From the NCBI GenBank assembly GCA_013115145.1, contig JAAPAO010000139.1, forward strand, positions 1 to 64,000: a stretch of DNA of 64,000 bases, in the 5' to 3' direction. The DNA is from Perkinsus chesapeaki ATCC PRA-425 (taxonomy: Eukaryota; Protista; Perkinsozoa). Made by a program: the position numbers and the translations under genes. The notes under the pieces were generated by a model. That model was not told the DNA's origin. It saw only the letters and a program-made list of their open reading frames with translations, and ran no database searches. Positions 1-64,000 of the stretch are shown piece by piece. The stretch's first letter is position 1. Each line of letters begins with the position of its first letter.

Positions 1-160
1 TTGTTTTCGGCATAGTATTGAAGTGCGTTGCGTCGTCAAGAGAGTGTAAATGTAAAGGTTTTACGGTAAAACTGACGAAGTAGTTAATACACATTGAATT
101 ACACATTCTTCAAGTGATAAAGGACAGAATAGCTTCTACCAACAAGGTTTATACCTTAAA

Positions 161-285
161 CCAAGCAATAAAACGCCTAATCCAAGCACCCCGTAACGCA
201 GTGCTTGGATTAACCTAGGTGCTTGGAAAATACGTAGGTGCTTGGAATTGCAAGAGTTGCTTGAATTAACAGCGGATGCTTGGAT
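161..285. repeat. Array of 7 TGCTTG(G/A)A-type cores: 2 in reverse orientation, 5 forward at 18-19 nt period, centred on a 12-bp hairpin
   Basis: Forward cores start at 202, 220, 239, 258, 277; reverse cores (CCAAGCA) at 161 and 182; TAATCCAAGCAC (178-189) pairs with GTGCTTGGATTA (201-212). Confidence 0.85.
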
Positions 286-378
286 TTGACCAGTTTCCGA
301 GATTCATCTGTTTTCCTGCGGGCGCATTTCCTGTATGATCAAGTTTGACTACTCAGCGGTGGATCCTGTAACGCAAGT

Positions 379-1260
379 ATGATATCTGCTGTTGCATTCT
401 TCTTAGTCTACTCCTCCTACGCTCAGGAGTGGAACTACTCTGCTCAAAACGCCTGGCCTGGGTTCTGCACGACGGGAAACAGACAGAGTCCTATTAACAT
501 CGCGAACGTTGACAGTAACGAGTTCGCACCTCCGTTCACTATGCGGTATGGTACAGCATCTAAGGTTGGCGTCCATGCTGAGATTGATTTGGCGATTGAA
601 ATACCTGACGCCAACGACTTCACTGTGAAAGGAGTCTATGGTGTTGAACAAGACACTTTTCGTTTGACCTATATGGATATGCACTGGCACTCTGATGATT
701 CACAAGGAAGCGAGCATCGCATTAACGGTCGACAGTTTGCTTATGAGCTTCACTTCGCTCATTACAACACTAAGTACTCCAATTTCACAGAAGCTCTGAA
801 GCACTCCGATGGAGTGGTTGCCATTGGCGTCTTGTCTAGCGTTGGACCGGAGCTTCCGGGTTTGACGAAGGTCCTCGACTCGATGGATGCCCAGAACCAC
901 GGCAGTCTGGAAGAGTTTGATGTTACTGCCATGGCACCTCCAGACCTAGCCACCAACTTCTACCTCTATAACGGCTCTGGTACAACTCCAGCATGCGAGG
1001 AAGTTATGGTTTGGATTGTGGCGAAGACACGGATGACAGTAAGTGAAGAACAGCTTAATAGGCTCCGAGCCCTCAAATACAACGGTTCATCGATTGGTCC
1101 CAATCATCGAAATGCTCAACCATTGAATGGACGGAGGGTTCTCAGTTCACAAGAGTCGAAAAGTTTCGCCATGTATTCTAGAGTCCCTCAGTATATTTTT
1201 ATTATTATTATTGTCCTTGCGAGCGCCCTATCAGAGCTTGATAGCAAGTACGTGCTCTGA
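379..1260 (+). CDS. Alpha-carbonic anhydrase, signal peptide plus C-terminal hydrophobic anchor, intronless
   Basis: Motifs RQSPINI, MHWH (His94/96), GSEH, ELHFAH (His119), YNGSGTTPACEEVMVW and NHRNAQPLNGR; hydrophobic N-terminus and IFIIIIVLASAL tail. Confidence 0.95.
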   Translation: MISAVAFFLVYSSYAQEWNYSAQNAWPGFCTTGNRQSPINIANVDSNEFAPPFTMRYGTASKVGVHAEIDLAIEIPDANDFTVKGVYGVEQDTFRLTYMDMHWHSDDSQGSEHRINGRQFAYELHFAHYNTKYSNFTEALKHSDGVVAIGVLSSVGPELPGLTKVLDSMDAQNHGSLEEFDVTAMAPPDLATNFYLYNGSGTTPACEEVMVWIVAKTRMTVSEEQLNRLRALKYNGSSIGPNHRNAQPLNGRRVLSSQESKSFAMYSRVPQYIFIIIIVLASALSELDSKYVL

Positions 1261-2880
1261 AAAGCGGTCCGTGCTTTGCTTATGCTCTATCTTCATTACG
1301 GATGAACGTCTTGCTTGCTGAGAAAAACCGGTGAGCGGAAAGCTGTTCAGTATTCCACCTAAAAAGCGACATTTTCTGTCCTTACTTGATTACCTCTGTG
1401 AAGTAAGGTTGTGTTTTGTGAAGGTATTCAAACAATCAATAACATAGTCCACCATGGACTGTCTGGCAGAAGTTCATTAAGGATAGTCTCATCGGTCCGA
1501 ACCGGGACCGCAAGCAATACGTTATACTATAACACCTGTCGCTATCCGTTACACTAGTTACGCGGAAGTGATCATGTGACAGATCATGTCCTTGTTACGA
1601 AGCGTGTGTACATCTTCAACCGAAGTATAAATTTTGGAGCTTCGTGGTATAGAGTTGCAGCAGCTGCGAGTCATGCACAGTTTTCACACTACATCAAGTG
1701 CTCGGAGTGAAACCCCGTAAAGTTTAATAATGTGGAAATAATCATAAAGTGATAAACTAGCTTTGGTTTGGTTCCACAATGGACCGAAGTGGAAGTTCCA
1801 CTGAAGTCGTCCAACTCGGAACTGGAGAATTTAAGCTCCCACTTTTGCAGTGCATATGGGGGGCGCCTGCCCGACATCCGAAAAACGGATCTAAGCTTTA
1901 AGCGTTCAATAGGACTGTGATAGTTACTAGACATCCCAGCCTGCAGTTGAGTTCAAACTCTAAGCTACTGTATAATCATGACAATATGCATGATCGTTCC
2001 CTCATGTTCGATATGAGTGGTCTAAATCGCTTGTACATCTCTTTGTACAGAAGCCGCCTGATAAGGCTAGTCGCCCTAGGCGACCGCACCGATATACTGA
2101 CTATGACAGGCGCTGGCTGTAGGTAGTATGCAGCACGACTGTAGGCATAGTTCTGTGTTCGCGTGCAGAATTCGGCAGCACGTGGCGCTGGTAAAAGTGC
2201 GCGACCGCTCCTAGAAGGGAGCGAGAGACCTTAACCTGAGGATCTAATATCCTGTCGAGTTTCGGATTCTGGGCCGAAACTATGTCCAGTGCGTGAACAT
2301 TGTGCTTCATATATGAACATTACAGTTAGTTCCCGGTAAATTGGTTAACAGGTAGAGACTGTCGGTTCGATTCCCAGGAGAGGCCTTTCTTTGCATTATT
2401 TTTGCACTCGAGTTGGATATTGAATTGAAGACTGCGCTCATGCAGACATGAGAGACTGCCATACCTTGGCCAGGTCTAAGGTGTAGTACCCACATGTGCA
2501 CCCTAGCATCTCTGTAGTTGGGATAACTCTGACAGACACAGTCCACTTCTGCAAAGAGTTAGACATGCTTCCACAAATGAGGCCTCTGGGATTTGACGAG
2601 TCGACAGGTGGTGAATGCATTAAATTCACCGAACAATGCCGATGACAATTGCCTCCGGATACACCAACTTTCGGATAGTCCCATGATCGAATGTATCGAC
2701 GCTAGAGTAGGCATATGAGTTCTAGTCCGTCGCTAACCGATCGTTGCGTGGAAGCTAGTAAATGATCGATCCTTACTGGAACGTTAGTTCGGTTAGGAAT
2801 TCCCGTTTTTAAGCGGGCTGTCGTGTGCTCTGTCTGTCGGTAAACTATTTTGGCAGTTATTTTTGCCTAAAAGGAGAGGC

Positions 2881-4532
2881 ATGGGGTCTGCTAGAGTTAA
2901 TGTAAATGGTGGCATCACAGCCCCACTCCTACCACCTCAACTTAACGAGAAAAAGCCCGTGGCTGATCCCGCATTTGATCCTGATAGCATTCTTGGAGGG
3001 TAAGCTGTCCCTCATGATTGTGTTCTATGTAACTGATAATCGTTGATAGGTACTCAGTATTAACTAAATCAATGATTGGCAGTGGTATGCTCGGTATGGC
3101 ATATGCAGGCTGTCAGTGGGGTAGGCAACTATATATCGATTCGCCGCTTTTAGTTGTGTCTTGTAGGTTTTGTAATGGGTATATTAGCATGCTTTGTAAC
3201 GGCTGGTATAACTTATTTTACGGTATATGTATTGGGCGTTATGGCCATGGAATACATGTCTGCCTCCACTGGTGAGTTATCGTTCTTTAATGTTGCCAAG
3301 TTCGTATCCCCTAAAACTAGCTGGTAATAATAACACACTTCTTGGCTGTTAATTTCTCTTATCAGGTTGATCGACCTTGGAGTTGCTGTTAAGGCATTTG
3401 GTGCATCGGTTGCGTATATTCAAATAGTGGGAAGTCTTATGGCAGAGGTTATATTGCAGGGCTTCTCGCTAAGTATTGATCGCCAGACCATAAAGTACAT
3501 AGTACAGATCATATTGGTTGTACTTCTTGCACCCACGGTCTATTGCAAATCTATCACAGCAACTAAGGCTGTTAATATGTTTGGTATTGCCAATCTTGCT
3601 TATCTTGCCTTATTAAGTGTCGTCTATGCACAACCTTCCTGGGATAATGTAACTATATGGCCGCTGTCAGCCTCGGGGCTATTCTCCAGGCTTCCTGTAT
3701 TCATATTCTGCTTTAGCTGTCAGCAGAATCTATACAAGGTATGTAATGAGCTACGTTATCCTACTCTGGGTAAACTTGAAAAGATGGGCATGTGGACTGT
3801 TCTATCTGGACTTATTATTTATACCACTGTCATGATATTCCCTTATATGACATTTGGTAAAGACGTTGACTCCAATTTCCTGCATAACCTTCCATTGGAA
3901 TCCTATCCTGTTAAACTGGGTTATATAGCAGCTAGCTTAAGTCTTGGTATTAACATACCATTGGCTATGCACCCTTGCCGTAATTCAATAACTGTACTTT
4001 GGTTTAAGGGAGAAGTACCAACTGACCGCTTGAAAGAGCGGACGTTCAGGTAATTAAAACACGGGAATAAGGGAAGCGCCATACGGCTTTCATATTCTCC
4101 CTAGTCGCTATTGTATTGGATATTTCGTGAGTCGCTATTGTATTAAATGTGTGTCGTTAGTCGCTAAAGTTGTACTGTACGTCTCCTTAGTCGCTGTTCC
4201 CTGTAATAATTGTTATATAATTTATTAGGTTTGCATTAACTACTGTGTTATTGGTTTCAATAACCATCCTTGGTATGGCTGTTGATTCATTGGGTATTAT
4301 AATGGAGCTTGCTGGTCTACTTGGTGGTAATACTATGTGTTATGTTATGCCAACATATCTCTATTGCGTTATGTACTCTGATCAAAGGGATTGGACATGG
4401 TACACTACTACCACTACAGCCGACATCCTACTTATCTATTTTATCAGGTACCTAAGTGCTTTCCTCTTCTGCTTCTTTATGCTATTATATCCAGTATGTC
4501 TGGTATCTATTATCCAACAGCATTTCCTATAG
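2881..4532 (+). CDS. Amino-acid transporter (Aa_trans/AAAP, AVT/SLC38-like), multi-exon
   Basis: Spliced TM1 GGYSVLTKSMIGSGMLGMAYA; later LPVFIFCFSCQQNL, FPYMTFG..VDSNFLHNLP, PLAMHPCRNSI and LAGLLGGNTMCYVMP match the family. Confidence 0.9.
4103..4195 (+). repeat. Degenerate intronic tandem repeat, 4 x AGTCGCT core at 27-30 nt period
   Basis: Cores at 4103, 4130, 4159, 4189 inside the about 180-nt transporter intron; the first two share AGTCGCTATTGTATT. Confidence 0.7.
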
Positions 4533-4955
4533 GATTCCCTGGAAGGTTGTTCATGGTCTACTGCTTCTGTGATGTACTGTATTTGGTAGAAATCGTTTGC
4601 TTTAGCCGGACAGACTCGGCATTCGTTTGTTACTTGTATTAGTGATAATTATTTTATTATCAGTCATCGACGGTTGCTCTTTAATCTGTAACCAACAAGA
4701 ACCGTGTATATTGCCGTTAACCATTGCTATTGCGATTATTGTCGTTGGTGCCAGAACAGTTTAACAGTCTCTATTCTTGTGTTCGTCCATAGTACTCAAT
4801 CTATCCAACAATTCCCCCCTGTTGGTGCATCTTACAAGGCACTCCGCAACTGGAGCCCCCCTCATGGGGGGGTGAACGCCCCTAGTCAAAAAACGAAAAA
4901 AGGTATGATATTTCGGTAACATCGTATCTTGGAAACAATGTTAAGTTTTGGCATA

Positions 4956-6509
4956 TTAACGAACTGAACACATATGGTTTGGAAGTAAGTATACGTCACC
5001 GTGTGGTACCACACTTACAGTCACTCCATTCACATGCTTTATTAGCCATATACCTAGTACCAATACAACAACTATTACATAACACAATAACCTTACAATC
5101 TGCCACCTATATAGCTGTTCATAGCGTAGGTAGTACAGAAGCATCCAACGCATACTTGTCCAGGTCGACATACAGTCTTACTGTCCGGGCATTGGACCTC
5201 CTTAGTCTGACGGTTTGCTATTCACCAACTGTTGTGGTATATAACTAACCTCTCCTATGGCTATTTGTGCAAGGCGTCGTCGGTGAGAATCGGCATACTG
5301 CAGTCTATCGTACCACATAAAGGGGTCGTATCTGGTAGTAAAGTGACAAGCGAGATCTCGAAACTGCCAACCTTTTGCCGGTTTGTCTATTGGTCTCTGC
5401 ACGGTGAGGGTCATTAAGGTCCCCCCATCTTCCCGATCTCTCAAAGGCATTTCTCTCTCTTATAGCCTCATTGTCGGCCTGCTAACAGTTCCCTCTAGAA
5501 TCCTTATTTGAATGGTCACACCTCAGCTTGCCAATCTCTAGACACATGAAAGGTTGAAAGCTCCTCTGTGGTGGATAACTGTCTTACGCACATGGCTACG
5601 GTGAATACAGCTAGTCGGTGGCATATCGGCATATGGCAATATAGAGAGGGATTTACCCTACACTGATACACAACTAGCATAGGTCTGGAGGAGACGATAG
5701 GGAGGTGTAACATGGACCATTAACTACTTCAACATATTATTTGATTATTGCTGTAGGTCGCTGTTGAGCTGTCGCCCTTCCTCATCCTTGTAGCACTATG
5801 ACTTCTATTACGTATTAAGGATTATGCTGATAGCACTTATCAATATATTGAGGCATTCAGCTTGCCTCCGCTTGTGATACCTCGGAGCAGGACGATACCC
5901 ATGGTGTTGGGTGTAGTAGATTGACGAACACAACAATGACGATGATGAGCGCCTCCCCTGACAGTGGTGTAATAGACCGCGTGAGTCTGTTATTAATTGC
6001 ATGTGTAGTTTACTATAATGGACAGAAAACGTGTTCACTGAACAATGTTAAGGAAGGCAAAGTCATCGTTCACCATTTCATGATGAGGATTGACCAGTCC
6101 GGGTCTTCTTGGGACTTCCTTGGACTGTGGGCTTGCATTCAAGTAGCACCGATTTGTACGTTATATCGACACTTGGTGGATCAACCTATGAAGGCACAGC
6201 AGCAATGGAACAGCAACAAGAGTCACTGTCTTACAACTTGCCAGTCTGCAGTGCTAACCTGAGGGTCATACTGCCCGGTTTGGTGTACCACCCATTCTTT
6301 AATAAGCGGATCCTCGGTATCTTTCTGAGGTCGCTTGGAGACACCTCCGTACTTGGATACCCAGAATCTAAGGTCGATGCTAGGACTTCACCCTAGAGAG
6401 CTGATTACCGATTGTGACCATGTGATACCCAAGGTCGAGATGATATTGTTATAGGAGGGGCAGTGGACTGCGTGGTAGTAGTTACAGACTGGTTATCAGT
6501 TGGTGCCAT
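4956..6509 (-). CDS. Hypothetical multi-exon protein, divergent from the acetyl-CoA transporter; 3' end uncertain
   Basis: ATG at 6509 (MAPTDNQSVTTTTQS) followed by GT-AG-bounded open exons (RFWVSKYGGVSKRPQKDTEDPLIKEWVVHQTGQYDPQ; QRPIDKPAKGWQFRDLACHFTTRYDPFMWYDRL). No family recognised. Confidence 0.45.
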
Positions 6510-6786
6510 GTATGGCGTCAATTCCAAAAAAACTAGAAGACCGATTTACTGTTTGCCCATAACGCTGCCGAGGCTGGGTCAGACAGTCTAATCTGTATTG
6601 GAAGTGCCCTATGTCATTGCTACCATGCATTCGAACTTCATAACCAGCGCCGGCCTTCGACGCATGAAAAACACAGTAAGTTTGGTAGAATCTTGCAACT
6701 CTTGCAACTCCTCAACGAAGTTTAATTGTTAGCGGAGCGACGCAGCCATATGAGCATTTTTAAAGTTAAGTAGCGCATTAGTGGGT

Positions 6787-9048
6787 ATGGCCGACTCTGA
6801 TAAAGGTAGACCAGTTAGGAGGGCTGCTGCTGCCTCTAAGAAGATGAATAATAATGTAGATGATCTAGAGTATCCACACAAGGCATCCCAACCACCAGTC
6901 TCTGGTGAAAGTAATGCGTTGACGCTGGGTAAGGTGAACTACTGGTAGGTACCATGTCATCCAGTAGTGAGGAGGAGAATGGGCCACAAAGCGAGGGCCT
7001 TAAAAAGGACTTTGGCAGCATTGTATGGTTATTAGTGCTGTACGTATTAATATGATGACAAGCAGCCTATACTAGCCTTATATGATAGATACACACTACA
7101 GGGCATTCCCATGGGCATGTCCGGAGTTTTCCCGCTACTATTAAAGGAACAAGGGGCTACGTAAGAAGAAGCCATACATGTGGTATAGGACTGGATCAAC
7201 GTTTCAGCTACTCTGAGCTGGCTCTGTTTTCTATGTGTTCGTGGCCATTCTCATTGAAGATTTTCTGGGCACCTATAGTCGATACGGTATACGTTAGGGC
7301 ATGGGGACGTCGGAAGACATGGCTGGTAGAACTGCAAGCCGGGGTACTGGTGCTCGTCGCAGGCCCCATTCAGGTGCCATGTCAACTGCTGATCGCTGGG
7401 GTACTGTACTACCTTTCGAGGCACTATGCTGCTTGGCTTCACGATAATGACGTCACACCACTATTTATGTGTTTTCTAATACTGTAATCTCCATTAGAAC
7501 ACTCCTCGAGAAGGATTGCAGTACTGTAGGTATTTTTTGGCGGCAACTCAGGACATAGCCGTTGACGGTTGGGCAATTACAATGCTTTCCAAGCAGAATG
7601 TCGGTTATGCCGGTAGGGTCGGCTCCCCATTACACCTTGTAGAGTGCTATCCTAACAGGCACTACCAACTCGGTGGGGCAGACAGCGGGTTACTTCCTGT
7701 CGTTCTCTGGCTTCCTTGCCCTTGAAAAGCTGGGTATTGTCAACCTGGAGACATTCATGGCATGGATGGCTCTAATTTTCCTACTTTGTAACTTACCTTA
7801 GCCACATCACTTAGAGCTTTACCAGGCACGATCCTTGTGGCGATCTTCAAGAAGGAGGATGATATTCCTCCCGAAGATGAGCCAGAGTCCCTATCGTATG
7901 TTTACGCTACTATATGGCGTAGGACAGCTCCTGTACATGCCAAGCAACAACGGTTTCAGATATGTGCCAAATGCCCTGCATTCAAGATGTTGTATCCCTC
8001 CTCATGGTAATGACATTGCCCTTCGGCGCAGCTGACTCAGCTGGTCTTAAACTCCAGGAAAGAGGTGTCCCTAAAGACGTAAGGCATTCTATCCTCCTTT
8101 ATGCCAGTATCCATTCTAAGGTCATAGCGCTTTTTGCCACACTGAGCACACCAGCCTACATCCTGTTGCCATGGATCCTCAGTAAATACGCTACATCAGC
8201 CCGGCCATTGGCTATGATGAGAGCTGTGTACCTGCCTAAGGTTATGTTAGGTAGTATAGTGGGAGGCAAAGGGGAGGGAGGTATGAAGGAGGAGCGTTAG
8301 GTGCCGTGTCGATGCTATTGGTGTTCATATGTCCTACCGGGGCATTGACTAGGTAGGTTAATGGTGATTCTAGTGGAAGTTACGGTATGACTTCAGGAGT
8401 AAAACCCATCATGCTCAACCTGGTGATGATGAGGTATCTATGCTATACTATTGCCTATGTTTTGGCCTACTTATAGTACATGCCGCTCTATCACAGGTAA
8501 TACCGCACGTTACTTTATCGTACCATAATTCCTTCAGTGCATTTTTCTGGGTAAGATGTCATTCTTCTCCCAAGTATCGGATACATCCATCGGCGGTACC
8601 TATATGGTAATACCGCTCCTTTCATCTTCTCCTTTCCAACTGCCGCCGTTCCTCAGACATTTTTAAACACTGTCTCCAATATCGGGGGCAATCTAGGCCA
8701 GCAGCTTGGCCTCAGAGGTACGTCTCGATCCTCACTTCGTGGGTTTCCTATTCCAATTTGTAAGCCCTCGACTATCTGGCAATAAGAAGCCCAACAAGTG
8801 GTGAAGTTGTAGTGGACTCCTTTTATGTTACCTGTACCCTCGGTATCATATTTGGCGTTGTATGGTTCAAGTAAGTTATCTTCTCCCTGGTGATGTCTAT
8901 AATGATGCGTGCGCGAAGGTACTATGGTCGCTCTCTCATAAAGCGTATCGAAGGATACAGTGCGACAGACTGGTTGGTACACGGTAGCAGCAGCAGCAAC
9001 CCCGATCAGAAAATGACGGGTAATACGTCAGAGGGCAAGTTGGAGTAA
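6787..9048 (+). CDS. SLC33A1: Acetyl-CoA transporter (SLC33A1/AT-1, AmpG-like MFS)
   Basis: QGIPMG, WPFSLKIFWAPIVDTVY..WGRRKTWLVPCQLL, FLAATQDIAVDGWAITMLSKQNVGYA, SIGGTYMTFLNTVSNIGG. Confidence 0.93.
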
Positions 9049-9142
9049 AATCACCTATGACCTTTCTTACATTTCATACCAAGCAGTATGTCGCGTTGAA
9101 GTGCTTGTTCAATATACACAGATTACCTATCATATCTCCATC

Positions 9143-9477
9143 ATGGGTTCCAGCTCCTCTACACCAGCAACTACTCCTATCGCAGAGACACCAGTTGTCG
9201 AGAGCAAGCCATGTAGCTCTAAAGTGTCGCCGACTACAGGGAAGAGGATATGTTGTGTTTGCAAGGTGGTGAGAGGCGTTAGTGGATACCATGGGTGATG
9301 GTATGTGTAGGAGACCAAAGCAGCCCGAGATGAATGCATTGTAATGAACGGTGAAGATAAATGCCGGCAGTTTATATTGGCACATAACCAGTGTCTAAGG
9401 TAGTAGTAGTGATGCATTGGGGACTGTTTGGAGGGTTACCTATCAGAGCTGAAGGATTCGAAGTAGAAGACAAGTAG
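9143..9477 (+). CDS. COX17: Cytochrome c oxidase copper chaperone COX17, 3 exons
   Basis: Spliced KRICCVCKETKAARDECIVMNGEDKCRQFILAHNQCLRAEGFEV: CCxC and twin CX9C. Confidence 0.96.
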
Positions 9478-9622
9478 CCTACTTGAAGTAGGGTTGGTGA
9501 TGATGATGCCGTTGTTGTAGTACATGTTTCCAAGACTTTTTACAATATATCAATCTGTTGTGTATGTAGACAGATTGCACAACCCTTCAAGTGTTTTTTG
9601 GGTGGCTCCTCCCTTGAAAGAA

Positions 9623-12600
9623 ATGGTATCCACGAATGAGGTGCACGGAGATGATAACAAGGCAGCACAACCGTCATCATCAGCATCAACCAACGAGGGT
9701 CACTCTATCGGCAGCACACCGGGTGCATTGAGCTCTCGTAGCGAGCTACTCAACTTGGTGTCGCAGATAAAGTCAAGGGTTCAGGACAAGCTCAGTAATA
9801 GGCGGTATGATACGATGTTCCGTTGATCGCCTTTCCACCTCAGCTGGTGTGGATTTCCCTATACCGCAGTTCATTCTTATCGGTCGGCAGTCTGTTGGTA
9901 AGAGTCGGCTTGTCGAGGCTCTGGCTGGTGAACAGGTAAGTCCCGTCTAAGTAATGTTTGCATATTGCATTCAGTTCAATTTCGTATCGGGTACATTGGG
10001 ATCAAGGCGGCCAACAGTGCTGGAGTTCCGTAACGACCCGAGCCTAAAGGTGTCCCGCTGGCAAATATTGAATACATCGACACAAGTCTGGGAGGAGAAG
10101 ACCATGCCACAAGTAAGCCACGCTACTGCTGGGCAACTTATCTGCGGTGACTATCAAGCAGGTTTTGAAAATTGTATCTGATGCCCATGAGTCTTTGGGA
10201 GCCTCTGTGTCTCGAGACCCCATATATGTTAGAGTCGAAGGAAGGAACTGTGTAGATATGCAAATAACAGATCTACCTGGATTCCGGTAGGGTTAGAAGG
10301 CCATCTGTGAGCAGCATCAAGATTGCTCAGAGAATTCGCCCTTGATAAAGAGAAGCAGTCCTTGGCCGATCAGATAGATGATTTGGTCAGCTCCTTCATG
10401 CATGATCCTCGTAATGTAATGTTGTGCGTTGAAGAGGTAGTAGCCGGTTTGAGGAGTTGGGTGGCGTTTAGTGTGGTTTGTCTAGGCTGGTGATGCTGCT
10501 AATCTTTCTACCTTGGCTAGATGCAAGAGGGTTGATCCCTACTACAATAGAACAATACTTATCAGGAATAAGCTTGATAAGTAATCACCACCACACTGCT
10601 ATATCGATTACTGTTGCTAATAGGTATTATAGAGATCTTACAGCACAGAACGTTAACGAATGGCTGGGAGGGTAGTAGGCATTGACGCCGCTCTCTTGGT
10701 GGCGTGGAGAGAGGCTTTTGTTAGGTACGGTGATCTCCCTGATAACCTAATAAAGTTCTGTCTCACTTTGCCATTTTGGGATGAAAAGCACGGCGGGCCA
10801 CCTAAGCCCTTCATCCAGCTCAGGTGATGGGCTCTGCCATTTTTACTTAAAGCGCTACGGTGGTTTTTCTGTGGTTTAGGAAGGAGATGAACGATAGAGA
10901 TATCGCTGAAATGAAATCAAAGGGAGCATCCCAGCAGTTTATGCAATACGTCGGTTTTGACAACTTTGCCCGCTTTATGGAGAAGAAGATAGAATCCTTA
11001 TTCACGTACGTAACGGGGACATGGGCAACAGCAGTAGCAGCAGCAGCAGCTCGGTCTGTTTAGTGACTCTATTGGACCATGTCTGCGTAAACTGCAGGAT
11101 CTGGATAAGGAATGGACAGATACAAGGGATTCTAACAAACAGATGTTACAGGATACCGATCCTAATACGGTGGTCAACTCCAGTAAGAATAACAACAGCA
11201 ACACAGTCCTGTGAAGTATTTGCAATTGTCAGTTCGTGCAGCTGGACGGTCCTTTGCTGAGGCTTTGAATCATGTTATGGAAGGAACAATACGATCAGAG
11301 GTAGATCGGCGGTAATGTACTCAGCTGGTCTCCAAGCGTGGAGGAGGCGCCCCGCTATTCCATCCGTAACTTGCTATTGCTTCCTATGTAGGTCAATCGA
11401 CTAACTCTTGCTGATGAACTGTATGAGTTTCAGCAATGGGTGCAATTGCAGGACTTTAGCCAGGACTTCCCTCTCCTACCAACAGATGTACGCATCATCT
11501 CCATCACACCTCATACCATCTTCCCTTAGGATTTCTCCAGTCTTGACCAGTACATAGAGTACCTCGAAACCGATTGCAAGGTGATGATGATCTGCTGCAT
11601 TCCTACTCTCAGGACTGTCGTCATGACTATCCACAGGTCCCCTCCTACGACCAGCCTTTGAACGGCGGTGCCCAGTTCAAGCGGCTCAAGTTTGAATGCG
11701 AAGTTTTCTTCCGTTTTTCGGACATATGTATTGATGTAGGCTCTTTGGTGATAATATTATTGTTATTATCTCATATAGGTATCCAAACGTGATGTCATCC
11801 AAGCTAGAGGTGTCAGCGTCAGTCAAGTACGTGGGGGTGCAGCCAATAGTAACAGCCAGTAGAGTTATCGTAGGTTTCATGGCAAGATGTTATATTGAAG
11901 CTTTTGGCTAAGGAAGGACAAGAAAATGTTCGAGCTAAGATTGCTTATGTTGGTAGACGGATTGAATGGTTTTTCTTAAAGCAAAAAGAGGTAAGGCGAA
12001 ACTGTGGCGTGAGCCAGTATACTCGGGTTAGGTTGTGATTGAATTTATGGACAATTTGAAGGGCTCATGTGATGAGCATCTTTACTCTCAACTATTCTCG
12101 AAGAGAGTTCGGCTCATCAAGGACAACGAGACCTGCCGTGAGCTCATATACCAGTAGGAAGATAAACATTGAAGGCTGGTATCTACATTATATAGGAAAT
12201 ATGATGAGAAGCTCGAACATCAGTACAAGCTATTCTCACAGCTATTCTCGAATACATTGCAATCGACCTTCGCAAATCCTTGGGCACTTGTAAAGGTAAG
12301 ATTTCGCCATTCCGAAATCGTCGGAGCGATTCTTGTTAGGCGTCATCGTGGCAGCTGGATCTCACTGATGACGGTTTTGAGGATATGTGTTTACCTTCGT
12401 TTGATGACACTAAGGCGAGAATTCCAATTGAGATCGAGTGGAGGTCTAGAATGGAGCGAAAACTAAGGAAGAGATTAAATGCGATACCAACTGATCCAGT
12501 GAGGCTCGGAATCGATGTGGATTCGGAAGTGCTCATTTTTTATTTTCTAGCTGATGATCGATGAAGCAGTTGAGAAGATTCAAACCTTGATGATGATAAC

Positions 12601-12975
12601 TTTCATCAACATCAGGAATTGCCTTTGCGATCAGTTGGAGCTATTCGCCGATAGCTTCTTCCAGTTGCCAATGGCAAGGCATCTCCAAGGAGAGATGAGT
12701 ACCATACAACTTCGACCCGAGGTAACAGCTACCGCTCCGGTTCAGGGATGCATTGATGTGTACTCAGGATCGTGCTCCCTTCATGGCCCGAAGAAAGGAT
12801 GTGCAACATGATCTCGATAGATCTGAGGCCATGTTGGAAGATATCGAATGGTGTATCGATCAGGTAGGAACGAGTGATTTATTTTCTCTGGTAATACGGC
12901 ATACTTCAGATTCACACCTTTGCCTCGACAACCAAGGCACGGCAAGGGCCAATGGACTGGAAGAAGAACTACTAA
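9623..12975 (+). CDS. Dynamin-related GTPase, DRP5/ARC5/apicomplexan DrpC-like, many exons
   Basis: G1 GRQSVGKS followed by RLVEALAGEQFNFVSGTLGSRRP; G3 DLPG; G4 NKLD; last exon IHTFASTTKARQGPMDWKKNY*. Confidence 0.85.
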
Positions 12976-13311
12976 ATACCAGAGTAAGAGTGGTACATCA
13001 TATAATGGTTTGATTGCATTTTGGTTTAGGTGCTAACAACAACTTGGGGAGCCGCTGTGTTATTGATTATCCCCATGTGTTTAGGCGTTCCGATAACTAC
13101 TGCTATTATCACATAAATGTGATGATGTTCCTCGACCTTTAACAGTTGTTCATTTAACATATTTGCAAAGTTTCCTATTTTCAACTTGTATTGAGTTTTC
13201 ATACTTCAAGTTCGTCGCACAACATACACCCCATTACCTAATCCGAATTCATTAACAAACTCAATTCGACAATAACCTTGAATGATACTCCTTGCAAAAA
13301 CTAAAAGGCTC

Positions 13312-14497
13312 TCATATGTCTACTAGCGGCTGCTCCTTGGCAACTGCACGAAACTGCTCGGCTAGATTACATAGATTTCGCCGAGCAAATGAATATGCCT
13401 TATACGACCTTCTGGGCCGTCCGGAGCCATCCGCGCTCAAACCTAATAAGACGTATCACGCACAAGGAAAAGCACGAGGGGCTTTACCAGGGACAGTCTG
13501 CCGGAAGAATGGAGGGGGTATTAAACTGGCAGGATCGACATCGACCTCGATATCTCCCTCACCGTCTGAGATCGTACGGCTAGTGTTTGTAAGGTATTTA
13601 CTGTTATTACCACTTTCAACTCGGCGCCTCATACTGTTAGCGAACGTTCCTATTATCTTCTGCATCTCATCTGTCTTGGTGAAAGGCTCGAAAGGCGTTA
13701 TATCGAGCATAGCATGATTACAATCAAATGATACGCATCCTTCTGAAAACCCTGAGCCGACCGATTAGTGCGAAAAAGCTGAGAGGATCGCTACCTGTTA
13801 TTCCACCATGGACATCAAATGGTGGGTTGCGGTTAAGCAGATCTAAAAGCTTAGAGTTATACCTGATCCCATGGCATAGATTACTAACTGGTTCAACGAG
13901 TGTTACAATGGATGGCTCTCATCAATGTAGAGGAAACCTTGCCAAGCATAGTAGGGCGTTCGACGTAGCCGACACACATAGCCTAATAACGACTAGTACC
14001 GAGAGAAGTTGCCGCTGCTCATGTTACCCGCATGCTCGAAATCGTAAACATCTGGGTGGATAGCTATATCCTCTTCAGTGGCTGGGTAGTTAACAAAATC
14101 ATCCTTCCAAGGCCCAGTGCATTTCGCAACCTATGAGTAAATAAATTATACCTGTTATATGCAAGCGACTATTACGAATGCATCAAACTGGTCCCGCTGG
14201 GGAGTGGTTAATAATTCCACATTGGATTGGTTCCTCAATAAGCTCAATTGTTTCTCTTTAATCATATCGGTGTCCTCCTCTACACCAACAGATGTACCTA
14301 CATTCCCTATATAACCCTACTAACCTCCCAACCCTATAACCTTTACCAGCATGAGGGCAGCTCTTCGGTCGTTTGTTCTCATCACTAGTATTCTCCACTT
14401 CATCATTATCACTGGAACACTCAGGTATCTTGAGTGACACTGCCACTCTATAGGTTGGCTTCTGACGAGACGATGTTGTTGATTCCGATGTACTCAT
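13312..14497 (-). CDS. Uncharacterised protein with a phage/giant-virus-type domain (HP...VHGGIT...FDCxH..D..P...YK...LAEQ), multi-exon
   Basis: Splicing canonical GT-AG introns joins GYVCRLRRTPYYAWQGFLYIDESHPLYNSKLLDLLNRNPPFDVHGGITGFSEGCVSFDCNHAMLDITP ... SYKAYSFARRNLCNLAEQFRAVAKEQPLVDI*. The first introns are approximate. Confidence 0.75.
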
Positions 14498-14568
14498 GGG
14501 GATTAAAATAAAAAGTCTACCAAATACACTTAACGACGAAGTAGCCGACTAACCAGACAGGATAGGTT

Positions 14569-15627
14569 TCAAAGAAAAGGATGATACATAACAAGCCTAC
14601 TACTAAGACTAGCGAGGCCACTTGAGCTCATGCGTCGGTAACAGCACCGATAAATATTACCACAACCATCACAGGCTGCAACGACATCCAAATGTCTTTC
14701 CGCTGTGTCAAAGTCAGGCCCTTTACGTTGGAGTAGGTAGTCGCAAATGTGATGGCGGCCGGAATCCCTGCCACTCCTGATGATCATCAAGTTACTTCCA
14801 TTTATCCTCCACTTCAACAGTCCATCCGTCCATCGATGACACAACATATGGCATGATCGGAACGAAGGAAATGCATCATCGTTGATTCTAGTAACTCTCG
14901 TGACACGATAAGATGTATTATCTCGGTAACATACGTCAATCGACCGCTGACCTCGGACAGGGAACAGTTCTAGAATCTTGCGTCTATTCCAGAAATACGG
15001 GCCCTTCCCTTGTTTAGGATGTGGCGAGGAAAAAGCATAAGACCAGGCTGGTAGAGCTTTTAGCGTGTCAAGATTATGATCCAGACGTAAAAAACGAAGC
15101 TCACAATAAGCATTTGGTCTAACGAAAGCAACATAAACGCATTCGCCGACGAGAGCCATCTTAATATTGAAGTGATCTTGTTGAGGCTCCACGGGAATAA
15201 AATAGACTTTCCACGTTTTAACGAGGCTCATATGTCGAAGGTCAAAGATTTTCAATTCCGCGGAGCCTTCCTCACCAGCCAGGATTGCTAGACGGCTCGT
15301 TAATTTATCATGGCAAAAAGCATGGCCAACGACGCCCAGTTCCAAAGCGATATCATCGAGAGCGTCAGCCGCTGTCCTGAGCATTTGACGGAGATACCAA
15401 CCTTGGCGACCCTTATTGATATCATAAACCTTTCGAGCATTTACCAGCAGAGGCTGTAGACTGGAGTCGTACAGGATAAGCTCCTCTTTGGGGCAGTCCA
15501 AAGACAAGGTGGGAATGCCTATGAACCCAATAATTGCTTGCTTCACAGAGTTCGGTATGTCAACGCTGTAGGACCTTTCCTCCACGGAACGGAAGTACAC
15601 TGCAAGGACGCTACGAGGCTCTATCAT
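14569..15627 (-). CDS. Intronless lineage-specific protein with N-terminal F-box-like motif (copy A)
   Basis: Uninterrupted ORF of about 350 codons; first ATG at 15627 (MIEPRSVLAVYFRSVEERSYSVDIPNSVKQAIIGFIG); the F-box-like call rests on pattern only. Confidence 0.65.
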   Translation of the reverse strand: MIEPRSVLAVYFRSVEERSYSVDIPNSVKQAIIGFIGIPTLSLDCPKEELILYDSSLQPLLVNARKVYDINKGRQGWYLRQMLRTAADALDDIALELGVVGHAFCHDKLTSRLAILAGEEGSAELKIFDLRHMSLVKTWKVYFIPVEPQQDHFNIKMALVGECVYVAFVRPNAYCELRFLRLDHNLDTLKALPAWSYAFSSPHPKQGKGPYFWNRRKILELFPVRGQRSIDVCYRDNTSYRVTRVTRINDDAFPSFRSCHMLCHRWTDGLLKWRINGSNLMIIRSGRDSGRHHICDYLLQRKGPDFDTAERHLDVVAACDGCGNIYRCCYRRMSSSGLASLSSRLVMYHPFL

Positions 15628-15806
15628 TACCAAAACTTCATGGAACACCACAAGGGAGCTAGTGATCAAATCAACGACCGTTCAAACGCGTGAGCCGAGT
15701 AAACGATGGAAAAATGCTAATTTTGCTATCTCGGAATGAACGGCTAATAAAGTGAATATGCCCACCCACTCACCCAAAGAAGAATTTCCGCTGGTTCATC
15801 CTTAAC

Positions 15807-16911
15807 TCAAGAGTAATACGGATTTATCCTATAGGACATAACAGTGCTGATCAATGTAATTCTCTCCCATATATCAGATATCCTCGACCTGCCACTTGAG
15901 TTTATAAAGCGAGCTCTCCCCTGTGTACCGCGTTGACAGACCGTACAGTTACCGTAGTAATCTACCAACATTTGATCGAACCATCTAGGACACATGGCAT
16001 TTAGCGTCAACATCCATGGATCAGTGAAGAATGATCGGCAGGATTGCGGAAGGTCTCTCCGGCCGTATGTTCGGACTAGGCGTATATGAGAGTTCGTAAT
16101 ACTGGATACCTCAATAATTTCTTGGAGCGGAATGTGCCCTTTCGAGTCTCTGGTGCTCTTTGAAATCTCCTTAAACAGGACATAAGGCATAGACATCGAC
16201 ACTTTCTCTAGGCGAACGAGCGTCCAGGTGTTATCGGATAAGCTGCGAACCTCTACAGCGATCTTTCGAAGATCTCCGCTCTCGTAGGGATCTATGGCGA
16301 AACTTCCAGGCAGTACGCAATCATTACTATGCCAAATTGAACGCGAATAGGTTGCTCCCTGGCCCTCTTCCAGCACTGCAACTAGTACCTCTGAGCCCAC
16401 CCCAGATTGTATACCAACGATCATATGATTATCAATTACCAGCATGCCTTCAATATGGGTATCACTGCACCAGAGGGTCATAAGACCTGCCGTGCACCAG
16501 ACACCAACCTTTTTATTATTCGTCAAATCATACATTAGAATCCTGCAGTCCCAACCAGGGTGGCCGGTACTTAGACAATAGAAGAGAGTAAGGCGGTCAC
16601 GGTGTGGGTCATAATAGACTTGCGCGGGATCTTCTATGCGTACTTGCATAGGGTCGATTACCATAGGGATTGAGGGTGACAGTAGAGTGTTCAAAGTCAT
16701 TCCCTTTTCGCCCTTACAAACCCCTTTTAATACTCCACGGTGGAGGAATATAAAACTTGGGGAACAATTAAGTTCTATTTTATCACCGTATAAGACTAAG
16801 CTAGCCTTGTGACCGACGAACTCGGAGATCTCTCCGAGGAGGTCCGAGATGAGTTGATGACGCCCGACACTATTCCTCCACAGTGATATTGGCAACGTAA
16901 ATCAACAACAT
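15807..16911 (-). CDS. Intronless F-box-like protein (copy B); 5' end frameshifted or non-AUG
   Basis: 362-codon ORF opens on TTG at 16895 (QLISDLLGEISEFVG motif). The nearest ATG (16911, MLLIYVANITVEE*) is out of frame but resembles the start of copy A. Confidence 0.6.
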
Positions 16912-17135
16912 ATTGGAGAGATGGAATGTTAAACTCCGTTACTGAAAACTGTTCGATTTCATGCCTTTCAGCCCCAGTCTCATGACCGTTCAAACGAATC
17001 CGCAATTGCGCAGTTCAACGTTTGCGTTGAGGAGTTGTAAGATGATATAAGTGCGCAAGATTGGCTTCGAAGTGCGAAAACAGTTCTTAGTCGATTGCTT
17101 AGCCGTTGGCCGCTTCGATGAAACAGTTAGCCCTT

Positions 17136-18718
17136 ATGACTAAACTGCCACATAGTGATGATAACCAGTCTACCCTCTCACCGGGCAGTAGGTTCTGGTT
17201 GAATAACTCGGTTACCAAGAGTAAGAGACTGCCCAAACCTTACATTGATGTCAATTATCGTAGACACTAAATCGACATGTCGTTCAATATCAGTAGCTTA
17301 CAGCGAGTGCGTGAAGAACTCTGAAGCCCAGGTTGTCGTGAACAAAGGTGGCTTGACTTATGCACGCTGGAGCATCGATACAACCTTAGCACTTGGCCCG
17401 ATACCACTGGAAGCCTCTAGACAGGAGCGATTGCTGTCATGCTCGAAATCAATTCATAGAAGTATGGGCCCGGCAATATCTCGACTGGACTACTCTAGTG
17501 AGATGGAAAATAGCAAGCTTATGAGCAACGTCATCGGAGTATCTCCGTCAAAGTCCACAACGTTCGGAGTTCGCCCTACCTTCCGTAAGAACAGCTACAC
17601 TAGCATTTAAGAGAAGCATCTACTAGGGGAGGCTGACATCATCAGTGCTGCGGTACAGAAATACAGCGAAGTTAGTCTAGCTCTCGGCAATCGAGCCCTA
17701 CCTACACCACATATTAACTTCGATGAAGCAGCATTCATGAAGTAAAGACAAGACCCGGCCTCCGTTTGATAAACCAAAAAGGCAGGTACTTCAAACGCGT
17801 ACGGTCAACAGGTAATTATAAGGCTTCAGTGGAGGAGCGTGAGCTGCGAGGCCAAAGGAGCCCTACTAGAACGGCTGAGAGACCCGAAGTTAAGAGCCCG
17901 TGCTTGGTACCCAATGGAGATCATTTAAGATTTGTAGTCCCTAGCACTAGGTTGCTCCCCTTCCACCCATCTCCTGTTCTGTTTCGGTGGCTACTGAGAC
18001 AGCATCCTACGAGGACGTACTGCTTTGCACTGACAGGGTTGACAAGGCCACTTCCCCCATTCGTTGGGCAACAACTGGGAATAGCAAGACCCAAGATACT
18101 TACACCAAGACACCGGCTACAACTGTAACAGAACACAGAAGCTCGGAACAGAAGGGAACGTTGAAACCTGCCCGTAAAGCAAAGGCTGTGACCAACGAAA
18201 CCGTGGAGCGCCCTTCACAAGGCTCGATCGCAGCGGCCCCTACCGTGGCGGTCATAGGCGTCGATCAAACTCTGACCCCTGTACGCAGCACAAGTGCCCT
18301 CGAATCAGGCAACGTACGAACACCGTCACCTCGGTCGAAGGGCGAGATAACCTCCGACAACAAACAGGACACTCCTGGAAACAGCAGATTGGTAGCAGAA
18401 CATGAAGGGACGTCACTTATTGATAATCAAGTGAGCTTTCGCGACTCCCTTGCTTCTCTCCCTCTTGTTCCTTATCAGACACCGAAAAGCGCACAATCCA
18501 GTTCCCCTCCAGCACCTTTGGGAGAAGTTCAAAAACTGGTTGTGTCGGTGTTGGAGAAGTACATCAAGGAACAGCCCAATACCAATTCTGGTGATCTGAT
18601 CCAAGAAAAGGATGAGATCATCGTCGAACGCAATCCTCCCGCTGAGCCAGCAGCAGCCGAATCTGCCGGCTCTGCAGACCCCCTGGACGGATTTGACAAG
18701 TGGTTTGGAACTATCTGA
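17136..18718 (+). CDS. Hypothetical Ser/Thr/Pro-rich multi-exon protein
   Basis: ATG at 17136; GT-AG joins link ORF 17245-17610 and the long last exon (acceptor at about 17950), ending DPLDGFDKWFGTI*. Confidence 0.55.
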
Positions 18719-18790
18719 TCGATAATCAATTTCTGAGAGCTGTTCAGATGCTCGAATCAACGCTCAAAAAACGCGCCATCAAAGCGGAAG

Positions 18791-20033
18791 TTGTCATCAA
18801 GGAAGAGATCTGATGCTTCACCTCCTCGAGGGCCCTGGGTATCGACTAGTCAAAATCTGGCACATGCAGATTTGGCGGCTCAAAAAAGGAGAGCAAGCTC
18901 TAGAAAGGAGACTAAAGATGAAAGACAGAAAAGACTGGGTAAAGCAATCATCATAGATAAAAAGATACTCTGCTGCAAGTAGCCCTTGTACATCGTTCGC
19001 CTTCCAAGCCAGTCAAACGGGAACAGAAAAATCCACCCAGTGAGAGCCAGCCTCGATTGAACACCCGCCCCAAACGCGGAATGGAAGGCTGGTAGTTATG
19101 GAGCTCACGCAGCATTATGCCGGTGAAGCATTCCACTGATAAGGTATAGCTGCAGAAGGGCTCGAAGCTTGCTGCGAGAGAGAGCCAAGAAGGAGGCTCT
19201 TTCACAGGCTCGAAAAGAGTCCTATACTGCCTTAGTCAAGCTAGAGTCGGTGGCTAGGCGGCGGGTGGGTGATGGCACGGGGATCCTTACTATGGGTATC
19301 ATGAACGCAGGAGGAACGGCAGCGAAGTCGCGTGCCGAGCCATGTTGTGCAGAAGAGGACTTCTTCTCAGGACGGCCGTGTGACGAGAGCGAAATATACT
19401 CCTGCTCAGGGTAACAGCATCAAGAAGTACTTCTGTGGCTAACTCAAGAGTCTCCCGCAAGGTCCGCGCGAAAAAGATCATACACTACTGCAGAGAACCT
19501 CGACGGCGGATGGTTCCAGTGATAGCCCGCTGCCGCCAACCGGTCTCAGTCTTCGATTGGATGATTTGTCTGCGAGCTTGTCAAGAAGTGCTATATCAAC
19601 TGCACGAACCTCGGTGTCGAGCAGGGAGAGAAGTCGTAGCCGCCAGTGGGTTCTGAGGTCGTTCAATAACGAAGATCCTGATGATGGAGGTGCTGCTACA
19701 ACCCGCCTGTGGGGCAATTTAGCATCGCAAGATACACCCTCCACGCCACATCGCTTGAATAACACTGATAAAGAAGTCATTCGAAGTTGGCCACGAGAAT
19801 ACTCAGATATGATCATCACGGACAGCCCATTGGAGCCCGAGAGTGCAACTGGCCATGATGGCTATGTTAGACCGCCTTCCCGAGGGGCAGAATCTTGGAT
19901 GCCACTCGGGAACACTGGGTGGACCACTCCAACGGAAGAAGAAAATGGTGGAGGAGTTGATAACTCTGAAATTACAGACATCCAACAGCGACTAGGTCAG
20001 TCGGCCGTCGTGCGATCAGACCTCCTTATATAA
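18791..20033 (+). CDS. Hypothetical low-complexity, charged multi-exon protein; start uncertain
   Basis: Protein-like open segments 18791-18982, 19169-19270 and 19557-20033 separated by plausible GT-AG introns. Confidence 0.4.
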
Positions 20034-20911
20034 CTGATAATCGCCCAGGTGCCTTTCGACCACCTTCGCGTGGAGGCCGTTTCTGGCAGGAATTAGGCAT
20101 ATCTCCTCCGCAACAAGATCAAAGTGCCGAGGAGCAGCAAAATGAGTACCGTTAATCTCGGCTGGTGGTAAATATTTCTTGCATTCCACCCTTTGCCCTT
20201 CCTCAGTATTCCCGAGTTTGGAGATGCTGACACCCCCGAACCTCAGGCAGCTGCTGCAGCAGTTTGCCGTTATGCTGTACTTCATCGCTTAGACCACTAC
20301 TCACTCTTCACTTTTTCGTTAGAAATGCCAAAGCGATACGCCAGCTGAGGTTGGCGCGGTGAGAGACGTCGCGAACGCAAATGAGACTAGTCCTCCCTTG
20401 TGCAGCAAAGGTGACCCATAAGCTCATGTTCACAGTGTGAACATGGTGTGGAAATCACACCAGTGGCTCCACGCAACGCTGTAAAGTTGTCGCAAGATAC
20501 CAGCGGGCTAAACGAATTTGCCAGTACATCCTCCGTAGAGGTCATCGGTTGCGAGAGCATCACTAGCATTGTAGCAACTATCTCTTGTCTGCGTGAGCGG
20601 TCTCTCAATAGGATGTCGATATTTCACCTTCTGCCGCTGAGCCATTACTCGCCCATACAGCGAATAGCGAGTCCTTCTCATGCATTCACTGTTCTTATCC
20701 GGACGAGAGTAGGGATGGTGCGAGGAGCCTCCAGGAAGGAGGAGATGAGAGGAACGATACAGTAAACGTCCTTGTTATCACTCAAGGTGTGGCGAAGCAC
20801 CCTACTGCAGATACAGTCGGTCGACAGCTCCCTCATCTCATTACATCGCAGCCTCACTCCGGCTATCAACGAGCTAATATCGGAGTTCTTGGCCGAACGG
20901 GAATGAGTCAT
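20016..20911 (-). pseudogene. Possible degenerate F-box-like or other hypothetical gene
   Basis: N-terminal segment VLRHTLSDNKDVYCIVPLISSFL resembles copies A and B but stops at 20678; downstream frames are broken; a protein-like segment lies at 20016-20285. Confidence 0.25.
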
Positions 20912-22435
20912 CGATAATCCAATTAATTAAAAGTGACCATTTCCTGCATATAGTGTTGGCTGATGTAATTTCTCTGTTCGCGTTGTGAGTTGAATTCAGT
21001 TCATTGTGAGCTCTGTGCCAAGTCTTCCTTGTCTCGATAGGCTATCGACGCCTGCCACGCAATGAGTTCGCTCAATAGGCACCTGCCACCTGAATAAACA
21101 ACAGGACATTGTCCAGGTAGGTACCTCAATTGACGCCGTCTATTCCACAAAAGTGCTGTTGGATTATCCAACTTGGATATAAGTCATTCGTTGGCGCCCA
21201 CTACTATTCTCCCCTGGAATGATCGTTGTATTTCTGCTATTTTCATGATCTAAATATAGTGCTGGTCCCTACGTTAGCTAAAGCCAGATTAGGTCGTTAC
21301 AGGAAGAGCCCCACAAGTAAGAATCTCGCTTCCGCCCATCTTGTTCGTACACGACACGAGATAGCGAACATGTTAATACATACAGGTTCTGCAAGCTACA
21401 TTTGCTGATACGGCCTGTTAAACGCTAGAGCAGTGTTTGTGCATAATAGAGCGAACTTGCTGCATCCACAAACCGGAAATTTTCGCGAATGTCTCGGGCG
21501 AGCTTGTGCAATCAAATCAAGAAAAGGTAGGAAATCGAATCAGCGCATGCCTGAATCACGACTGCCGTGGTTACTGTGCAAGTTAGGACCGAAGTCTCTA
21601 GTTAGGGCAAGTTTCAGACCACGATCCTCTCACAAAGCGCAGCATGCCATCGAAGAGCTCCGTAGACGAGTAGATAGGATACTACGTGCTCGTCTGGCGT
21701 ACAGAGATCGCGATCTCGATCCCCGCGTAAACCGAAATAAATAACGAGCATACAAATTACGATCTTCGAGGCAGCGGAGCCGTCCAGAGGATCTTTCCCT
21801 ATAAGCGGCGCCCTTACAACGCCAAATACGGCCAAAAGTTCCGTGTGTAATAATCAACGACGAAATATTCCAATGCCCTGATGTCATACACCAAGGGAAA
21901 GTAGATGGGTGATGCCACGGACACCGAGGTGCCTCGGGCCGTGAGCGAATGTAGCTCAGATGGACAAAAAGGTGGGCTAATTGGCTAAGGAACAATGTTG
22001 TTGATTTGTCGTCACAGTGAGTCTTCTAGAATACAAGCGGTCGAATCGGTTCGATCAACATAGCCAAAGAAGCACACAATATACTGTAGAATTGACCCAG
22101 TAGCTGGATACCAGTTAGCATTGCTAACTTAAAAACTGCAGTAAGAGAGTCCAGGGGCTTGATTTGACTGCAGCGACGGGGTGTACTGATTACTTTTGTG
22201 ACCAGCAACTCCTGTCTATGTGTATCCGGCACCGCAGATGTCATTGGCCTTCATAAATGACCTCGCATTAATATATCAGTCTAGTGCCACTGGTACTGTA
22301 CCAGGATCGAGTGTCGAAGCGAAAATCCGAAACCATCGGAAACTACCGCTTTTTTCATACAAGAGAGTACCTTGATCATTGGTCAGTCGTGCATCGTTAA
22401 GAGCGCCACGATCTGGCCGATCGTCCGTGGCGCAT

Positions 22436-22505
22436 GGGACAGGTTCCCTGTCACATACCATGACGGGCCGTTAGGAAAAACAGATTGTGACAGGAAACCT
22501 GTCCC
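22436..22505. promoter_or_regulatory. 20-bp inverted repeat whose arms each contain the palindrome GACAGG-N3-CCTGTC
   Basis: GGGACAGGTTCCCTGTCACA (22436-22455), 30-nt spacer, TGTGACAGGAAACCTGTCCC (22486-22505), 1 mismatch; 71 nt upstream of the GNAT-1 ATG. Regulatory role is inferred. Confidence 0.6.
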
Positions 22506-22576
22506 GAAAGTAGAAACATGGGCCGAGTGCATGGCTCGCTTTTTATGGAGCTACCCAGGCTTTCTCGTAAACCCGA

Positions 22577-23955
22577 ATGAACCTCAAAGTGAATCTCCCC
22601 ATCTTGATCCTTGTCCTTGCTGGCTGTGTCAAAGGAGATATATCATTACTATACCACCCTGCCTGGTTATCCGATTATAAGCTACGCCGCCTCCCGAATG
22701 ATGAGATAAACTACAGAGATTATGAAGTTGGTGACACGATGGACGGTGAACCCCTACTCAACTGTGATCCTCCCGACAATATCTGCTACGTGGCCGTGAA
22801 TAGCACTGTGAGTCCTAAGGTAGGTTATAAGCGGTTAATAGCTGAGCTGCCTATTGTCCTTTTACGTCGGTGATCTTCATCACTGCGACTCGATTTCAGA
22901 CAGTTGTCGGCGTTGCTAAAATGAAAATTCCATACCCTTTCGTAGACCCTAAAGTAGCGAAGTTGATCAGAGATAAACTGTAATAACACCTGTTCTCGTA
23001 TGTCGTGATATTCTGCCTATTAGGCCACCTGCAAAGAAAAACGACAAGATTGGTTACCTAGTTTATGTAAGCTTATAGCGGGTAAAATGCGGTGAATACT
23101 TAAATACTCTAGGTTTTAGTCAACTTTTCATCACCCATGTTCCTCTGAAAATCACCTCGTAAAGTTCAGCAAGGCCGTGAGTCGGTCACCGTATTGCTGA
23201 GGCGCCGCCAGTTTGGTGACTTCTACTCCGCATCTAAGGCTATCAGATTTCATGTGACCGAATGCCTTGCATCCAGCCTCGAATTATCCGAGTCGGATAG
23301 TACAGAGCTATGTAGCCTACAATTAGCATCTGCCTTGTCTAGATGAGATAACGGAGCTTTCTGTCTTCTCGATAATGAAGACTTGTGTGAATTGCTGGGT
23401 TTAACAAAAGGTCGAGGAAGTCGATCTAGTCGAAGGAAGGCTGTTAACCACTAGAAGATGTTCAACAGATGCACTGCATCTGTTGCCTCACCCATGCTGA
23501 TCTTCATCCGTCGGACTGCGACATACACGTACGATTATCGTCTCGCCCAAAAATCTCTATAACTTTATATTATCGAGTTACTACGAGCCATTGGCCTTGC
23601 TGGGATTGCCAGTACTCTCAGGTAGGCGTTTCTCCAGGCTCGAGGCGCAGAGGAATAGCGAGTGAACTCATAAACAGGAAGTTCGATATCGTAAGTTGCA
23701 AGGATGTTGCATCATACTGTTACTCTATGCATATATCGAGTGAATAATACTACTTTTGGTTTAGATACGCCAAACGATGCCCAAGGTAGCTGCTATTTAC
23801 CTAGTGGTGCAAAGTACAGATCAAGGTGCCATTACGCTTTATGAAAAAAATGGGTTCGAAACACTCATATCTTCAAGTAGGTCAACCCCACATACACTGG
23901 GCAGGCTTCACTTTTATCAGAGGTATGGACAACCATGGTGCGCTATCTCCTCTAG
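22577..23955 (+). CDS. Signal-peptide-bearing GNAT acetyltransferase, paralog 1
   Basis: MNLKVNLPILILVLAGCVKG leader; spliced ICYVAVNSTTVVGVAKM, GYLVYVGVSPGSRRRGIASELI (motif A) and IYLVVQSTDQGAITLYEKNGF (motif B); ends MVRYLL*. Confidence 0.85.
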
Positions 23956-25134
23956 GATGGCATGCTTTGCTCCTAGACTCGTAATTAGGCGAGCCTAGCG
24001 GGCGCTAACTACTTCATACTAAGCCCTAGAGCAAGGGTGCTGCTCTGACCTTTTAATATGTACTTACCAACCCTATCATAGCGAGTCTATTTCCACTTAA
24101 AAGGGAGATGTTGAGTTATATACGATATACATCAAGGAGTGAATACAGCACACAGCGGGCTTCCGAACAACGCAACATGCATCAACAGCGTCAACCATAC
24201 TAGAGAACTTCTAGGATCTTTCGTGTGTCACCGAGTCGGAGAAAATCAACGGTATCTCGGAGGAAGCGGTTAAGCCATCAGTCGTAGTAGATCGCAGGGC
24301 AGGAGCAAAGCGAGTCTCACCCATTGATCATGGGAGCCAGGACCTAAATTACAGCTACTCCCTACTAAAACTGAGTGCGAGGCATGAGGGGCAGGAGAAT
24401 CGGCCACGTGGTCATTGTTTGCTCGTGCATGTACAGATGCCATCGGCATCATGCCAAGCGGCACAAATACTGCGGCCTAGCACGACCTTCGCCCAATTTG
24501 TGCGGCACAACTGTCTCCCAAATATTCATTTCCATGGAGCCATGAGCATGAGCTTCTGAGGCGCTAACGCAGCGGCTGTGCTAAGAACACGACGTGAGAG
24601 TCACATGGTACAATGCTTCACGCTGTAGTTTTGTAAATATAGTTCGCTATCCTTGATGGGCAGTCAGCCAATAGGGCTTGCGCGGATGCAGAAGACGTCG
24701 TGCCGACGGCGCCACGTTGTGGGCAATGTCCCGCGGAAGGTTTACAGAGGTTTACGGCTCATTACTTCATCGTTTTCACCGCGCAGTGGTAACCTATCTA
24801 TAAATCCATACTCGCTATGCTTCACTCGGTTTTTCAGCCAGGCATATTATTTATTGAACCATTCTGCTAGTCCTCCTCGAGGGGTCGTGATCCATGCGCA
24901 TGCGTGTAGGTCACTCCAGGCACGAATGCTCGGCTCCATGGTCGATTCTTCATGAAGCTCCAGACAGTGGTACCGAAGCGCACCATCCGTGGTATTCTGG
25001 ATAGTCTCGCCGCATCCGAGCGAAACTGTTGAGTTGACGAGCCGTATTTATTATCTTGCTTTACGTCGATCACTGGCTAACTTCTGGGGCGGGAGGTCAG
25101 CTTTCTATTCAGTTACACAAGCGTATTGCTCTCC

Positions 25135-26214
25135 ATGAAGCTGTTCTTTGGCTTTCTGTCCGTGGTACTTGTGGGAGGTGTAAAGATCGCCTACCGGAAC
25201 TATAAGAAAGGTGACTCTTGTGATGACCCAATATTCAAGGCTGTGTGTCCGAAGAAGCAAGGCATCCCCTGTTATGTAGCCGTTAACCTCGATGTGAAGC
25301 GCAATGTAAGATCACGTGAGGCGTCAGCAGGACATTCGAGCTCGCCAGCAAGGCTGGCCTCGTCATTTCACCATTGAAGTCGCTACTTCAGAACGTCCTG
25401 GGATACATAATCATGGACATACCTGCCAGACTATCTCATGAGGAAGAAGCAGCCGTGAGATCCAAGATGTAGGGAGGTTAGAATGTTATGAATGCCGAAT
25501 TCTGCTGCATCGTACATTCACTATTAGCGTCAGGTCAAATCCTAAGAAGCCGGGAGGCTTTGGTTACATAAAAAACGTAAGTTCCTGATAGTTTTTGGTA
25601 CGAGAAGACTTCTCGGAGGAGTGCTTCGGATGATGATCTGATCATACTGAGATCCTCTAACATTCTCATGACCACTAACATCCTCAGTGAAATCCTCACT
25701 ACTAGTAATTGAATTACTGTAATTCCATATAAAGCTACGCCGTGGATGCCGAGTACACTCGAAAAAATATGCATTTCTGCTTTTCAGGTTGAGGTTTCCG
25801 AGGCATTCCGTGGACAGGGTATCGGGACCCGTCTCATCAAATACAGCATTAAACTAGTGAGTGGAAAAGACTGAGAACCGGGTATTCCTTTGAAGCGTTT
25901 GCATTGAAATTACGTGGGGGCAGTCTGGCAAGAGTACCTCTGGAGAGTACCTGGGGCGACTTACTGGCATCAGTCTACGACCTGCTAGTCAGGCTTTCAC
26001 TTGAGGCCTGCTTCTCAGGGTATTGAAGCAGGGAACATTGTGGCGACGACTCTCCTTGTTGACGCGGAGAACCAGGATGCCATACGGTTATATAAAAGGC
26101 TCGGGTTTATCGAAGTTATCCGTAAGTCGGAGCTCGGAGCTATAACTGTACAGGCTAGCTGAAGCCATCTTTTCAGATGATATATCGGATATATTCATGG
26201 CCTTTTATCTCTAA
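25135..26214 (+). CDS. Signal-peptide-bearing GNAT acetyltransferase, paralog 2
   Basis: MKLFFGFLSVVLVGG leader; PCYVAVN..VLGYII, GYIKNVEVSEAFRGQGIGTRLI, LLVDAENQDAIRLYKRLGF; ends FMAFYL*; intron positions match paralog 1. Confidence 0.85.
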
Positions 26215-26830
26215 AACGATATAAGATATCAATCTATTAGCCATATGCTACGACAATCCTAGTTCTTGAGGACTGTATGCAGGAGATATCGAAGAATTGT
26301 CGCTTTTCAGTCTGTTTGTTATATCACAGAGGCAATGATGCTCAACATCACATACTTGGCCGTCTGCACCCGCTCTCTCCAACTATGTCATCCCTAGAGA
26401 ATCGCTGAGTTTTCTTCTCGGAGCTCTCTCTAGCCCGTCAAAAGGGAGTCGAGTTACGGGTAGTAAAAGTAGAGTCGAACGGCAACCTCATTGCAATCAA
26501 TAATATCACCGCGCATAGTGCATATATAACTCATCCTTTGACTCGTATATAATAGATGCTTGATGGTGGTATAACTGTGAGCTGAACTTGGTACCTCTGT
26601 CTGGTGATTATGAAATCACCGCCGTATGCCAGTTACACTCGAACGTCGGTCATTAACCAACTACAGTAGCTCACCCCTAACCTGTGCAAAGTTTGCACCT
26701 CGAAGTTCGAACATTCAATAGTCGCTAATAGCATCAGTCTGATGCACGGGCTGATCAAATGCCAAATCTTGGGAGCCAAACTGACCAGCTCGAGTCAATG
26801 GAGGGCCGGTTGGACTAGTTCACTGGCCTT

Positions 26831-27199
26831 ATGTTTTCAGCTGTTAGAAGGTATAGCACTGTTGAATACAGAAGAATAACTCCACCAGAAGTACAGCGAC
26901 TTCGAGAGTCCTTTAGAACTGACTTGTTGACAGATAGGCTTGGAGGATGCCGACGTATATCGTGGCATTGGTTTATCCTTAAATTACCATGATCCGAAGG
27001 CTGTAAACGTAAGCAATGACAATGAGTCACAATACTATAAATTCCAGCAACATCCCGACACGGTCAGTTTCGCTGTGGCAGTAACATCACACGTAACGCT
27101 AACAGAATCGGCGTTGACTCTAGGCCTTGCCCTCAGCCCGAAATAGTAGAGGGCTATGCTGCGACTAATCTTCAGCTAGCCCTTGCCTTGTCTAGCTAA
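26831..27199 (+). pseudogene. Possible truncated third GNAT paralog
   Basis: Tentative splicing gives MFSAVRRYSTVEYRRITPPE...SFAVAVTSHPEIVEGYA..*, resembling GNAT beta1-beta3, but it stops before motif A. Confidence 0.28.
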
Positions 27200-27977
27200 A
27201 TCAACCGAGCTTTCTCATCATCTCGAATAAAAGCCTGGTCTTGCAAGATGCGTGAGTGATCTAGTCACAAATTTGATATTGCTGTCAACTGCTGAAACAT
27301 GTGCTTTGTAGTTTTTAGTACCGGTTACAAGGTAGATGCGTTCAGTTGCGGGACATGTGTCATTTGTGTGATTCTGTGCGCGTCGGCAAAGTAAATTAGA
27401 GCTCCCGTTTTATATTCGAGTGGTGTGATAGGTGTTCGCCGACTGACCGGCTACATCTATATAGTCAAGTTTTGCCGATTTTTCTTTCATACTTGTGTTG
27501 GAGGTCTCTGTGCTGGATGCAGCACTCAGCATCTCGGTGTCGCACATTTTTCCAGAGGTGGGTTCACTTGTCGCGTGTTTAACAGTTAAACTTTAACTCA
27601 AGTTTTGCAACCACGTGAACCAACATGGATTGATTGCCCGTAAAAGGACATTGATTTCCCCAAGTGAGCGACATCGAAGGCGCCTGCGGGGTTCTGCGTA
27701 ATTGAACAATCTAAGACTAAATTGACTCCCTCAAACGCGAAAAGGATCTTTTGGTTTCGAATTCGGACCTCCACTGATATTGCAAAGCTGTAGATCTTGA
27801 CCTGTTTGTCACATCCAGGTTACTCGAACTTAAGCATTTCATACATGGATGACACTTTTAAACTCATGCCGGATCATCTGGAAACATGTTCGTGTTACAA
27901 TCATGATTTTCACACACTTTATAAAAAACAATACAAGGTATGGATTTTCCTGTCCAACCAATGGATTGTGCGCCGAG

Positions 27978-28781
27978 TTAGTTGGAAGGATGAAGAATAA
28001 CCGTGCCGACGGCGAAAGTAGTGAACGCGTCTGGCAGAGTTGCTGTTGACCTCGGTTCGACAGTCGCGGAGGCCACAGTGGTCTTGGTGTCGCTCGTCTT
28101 GGGGATTGCCGTGTCATTTTTAACAGTCAACGACATTGTAGTTGTAGAGCTGATTTGAGGCATACTTGACATTGAAGTCGACTTCTCCCCAGGGCTGAAA
28201 GCCTTATCTCTTGTAGTCGAAGAAGGCTCTCTAGTCTGACGGTTCTCCGTATGCTCAGTTGTGGTCCAAGAACCTCTTCCGGTAGTAACAATTTCGTCAG
28301 AGCTCAAGCTAGAATGATAGGTAGTCACTGTAACCGTGGAGGGCAGTACTGTGGTGTAAGCAGAGCTACTAGTTCTAGTAGAGGGTGTAGCCGATGCTCT
28401 CAGGCTGGATGGTGTAGTTGTGCTCGACACCTGAACCGAGTGGGTTCTGATGCTATCACTGGGATAGGTAGAAACTCCGGGTGGATAAGCGATATTACCG
28501 TCGCAGCCTAGCATTGCTAATACGCGATCATCGCAAGAGGGATCAGCAGCTGGCTGGAAGCAGGGCGTACCATCGGGTCTCAGGTAGATACCGAAGCAGA
28601 TAGGTGGATTTTGCCAATACTTGCAGTAGCTATTGTGTGTTGGTGGGTCACCACTACACTCATGGATAGAGCCACAGGCTCGGGCACAGTTAATATTGAT
28701 ATCAAAGCCAAGGGACAACGCAACGGAAGAGGTACAAGACGCAAGCCACAAAACGACAAGAGTCGCCATCGACATGACCAT
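27978..28781 (-). CDS. Secreted or surface protein: Cys-rich domain plus Ser/Thr mucin-like stalk, intronless
   Basis: Signal peptide MATLVVLWLASCTSSVALS; 8-Cys domain CARAC..EC..DP.THNSYCKYWQNPPICFGIY...CFQP..DPSC..LGC; about 140-aa S/T-rich stalk; short hydrophobic tail. Confidence 0.85.
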   Translation of the reverse strand: MVMSMATLVVLWLASCTSSVALSLGFDININCARACGSIHECSGDPPTHNSYCKYWQNPPICFGIYLRPDGTPCFQPAADPSCDDRVLAMLGCDGNIAYPPGVSTYPSDSIRTHSVQVSSTTTPSSLRASATPSTRTSSSAYTTVLPSTVTVTTYHSSLSSDEIVTTGRGSWTTTEHTENRQTREPSSTTRDKAFSPGEKSTSMSSMPQISSTTTMSLTVKNDTAIPKTSDTKTTVASATVEPRSTATLPDAFTTFAVGTVILHPSN

Positions 28782-29445
28782 ATATATAAAAGTTCCAAGG
28801 ATAACTAAGACTCCTTCTAGATCATCTCTGTTGAATCTCTCTGAGATACTTAACGCTACACAAGTTAGTGAAGGTAACAGCAGTGTATTCAGTGCTAAGA
28901 TTTACGTGAAAGATCGTCATAAGACGTGGGAGGGAACAGCAAAGTGATGAAGTTCGCTCTGTGGGTCAACCATGAGGTCTGAAAATGAAAAAATTACCAC
29001 ATACTCATAGGCTGTAAATTGGCTCACCTTCCACCGGACAGTGACACACGCATAAGCCATCACTTATATAAACGAAAGGCACTCGGCAGTAGAAATACCA
29101 CATCAGCTTCTTTTTCCGCTTGTCACACCACGACCACAAAACACATACTTCCATCAGGAACCAGATGCACTCAGCATACACCACAATGCCAAACATGCCT
29201 AACAGCTACTATAATGAGGAGAACTTAAGAACGATCAAGACACGACTCGGCATTTAGCCAAAAATACTTAGCGCTGTTGGTGGATAAAAACGCCATAAAT
29301 TGGTTAAGTTGCAGAACAAGATATTAGAGATCGGTAAAACGGAGCAAAATGTCATAGAAAATGATTGAGAGTTGAAAAACAGTTATTATTTTAAGGTAGA
29401 GCAAAACAATGCGAGACCGCTTGTGTATTAGATTTGGCAACTATA

Positions 29446-32400
29446 TTAGTGAAGAACACCTGACAACATCATTAGACTCAAGAATGACTACAATGAAGCT
29501 CACTTCCTTCTTGGGCAGCAGACGAAGATGAGTTTTCTTCTGGATCCACTCCATGCGGTACCGTTGGCGCGGCAGCCGGGAAATGTACCGGCGAGAGGTA
29601 TCCTTGAAACAATCCAAACGTGGGAGAACCATCAGAGCCTGGGGCTAGACTTCCGGCTGAAACGGCAATGCTTGTGGTGATGTCAATTGTATTCTTACAA
29701 GAGAAGTTTTGTGGTATCATCGGCAGCATGATATTTGAGGGACTCTGTTGTCCAAATTGCTGTGGGTACTGCATCATTCTGAAAGACCGGCTTGGACTAG
29801 ACATGACGATGGAAAAAGTTACCGGAATATTGCCGAACTCGAAGGGCTGCCTTGAGGCGGTGGCATGAAGCTCGTATAGAAAGGGTTCATACCAGTCATC
29901 GATGCGAACTGACAGTTAAAATTCCTGATCCGGAAAAAACGCTGCACCCTACCGGAGATTCCCCTTCGTTGCTCGGTATTCTAGAAATCGGCGACCCTAC
30001 AGGTAACGGTTGACGAATATGGTTCATGAAGGCACTTTGTGGGGAAAGGTCGTTCGAGCTTAAAGCAGCGCTGTTCGGTTCTGGGATATCTTGCGGACCG
30101 CTGGTGGCTGCGGCTGCGATGGCCTGCTGGTGAGCTGCAGCAGCCGCGGCAACTAAATGCGGGTTGGCAATACCAGCATGACCCCCCTAAGCGATGATAC
30201 GAGGATTACTCGGCGTTCGCTGTAGTGTGTTGTGTTATGCCTTACTACCTGAACCATGCTGGCAAGAAGTCTCGACATGATCTGTTGCTGTTGCGTCGGG
30301 TTCATAGCTGTAATTCTGTTTACTGTCGCCGACACCCCTGAGATGAATGCCTTGTTGTTCTATCACTGTTATTATATCAACGAGGGCACTATCTAATTTA
30401 CCAACGGAATAGATGACAATATTAGTCCTTTTGAAACCTCAGTTTTGTAACAGTGATGTGAGCAAGAAGCTCGTACAGGCTAAGCAGGCTCAGAAGCCAC
30501 TACACAGCTACTAGTAGTTCGACTAAGACTGCCGCGATGTTCCATCACTGAATGGAGGATATCTACTGGCTTCTACTGGGGATTCAATGACGACGTACAT
30601 TATTATTAGTAATAAAAATGAAAGTACGGTTGGTTTAATGAAAGTATACTAACTTCTGAGCACGACTGATATCACACGTTCTTTAAAGAATCGGCGGAGG
30701 CAGCAGCAGCAATACATCATCACCACCACCATATAGTTACAGAAATGGACAATCCTCGGGTGTCGAGGATATCAATAACGAACCCTGCCTCCCTAATGCC
30801 AAGACACCGCCGAATTCACCAACAATTATTAATGTACGGAACAATTGGCATTGGCGACTACCAAGGTAAATGTTGGTAATACTAGAAATGAGATTGTAGA
30901 CCTAGACCGGAGACCTAGAGAGGAGGCAGCTCACTAGACAGGCTTTCCTCGTATTCAAGCAGCCAGTTCGTTATACTATCCGTGGAGGTAGTACCAGTGG
31001 GGCTAGGCTCCAATCCACCACCACTGCCAACATCTCCTTGGTGATAGGGATGCCCGAGAGCTTCAATTGGTAACGCTATGTTACTTCCCGGCATCGGACC
31101 AGTCGGAGGTGATTGGTCGTACCTAAGTAAGTGTGTGATAGAAACCCGCGGGGGAAGTATATCTTACGCTGTACTGGCAACTGAACTGACTCCACCGTAA
31201 CGATGAGATGTAAACATGAGTGGTGGACTGTTACCATAAGCACCGCTAATACCATGTTTAAGAGGGAAGTAGGACTGCGTACCACCACCACCACCACCCT
31301 GATGATGAAGCTACTGTATTCAAGATGAGCTGCTGCTGCTATTGGCGTACCGTCCTTGAAGAGGCTCCTCCTGCTGCTCCCCTCGTATTGCGTGTACTAG
31401 AGTTGTTGTTCATCCCACCAGGTACCCAAGTCTGATTGGTCGCATACGATACGTTGATCGATCTAGATGACCCCGGGAAGCAGTAGTCATTCATCACCAT
31501 TGCCGCTTCAGCGTCGTGTGCCTAAGCTGCGATAGGAGGCAGTCGAATAAGTTGAGGCTCACGTAAGCAAATGTGATAAAAGCTGCCCCTTTGGATTTCC
31601 CTTCTGCATTGGTAAGTAATGCCACCTCTAGAATCGGGCCAAACTGCCCAAATAATTGAGCCAAGTCAAACGTTGTCTTGCTGTAAGGCAGACAACCCAC
31701 GAAGAGCTACAAACAATAATAGCGATTCGCAGCTCTACCGGCTCGAGTTACCTTAGCAGGTGTTAAGTCCTCCTGAGGAAGGTTGGGATTGGGAACGAGA
31801 ACGCTTGGTGGTGGCCTCGACTCCGAGTTGCCTAGATACAAATGTTCCATGCGGTCGAAGCTGTCAGCTGCTGCTGCTGCTGCTCACTATCAGCATTTGC
31901 TACTGCTGGTCTTAGAAGCCCCGTTGATGTTAGATTAGAAGAAGTATCCATTGCCTGAGCCACAGTAAGCACATCATCACCAGACGCCACCTATAAGACT
32001 GCTACCCTGCTCTGTGTTGCAGCACTCTCTGCTCTGGGACCTCCATGGGTGGACGTGCCAGTATTGCCGCTTATAGCACTCCCGCCTTCCACCTCTGACA
32101 GGCTTACATACAGCGCGACTTCGCAGTATTTCCTACCAGTAATGCTATGGCCTTCCTCATTAAGCGGGACAGCACTAAGGTTGCTAACGTTGGTTGCTGA
32201 TGCTTGAATATCTACTGGTGACCTTTGCGATGACGTTGATGTCATTGTGCTTGAAAAACGCCTTATTGGTGAGGCAAAGTATGCTCGGACCGCAGGCAAA
32301 TGCATGCTGTTCACACGAAACTCCCGCAAGTGGCAGGCTTGGACCTGAAATGAGGCAATTATAGGCACTTCGGGAGGCTGTTGCTGATGCTGCTGCTGAC

Positions 32401-33574
32401 AATTGCAGGAGCCTACCAATGCAGCGGCGGGCTCTCGCGCAGTATACTTGACGTAGCATGCTCCTGTACTCTTGCCATCAGCTCTAAAGAGCATGAATTC
32501 CCTTATTTCCCCATATGTGTCCAAAGTGGTTAACAGCTCATGCTCGGCCATAACCATCCTGAAGTATTATGCCGACATAACCGTGGTGGTGATAATGATA
32601 GCAACAACTTACTCGTCTCTAGGTAAGCCTATAAGATACACGCGATTCTCCCTTTTCTCAAGCTCTCCAGTAGCATACTTCACCTGCATGGCTGCACGCA
32701 CCTAACAAGCTGATCGTACCAAGAGGGAACAAGAGGTCTGTGACCTACATGTCCCACATAGAATTGACCATGCAATCGGGATATACATTCATCACAAGAG
32801 TCCCTAGTAATGTACCTAATAGCAGTACTAATGGCAACTCAAACAACGTGAGCAGCAGGGCTACTTCAACCATGCACAGCCTTTGCTGCGGCCCTCTCGA
32901 TCACGTTGAATTGCTAATTCTACAATGTCACCAAATTGTGCAAACAAGGGATACCTGCCGGACCCTTAAGCAAGGCGCACAGGATTGGTATTACAGATCA
33001 TGCTCAGTGGTGTCAAAAGGTAGGCATCCTACAAAAAGCTTGTATGGTCCTTCATCATCAATTCGACTAGTGTTAACTCCGTGATCCTGACCACACACAG
33101 TCTTCTATCAACCCACTGACCTAGCTCATACCCATGCCATCCGATTAAGCCATGAGACCTCATCACCATCGATTATCTCAGGCTTACATGACCCTCCTGA
33201 TGTATCCGACGCTTTACCTCCCGCACTGTGAAGATTTTACCAGATACATTACGATTGTCATATTTGGGGTCTACTACCTGTTAGCTCCTATATTGCTGGC
33301 TGTATCAGATACCCCTTGCGACAGCGATCGAGGTACCTGTCCTCGCCTATACATCTCAGGCGTTTGAGTCGACGATGCTTACGAAGTCCTCCGCGTCGGG
33401 TTTGAGTCTGCTTCGCTCGCTGCGGGATGAAGGTTGCGCATCTGTTCATACTTACAAGTTCAATGTCGCTTGCCGGCGGTCCTTAAGCTCACCTGGGCTG
33501 CCAGGGATTTCTGCCGTTGCAGCAATCGCTCCTATTGAATTGCTCCCTGAAGTAGCCGATCTCACCGTCGACAT
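29446..33574 (-). CDS. CELF/Bruno/FCA-like RNA-binding protein, 3 RRMs, N-terminal PAM2 motif, long low-complexity regions
   Basis: RRM1 KLFVGCLPFDTTEHDL..ELAIQRDREGRSKGCAW; linker MQVKYATGELEKRE; RRM2 ..FRADGKSTGACYVKY; RRM3 FVGCLPYSKT..GKSKGAAFITF; spliced SRLKPDAEDFVP. 3' end approximate. Confidence 0.85.
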
Positions 33575-33604
33575 AAACACTGTTATTCAACTCTGATGGC
33601 AAGC

Positions 33605-33633
33605 AAAACCCGAAACCCCAAAACCCGAAAACC
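33605..33633 (-). repeat. Telomere-like (GGGTTTT/C)n tract just 5' of the CELF gene
   Basis: Plus strand aaaacccgaaaccccaaaacccgaaaacc; on the minus strand it lies just before the AG preceding the ATG at 33574. Confidence 0.8.
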
Positions 33634-33689
33634 AGTTCCATTGGGGAAACTTAAGTGGTACAACATGCAGAATAGCGACTGGTAAATTA

Positions 33690-35312
33690 TCAATGCGAAG
33701 TCTGTGCAAGACGCATACGCATGGCGTTCGCTATCAACGCCTCGAAGTGGAATATCGGTTTATTTCCGCCATGGTAGAGCCTGGACTCGAACCTGTGCGG
33801 GTTGTTGTGATGAAGAAGTAAGCACACGGGTAGCTGCTCACTTGGACGAAAGAGCGGCCAGTGTCGGCCAATAATCCTGCGAGTCCCCCAAAGCTGAGCC
33901 TAACATCACTAGCAGCTGGTAGAACATCTCGTTAGCCGGTATCTCTATTGCCAACAGCCCGTACAGCTTGTCCCGTATAACCTGTCACATCCACCTAACA
34001 GCAAACAGCTGTCAACATGCCCCAGTAACTAACCTTCAATTGACGTGGTGTCTGTTCCGCTAATATGTCCTGTGTTATGCTTTCAATAACAACCTGCATC
34101 ACCAAAGATATCATCCACACGCGATCTACGCTCGCTGACTTTCCAAGGTAGCTCCGCCAGCGGTGTATTGGCGTTCCTCAGTGCCTGCCTACCACCATTC
34201 TGCGCTGCCATGGCATCCAACTGCAGCAGAGCGAATCTCATATCGCCACCAGAGGCATTTGCTGGCCACAGTGCGGACATTACAAACCAGAGACCGTGCG
34301 CCAACTTACCTATGATGCTTGCCAACTGAGGATTCATCTCCACACCGTATTTAGCTTCAACCTTCTCCAACTCGCTTTTAACCTATCGTAAGATTCCCAA
34401 AGCTCTCCACTAGGATCACTGTCACCTCTGCCAGAGCAGGCCGAGGCACCCTTATGGCCATGCACCGACTTCGTAACGGTGGTATCAACGGTGCCAAGGA
34501 GTCCGCGTGAAAGAATATCTTCAGCACAGACACATATCTAAGCTTGAACCATGCTTGATACGTCCGCTGGCTTCCACACTACTTCTCCATAGTCCTCCTA
34601 AGCCCAGCTTGGGCTGCCCGACTCAAACAGTGCGCACTGTTAATCACAACAACTCTAAAGGGAGCATCCCCAACTGGAGGTGCTTGTGCCATCTCCTTCA
34701 CAAGCTGACATGTCTTCCATCATCCCAGCCGATGCTATCAGCCCTACATGCTGTATCACGAGGACGTCCTTAGCCCCCACTTCACTGGGTGTTATCTCTA
34801 TATGATAGCTACTAAATATAACCTACCACTGCCCAAGCTAGGTCTTACTATCGACGACAGCGCTATCACCTGTATTTCCAACTCTGGCCCGGTAGCATTA
34901 GGCTTTATCGTCCTCAGTTCACGCTTTGCCTGTATTGATGGACTCCAACCAGGAAGGCCAACCCGCCGCCCGCTACTACCTTCAATGCACCAGGGCCAAA
35001 TATTTCCCTCAGCAGACAGAGAATCCTGCAAGGCATCGCAGCTTCCCTGAGACCACACCCCCCAGTATCACCTGGTCATCTTGCCACCACCGGTTGGACC
35101 ATAGAACAGCAAATGCGGAATATCTCTCTGGCGTGCCTAATCACGACGCCCGTCTCCTCCACCATCATGCGCCATTCTGCGTCGCTCCGTCAGCTGTCAG
35201 CTTCTTTTAAGTCCCCGCGGCCTACCAGCCCCTTGAGGACCCTCGTCACGCTATCATTGTAGGTAAGCCCATCCAGAGTCGTCGGCCGCTCGCTGTCCAT
35301 GAGGAATGCCAT
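33690..35312 (-). CDS. RFC3: Replication factor C subunit 3 (yeast Rfc5 orthologue)
   Basis: MAFLMDSERPTTLDGLTYN; IPHLLFYGPTGGGKMTR; FRVVVINSAHCLSRAAQAGLRRTMEK; FESRLYHGGNKPIFHFEALIA. Confidence 0.93.
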
Positions 35313-35520
35313 ATTAACCTCTTCACTGACGACACAGAATCTCAAGATCCCTCAAGATGAGCAAGTCCATGTAAAAAGCGCTCGCCCCAAAACATATGAC
35401 CGAACTCAAGACGCACGGATGGGTGGTACAAAAAATCATGATTGATAAAGAACACTACGATGAGGATGAGGTGATGGATTGGGCACAAATCTTATAGGTC
35501 GTCGTCTTCAATGTCTCCAC

Positions 35521-37456
35521 TTAATCCTTAATCCATTCGTACTCGCTTCTATCAGCAGCAGCCGACTGCAGGCTTGCGTCACGACGCCTATTGGGGAGAG
35601 TAATGATGCATGGGGATTCGGACCGGCCTACCTATTGAAAGCGCTTCTTTTAACGACCAACTCCTTGCTCTTGACCTTATCAGTACGATCATCAACATCG
35701 ACATAATCTCGTGTATCGTAACCCTTATAGACCTGAGGCGATACAGCTGCAAGTAATTGTGCTAAGGGAAAGAAGCCAACCTGGAAGGGACGGTAGATTC
35801 TGTTTTCCGGATCATCAATCCATTCAGACCAGTGTGCCAACCATCCAGCGAGCCTCGGCACTGTGAAGAGGATTGGGAACATATCTGATAGAAAAACCGT
35901 AAAATAAATCAAGGACCGGGCAGCCTACCAGTGGGGAAGCCCATAGCCTTGTAGATAAGGCCGGAATAGAAGTCCACATTTGGGTACAGCTTTCTGTCTT
36001 TAAAGTAGGGATCTGATAAAGCGATCCTCTCGAGCTCCATGGCAACTTCAATCAGAGGCTCTCGGCCACAAATCTCAAAGACCTGTCATGCTGCATTTAA
36101 TACTCGAGCCATCACTCCATGTTACATCCTCAGCAATCTTTCTTATTATTGTCGCCCTCGGATCATAATTCTTATAGACTCGGTGACCGAAGCCCATAAG
36201 GAGCTCCTTACGCTGCTTCACCTAAGGTACTAGGCATGCCTCACCGCTGACAGCAGCTTCAACAGCTTACCTTCTCGACAAATGTTGGCACGTTTTCGAC
36301 AGAGCCGATTCTCTCGAGCATGCGAAGTACAGCTTCGTTAGCTCCACCATGACGAGGACCGTATAGGGCGCCGGCCGCAGCAGCACAAGCCGTGTATACG
36401 TCCACCTGCATTCGAAGAATTAACATACTCTCGAATGCAACTATTACGTTGCTAGAGGTAAGATGACGCATTGCGCTAGTGGAGCAGTTGAGCTCATGTT
36501 CGGCATGGAGGACAAACAAAACGTCAAGCGCCTTCACCAGCCTTGGATGGGGCCTGTAGCTTGTACCTAATCGCATAATACACGTGATCGATGATGAAAG
36601 TTGTTACCTTCATGAGACACGTCCAGCATATATAAAAAGTTCTCGGTGTATCCGAGGTCAGAGTTAGGTATGTTGAATGGTCTGCCCATCCGATGCCTAT
36701 AGGCCATCGCCGCCAGTGTTGTAGCCGAGCCCAGGATGCGGGCTATCTCCTTATTGCGCACCTGAACCAAAATGATGGCCACGTTAGTCCACCTCCCCCT
36801 CCTACCGCTTTGTCTTTATATATGTTCTGGCTCGTCAATGCCGGATTGCTCTCTGGATGCAGAGTGCCGAGGGCTGCCATGGCCGATACGAACATGCCCA
36901 TTGGATGGGCATCATAGCGGAAGGCCTAAGCAGACGATCACCGCCAACTGAGGCTGATAGGAGCTCACAGAGGTCAAGGCGGCCACGTCCTGATGCAACA
37001 TAGAATGACGCATGAGATCCTGCTCCCACTGGTACAGCTGTCCTCTAGAGGGCAGCTCACCGTACCTGAATGAGACTACCAGACGGACCCACGCCAAAAT
37101 GACAGCATACTGTAGGAGGAAGGCGACCTCCGGGAAGGAGCTCTTCTCGGCTATCTGTTCTATCGGGTAGCCCCTGTAACGAAGAATCCCTCTATTGCCA
37201 TCGATAAAGGAAATACGTGAGATACAGCAGGTAGTGTTCATGTACCTACGCATACCAATCCATGAGAATAAGGCATCACCACCACCCAAACTGCCTACCC
37301 AGGATCATAAGTCTGGATTCCCAACTGCTTGAGGTCAGTTGCACGTATCGTCCCGTCGGTCACTTTAACGTCGATCTTCTTACCGTTTCTGTTATCGGTG
37401 ATGGTGAGGGTCGTGGGAGGAGCAACATGGCCAGCAACGCCGTTCAAACGGTTCAT
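35521..37456 (-). CDS. Citrate synthase, peroxisomal/glyoxysomal type
   Basis: [70 protein letters not shown]; N-terminus [11 protein letters not shown] is PTS2-like. Confidence 0.95.
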
Positions 37457-37649
37457 ACCGGATTAGTAAAAACGCTGTCAAAACTGGTGGGGACAGATGA
37501 ACACAAGACCGACAGAAGGTCGTAAAAAAGAGAAAGATGATCCATCGCATCATTAGGTAAAATCGTCCCACGTCGACGATCAGCCGCACGGCAGCCAGCC
37601 CAACAACGGGCGCAAAAATGTGCTGTGCTGACAACGTGAAGCAACATGA

Positions 37650-39868
<2,219 letters not shown>

Positions 39869-40325
39869 CTTTTCAAAAGTCCCAAAACCTCAACGTGCGC
39901 AACTCTCCTTCGTTCCATCCTCACCCTTCCAACCCACTAACATGCCCCTTTTGGCTCTACTATGAAGGCTGCTAGCCATACGCCTAGACCACAGCCCTTG
40001 CAATTCACTGCATATAACAGTTACACCAATATAGAGTTCCAATGTGTACGCCACAGAGGCTCTCAATAGGATTTGTTCCCATGCTCTGATTTTTTGCTAT
40101 TGCCCCATTTATTCAATATACGGGCTCAATAGTGGCTACCACAATTCCTGGCGCCTCCCTCTACGACAGGACTCCTAGTCCAACCCCTCCCCACTGTATT
40201 AAAATACACTCAGAGCTACTGTAACGATCAGTGAAACAAAGCAAGCGACTTAGCAAGGCTTTTGGTTCAGCATTTATAGCATCCTCTATTAGAGGTACTT
40301 CTGGACGTTTATATAGTCAGCAGCC

Positions 40326-41209
40326 TTAGTGCTTGCCTTTCTTCTTGCCCGCTCCTCGACGTCTCGGTCCTGCTGTCATCGTTGTGGCACCCATAGCCTC
40401 AGCCAGGGCAGATGTTGGCCTATAGAGCATTCTATCAACATAAACTACTACCCTACTACTCACTTATTCGGTTGCTCTCTTCCAGCCTGGACCCCAACTG
40501 TTGGGCCATCCTCACTCACAGTTCCACCGCCCTCACCAGCAGCCTCCTCCTGCTCGCGTTTCTTCGCCGCAGCTGCACGGCGAGCTCTCACCTGGCAAAA
40601 GAAGCCATCACAAAGCAGTGATCTACAGCTCTATAATACCTCAGCCAATCGCTTAGCTTGTGCCTTGAATTCGGAGGTCTCACCTTTCGCCTGTTTCTCT
40701 AGATACGCCTTATGGGCCTATACACACCAACTCAGCAAAGCACTCTTTGCATACCGTATCTTACAGCCTCCTTTGCAGCTGCCTCCCTTTCCCTTCGCGT
40801 TGGCTGGTGCTTCTGATCGGCCCCGATAGGCGCGATATCAGAATCAGAATCGGACCTAACTAAGCCCATTCTCCCTAGCTTCGTTCTATCAACCTACCCT
40901 TCAGATGCCTTCACTTGTGGGGCCTTCTTCACCGGAGACTTCCTGGTCTCCACAGCAGCAGCGGCGGCAGCTGGCTCGTCATCAGAGGATTCCTCTTCCT
41001 CCTCTTCCTGCTGCTGTCGGCGCTTAATCTGACCAACCATTCAGATGTCCAAGTTGACTACCAAAGTACCCTACCTGCGCAACATCGCGATTCCTACGCG
41101 CCACAGCGTCAAAGTCCTCCTCCTCTACATACTTCTTACCAGCTCTTGCCCCACGGCCACCTCCACGGTGGTCCACTTTATTCCTCGAACGCTGATCGCG
41201 GCCCGGCAT
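40326..41209 (-). CDS. PDAP1: PDGFA-associated protein 1 / 28 kDa heat- and acid-stable phosphoprotein-like
   Basis: G/R/K-rich N-terminus, acidic ESSDDE tract, then TRREREAAAKEA...EKQAKGETSEFKAQAKRLAEVRARRAAAAKKRE matching the PP28 domain pattern. Confidence 0.7.
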
Positions 41210-41367
41210 ATTTCAGGAACAACTAGTCTACACTAGACTGATCTATCCCCCAAACTCAACTTCTTAATGTTGAAAAGGAAACTGTGACAAAGACCATCAG
41301 CGGCGGCGGCGGCGGTGGCGAGAGTATGGTATCGAACGTTATTGTTATTGTCAACAATATCATAACA

Positions 41368-42279
41368 TTATCGACGCATACGAGGTCCAGCAGCTTCACC
41401 ACGCCCTGCCCGATAAGCCTTCTACTAACTCGCCGCCATCTAAGCTTACCTTTCCCTGCTGGTATGCCACCTCCTTTCCCTTTACCTTTACCTTTGCCTG
41501 AATACAACACCAGTACACCACGTTAAAAGGTCCCTAGTAGTACCTTTGCCACCAGCGCCCTTTTCAGCCTTCATTCGTTGTAATCTAATAGCATCTTCCT
41601 GTACCATATCAACAACACCATCGGGTATCCGAAGATACCTCACATTTACAATACACTACCAGGTCCTCAATCTCAGGCTTACTTGACATGGTTCCCTCGG
41701 ATATATGCCTCAGCTAGTTTCCAAAAGCGATCTCCTTCCTAAAAAGCACTCTACAAACCCCCGAAAACCCGAAAACCCGCAACCCGGATCACGAGCCTCG
41801 ATGGTATATTCCGGAACCATTCTTAAAAAAAGCGAATGATTACGCCAAGTTTAGACTTTGACTAATCTAAAGATCCCATGGAGATACGCAAACTGACGGC
41901 AATTAGACGACTAAGAATCGCAAGGCGGCCTGCTCTCGCTGTGCCATTCCGTTCCCCAAGCTTCCGCATCCTTCCGCCAAAGGTATAAACGTTATCATTA
42001 TCACATCATCATAAGTATATGCTGTGATATCCCGTGTAGCACTACTGCGTAAAACATATACACGCCCCTCTTCTTCTTCCCTATCCTCCTACCTTGCTTG
42101 TAAGGACAGCATCTCTAATATGTAAATTCATCCACGAGTCGCAATTAGCCAACACCCCCGAATACGCCTCGCCGTTCTTCAGCTCAACCATCTAATACCA
42201 ACTATCACCGATACCGTCCCTCTTCCCTTACTATTGGTTGGCCCTGGGCCGTCTTGAGCAGGCTCATAGGCAGCACCAT
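41368..42279 (-). CDS. LSM4: U6 snRNA-associated Sm-like protein LSm4
   Basis: [49 protein letters not shown]|[19 protein letters not shown]|[14 protein letters not shown]; tail [11 protein letters not shown]. Confidence 0.96.
41755..41785 (-). repeat. Telomere-like (GGGTTTTC)n tract in LSm4 intron 2, next to the 3' splice site
   Basis: Plus strand aaacccccgaaaacccgaaaacccgcaaccc; on the minus strand it ends just before the acceptor of the EGDRFW exon. Confidence 0.8.
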
Positions 42280-42542
42280 AGTCCCCTGGTGATAAAAGAA
42301 CCCAACTGCTGCCTTACCATACCTTCGCCCATAGGTAGATAACTCAACACCAAACCTCTTTGGAAAATGCTTAAAACGATCTTGTGTTTTTATTTAGGTC
42401 GTAACCATCATCGTTATTGTAATGTTTCTAGCAGATATTATCGTATGAGAGGGTGGAGCACTGATGCCACTAGTAAAGGTAAGGGGCTTTAGGAATCACA
42501 CACGATAGCCCCCCCTCAGCACCAGTGCTGCCCCCTGCTCGT

Positions 42543-45438
42543 CTACTGCTTGCCCATCTGCCTGCCGGCTCTAATGACCTCATCGACAAGCAAGAGCTGT
42601 TGAGCAAGCACCTGAAGACCAAAATAATAACTATTATAATTAAGGTAATGAGCTAGAGCCCCAACGGTCCCATACAGATAGCTTTGCTCATACCGACATA
42701 GCTACTGCTGTACGATTCCTTCACCGACTCGTCGTCAGAGAAAATGCACCTTTGATTGAAATATTACAAGTTGACAAGTCGTGCAGATTTTATGAAATTT
42801 GTTATTTTCGTGCGCATGTCTCAGCACTCCCCAAGCTGACCGCCTTATTCCCGTGTCCTCCTTACCGGAGCCAGAGCGAGGCACTCCTTCTTAACAATGT
42901 AGTTATCCCATATACCTACCATAAACACTACCAACCAGTACCGCATTACCTCCTTACCCTCAGCAGCAGGTGATATAGCATCACCAGTATAGACATCAAG
43001 ACCAACGGGCTCGCCATCAGCATCTTGGTACTCTACAGAAGGAGCTTCACCACAGCCAAGCGCCCCATTGCAACCGCCTACCCTCTTCAAGCTTGAGGAT
43101 GGTGTCTTGGACATCGAAGCCGCTGTTCTCAGCTAGTGTTTGTGGAATGGCCTGTGGAAGATGTAACAGTGTCGAATGGCGATGATAGGCTACCAGCATG
43201 GCCTTGGCAAAAACTTCAACGCCGAGCTTGGTCTTGCCACTGACGTTCTTCTTCATAAACTCCATCAAATGGTCATGTCCAGCCAACTCGAACGCTCCTA
43301 TAAAACCATGAGCTTCACCAAGACTAACCCCAGGGACGTACCAGCTCCCGGGACCACTGCGCCATCCTGGACAGCATTTCTGACGGCACGGAGACCATCA
43401 CGGACCTACGAAAATATAGTAGCCTACAACCGAGAGCGATACCAAGATGTCATTTTAATAATCATCATACCATCAATTACACAGCACACATATATATTTT
43501 ATTCTTATGGATAAATAATAGCTGAAATTAAGTAAAGACTCCACCTTCCCCCACTTACAGCGTCCTTCATCTGGTTAATTACGTAATCATTCGAGCCCTT
43601 AAGGAGAATAGTGCAAGAACGGGGATGCCTAACAGAGGTGACCATTCCGACCTAAAGATACTTTCTTATCTTACTGCACGCCCTCAATGAAGGTGTACTT
43701 GTCATCACCGAGGACCTTCTCGTACACCTCATCAGCGTATCCAAGATCATCCGGGGTAAGCTGCGAACGAAGTAAGATTAAACCGCCCCAAATCAAGCGC
43801 TCAATTACATCTTCGACAGAGTTCACCGCCACGCCGCCGCATGCAAGCACAAGCCTTTCCATATTTCTCCGCTTAGCTCTGCGAAGGGCCATGATACCCT
43901 CCTTAGCGAACATATCCAAGGCCGGAGGGTCGATACCTGGTCAGCGGAGGGTGATCCGAAATGGGAAGGATAACGGTGCCGCCTACCCTTCTGATTGATA
44001 ACGACGAAGTGTTTGCCTGTCTTGTCGGAGTCGCCGCAAACAGCTTGCTTTAATTCAATGATTTTAGCTACCTAAGAATCCCACCCGTTGCATTTATATT
44101 GGAATAAAGCCACATGAGGGCAACGAAAAAGAGACCAAGAACTATAAAATTCGCAGAAGTTGGATTAAGCAGGGGCCCTCGCCTCAGCCAGCTTGTCCCG
44201 AAATGCAGCAATTTTCCCTTCACAGCCCAATCATCTCCAAGCTATTGCTCGAAGCCGTTGCATGGATCGCCGCCTTACCTTATCATCCGTGAACCTCCTC
44301 TCAGACTCCACAAGCTTTTCCCGCTGCTCAGCGTTGCTGTACGCAAATGTAGTATTAACCTAATCAACGCCTCACCCCCGCCGGCCACCGCCACGATTCT
44401 CAGTCTCACCTCGGCCTTCTCGTACTCAAGACTGACGTTGCAGGTAAGAATATAGCAATTATCCAGTCTATGGGGCATGTCGGGATGACGAGTACCATGG
44501 TCCAAAACAAGACCCTTTACTAATCTAAAGCGGACTGCCACCGAGCTACAGAGCCACTAAGCCTTACCGAGTCTCCATGGCAAGCCTCTCTTGCATGGTC
44601 ATAACTTCAATCATGTTAAGATCGACATCGTCAGTTTCAGTGTGGATCTACAAAGATACTTTTCGAGGTCGAATGATGGCATCCCTACCAGTTGCATAGC
44701 TTGGACAATGATGTCCGCCAATTGATCCGCCTGCTTACCAGGGAGCTTCGTGCGGAGGGACGTTCCTATACAAGATATCATCCCTCCAGCGGAGACCCTT
44801 CTCCCTACTGGCTATGCAAGAAAGAATGTCATTATCATCCCAACCACACTTCACTTTAAACTGCTCCAGGAAGGTCGCTATCTGCACCACACGAGATCAC
44901 CACACTGAGTCCCCCCAGCTGAATCACCTCCATCCTGGCAATATCGAAGCCATCCGCTAGAATGCGGGGGTGCAGTCCATCGGTGATATACCTATCCACG
45001 CTTCGTCAGCAGTTGTCCTGGCCAAACGCTTACCTCTCAGAGAGCTTCATCAGCTCGCTAATGAACAGTATAGTAGAGGTAGTGCCGTCACCACTGGTGT
45101 CGTCTTGGGCCGCTGCGGCTCGGGCTGAGGCAGACTCCTAGTAAGAATCGTAGGCTTCAACCGGCCTACCTATCATGGACGCAGTCGGGTGCTGAATTTG
45201 CATCTCTTTGAGAAGAACGCTTCCGTCCTTAGTAATCTTGATTTGACCAGCGCCTCCAACGAGCCTACATCACCAGCATGGTATCTTAACTCCATGCGTG
45301 CACCTACATCTTCAAGGTGCCCCTAGGGCCGAGATTGCTCTTCATGACCTCACTAAGGCCTCGAGCGGCATTGCAGTTGACCAGCAATGCCTGGGTGGCC
45401 TTTAAGACATCAGCCTTGGAGTTAACGACGCTAACCAT
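42543..45438 (-). CDS. CCT6: T-complex protein 1 subunit zeta
   Basis: [28 protein letters not shown]; [19 protein letters not shown]; GDGTTST; [14 protein letters not shown]; [18 protein letters not shown]; [17 protein letters not shown]. Confidence 0.97.
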
Positions 45439-45858
45439 AATTCAGAAGGACCAGGAACGAACTTCCGAGATGGTGACAGTGAGCTGATGACAAAGCCAAT
45501 CGAGCTTAAGATGCCGTAAGGATGCTCTGATGGCTTTACGGCACAGGTTCTAACCCAGGTAACGGCAATTACGATATATATTATGTATTATAAATAAGGT
45601 GCTAGAAGGATCTAAGGTACAAAGCAACCTCAAAGGCCGATGTAGACGGGTGGTATCTTGCCGTCGCCGTATTAGGCATAAACCCAAATCGATCACCAGG
45701 GCGCGCGCGGTTGAATTTTCATTGATATATACCGCATAGGCGTGATAGGCTATAATGGGCCTCCTTTCATGGACTGATGGGGGATAACGGGCTTTGGTGG
45801 GGGGGTGAGGGGGCAATGGGAACGGTACTGATAGAATTGCCGTTTTACTCGTATTTGA

Positions 45859-46585
45859 ATGGCTCCTAAGAATAAGGGAAAGGGAGGAAAGAACCGACGC
45901 CGCGGAAAGGGAGGACGCGGTGACGTTAAGCGAGAGCTTGAGTTCAAGGAGGATGGTCAAGAATACGGCCAGGTACAGTGGTACCCAAGCTGACCTATTT
46001 AGTATCTTACTGTCTTCAAGGTCCTGAAGATGCTCGGCCAGGGCCGTGTTGAGCTTCAATGCTTCGATGGCGTTAAGCGACTCGGTCATATCCGCGGCAA
46101 AATGCGCAAGCGTGTCTGGATTCAGATCGGTGATATCGTAGGTTACCACCTTCAACCTCCTCATCTCGAAAGATTCCCTCCAGGTTCTAGCTTCCCTCCG
46201 TGATTTCCAGGACGAGAAGTGCGATATCATACTCAAGTAGGCACCTTGTTCGCCTTGTCCCATTGTATTTAAGGTACAACGTTGATGAGGCTCGGGCTCT
46301 TAAACAGCACAAGGAGATCCCAGATACTGTTAAGATCAACGAGACCGATCTTATGGGCAACGAGGATGGTAGCGCTTTCTCGCCTATCCACGTGGTAGCT
46401 ATTATCCTTGTTGTTAGGATTCTCTGATGATGGTGTTGAATTCGCTGAGGATGATAGTGGAGATGAGGCTGATGCAGGCAACCTGCTCGCCCCTCCTTCC
46501 GCTGCTGCCAACCTAAGTAGGCATGGCTTTCTTTAGCATCATTCATCTCTTATTCTCAGCCAAGGCCGATATCGACGACATCTAA
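45859..46585 (+). CDS. EIF1A: Eukaryotic translation initiation factor 1A
   Basis: [33 protein letters not shown]; [15 protein letters not shown]; [24 protein letters not shown]; ends DIDDI*. Confidence 0.97.
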
Positions 46586-46734
46586 GCAGTCCTCCTTCTC
46601 CTGTAGGGTGTAAACAACCTATCAACCGTTTCATCGGTATAACGACAATTGCAGACATAAGCTATTCAGTATGCTATTAGGCATTGTGTTGATTATTTAT
46701 AATAAGGGAGTAGTTTGATACGTCATCAGCTGTA

Positions 46735-48891
46735 ATGGCACCGACTGAGGGTCATCAGGAATATATTCAAAAGAAGATCAACCCGATCTTGGAGAACCTC
46801 GTCACTCAGGTGCCGTTGTTGCCATTGCCCCTTGTAGATTCATCATATCATTTTAGCTACTATTGGAACGCCCAGAGGATCCTGTTCCTTTTATGATTCA
46901 GTGGCTCTCTGAATACGTAAGTCCCTAGCTTCATCTCCTTAACTCACCAATGCTTTTGACGTGGAGAAGTCGTGCGTGACTTAGAAACCGTCAAAAGATA
47001 TCTTGCTTGTGACCAGTCACCATGGATTACATGTCTCTAGGATATAGTGAATATCATCCCTACTTGCACCTGCGGAAAATAGGACTTTGGAGGATCGTGA
47101 CTAAGCGTTACATTGCTGGTGCAACAGGCCCACGTTCCATCATCCACTGTTCCAGCCCAGAGCACCGCAGAAGCAGGAGAAGTCGCTAGATTGCAGTCTG
47201 AAGTTGAATCCCTCCGATCGTAAAAGGACTTACTAACCCACAAAGGACGAGGCATCTACAGGTATATCAAAGACCTGGAGGCCAAGCAGGCTGCTGCTGA
47301 TGCGCCTGACCTACCACAACACGTCCCTTCTACTACGACAACTAAGGAAGAGGAGGACTCGGCCGATGAGGTGCTCTCAAGTTGACCTCTTTTGAATCTT
47401 CATGTCGTTTCCCGTAGAGTTCCGATGACGATGATGACGTTGTCGATGAGCTTCCTCCAGTCCCCGCCAGTTATCACCACAGAGGTCCCAGAGCCAGCGT
47501 CAGTGCAGAGGCCTATGGCGAGTGGAACAAGTAGGAGCTATCAAGGATGGAGCGTTCGGGTTAAGTTAACTGACTTCAGAAAACGTACGGATTTCGTGGC
47601 TCCGGTGTACCCGAAAACAGAGGAGCAAAAGGAGCGTATCAAAAACGTGCTAAACCAGAGCTTTCTGTTCATGTCCATCGATGAGAAGAGCTTAGATGTG
47701 GTCATCGGGGCGATGGTTGAGAAGGTAACGGAGCTGGTAGGATTGGCTGGGATGTCCTTGGTTAGGTTATCGAGCCCAAGCAACGTGTTATCAATCAAGG
47801 GGACGATGGTGATGTCCTTTATGTCATTGAGTCAGGTAATTGCATCGCTCATTATAGTAGGCTTTGATGACTTGGCTTAGGTGAGCTCGACTGTTATAAG
47901 AGGCTTCCTGGACAAGAGGAGGAGAAGCTGGTGAAGACCTGTACTGAAGGCGATGCCTTTGGTGAACTGGCCTTGCTATATAACACTCCCCGAGCGGCCA
48001 GTGTCGAGGCACGGTAGGCTCCGTCATCTCACCGTACATCTCTTGGCTGCCTATCTGCGCTCTACAGTCTAGTCGCCGTCTCGTGTATAGAAAATGCAGT
48101 TTTAATGCTGATTTGGATTACCCGAATTGGATTTATAAATCGAGCGGGTTGTCGTCTGGCGTCCCCAGAATCCTATGCCAATGACTCTGAATCTGCACAT
48201 TGCCATCTTCAAACAAAAGTTAGACGTGTTACAGCGTCTACACCTGGCCTCTTAGCTTGTCCGTGTCCTTAGGGGACGCTGTGTGGTGTGGCAACTTGAT
48301 CGGGAGACCTTCAACCATATCGTTAAAGAAGCTGCTGCCAACAAGCGCGAGAAGCACGAGGCGTTCTTGAAGAGTGTGCCGCTGCTGGAGAGTATGGACA
48401 GGTAGTACCTTGGCTCTGAGGTGGGGGAGGAGGAGGCTTCGGGAGCAGTTACGAGCGGTCTAAGATAGCTGATGCTTTGAAGACCGAGAACTACAAGGCA
48501 GGAGAATGCATCGTTCGACAGGGGGATGATGGCGACAAGTTCTACATGATTGAGGAGGGCGAGTGCACGGTGTTCAAGGTCTATGTGGAGGGACAGGTAG
48601 GAACCGAATTTCGTGGCGCAGTGACGCAGATCGTCTGTGGTTTAGGAACCCAAGGAGGTTATGCATTTAAAGAGCGGTGATTACTTTGGTGAACTGGCCC
48701 TCCTTAGTAACGACCCACGAGCTGCTACTGTCACTGCTAAGACAGACTGTCAAGTAAGCCACTACTCTCAATAATGCAGGGTGGATGGTCGTCACTTTAC
48801 TCAGGTCCTGTCACTCGATCGTCGTAGCTTCAAGAGGCTTCTAGGCCCACTTGAGGACATACTAAAGAGGAACACTGCTCGCTATGAGTAG
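46735..48891 (+). CDS. PKAR: cAMP-dependent protein kinase regulatory subunit (D/D domain plus two cNMP-binding domains)
   Basis: YIQKKINPILENLVTQLLLERPEDPVPFMIQWL (D/D); RASVSAEAYGEWNK; two phosphate-binding cassettes FGELALLYNTPRAASV and FGELALLSNDPRAATV; LLGPLEDILKRN. Confidence 0.96.
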
Positions 48892-49186
48892 TGTGCGGCG
48901 GAGGCGGTTGCCATATTATTACTTATTAAAAGCATTGCGCCAATAGACAGGAAGAATATTTTCATACCGTTTTGTCATCTATCACTTGTTGTGATGGTGG
49001 AACTTCCGGTGAATAGTAGCTGCTAATAGTAACAATTGCATTAATAATCTCTTATAAGATCTCCCCGCAGTGCTGCCCATATTTTCAACTCGCATCCTCC
49101 TTCCAGGGCGATGTGTTTGGTTTGTCATCTTCCTTATCATCGGAGGCGTCCTCCTCCTCCTCCTCCTCCTCTTTAGTACTATTTGA

Positions 49187-52100
49187 ATGGCCGCAGCTCG
49201 GCCTGCTGTTTCTCCATGTAGCCTGCCTCCTGCGGCAGCGAGATTCCGCCAACCAGAGCCTCATGGGTCCTTCTCCTCCTCAGCATCGGCCAGCAGCACC
49301 ATTCGGTATCTTTAGCCCTTAGCTCCGCTTGGTTTAATAATGCTTCAGGCGAGACTTGAGAGATCATATGAGTCCTCCGGGGAAGGTGGACATTCTTCAG
49401 CCTCGGCCGATGAGACGTAATGCTTGCCACCCCGTAGAGATGACCTTTTGTTAGGGGTCTTTTATGAGATGGAGCGTCGTCGGCTGGAAAGATCGTTGGA
49501 AGGTTACCGTATGGAGCCGGGCTGGGGAGCGAGGTTCGCAGCAGAACTTGTTGTTGTGTTGGTAGGATAAACCCCGCTTCGACCCTGGATACCTTTTCCT
49601 TCCAGGTGGCGTTCTTGCTTCTGTCCAACTCCATTGGTCGGAATATCCTTGGCCAAGTATTTCCGGACAAGAATAACTCTGCAGTCTTTCTGGTTGTGCC
49701 AGGAGTGGTATCGGTAACGTTATTACCGCGCCGCTGTCTCCCTGTCACAATCCGACTAGGTATTCTTTATCCTGCTTGCATCTATAAGGATAGCACTTCG
49801 ACGGAGGAGCGCTTTGTCAACTTTGGGGGTTACGGCATTACTAATAGGAGTTGTGTGGATTATATGGCTTTACGACCCCTCCGACAAATGGCCGGTAGCA
49901 TTAGGCCGCAGCGTCAGCTCCTGACTTAACCGCTCTTAGGCTGCCTCCCTCAAGGATATCATCCTAGTTGCTGTAGTAGTAGCATCAGTAGAGCTACTGT
50001 TAATTCTCATATATGTAATATTCCCCATACCATATCGACCTTTGCATATCTTTCCAGTTTGTCACTCATTACGGCTATCCCTTCATGCTCAAGCGTTTGC
50101 ATCCCGAGTTCTTAGTAAAATATTGGTGGAAACTGCAGCCATCGATCAACGAGGAGACCTTCGGGTAGTGGGGTCCTCCGCTGTGTGCTATGAGGATCTG
50201 GGATGTTGGCAGGTACTCTTATCAGAGGTATGGTATGTTTTCACTAACTCGGAATATTTGTAACTATCACGGCGACGTCGACGCCGAGGGTCGCCCTCAT
50301 GGCTTTGGAGTGTGGATGGATGATTCTCGGCATGGCGAGGTCCTTAAAGGCATCTGGCTGAAGGGTAGTAGCTTTTGAACATGCTCGGCCGCCTTACCGC
50401 CTCATCCAAAGAAATCTGGGAAACATTGATTACAGTGTGAAATATGATAAAGCGGAGCTCGACGTTGGAAGACAGGCCATCTCGCCGGATTCCTGTGTCG
50501 CTTAACCATATGAACATAGTTTTGCTAGTAGCATCTCATCTTTCACTCCTTTGCTCTGTGCCATGCCTTCTTATACCTCATCTGATACATCCAACAGGAG
50601 GGCTCTGTTATTTTTCTATATAAAATATTCTTTTTTAATGCCATACTTGTTTCACGTTATTCAGATTAACGGTAGCTTTGCTACTTGTTCATCAGTGAAA
50701 GAATGACGTCGTTGTGATTTAGCTATACTAAATTCATATCGCCGTGCCCTCCACTCTGCACTCCTGCTTTTGCTGCCAGGGTACCCTATGGGCCCTTTTG
50801 TATCTCGAGAGTTCAGCAGTGGTTCAGTGAGCGTCTGCCGTAGAATACTGTGGGCTTCAACTCGTGCGGAACCAGGTAATGCTCATACCGCTCCCTCCTC
50901 ATTGCATCGTTCTTTGTAGGTATAGACTGTAAATATATCTTCCCTCATAGAAGGGATTCCTGCCTCTATGGCTTGGCCTCTGTGGAGTGCTCCGTGTCCG
51001 GATATTTCTTCAATCATTTGCCTAAAGTCCGAGAGTTGGTCACGCGGACGCCGATCTTCGATGATGTCCTTGAGCATTTTAGAAGAGAGTAATAATACAT
51101 CGATTGTCACTAGCTGCTGCACATGACTGATAATACCTCATCGCCTCCTACTCCTGTACCAATGAGACTCACGTCCTTAGGACGTCAATTTCGTAGTTAT
51201 CGAACCTTCCTAATTGTTGCCAGAGTATTCGCGTTGCTGAAAAAATTAGTCAGAATGGCACATTTTCCTGTACAAGTATCCCATACTGCTACTCTTTGAA
51301 AAGTATATATAAGTGGGGATGTAGTCTCGTATAAGCTTTTAGTGTGTGATCTTTCAGATTTGATAAGGCCGATGAAGAGGACCTCGCCAATGGCGAATCT
51401 TTCGTTGGCTCGGAGAGAGATGCTTGCCGAGGAGATGTAATATCTATGTAGCAGTAAGGCACTAAATCATCACTTCAGTGCCCCTCGGCCCCGCCTGCCT
51501 TGCGCTTGAGATTGCTCACGTGCTTCGGTGCATTGGAACGAGGAAGCTCTCAAATGTTGTCGTTGAAGGGCGGTAGAAGTAAGTTGCCTCGCCCACCACC
51601 TTCATACCTGGCTTGGCTTAGCAGCCGGGGATACTGGCTTCATGGAGCTATTGCCGGCCAACGCCGATCCAGAGGAGCTTCGGCACAACACCGAAGAGGA
51701 AACTATGCACCATAACATGTACAGTAACGGTAGCCATTCTATTGACGATGTACACGGGCATTGAGCTGTTAGGAAATATACCATTGATAAACTCGAAGCC
51801 TTCTTATTTATTACCAGTCCGAAACGCAGAGGCCTTAGTCTACCTACACGGTTATAACTGTCCCATATCGAGTGCTATAAAGCGCCTTGGCCAAATGCTA
51901 GCCCTTGGACAATTCCCATTGTGGATTAGACCATTCGTCTTTTCCCAAAGTAAGTCCATAGATACACCGGCAAAGTGTCAACTGTGGTCGAGTTTAGGCA
52001 CCGGATCGGCGCTAACCTATCATGCGGCTCGGGACTGTCTGCCGCAGTACGCTCCGGACTTGGCAGACTTCGTCCAACGATTGAGAGCAGCGGGGTTTCG

Positions 52101-52882
52101 CCGAGTACATTTTTTAGTCCATTCGATGGGCGCTAGGTAAAGTGAGGAATGTAGCCTTTCCGTGATGTTATTTTTTCAGGCTTTTTCTCGAGGCGCTGCC
52201 GCTGATGATTCAAGACTCTTTGTTACAAATACGTGCATGCTCATTCTCCCCGTCAGTCTCTGGGGTCTCGACCCAGGGGAGTAAGGTATCTTTCTAGCCC
52301 ACAACGCACTGTGAAGATTAGGTACTCCAGCAGTTTGCACGCCGACTATCGATCTTGAAACTGCTGTCGACAAGGGCGATCGTATGACCCTGTTAAACGT
52401 TATATTGGTGAATGCCGACTATCCGTTGGACAAGTTCCGCTACGCTGTGCTGCCCTCCTTGCTGGAGTATTGTGAAAGAGTAACGGTGTATTCGGATAGT
52501 CGTGATGGTGCTCTTATGTGGTCTGAGCTGTTCAATCGCGAGAAGGCCTTGGGGAAGTTCGTGGGGACACTGTCCTGTGTGGATGAGAAGACCGGTCAGA
52601 GATATGGCGAATCATATATCGACGTTATGGACACCACTCATATGGATCAGAACGTCCATCAACTTCGTCATAACTTTTTCAATCTTAATGTCCAAGTCGT
52701 GTCGGACATCGCTGAGATAGTCCAGTCCTGCACCCCAGCAGTTAAGCGTAATACAAGGCTTACTAAGACGGGTAAGTATCATCATCTTCATCGACATCAG
52801 CTCCAATAGTGTCGTCGTTGTATCAGGTCGTGGCAATGTCTTCACATTTCTCAGTCCACCCAGCTTCGTTAAGAACAACTGA
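49187..52882 (+). CDS. Membrane protein with MORN-like repeat and C-terminal DUF900-like alpha/beta hydrolase
   Basis: TM segments (TLGVTALLIGVVWIIWLY); YHGDVDAEGRPHGFGVWMDD; VYLHGYNCP; VHFLVHSMGAR nucleophile elbow; DMDQNVHQLRHNFFNLN. 5' exons tentative. Confidence 0.72.
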
Positions 52883-53064
52883 TATACTTGATTCTGTAAT
52901 TTAACTCTATAAGATAGCTACCATAATCCTGGCCTGGGCTACCATCTTTGTCCTTGTTCGCGGTTGCCAAGTGCATTAACTCACCAACTCGCATTGCTTA
53001 AGCTACATCCTCTTCATCATTCTCGGGCATTGCGTTCTTAGTTAAGTATCCTCTACAGTTCACA

Positions 53065-54230
53065 ATGGTATCAAGTAAAGGTCCTCCGGGCAGTTGGCTA
53101 GACGAGGAGGCATTCCCAGCATTTAAGGAGCTCCTCAGGGTTCTGGCAGACTACGCCAAACTAACGGGCTTCCGCTACGAGTAATCCAATGGCATCATTT
53201 CTCGCGAAGATTCCCTTCAGTCCTCGAGACTTTGAAGAGTCACCGTCTAGCTCTTCAGCGGTTAACAGTGTCGTCCGCGATTATCAGCGGCGCCTGGTCT
53301 CCGGTATGGACCAAGAGCTCTGGCGGCAAGCGATCAATGCAGTGCGATGCGCTGAACAGGAGGGCATTCGAACAGTGATGGTGGCGACTTGCCAAGACCT
53401 CGGCGTCTGGCCGGATGATGTTAAACCAGACGAGAGCGCTTGTAAGATACCCTTTAAGTGTTAACGTAGAATTGCGGAAATAGTATAATATTACGGTGAA
53501 AACTGAGCGCAAAATCTTCGATCGGGTGAGAAAACTGAAAAGCTTCTTCGGTGGAGGGAGGCTGGGAGGTTTGCTTGTTTGGTATGGATAGGTATGGCAT
53601 GGCAAGACACCAGTGAGCCCCTAGAGAAGATAGCGCTCTCCTTGTATCATCACCAACATAATGTTGCTGATAGTGAGGACTATAAGGTAAGCAGTGTAAA
53701 GATGGACTGCTAATGGCTGATGTCAGGCCGTATCTCGAACTGCAAGCTTCATTTCTGATTTCGTTTATGCCACTGTCGGCAGCGAGAAACCTGAACTCCA
53801 TCAGTGTAATAACGTGAGTCTTGCGCGGCTACGAGCCATTGGTTCAGGCGAGAAGTCCAAGTTGATGCTCACAGCTTTCTTGAATAGAGTGAAAGAGTAC
53901 CAAGCGAGGAAGGAGACCGGCATTGGCCAAGAACCGGAGGCATACAGACGGATACGAGAGACGGTACGCCGCCAGCTTGAATTGCCTTCAGTCACCGGGG
54001 CTCCTCAGGTGCTCTCGGCTATGGATCGATGGGCACCTCCATCGCTAGTATCATATATAGGGGAATGGACGACCGACAACTTCCCTTCGCCAACAACAGC
54101 GGCACTAGTGGGCCCACCAGCTTGCCTTGCCGCTCTTTATTTTATCCTTTCAGCTCGGATTCGGTGTTGTTGCGGCGGCTACGGCTATCGGAGTGGCAGC
54201 AGCTATGAACCGATCGAAGAAGAATCATAG
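53065..54230 (+). CDS. Hypothetical multi-exon protein with C-terminal TM segment
   Basis: ATG at 53065; open exons 53220-53447 and 53740-54230; hydrophobic LVGPPACLAALYFILSA followed by CCC. Confidence 0.5.
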
Positions 54231-54319
54231 AAGAGACTGACAATCATCGTCAATTCTGACTTGTTCATTTTTCACCTTGAGTACGTTGCGTTATCTTAAG
54301 TGATCGACATAAGTGGGTT

Positions 54320-55361
54320 ATGCTTCGCTTCACACGAGCTCGCTTGTATGCGAGCGCAGAGTTCAAATTACAACTGCCAAGGTCGGCTCACACTGTCTAC
54401 CTTGCTTTGTTGAGTGGGCAGTTCGGTGCGACCTTGTCAACACTAGTGTGCCGAGTACCGATATGCAAACCAACTCAGGGAGACAGAGGGTGCTAATCTG
54501 AGCAATTTATTATCTGCATGCTCCAACCTTAGATATCGCCTGGGTGGTGGACAGTCACAAGGGCGAACTGCTATCACTGTAATTCATCCCGTCAGCGAAC
54601 ACCACATCGCTCTTCATGGCGAAAAGTAGCCTTGTCTTTACCATACTCCTTCCTTAGGAGTTTCCAGGTATCCAGTGACTCTTTGCGAGATGAGGCCAAT
54701 CACACACATTCCAGACCAGCTCAAGCTGCACGCAGTCGCGACTGGGCATCCCTTATTCGGGGATTACTACTACACAAATGATAGGTAAAGGACCACTCGC
54801 TGCTGCTTGAGCCCATTCTTCTTCAGGGTGCTAGATGCCCACTATGAATCAGGCAAACTGTACACGATGCCTCGAGGGCTCGAAGGGCCCGCTATTCAAC
54901 CATGGTTGTCAGCGCCCGGAGTCTGGCATGAAGAACATATCAAATCGCTCAAGCCTCGACCAGTAGGCGATGAATCATCGGGCCCGCGCATTGTCCGATG
55001 GCCTTCGCGTGCTACCCCACTCCTATCTGAGGCCGATGAAGTCCCCGAGATTTTGGAAGAGATTGTGATGGAAGATCAGGTAAGGTGGCGTGAACCTTGT
55101 CTTGTCCTAGCACTCGAGCAGCTATCGAGTCTCGTCGGCACTTCCCCTATGATGCCCTACGAGTCGGCGCTGAGAGAATTAGTGGACATTGAGCCGTTAG
55201 TGCGAGAATGGGGCTTTAATGAGGAAGATGATGTGGAAATCGGTCAAGTCAAGGACCCGAGGTATGCATTTCATCCACTGTCTCGATGGAAGCTTTCCCA
55301 TAGATATAGTGATCGAGATGTCTTCTTCGACCAGCCTCGTAAATGGGTACGGAAGTTGTGA
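54320..55361 (+). CDS. RluA-family pseudouridine synthase-like protein with probable mitochondrial presequence, lacking the HRLD motif
   Basis: MLRFTRARLY leader; VYLALLSG; GRTAITVI; VTLCEMRPITHIPDQLKLHAVATGHPLFGDYYY matches the RluA C-terminal motif (TGRTHQIRVH..GHPI.GD..Y). Confidence 0.65.
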
Positions 55362-56127
55362 ACTTGAAACTCGAGGTTAGTCGAGCATGTTTCGGTTGTA
55401 TTCGTTTCACTTATGTTGATGTTTTTGAGTGTCAAAGTGGTCTTTAAAGACTCTCCGTGCGGTCCGATGGACCAATGGATCCTGTCCATACGGTATGGAC
55501 CATACCCATCGTTAAACAGGAAGTCGCGCTATCCGAAACATATGGTCGAACGGTTCACTTCTGGTAACTGCTACACAAAACGTTTAATGGTGAACTCTCT
55601 CTAGTACGGTTGACACATGATGTCTGCGGGTGTTGGAGACCAACTCTAATACTGAAATCCACGGTGTCACCGTAACCGCGACATACTCATGTGCTTTTGC
55701 TTTCGATAATTTACTGCCATGGATTGAGCAGTGAAGGGGAGGAAGTGTACCGGCTAGGAAGCCAAGAGGCAGAGGGTAAACTTAAGGGATGCAGTAGCAA
55801 GAAACGTTCAAGCAAAAACGTTCAAGTTGAAGAGCCTTGGAATGAAGATGTAGATCTGCTACAGAATGATACATTGCTAGAAATATTAAACGAGAAAGAA
55901 AATGGTAGAGATGAAAGGGACTAGAATCTCATTAAACCGATAAGAAGATTTTATGCCCGGAACCGCCTTCAGCTTGACGGGGACCCCCTGCGCAGTCACG
56001 GTACGTGTCCGTGTCGCGCGTAAGACTCCATTCTCCCCCGTCAATGAGCTTGACTATACTCATAACACAATATAAGTTATGTAGGAAAGAATTTAGCATA
56101 CAGTAGTAGATATACTTTACAAATATG

Positions 56128-58377
56128 TCAGAGTTCTGTGGTCGTACAACGCTGCCTCGCCGATTTAGTCTTCTTCAAGGAAACTCCCATCGCTCGCCGT
56201 TCCCTGGCTCTGCTCCAACTTAGCTCCTTCATGAGGAAGTAAGTATCCAATGGCGAGCCATCACGCAATTGCACCACAGGACCAGGCTGAAGCTCAAAAT
56301 CTTGGTATACAATCTTAGCAGTAGCGCAGGAGATATGAACCCTGAAAAGCACATCTCCAATTAGACACCTGGCGAGGGGAAACGGACAAGTTCTGACACA
56401 ACAATTATCGAATTTAGACCGGACGTCTAGCTCAGGACAACCGATAGTCAATTCAAAATGAGCTCAAGGGATTGATGCGTGCAGACAAAACAGAAGAATA
56501 TGAATCCTATTCTTCTGTTTTGTCAGATCCTATTATAGGATCGGTTTAGCTTAAATAAAATCCAACGTATTTAGGATATGCATAATAAAATAATCTATAT
56601 GTTTATATCCCACCAAAGAATACTATATTCTTTGGTGGGATATAAACATACGAGATACATATTTGAATACCACCCTTCTCCCTCCTGTTCCCGTTTATAA
56701 CCTTGCCGGATCTCCAGTGCTCTCCATCAAATGTGCAGTGGTTACTCCTTCACCCCAAACATCATAGATAAAGTTCCTGCCCCCAAGAATACCTGCTACA
56801 CATGGTCCAGTGCTGACTCCAATCCTAACAGCCAACGGTTGTCCATGAATGTCTCGTATGCCCCTCTCTACTATCCCTTCTTTCATTGCTAGGGCCATTC
56901 GGCAGCCGCAATGGGCATGCTGGGGATTCGGTGTAGGTAGACCACAAGTAGCCATGTACGCGTCGCCACATGTTTTTATTTTCTCTAGTCCATAATCCTC
57001 GGCAACATCGTCAAATAAAGTGAATAAATAGTTAAGCAGGGCGACCAGATCCTCGGCTCTCATCCGGCTTGTCATACTGGTAAATTGCACCACGTCAGAG
57101 AACACGATCGTGACGTTATCGAATCTTTGAGCGAGACCAGACGGAAATATATTGTCATATCCACGAGCCTTAATTGATGCCACCACAGACTCCGGCAATA
57201 CATTCAGGAGCAACTTTTCGCTCCTTTCGGTCTCATTTGCCAGTGTAACACCGAGGACATAATCCTTCCGCAATAGACGACCGTACATGTATTTAACAAC
57301 CAAGATTATACCGGTGCAAAATATTGTGAATGCTATATTTTCGCCCGGCTGAGAAAAGTAACCGCTCTTCATTCGCGGGTCAGAGGACAGGTAAAGTAAA
57401 GGATAATGTACAGTATACTCAACGAGTAGAAAAAATATTGCCACATAGAAAAAGTGGACGAAACGAAGGTGATAACAAGTGCCTAGACAATATATTATTA
57501 ATACTGTATCAAAGGTGTCCTCAATAGCCCAGCAATGAAAGGGGAATACATACGGGGATATGAATACCCATATCATAGCGACAACACCAGTAATAAATGC
57601 TAGTATCCAATGGATTAAAGCATGATTGGTTATAAACCATTGGCTCTTATCTTTGAAGTAAATACTTAAACCACCTGTTATTATGGCAGATACTATTATT
57701 ATTAATTCCGGCGATGCTACCAGGACTGACCAATAATTTATGGAATCAGTCTGACCGTAGCAAAGGACCGTATCACTGACGTAAGCTCCCATCACTTTAG
57801 CTTTCGATAAGGCATCGTTTAAGCCAGCATAACGGACAAATGATACTATGAAGCAGCAGCAAATCGCCAAGATTGCGTTCCAACATCTGTGAATCTTCGA
57901 GGCACAAAGTCGCCTAGTCCAATCCATAACGTAACTTTTTTCCAAGCCGGCATTCGGGAATTCTAAAGTAAATATATTCATTCCGTGGCCGAATTGCTCC
58001 CAGAGTCCATCTCGCTGAAGAGTATCAAACCCGAGCTTCCTCCAGGACACATGAGGGTCCTCGGTGGGATCCCGGTCGCCAAATAGATACCGAAATCTCC
58101 ACGGCAAACAGTCGAGGACTCTCCTCGGCAATATAGGCCCCTTCAAACAGGAACATCTCACACCACACACCTCCGGAGAGACCTCATCTGGCACAGTAGA
58201 GACAATCGAGGAGCTGCTGCTATCTTGATTGCTAGGCGCCAGAGTGGTGGTTCGGTCAGCCGGTGATTTCCGACGTACAATTGACCGCCGTAGACACCCC
58301 GACTTCTGTTGTCGTGTGCCGGATATAATGGTAAAAAGACAAACAAAGTCTATCAGGGAAACTGCATCACTTCCCAC
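56128..58377 (-). CDS. Membrane-bound class III nucleotidyl cyclase (adenylyl-type specificity residues); 5' end uncertain, may extend to about 58640
   Basis: About 6 TM segments, then VTIVFSDVVQFT, EKIKTCGDAYM, VRIGVSTGPCVAGILG and YDVWGEGVTTAHLMESTG; an intron of about 360 nt (about 56347-56706) leads to RVHISCATA..TYFL. Confidence 0.9.
56484..56650. repeat. Three tandem AT-rich hairpins in the cyclase intron
   Basis: 17-bp perfect stem 56484-56500/56508-56524; 8-bp palindrome 56526-56542; 25-bp perfect stem 56598-56622/56626-56650. Confidence 0.92.
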
Positions 58378-58771
58378 GCAATATGTGTACGCTGTGGAGG
58401 AGGAAGAGTTTTGTGGCGCGTGACGCAGTCACAACTCCAAATGGCGGCTGCTGCGTCTTTTGTTTTTGGCAGTCTCTCGCATGTGGCTGTTGCTTCTTCG
58501 TTACTTCGCGGAGGGAGCGGTATAAGGTAATAGGGGCACAATTGGGTATAGAAAGATTCTTTGATGGACTTAACATGTGCGAAATGTTATGAAGATACTC
58601 CAGGCTGGTGTAGAATCTTCTGGCTAGTTGTGACGATCTTGTCAATAGCCTCGATCTCTAGATTATTCTCGCCTCGAAGCAGACTTTAACCGTGATACGG
58701 ATCCTTCGGTAAATAGCAAACAAGGGAACGGGACATTTTATCAAACCGAATACTCCTTAAATCGACCGAGA

Positions 58772-60126
58772 CTGTTTACAGCGCTCATCGGACAAACTTT
58801 GTGGCATCTCGCAGCAAGCACTTCTTTCAGGCTTGGCCTATGTCGGAGAGCCGCTGCGTTCTCTACTCTGCTTCGGAAGGACTCGAGCTTCCGGTTTGAT
58901 AGCAGGTATTGATACATCCTGCATCAACCGTAGATATCCTTTTAGCCGGGTAGTGGTGCCACATAGGAGCAAGAAACGGGGGGAGGATGCTTCATTTAAT
59001 AGTGACCTGTACGCCATCTCTCCCTGGGCCTCTCATACCGCTCCCTTCTCTAGATACCTCGGAGTGGCCGATGGTGTTGGTGGATGGATACTAGAAGGCG
59101 TCGACTCTGGTGAGTACAGCAGGCTGCTGATGCACAGGTAATACTGTAGGGCACATGTAGACGGTATTCTCCGCTAGGGTCTGCAATGAGATAAAGGCTT
59201 ATGAAGGGGCACTACTGAGAGATGAAAGCGGTACTAGGGAGCGATGCCCGAGCCCTGTAATGGCTATGACCAGAGCAGCAAGGCACATCGATCTGCTTGG
59301 TAATAAGGGAGGGAATGAATTAGCCTCATCGAAAGGTATCTTGTAGCTAGAGAATGCTGTCAGGGTCCTCCACGTGTCTGCTTTGTTTCCTCGACCCTGA
59401 CACTGGTATAATGCACACTGCTAATGTAGGCGATTCAGCCTGGATGGTCTATCGTCCAGGGACGTCTCTGGTACTCCTTCCTCGATGTCACCGGTCATGA
59501 TATTCTCTTTACAGGGCTATCGGAGCAAGGAACAGACATTTGCCTTCAACGCTCCTTATCAACTTGATCGCAACCAGCGAATGTCATCTCCTCTGCGGTT
59601 AGCTGAACGATCTAAAACACACCTCCAAGACGGAGACATGGTAATCACTCCGGCACTTCCGGGGGCGAGAATCTCAGTCAGGTAGTTGTGGCCAGCGATG
59701 GACTTTGGGATAACGTATTTGATAAAGATGTCATACGAGTGCTGGAGCGACATCGAAATGATGTCCAAGCGGCTGCGATGGAACTGGCCACCGATGCGGT
59801 GAGGAACGGAAGAAATAAGTACTAAATTTGCCAGCATTTCATCTCGCCACTGTGGTCGCCTCAGAACTTACGCCTCGCCTTTCTTCCGTAATGCCATTCA
59901 ACAGCGAACATTTGTTGGTCTCGGAGGTAGTCAGGCAATACGGTAGAAGTTTGATTGTTTCTGGGCTTGTATTAGGGAAGGAGGATGACGTCACTGTTAT
60001 AGTCGGCAGGCTAACCCGGACATCCGAGCCCTCCAATGCAGGTAAATACGGTACCAATTTCACGGAGAACGGAGCTTTATTTCAGTTATCGATATCGACG
60101 AAAGTGAGTCTGATGTTAGAATGTGA
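58772..60126 (+). CDS. PTC7: PTC7-type PP2C phosphatase, paralog 1; start codon unresolved
   Basis: VVVPHRSKKRGEDASF; LGVADGVGGW..GVDSGEYSR; GSSTCLL..ANVGDS; EQTFAFNAPYQL; VASDGLWDNVF; GKEDDVTVIV. Confidence 0.9.
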
Positions 60127-60283
60127 TCTGAGGCCATGAAGGAATGACACTGTCGTCTCTGGTCCCCCACTGCCTAGTAATTCGTCCGCAAAAGTCCAAA
60201 TGAATAGCTGTGCTTTTCCGAGCCTCATGTGTGTTGGGTTGATATAGTTCACTTGCCTTTCGTTAGTTTTATTTCACAATAGA

Positions 60284-61679
60284 ATGTTATCTTCATTGAG
60301 TTTTTATAAGCCTATCTCCGCAGCGGCTATCCGCGGAATACCGGGACTCACAGCCAGAGGCATTTCAACTGCTGCGCGCCGGTTGACGGCGTCCGGCTCC
60401 GCCCAAAGTTTTTATCAATTCCGAGCAAGGTGAATCTATAGAGGGGCAGTTGCCGTCTGAGAGCTTGTGCTACTTCAGTCGCATTGTCATACCCAACTTC
60501 CGCAAAGAGATAGGCGAGGATGCGTCATTTCACAGCAATTTGTGAGCATCAGTGATTCACCTTCCCCATCAGAATGTCTATCCCTGTAAGGTACATCGGA
60601 GTAGTCGATGGTGTAGGAGGCAAGAACATGCCTGGGCTCGATCCAGCACGATACAGTCGAGCCCTCGTCCAAAAGTATGACTTCTCATACTCCACAGCAG
60701 AAAAGTTGTATTGAGATCCTCTCATCAGCATCGTTGGAGAGATAACACATTATGAAGAGGAGTGTCTAGCTCATCAGCCTTCTGCAAACCATCGCTCTGT
60801 AGCTGCCAGTCTCGCGTATCCTACACCAGATCCTCAAAAGGTTATGGCCCGAGCAGCGTCTCGGACAACCGATATTCTTGGTAAGCAATGTTGCTTTCGA
60901 TGGGACTGAGCATGACTTCAGGCTCTGCAACTTGTCTGCTTGGCTTTCTATCCCCTTTGACCGGAGTCCTCAATACTTGCAACATCGGCGACTCTTGTTT
61001 CATTGTTTACCGTCCCAACGAACAGAAGGTTGGTATCTTCGAGGATCTTTGAGGTTCACGGGAACTCTTGACAGGTTTTGTTTCGTTCTAAAGAACAACT
61101 GCGTGCTTTCAATTTTCCGTATCAAATCGGACCAGCAACTCCCGATTTGCCCCTACAGAGCGGCATTGTCAAGAATATTCAATTGAAAGAGGGAGACACT
61201 GTGAGGGAGCACTGCTAGTTGATCGAGTCATGTCGCTTCCAGGTTGTATTCGCCACAGACGGTCTGTGGGATAATTTATATGATGAAGATGTCTGTGAGA
61301 TCGTCCAAGGTAGCAAAGACAATGTGAAACTCGCATGTAGCACACTTGCCGAGACAGCCTACTGGAACAGTCGGGACAAGTAAGGCTCGTGTGGTCTGTC
61401 CTATTCCATTGATCCCCTTCAGAGAATACTTCTCGCCTTTCAGCTCTAGAGCTGCCAAGTTCTTTGGACATCGTATCCACATAGGAGGTGAGCAGGTGAA
61501 GGTGCTTTTGTTTGAATCTAATGATAGGTAAAGTTGACGATATTTCGATTATTGTAGCCGAAGTGGAACGGAAAGGCCTCAGCGATGCAGCCGACCGTAA
61601 AATCTCTTCCACAGCCTCGGTTGTTGTTACTAACAACGTCTTACTCAGTCCCTCAAATTGCCGAAGTCAGCACGAATGA
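60284..61679 (+). CDS. PTC7: PTC7-type PP2C phosphatase, paralog 2, mitochondrial-type presequence
   Basis: MLSSLSFYKPISAAAIRGIPGLTARGISTAARR; IVIPNFRKEIGEDASF; IGVVDGVGGK; GSATCLL..CNIGDS; EQLRAFNFPYQI; FATDGLWDNLY; GKVDDISII. Confidence 0.88.
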
Positions 61680-61834
61680 TGATTGTCTTCCTTGTCCTCA
61701 AACTTTAGCCCGTCTGAAGTTCAGTATAAGTTCCGCGATTTAATATCATGTTCATTACAATAACTAACTAAACTATTGCACTGTTTGTCAATGTAACAAA
61801 ACTCACAAGTGTAGGGAAGTCTCTTGTTGTGTTG

Positions 61835-64000
61835 TTAAGTATATTGCGACAAACGGCTTGCCAATGGGACGTCCGCCATTAGGGCTAGGAAAGAATAAAT
61901 ATCCGCTATCACAAATAATACGCGCCACAGCTTGGCCGCTGTGCTCTCACCGGTGGAAGGCCTTTTCTCACGGCACAGCAAAGAAAGGTTGAAAGTGAAA
62001 CGGAGCTCAAAAACAACGGAAACACTGTCGAAGATAGTTACCACTCAGGAGAGCCGCCTGCGCATAGCTATCGTACCGAGATGCCGGTTTTGGCCCAATG
62101 TTTGGGCCAGGGGAATGTTGGCAGACTGGGCGAGGCTCTTTGGCAGTGTGCCATGCGGTGGAATGTTGAGTCCAGGGCGTGAGTGCCTGGCTTTTCACTG
62201 GCCCATAGGACATCCCCGCCTCGGTAGCCAGAATTATGTTGCCCACTGGAGGTTTCGTCTGATGGCACTGGAACACGAGGCATAGGTAGAAGGAAGCAAA
62301 AAGGCGTATCCCTTCACACGGTTTATACTAGGCAAAAAGTGCACGCATATACATTGTGACAGCCAAACGGTCACAACTGTACTGGTGTGACACCAGTGGT
62401 GTCACAGCCAAACCCTCATACAAAGGAAAAGACAGGAAGAGTCTGCTGGAACTCATAACAAATGGACTACGAAACGCCAACATATGCCTGTTGTGGGTCA
62501 GAGATACACTCCAACACAAAGCTGACGGAGAGGCGTAAGAAAAAGCCTTAGTGTGTATGCGCGTGCAACTGTGTAGACTGCATAGCTATGGCGCACAGCG
62601 CAACTACTTACAATACTAAGAATACCCTTCCCGTTTCTTAGCACTGCCATTTGCCTGAACGTAGAGGATATGCATGAAGGCACGCTTACCGCACCATCAC
62701 AACAAGCCCTAGCCAGAAACTGCTTTCCATTTGCGTGCAGTCACGAAGGGGGTTGCGACCGAGAATCAAACAAAGAAAAATAATGACATAAAACGGTTGT
62801 ATTAGAACCGAATAACTTCTGACTGGAAACCAGAACGATGTTGGACTTGATAAAAGGAAAAGATTAGGTACCGGCTCCATTGACCGAGTCCGAATCAACC
62901 CTACATAACGAGCTATATTCGCGAGTTGACAACTGTTTGTTCACCATTAGATAGGGAACACTTGTACGATAGAGAAAGCACATCAACCGGCGCCTTCGCT
63001 TAATTTGCTCAACCTGGTCTTGACTACCTGAGCGCTAAACGTCTCAAGTTGTGACTGTGGTAGCAAAAGTCTATCTGTCACGAGACACTCGCACCGCCAA
63101 TGGCGTGACATGTCAGTGTTTTCCCACGAGTCGTTCGTAATTCATTCAACCGGACTGCGAGGATTAACTACCAGCAGGACACGGCACAAGGGAAAGAAGA
63201 GTAATCCAGTCGCGGACTGCAGCAGTCAGCAACCACAGACCTAGTATTATTATTTGTGTTATACGTTGTACACGTGTAGATGTGTGACATCTTTGCCATC
63301 CTAGCTGCGGGAATATGCAAGTGCTCCTTAGCATGGAAGCTTTATACTGTTTCGGAATACCCACGACCCTTTTAGTCCGAGTTCATCCCTTTGAACCTCG
63401 GGTCGTTCTATCAGGCTCATAGCATCAGCGCCTGGCGCTGATACTCGCTGTTCGTAATGGTTCACTTCCAGTCGGATAATCTTTTGAGCTTCAGTCCCGT
63501 GCTGGTCCTCGAATAGCTCGAGGGCCTTGCGAGGCCAAATGAGTGAATAGGATAACTACATAACCTCAAGTGCTCTCTGTAGTATTCTATATTATTTATA
63601 CTATGAAAGCCATCCCCATTATCATCATTGTTGAAAGCTTTGGTATCAGTCCTCCGAAGTAGTATTCTTCTTTAGTTACCTCGATCTCTACTGTATTCTA
63701 TCTCAGAAGAGAAGTCGAGCTGGAGCCTGCCGCAACACAGAAGCCCTTCGGTATGAAGAAAATCCAGAACGATTCTCGTGTTCGTATATCCCATGTGCGC
63801 CGGTTTTCTCTGATCAGTTCCTTATTCTAAGCCGGTTGGTCATTGTTGGCAAGATGGTAAACTTGGCGTGCATAATTGTACGTGCGAAAATGGCTTCTAC
63901 CCCATATGCGATTATGTAAGGATTTGTAGAAGACTTGACGGTCCGCTTTGAGGGGCCTATCAGAACGGTTGCTACAGCAACCCACTCGAATGCTTCTGTA
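61835..64000 (-). CDS. Partial hypothetical multi-exon, probably multi-pass membrane protein; 5' end beyond the window
   Basis: Several open hydrophobic segments (PFYVIIFLCLILG, SFWLGLVVM, KLWRVLFVIADIYSFLALM) and a charged exon (RKALELFEDQHGTEAQKIIRLEV), flanked by GT-AG signals. Confidence 0.35.

Follow-up and report, generated by a model that had tools for sequence, protein, structure and literature searches.

Leader-Bearing GNAT Genes of Perkinsus chesapeaki: A Perkinsus-Restricted Family with a Possible Role in Lumenal Protein Acetylation

Nearly all known N-terminal acetyltransferases act in the cytosol. Two neighboring genes of the protist Perkinsus chesapeaki, a parasite of clams, here called g1 and g2, encode GNAT proteins that begin with signal-like leaders, and they raise the question of whether enzymes of this kind can act inside the secretory pathway and, if so, on what. 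The window analyzed is a stretch of 64,000 nucleotides of contig JAAPAO010000139.1. A sequence-only reading of this DNA had proposed a tandem family of signal-peptide-bearing GNATs that would acetylate either cargo in the ER or targets in host cells. Here we consider whether the genes and leaders are real, which known acetyltransferases the proteins resemble, how far the family extends, and which role fits best.

Gene models, transcripts, and leaders

The proposal of two spliced genes at this locus is borne out, with six exons in each gene and both genes on the plus strand. g1 (22577-23955), a type-1 leader-GNAT gene of 193 aa ending in a TAG stop, comprises exons 22577-22819, 22900-22979, 23024-23066, 23622-23690, 23765-23876, and 23921-23955. 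g2 (25135-26214), a type-2 gene of 166 aa annotated as FOL47_001591, comprises exons 25135-25305, 25392-25468, 25534-25576, 25788-25856, 26019-26121, and 26177-26214, and its translated model is identical to the annotated protein, P0011. The GenBank record has nothing annotated between 20906 and 25135, so that g1 is absent from it. Every intron of either gene has GT..AG borders, the intron phases (0,2,0,0,1) are the same in both, and in the protein alignment all five intron positions coincide, where the sequence-only reading had named three.

RNA contigs, which come from small 454 libraries of unspecified growth state, match the models to the base at four introns of g1 (introns 1-4) and two of g2 (introns 3 and 4), and they also confirm the start of g2 exon 3. 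The acceptor of g2 intron 2 is at 25534, as given by the family consensus, the RNA, and the exact match to P0011; intron 5 of g1 probably lies where we place it on the basis of GT..AG borders, reading frame, and family alignment. At the 5' end of g1, contigs from three runs align from 22557 onward and carry ahead of that point (T)CCGTAGCCATTTTGGCTCA, a sequence that matches nothing within the window. Together with the genomic AG at 22557..22558 (plus strand), the trans-splicing acceptor of the g1 mRNA, (T)CCGTAGCCATTTTGGCTCA makes up the 22-nt dinoflagellate/Perkinsus spliced leader. The spliced leader joins 19 nt upstream of the ATG; the 5' UTR is 18 nt long (22559-22576) and contains no ATG, and the first ATG is at 22577. 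Because the acceptor lies just upstream of this ATG, the g1 leader peptide is present in the mRNA behind the first AUG, and the concern raised along with the original proposal, that the transcript might start past the leader, does not hold for g1. g1 and g2 are real, spliced, and expressed genes.

Both proteins begin with a hydrophobic leader of 15-20 residues. That of g1, MNLKVNLPILILVLAGCVKG (22577..22636, plus strand), combines a basic n-region with an uncharged core of 12 residues and small residues at -3/-1, and a 23-aa spacer separates it from strand beta1; that of g2, MKLFFGFLSVVLVGG (25135..25179, plus strand), abuts strand beta1 (VKIAYRNY) directly. Each passes signal-peptide rules calling for a basic n-region, an h-region of 7-15 residues, and small -3/-1 residues. 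For the family as a whole we defined a leader by rule as a basic N-terminus followed by an uncharged run of 9-17 residues within the first 25 residues. Such a leader is found in 16 of the 17 full-length family proteins against 2 of 100 non-family control GNATs, and the signal-like leaders of the sequence-only reading are upheld by these rules. The leader sequences diverge across the family while the GNAT core is conserved. In the AF2 models, residues 1-17 of g2 have low confidence and are unstructured, and the equivalent region of the P. olseni type-1 orthologue, P0020, has low pLDDT and lies outside the fold.

Apart from the short leader, neither g1 nor g2 has a hydrophobic or membrane segment, and the uncharged runs of the family, mostly 10-15 residues, are shorter than a typical membrane span. 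The charge of the N-flank equals or exceeds that of the C-flank in 16 of the 17 family proteins (strictly exceeding it in 14), which favors a lumenal orientation of the GNAT domain; the C-flank of the g2 leader is positive (+1), and P0016 and P0019 are equivocal in flank charge. Two nearly invariant Cys residues flank alpha1/beta2 in the family, and g1 carries an NST sequon at residue 75. There is no KDEL/HDEL tail in g1 or g2, so residence in the ER is not expected. Plastid targeting through a bipartite leader was considered and rejected for both types: the type-2 leader abuts beta1 and leaves no room for a transit peptide, and the type-1 spacer is only 10-23 residues long and is not transit-peptide-like.

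The predicted fold and its nearest relatives

The complete motifs A and B that had been read from the letters are present in both genes. In g1, the motif A core RRRGIA (R/Q-x-x-G-x-G/A, the predicted acetyl-CoA pyrophosphate-binding loop) lies at 23643..23660 and motif B, DQGAITLYEKNGF, which represents helix alpha4 with its conserved Tyr, at 23819..23857; in g2, the motif A core RGQGIG lies at 25809..25826 and motif B, NQDAIRLYKRLGF, at 26070..26108 (all plus strand). Motif B of g1 was placed through P0020, to which g1 aligns and which in turn aligns to the alpha4 region of hNaa60. The motif-A and motif-B exons of each gene match Pfam Acetyltransf_1 at the correct profile positions, although the g1 exon pieces alone score below the Pfam cut-off. 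Full-length g2 scores 54.1 bits against PF00583 Acetyltransf_1 (cut-off 20.7, E=2e-14), and a Pfam GNAT match is present in all 12 family members scanned. Motif A is conserved across the family except in faulty gene models, and because motif A and the alpha4 Tyr are kept in nearly all members, cofactor binding appears to be retained.

Fold and database comparisons for g1 rest on exon pieces, local alignments, and P0020. The AF2 models of g2 (pLDDT 90.9) and P0020 (pLDDT 89.0) both have GNAT topology, beta1-alpha1-beta2-beta3-(inserted helix)-beta4-alpha3-beta5-alpha4-beta6-beta7, with the leader unstructured, and Foldseek matches both to many solved GNATs with a probability of 1.00. By these models, the g1/g2 type is a true GNAT fold with intact predicted acetyl-CoA motifs; the non-GNAT fold that the sequence-only reading had allowed for is not what they depict. 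An ESM Atlas feature search with g1 exon 1 returned only weak bacterial hypothetical proteins.

The sequence-only reading had also suggested setting the proteins against known GNAT families, and the best matches in that comparison are N-terminal acetyltransferases, Naa60 foremost. Among PDB entries the family profile matches Naa30 (9e-12) and AtNAA60 (1.6e-11, aligned over 110 residues), and the top five matches of P0020 are all hNaa60 (best E=3.5e-5). In fold searches, the type-1 model has hNaa60 5icv as its top Foldseek match, the g2 model has Ard1, AtNAA60, and Naa30 as its top matches, the Swiss-Prot AFDB search is headed by MCC1, and in the Atlas the Naa60 cluster ranks first by structure (TM 0.77). 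Judged by sequence and predicted fold, the nearest kin of the family are N-terminal acetyltransferases, above all Naa60.

The resemblance to Naa60/NatF (human 5icv/5hh0, Arabidopsis 6tgx) goes beyond the common GNAT fold with its conserved motif A and alpha4 Tyr. Naa60 has an extended beta3-beta4 insertion of about 20 residues (PMC4993997); the family segment aligns with the hNaa60/AtNAA60 insertion, and the models have a comparable element there: in g2, residues 73-81 form a helix followed by a loop that runs to 90, and in P0020 the helix spans 79-88. The catalytic Tyr97 of hNaa60 corresponds to the beta4 Tyr of the family, where GY(I/L) aligns to hNaa60 AYIL, and this Tyr is present in g1, g2, and most members. 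In contrast, the beta5 residue His138, which is catalytic and essential in hNaa60 and whose mutation abolishes activity (PMC4993997), is not conserved, with Val in g1 and Leu in g2 and P0020 at the equivalent position; the position is variable in type 2, and only a few type-2 members keep the His. The family proteins end at the last beta-strand and lack the C-terminal amphipathic Golgi-binding helix of Naa60 (hNaa60 182-216), their membrane or targeting element being the N-terminal signal-type leader instead of C-terminal amphipathic helices. Compared with Naa60, and with N-terminal acetyltransferases generally, the family has a much shortened alpha1-alpha2 segment and beta6-beta7 turn, and with these short segments the tunnel that receives a peptide N-terminus in N-terminal acetyltransferases is not evident. 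Unlike Naa60, which resides on the cytosolic face, the Perkinsus family has a predicted lumenal location, is lineage-restricted, and is multicopy.

Family extent, acetyl-CoA supply, and comparable systems

The genome-wide count of leader-GNAT genes that the sequence-only reading had pointed to gives at least 20 family loci in P. chesapeaki; P. olseni has 2-3, and in our searches, which included Apicomplexa and P. marinus, the family was found nowhere outside these two species. The family is, on the sequences searched, Perkinsus-restricted and tandemly expanded. Its paralogues are 34-54% identical, and g1 and g2 themselves are 34% identical over 156 aa (BLASTP E=2e-15). The idea of a tandem family holds insofar as the two are paralogous neighbors in a multicopy family; they are not recent duplicates, since each belongs to a different one of the family's two deepest clades (99/99 support), and a recent tandem duplication was rejected. 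The P. olseni type-1 orthologue has the same exon structure as P. chesapeaki type 1, and the five introns shared by both types and by P. olseni led us to reject a recent bacterial origin. Other candidates were set aside: P0001, a bacterial repeat protein that headed an exon-1 profile search, is a spurious match, and the pair of intronless ORFs at 14.5-16.9 kb shows no similarity that would make them paralogues. We consider it almost certain that the g1/g2 family consists of real, expressed, leader-bearing GNATs.

The sequence-only reading had reasoned that acetyl-CoA does not freely enter the secretory lumen. This premise is incomplete, as AT-1/SLC33A1-type transporters import acetyl-CoA into the lumen (PMC7820588) and one such transporter is encoded within the window, ∼14 kb upstream of g1/g2. 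Its exon pieces (7233..7725, plus strand) match Pfam PF13000 Acatn with E=4e-14 (7233-7484) and E=6e-10 (7516-7722). We treat this adjacency, a candidate functional link, as context only. The linkage is seen at 1 of at least 20 family loci, and conservation of the linkage was rejected because the one P. olseni orthologue locus that we examined (L002) has no Acatn gene within 10 kb. Synteny with P. olseni was likewise rejected, tblastx of the window from 12 to 32 kb against the same locus giving no match. According to the title of one paper, cited in PMC10038149, apicomplexan secretory N-acetylation is reportedly independent of AT1.

AT-1 and lumenal GNATs together form an established system in mammals, where the GNATs ATase1/NAT8B and ATase2/NAT8 have their catalytic domain in the ER lumen and use imported acetyl-CoA (PMC8041774, PMC7820588). 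The Perkinsus proteins resemble them in predicted location, and the AT-1-type gene in the window adds to the likeness. The mammalian ATases are type II membrane proteins, whereas in the Perkinsus proteins the short leader is the sole hydrophobic segment, and neither the 30 best Swiss-Prot fold matches nor the best PDB matches include a NAT8. The NAT8 parallel is thus an analogy of location, the homology shown being that of the GNAT superfamily. A second parallel, drawn by description, is TgNAT8/Pf3D7_1437000, an ER-resident GNAT of a myzozoan lineage related to Perkinsus, whose domain is predicted to be lumenal and which has been considered as the enzyme that might acetylate the N-termini of secretory proteins; it is reported to be apicomplexan-specific and is predicted to contain two transmembrane domains, and it lacks a signal peptide (PMC10038149). 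The cyst nematode gene Hg-GLAND1, like the Perkinsus genes, is a eukaryotic parasite gene with spliceosomal introns that encodes a signal-type leader and a GNAT domain (PMC4828791). Hg-GLAND1 is single-copy and was acquired from actinomycetes (PMC4828791), whereas the Perkinsus family is multicopy, is closest to eukaryotic/archaeal N-terminal acetyltransferases, and, with its five shared introns, bears no sign of recent bacterial origin.

Predicted role and alternatives

Entry of the family into the secretory pathway is probable as a prediction, and a lumenal or secreted location of its products is likely. To our knowledge, no Plasmodium GNAT carries a signal peptide. We envisage a protein made up of a signal-peptide-type leader and a complete GNAT domain of ∼150 residues, in which the leader would take the nascent chain into the ER and would then be cleaved; the resulting soluble enzyme would reside within the secretory lumen or downstream of it. 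The R/Q-x-x-G-x-G/A loop would bind acetyl-CoA, supplied by an AT-1-type transporter such as, perhaps, the one encoded 14 kb upstream, and the acetyl group would be moved to an amino group, the most probable acceptors being N-termini or lysines of secretory proteins. As a whole, this picture of leader-imported, soluble, Naa60-related GNATs that acetylate lumenal secretory proteins, with cofactor delivered by an AT-1-type transporter, is plausible but tentative; that the family acetylates proteins in the lumen is a possible prediction that we hold with reserve.

The enzymes might enter the secretory pathway as proposed and yet acetylate non-protein amines in the lumen, vacuole, or cell wall, such as wall-glycan amino sugars, polyamines, host-derived amines, or antimicrobials. 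In this family the gating loops that confine N-terminal acetyltransferases to peptide N-termini are reduced or missing, the catalytic His of Naa60 is not kept, dopamine and spermidine N-acetyltransferases are among the fold matches, and a large, fast-diverging set of paralogues (34-54% identity) fits diversified small-molecule specificities. NCBIfam matches include spermidine, streptothricin, aminoglycoside, and mycothiol acetyltransferases, but all are far below their cut-offs, and in both sequence and fold comparisons protein N-terminal acetyltransferases consistently come out best, which leaves this possibility rather unlikely. Export from the parasite is improbable: here the proteins would reach the cytosol of clam haemocytes and acetylate host proteins with host acetyl-CoA. 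The leader, the lack of a retention signal, and a lineage-specific, tandem, rapidly diverging expansion in a parasite are all consistent with secreted effectors, and cyst nematodes have candidate effectors that join a signal peptide to a GNAT domain (Hg-GLAND1, PMC4828791). However, acetyl-CoA is absent outside cells, Perkinsus is not known to have any motif or mechanism for translocation into host cells, and the RNA, from those same small libraries, shows no infection-specific expression; that P. olseni conserves a type-1 orthologue with the same exons is at least as compatible with a housekeeping role.

It is quite improbable that the leader stays on as an N-terminal anchor and holds the domain on the cytosolic face of the ER or Golgi, so that the N-terminus takes the place of the Naa60 C-terminal amphipathic helices and a NatF-like enzyme, with ordinary access to cytosolic acetyl-CoA, acts on cytosol-facing N-termini of membrane proteins. 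Such an arrangement would remove the problem of cofactor supply and would suit a family without the Naa60 C-terminal membrane-binding region whose closest relative is itself membrane-associated and cytosol-facing (PMC4993997); in three proteins (g2, P0016, and P0019) the flank that follows the run carries at least as much positive charge as the N-flank. Against it, most uncharged runs, at 10-15 residues, are too short to span a bilayer, those of type 2 abut strand beta1 with no linker, the charge balance favors the opposite orientation in 14 of 17 proteins, and the conserved Cys pair fits an oxidizing compartment. It is very improbable that many of the paralogues have lost catalytic activity or are decaying, and that they are retained or tolerated as binding proteins or as pseudogenes. 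The annotated model of P0005 lacks motif A, P0016 and several others are truncated, and most members no longer have the catalytic His of Naa60; most of the truncations, however, coincide with obviously faulty gene models (fusions, missing first exons). In g1 and g2, motif A, motif B, and the beta4 Tyr are all intact, the reading frame is open through all six exons, and both genes are transcribed and spliced.

If proteins in the lumen are indeed the substrates, the family bears on a gap in a related group. In Apicomplexa, secretory proteins are N-acetylated inside the ER by an enzyme that is still unidentified, the main candidate having been discounted (PMC10038149). Perkinsus and Apicomplexa both belong to the Myzozoa (PMC9550989), and for this reason the leader-bearing, Naa60-like family offers an assayable candidate for lumenal acetylation. 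In its most specific form, which we regard as distinctly unlikely, the proposal is that these are soluble, signal-peptide-imported N-terminal acetyltransferases of the secretory lumen, derived from Naa60, that acetylate the N-termini made by signal peptidase or other lumenal proteases, the signal peptide having replaced the C-terminal membrane helices of Naa60. If true, the family would be the first molecular example of the ER class of N-terminal acetyltransferase whose activity is documented in Apicomplexa and whose enzyme has yet to be identified there, and it would exemplify a cytosol-facing enzyme that has been re-addressed. The public annotation omits at least one expressed member, g1. 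The expansion of the family in one mollusc parasite suggests that it may bear on host interaction, and our results indicate that this Perkinsus-only family may acetylate proteins inside the secretory pathway.

Gene structure and transcription of g1 and g2

From GT..AG introns and reading frames, we derived six-exon models on the + strand for two adjacent genes, g1 (22577-22819, 22900-22979, 23024-23066, 23622-23690, 23765-23876, and 23921-23955; 193 aa) and g2 (25135-25305, 25392-25468, 25534-25576, 25788-25856, 26019-26121, and 26177-26214; 166 aa). In the protein alignment, all five intron positions coincide, with phases 0,2,0,0,1 in both genes, in agreement with the common intron positions proposed in the sequence-only reading; the proteins share 34% identity over 156 aa (E = 2e-15). 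The database protein P0011 (FOL47_001591, Perkinsus chesapeaki) is the exact translation of g2 when acceptor 25534 is used, and it is annotated on JAAPAO010000139.1 (64,643 bp, GCA_013115145.1) with coordinates identical to those of the window. By contrast with g2, g1 is unannotated in the GenBank record of this contig, where it falls in a gap without called genes (20906-25135). A tblastn search with the whole family as query reveals no additional copy in the window.

The locus is present in four small RNA runs, with g1 in all four. The contigs show g1 introns 1-4 removed exactly as modeled, as well as g2 introns 3 and 4, with the g2 contig beginning at 25534; g1 intron 5 and the g2 5′ end lie outside this cover. 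In three runs, the g1 contig starts at 22557 after 19-20 extra letters, (T)CCGTAGCCATTTTGGCTCA, which match nowhere within the window. When the genomic AG at 22557-22558 is added, they constitute the 22-nt spliced leader of dinoflagellates; a spliced leader is also present on Perkinsus ESTs (PMC2868825). The libraries are labeled RT-PCR, and priming on the spliced leader is possible. The acceptor (22538-22576, +) consists of a pyrimidine-rich tract followed by AG, 19 nt 5′ of the ATG. Since there is no ATG between the acceptor and 22577, the codons for the hydrophobic N-terminal leader of g1 lie within the mRNA, behind the first AUG; a transcript that begins downstream of the leader, which would have spoken against a signal-bearing product, is not what the g1 contigs show. 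A similar element, CTTTCTATTCAG, occurs ∼22 nt before the g2 ATG (compare 25100-25134), outside the read cover. The four runs (X1-X4) are a 454 marine metatranscriptome labeled marine metagenome, and g1 is found in them at ≥99% identity with its spliced leader, indicating that the sample contained P. chesapeaki or an organism very closely related to it.

A GNAT domain behind a signal-peptide-type leader

The motif-A and motif-B exons of g1 and g2 each match Pfam Acetyltransf_1, at positions 65-86 and 94-116 of the profile. For full-length g2 the score is 54 bits, above the 20.7 cut-off, and a Pfam GNAT match is found in 12/12 family members scanned. The AlphaFold2 model of g2, built from a family alignment of 12 sequences (pLDDT 90.9, pTM 0.83), has the full GNAT order of strands and helices with one additional helix between β3 and β4, and the model of P0020, the P. 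olseni orthologue of g1, shows the same topology (pLDDT 89.0). These results corroborate the assignment of the pair as GNATs. The N-termini are unstructured in both models, with low confidence for residues 1-17 of g2 and low to moderate confidence for residues 1-26 of P0020.

The N-termini of g1, MNLKVNLPILILVLAGCVKG, and g2, MKLFFGFLSVVLVGG, each have a basic start, an uncharged core of 12-14 residues, and small residues at -3/-1, and the signal-like leader first noted on both genes extends across the family. An uncharged run that is 9 or more residues long, starts by residue 12, and reaches a 9-residue hydropathy of ≥2.0 is present in 16 of 17 full-length family proteins, compared with 2 of the 100 GNATs outside the family that the same search retrieved. 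From these rule-based features we infer cleavage and translocation. Leader sequences are little conserved and the GNAT domain is conserved. Two Cys residues between α1 and β2 are nearly invariant, which is compatible with a disulfide; neither g1 nor g2 has a KDEL/HDEL tail.

An expanded family in Perkinsus

The family comes to at least 20 loci in P. chesapeaki, including g1, a 225-aa gene, and fused models; because the homologue search was bounded by protein length, it hides longer relatives. The 225-aa protein (annotated span 5051-8385 of locus L003) is the first of a same-strand trio on JAAPAO010000098.1 (7372-8306, 10001-11628, and 14421-15585 of L003, +), the one tandem array confirmed outside the window. 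A search of 1.84 billion representative proteins with the exon-1 profile yielded seven true relatives, all from P. chesapeaki; full-length profiles added further P. chesapeaki members and P0020, P0021, P0127, and P0128 of P. olseni, with lower-ranking matches being bacterial RimI-like proteins aligned over part of the query alone. This distribution reflects protein collections rather than eukaryotic genomes and therefore does not prove that P. marinus, dinoflagellates, or Apicomplexa lack the family.

In a maximum-likelihood tree, the family divides (support 99/99) into two types: type 1 groups g1 and P0005 with the P. olseni proteins, and type 2 comprises 15 rows, all from P. chesapeaki and g2 among them. 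The pair falls across this split, which rules out a recent duplication. The leader joins strand β1 (I-x-Y-R-x-Y) directly in type 2 and is followed by a 10-23 residue spacer in type 1. The six-exon layout recurs in the type-1 gene of P. olseni, so this structure is older than the species split.

Many P. chesapeaki annotations are faulty (P0002, P0003, P0005, and P0013-P0017): P0002 and P0003 each join two neighboring copies into one model, the first exon is missing from P0014, P0015, and P0017, and P0005 lacks motif A. P0006 is out of frame at its 3′ end. Family size and intact copy number are thus underestimated. Three longer proteins in AFDB clusters, A0A7J6M2K6 (386 aa), A0A7J6UNE6 (436 aa), and A0A7J6QN37 (564 aa), contain the domain at 26-32% identity; their accessions belong to the same UniProt series as Perkinsus proteins, one is auto-named Naa60, and they could represent fused models, the canonical Naa60, or a further, third branch of the family. 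Annotated members are named only hypothetical or N-acetyltransferase domain-containing, and a literature search on Perkinsus acetyltransferases with signal peptides returned nothing relevant.

Nearest relatives and candidate site of action

Against PDB sequences, the family profile matches Naa30 (9e-12) and Arabidopsis NAA60 (1.6e-11, 110 residues aligned), followed by RimI, archaeal Ard1, Naa50, and Naa10, and the five best phmmer matches of P0020 are all human Naa60 (3.5e-5). Structural comparison, a check suggested in the sequence-only reading, also places N-terminal acetyltransferases first: Foldseek returns archaeal Ard1, AtNAA60, and Naa30 for the g2 model (TM 0.6-0.68) and ranks hNaa60 (5icv) first for the type-1 model, Swiss-Prot models matching g2 include MCC1, Naa30, and archaeal NATs, and an Atlas search puts a Naa60 cluster on top (TM 0.77). 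tRNA-acetylating toxins and small-molecule acetyltransferases are found at similar TM, so the substrate cannot be read from the fold alone. Of the two residues essential in hNaa60, Tyr97 and His138 (PMC4993997), the first has a retained equivalent, whereas the second is replaced by Leu in P0020 and by Val in g1 and is variable in type 2. The C-terminal membrane helix of Naa60 is also absent, as the proteins stop at the last strand, and the α1-α2 segment and β6-β7 turn are far shorter than their counterparts in N-terminal acetyltransferases. The family is thus Naa60-like yet without two defining Naa60 features.

Our best reading is that these are lineage-specific Naa60-related acetyltransferases, re-addressed by a predicted signal peptide that would bring them into the secretory pathway. 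An uncleaved N-terminal anchor would instead leave the catalytic domain in the cytosol; the uncharged runs, mostly 10-15 residues, are of signal-peptide rather than membrane-span length, and the flank charges, more positive on the N-side in 14 of 17 proteins, tied in 2, and more positive on the C-side in 1 (P0016), mostly favor a lumenal domain. Conservation of motif A and the α4 Tyr argues that acetyl-CoA is still used, so the site would have to offer it. The ER/Golgi lumen is a candidate by analogy with the mammalian pairing of AT-1 with ATase1/2 (PMC8041774, PMC7820588). The host cytosol is less likely, though Hg-GLAND1 of nematodes sets a precedent for a secreted effector role (PMC4828791). 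As a point against N-termini, the short substrate loops and missing His138 equivalent would leave room for lysines, small molecules, or glycans as substrates.

Two Acatn exon pieces of AT-1/SLC33A1 type (7233-7487, E = 4e-14; 7516-7725, E = 6e-10; both +) lie 14 kb upstream of g1 in a multi-exon transporter gene (∼6800-8600, +), and the genome thus encodes an acetyl-CoA route into the lumen. The proximity to g1 is probably coincidental: this linkage occurs at one locus only among many family loci, and the P. olseni orthologue locus has no synteny with the window and no Acatn gene within 10 kb. Two further leader-bearing proteins are encoded near the pair (27978-28781, -; 379-1260, +), one Cys-rich then Ser/Thr-rich with no Pfam match, the other a eukaryotic-type carbonic anhydrase (E = 7e-52). 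In P. olseni, the type-1 gene is followed downstream by five small genes (12162-19151 of locus L002; 121-178 aa) with no Pfam match and no likeness to the GNAT family, which may form another small-protein array.

In the related Apicomplexa, secretory proteins are N-acetylated inside the ER by an enzyme without known identity, and signal peptides are absent from the Plasmodium GNATs (PMC10038149). The Perkinsus family is thus a candidate, and a testable one, for this type of activity.
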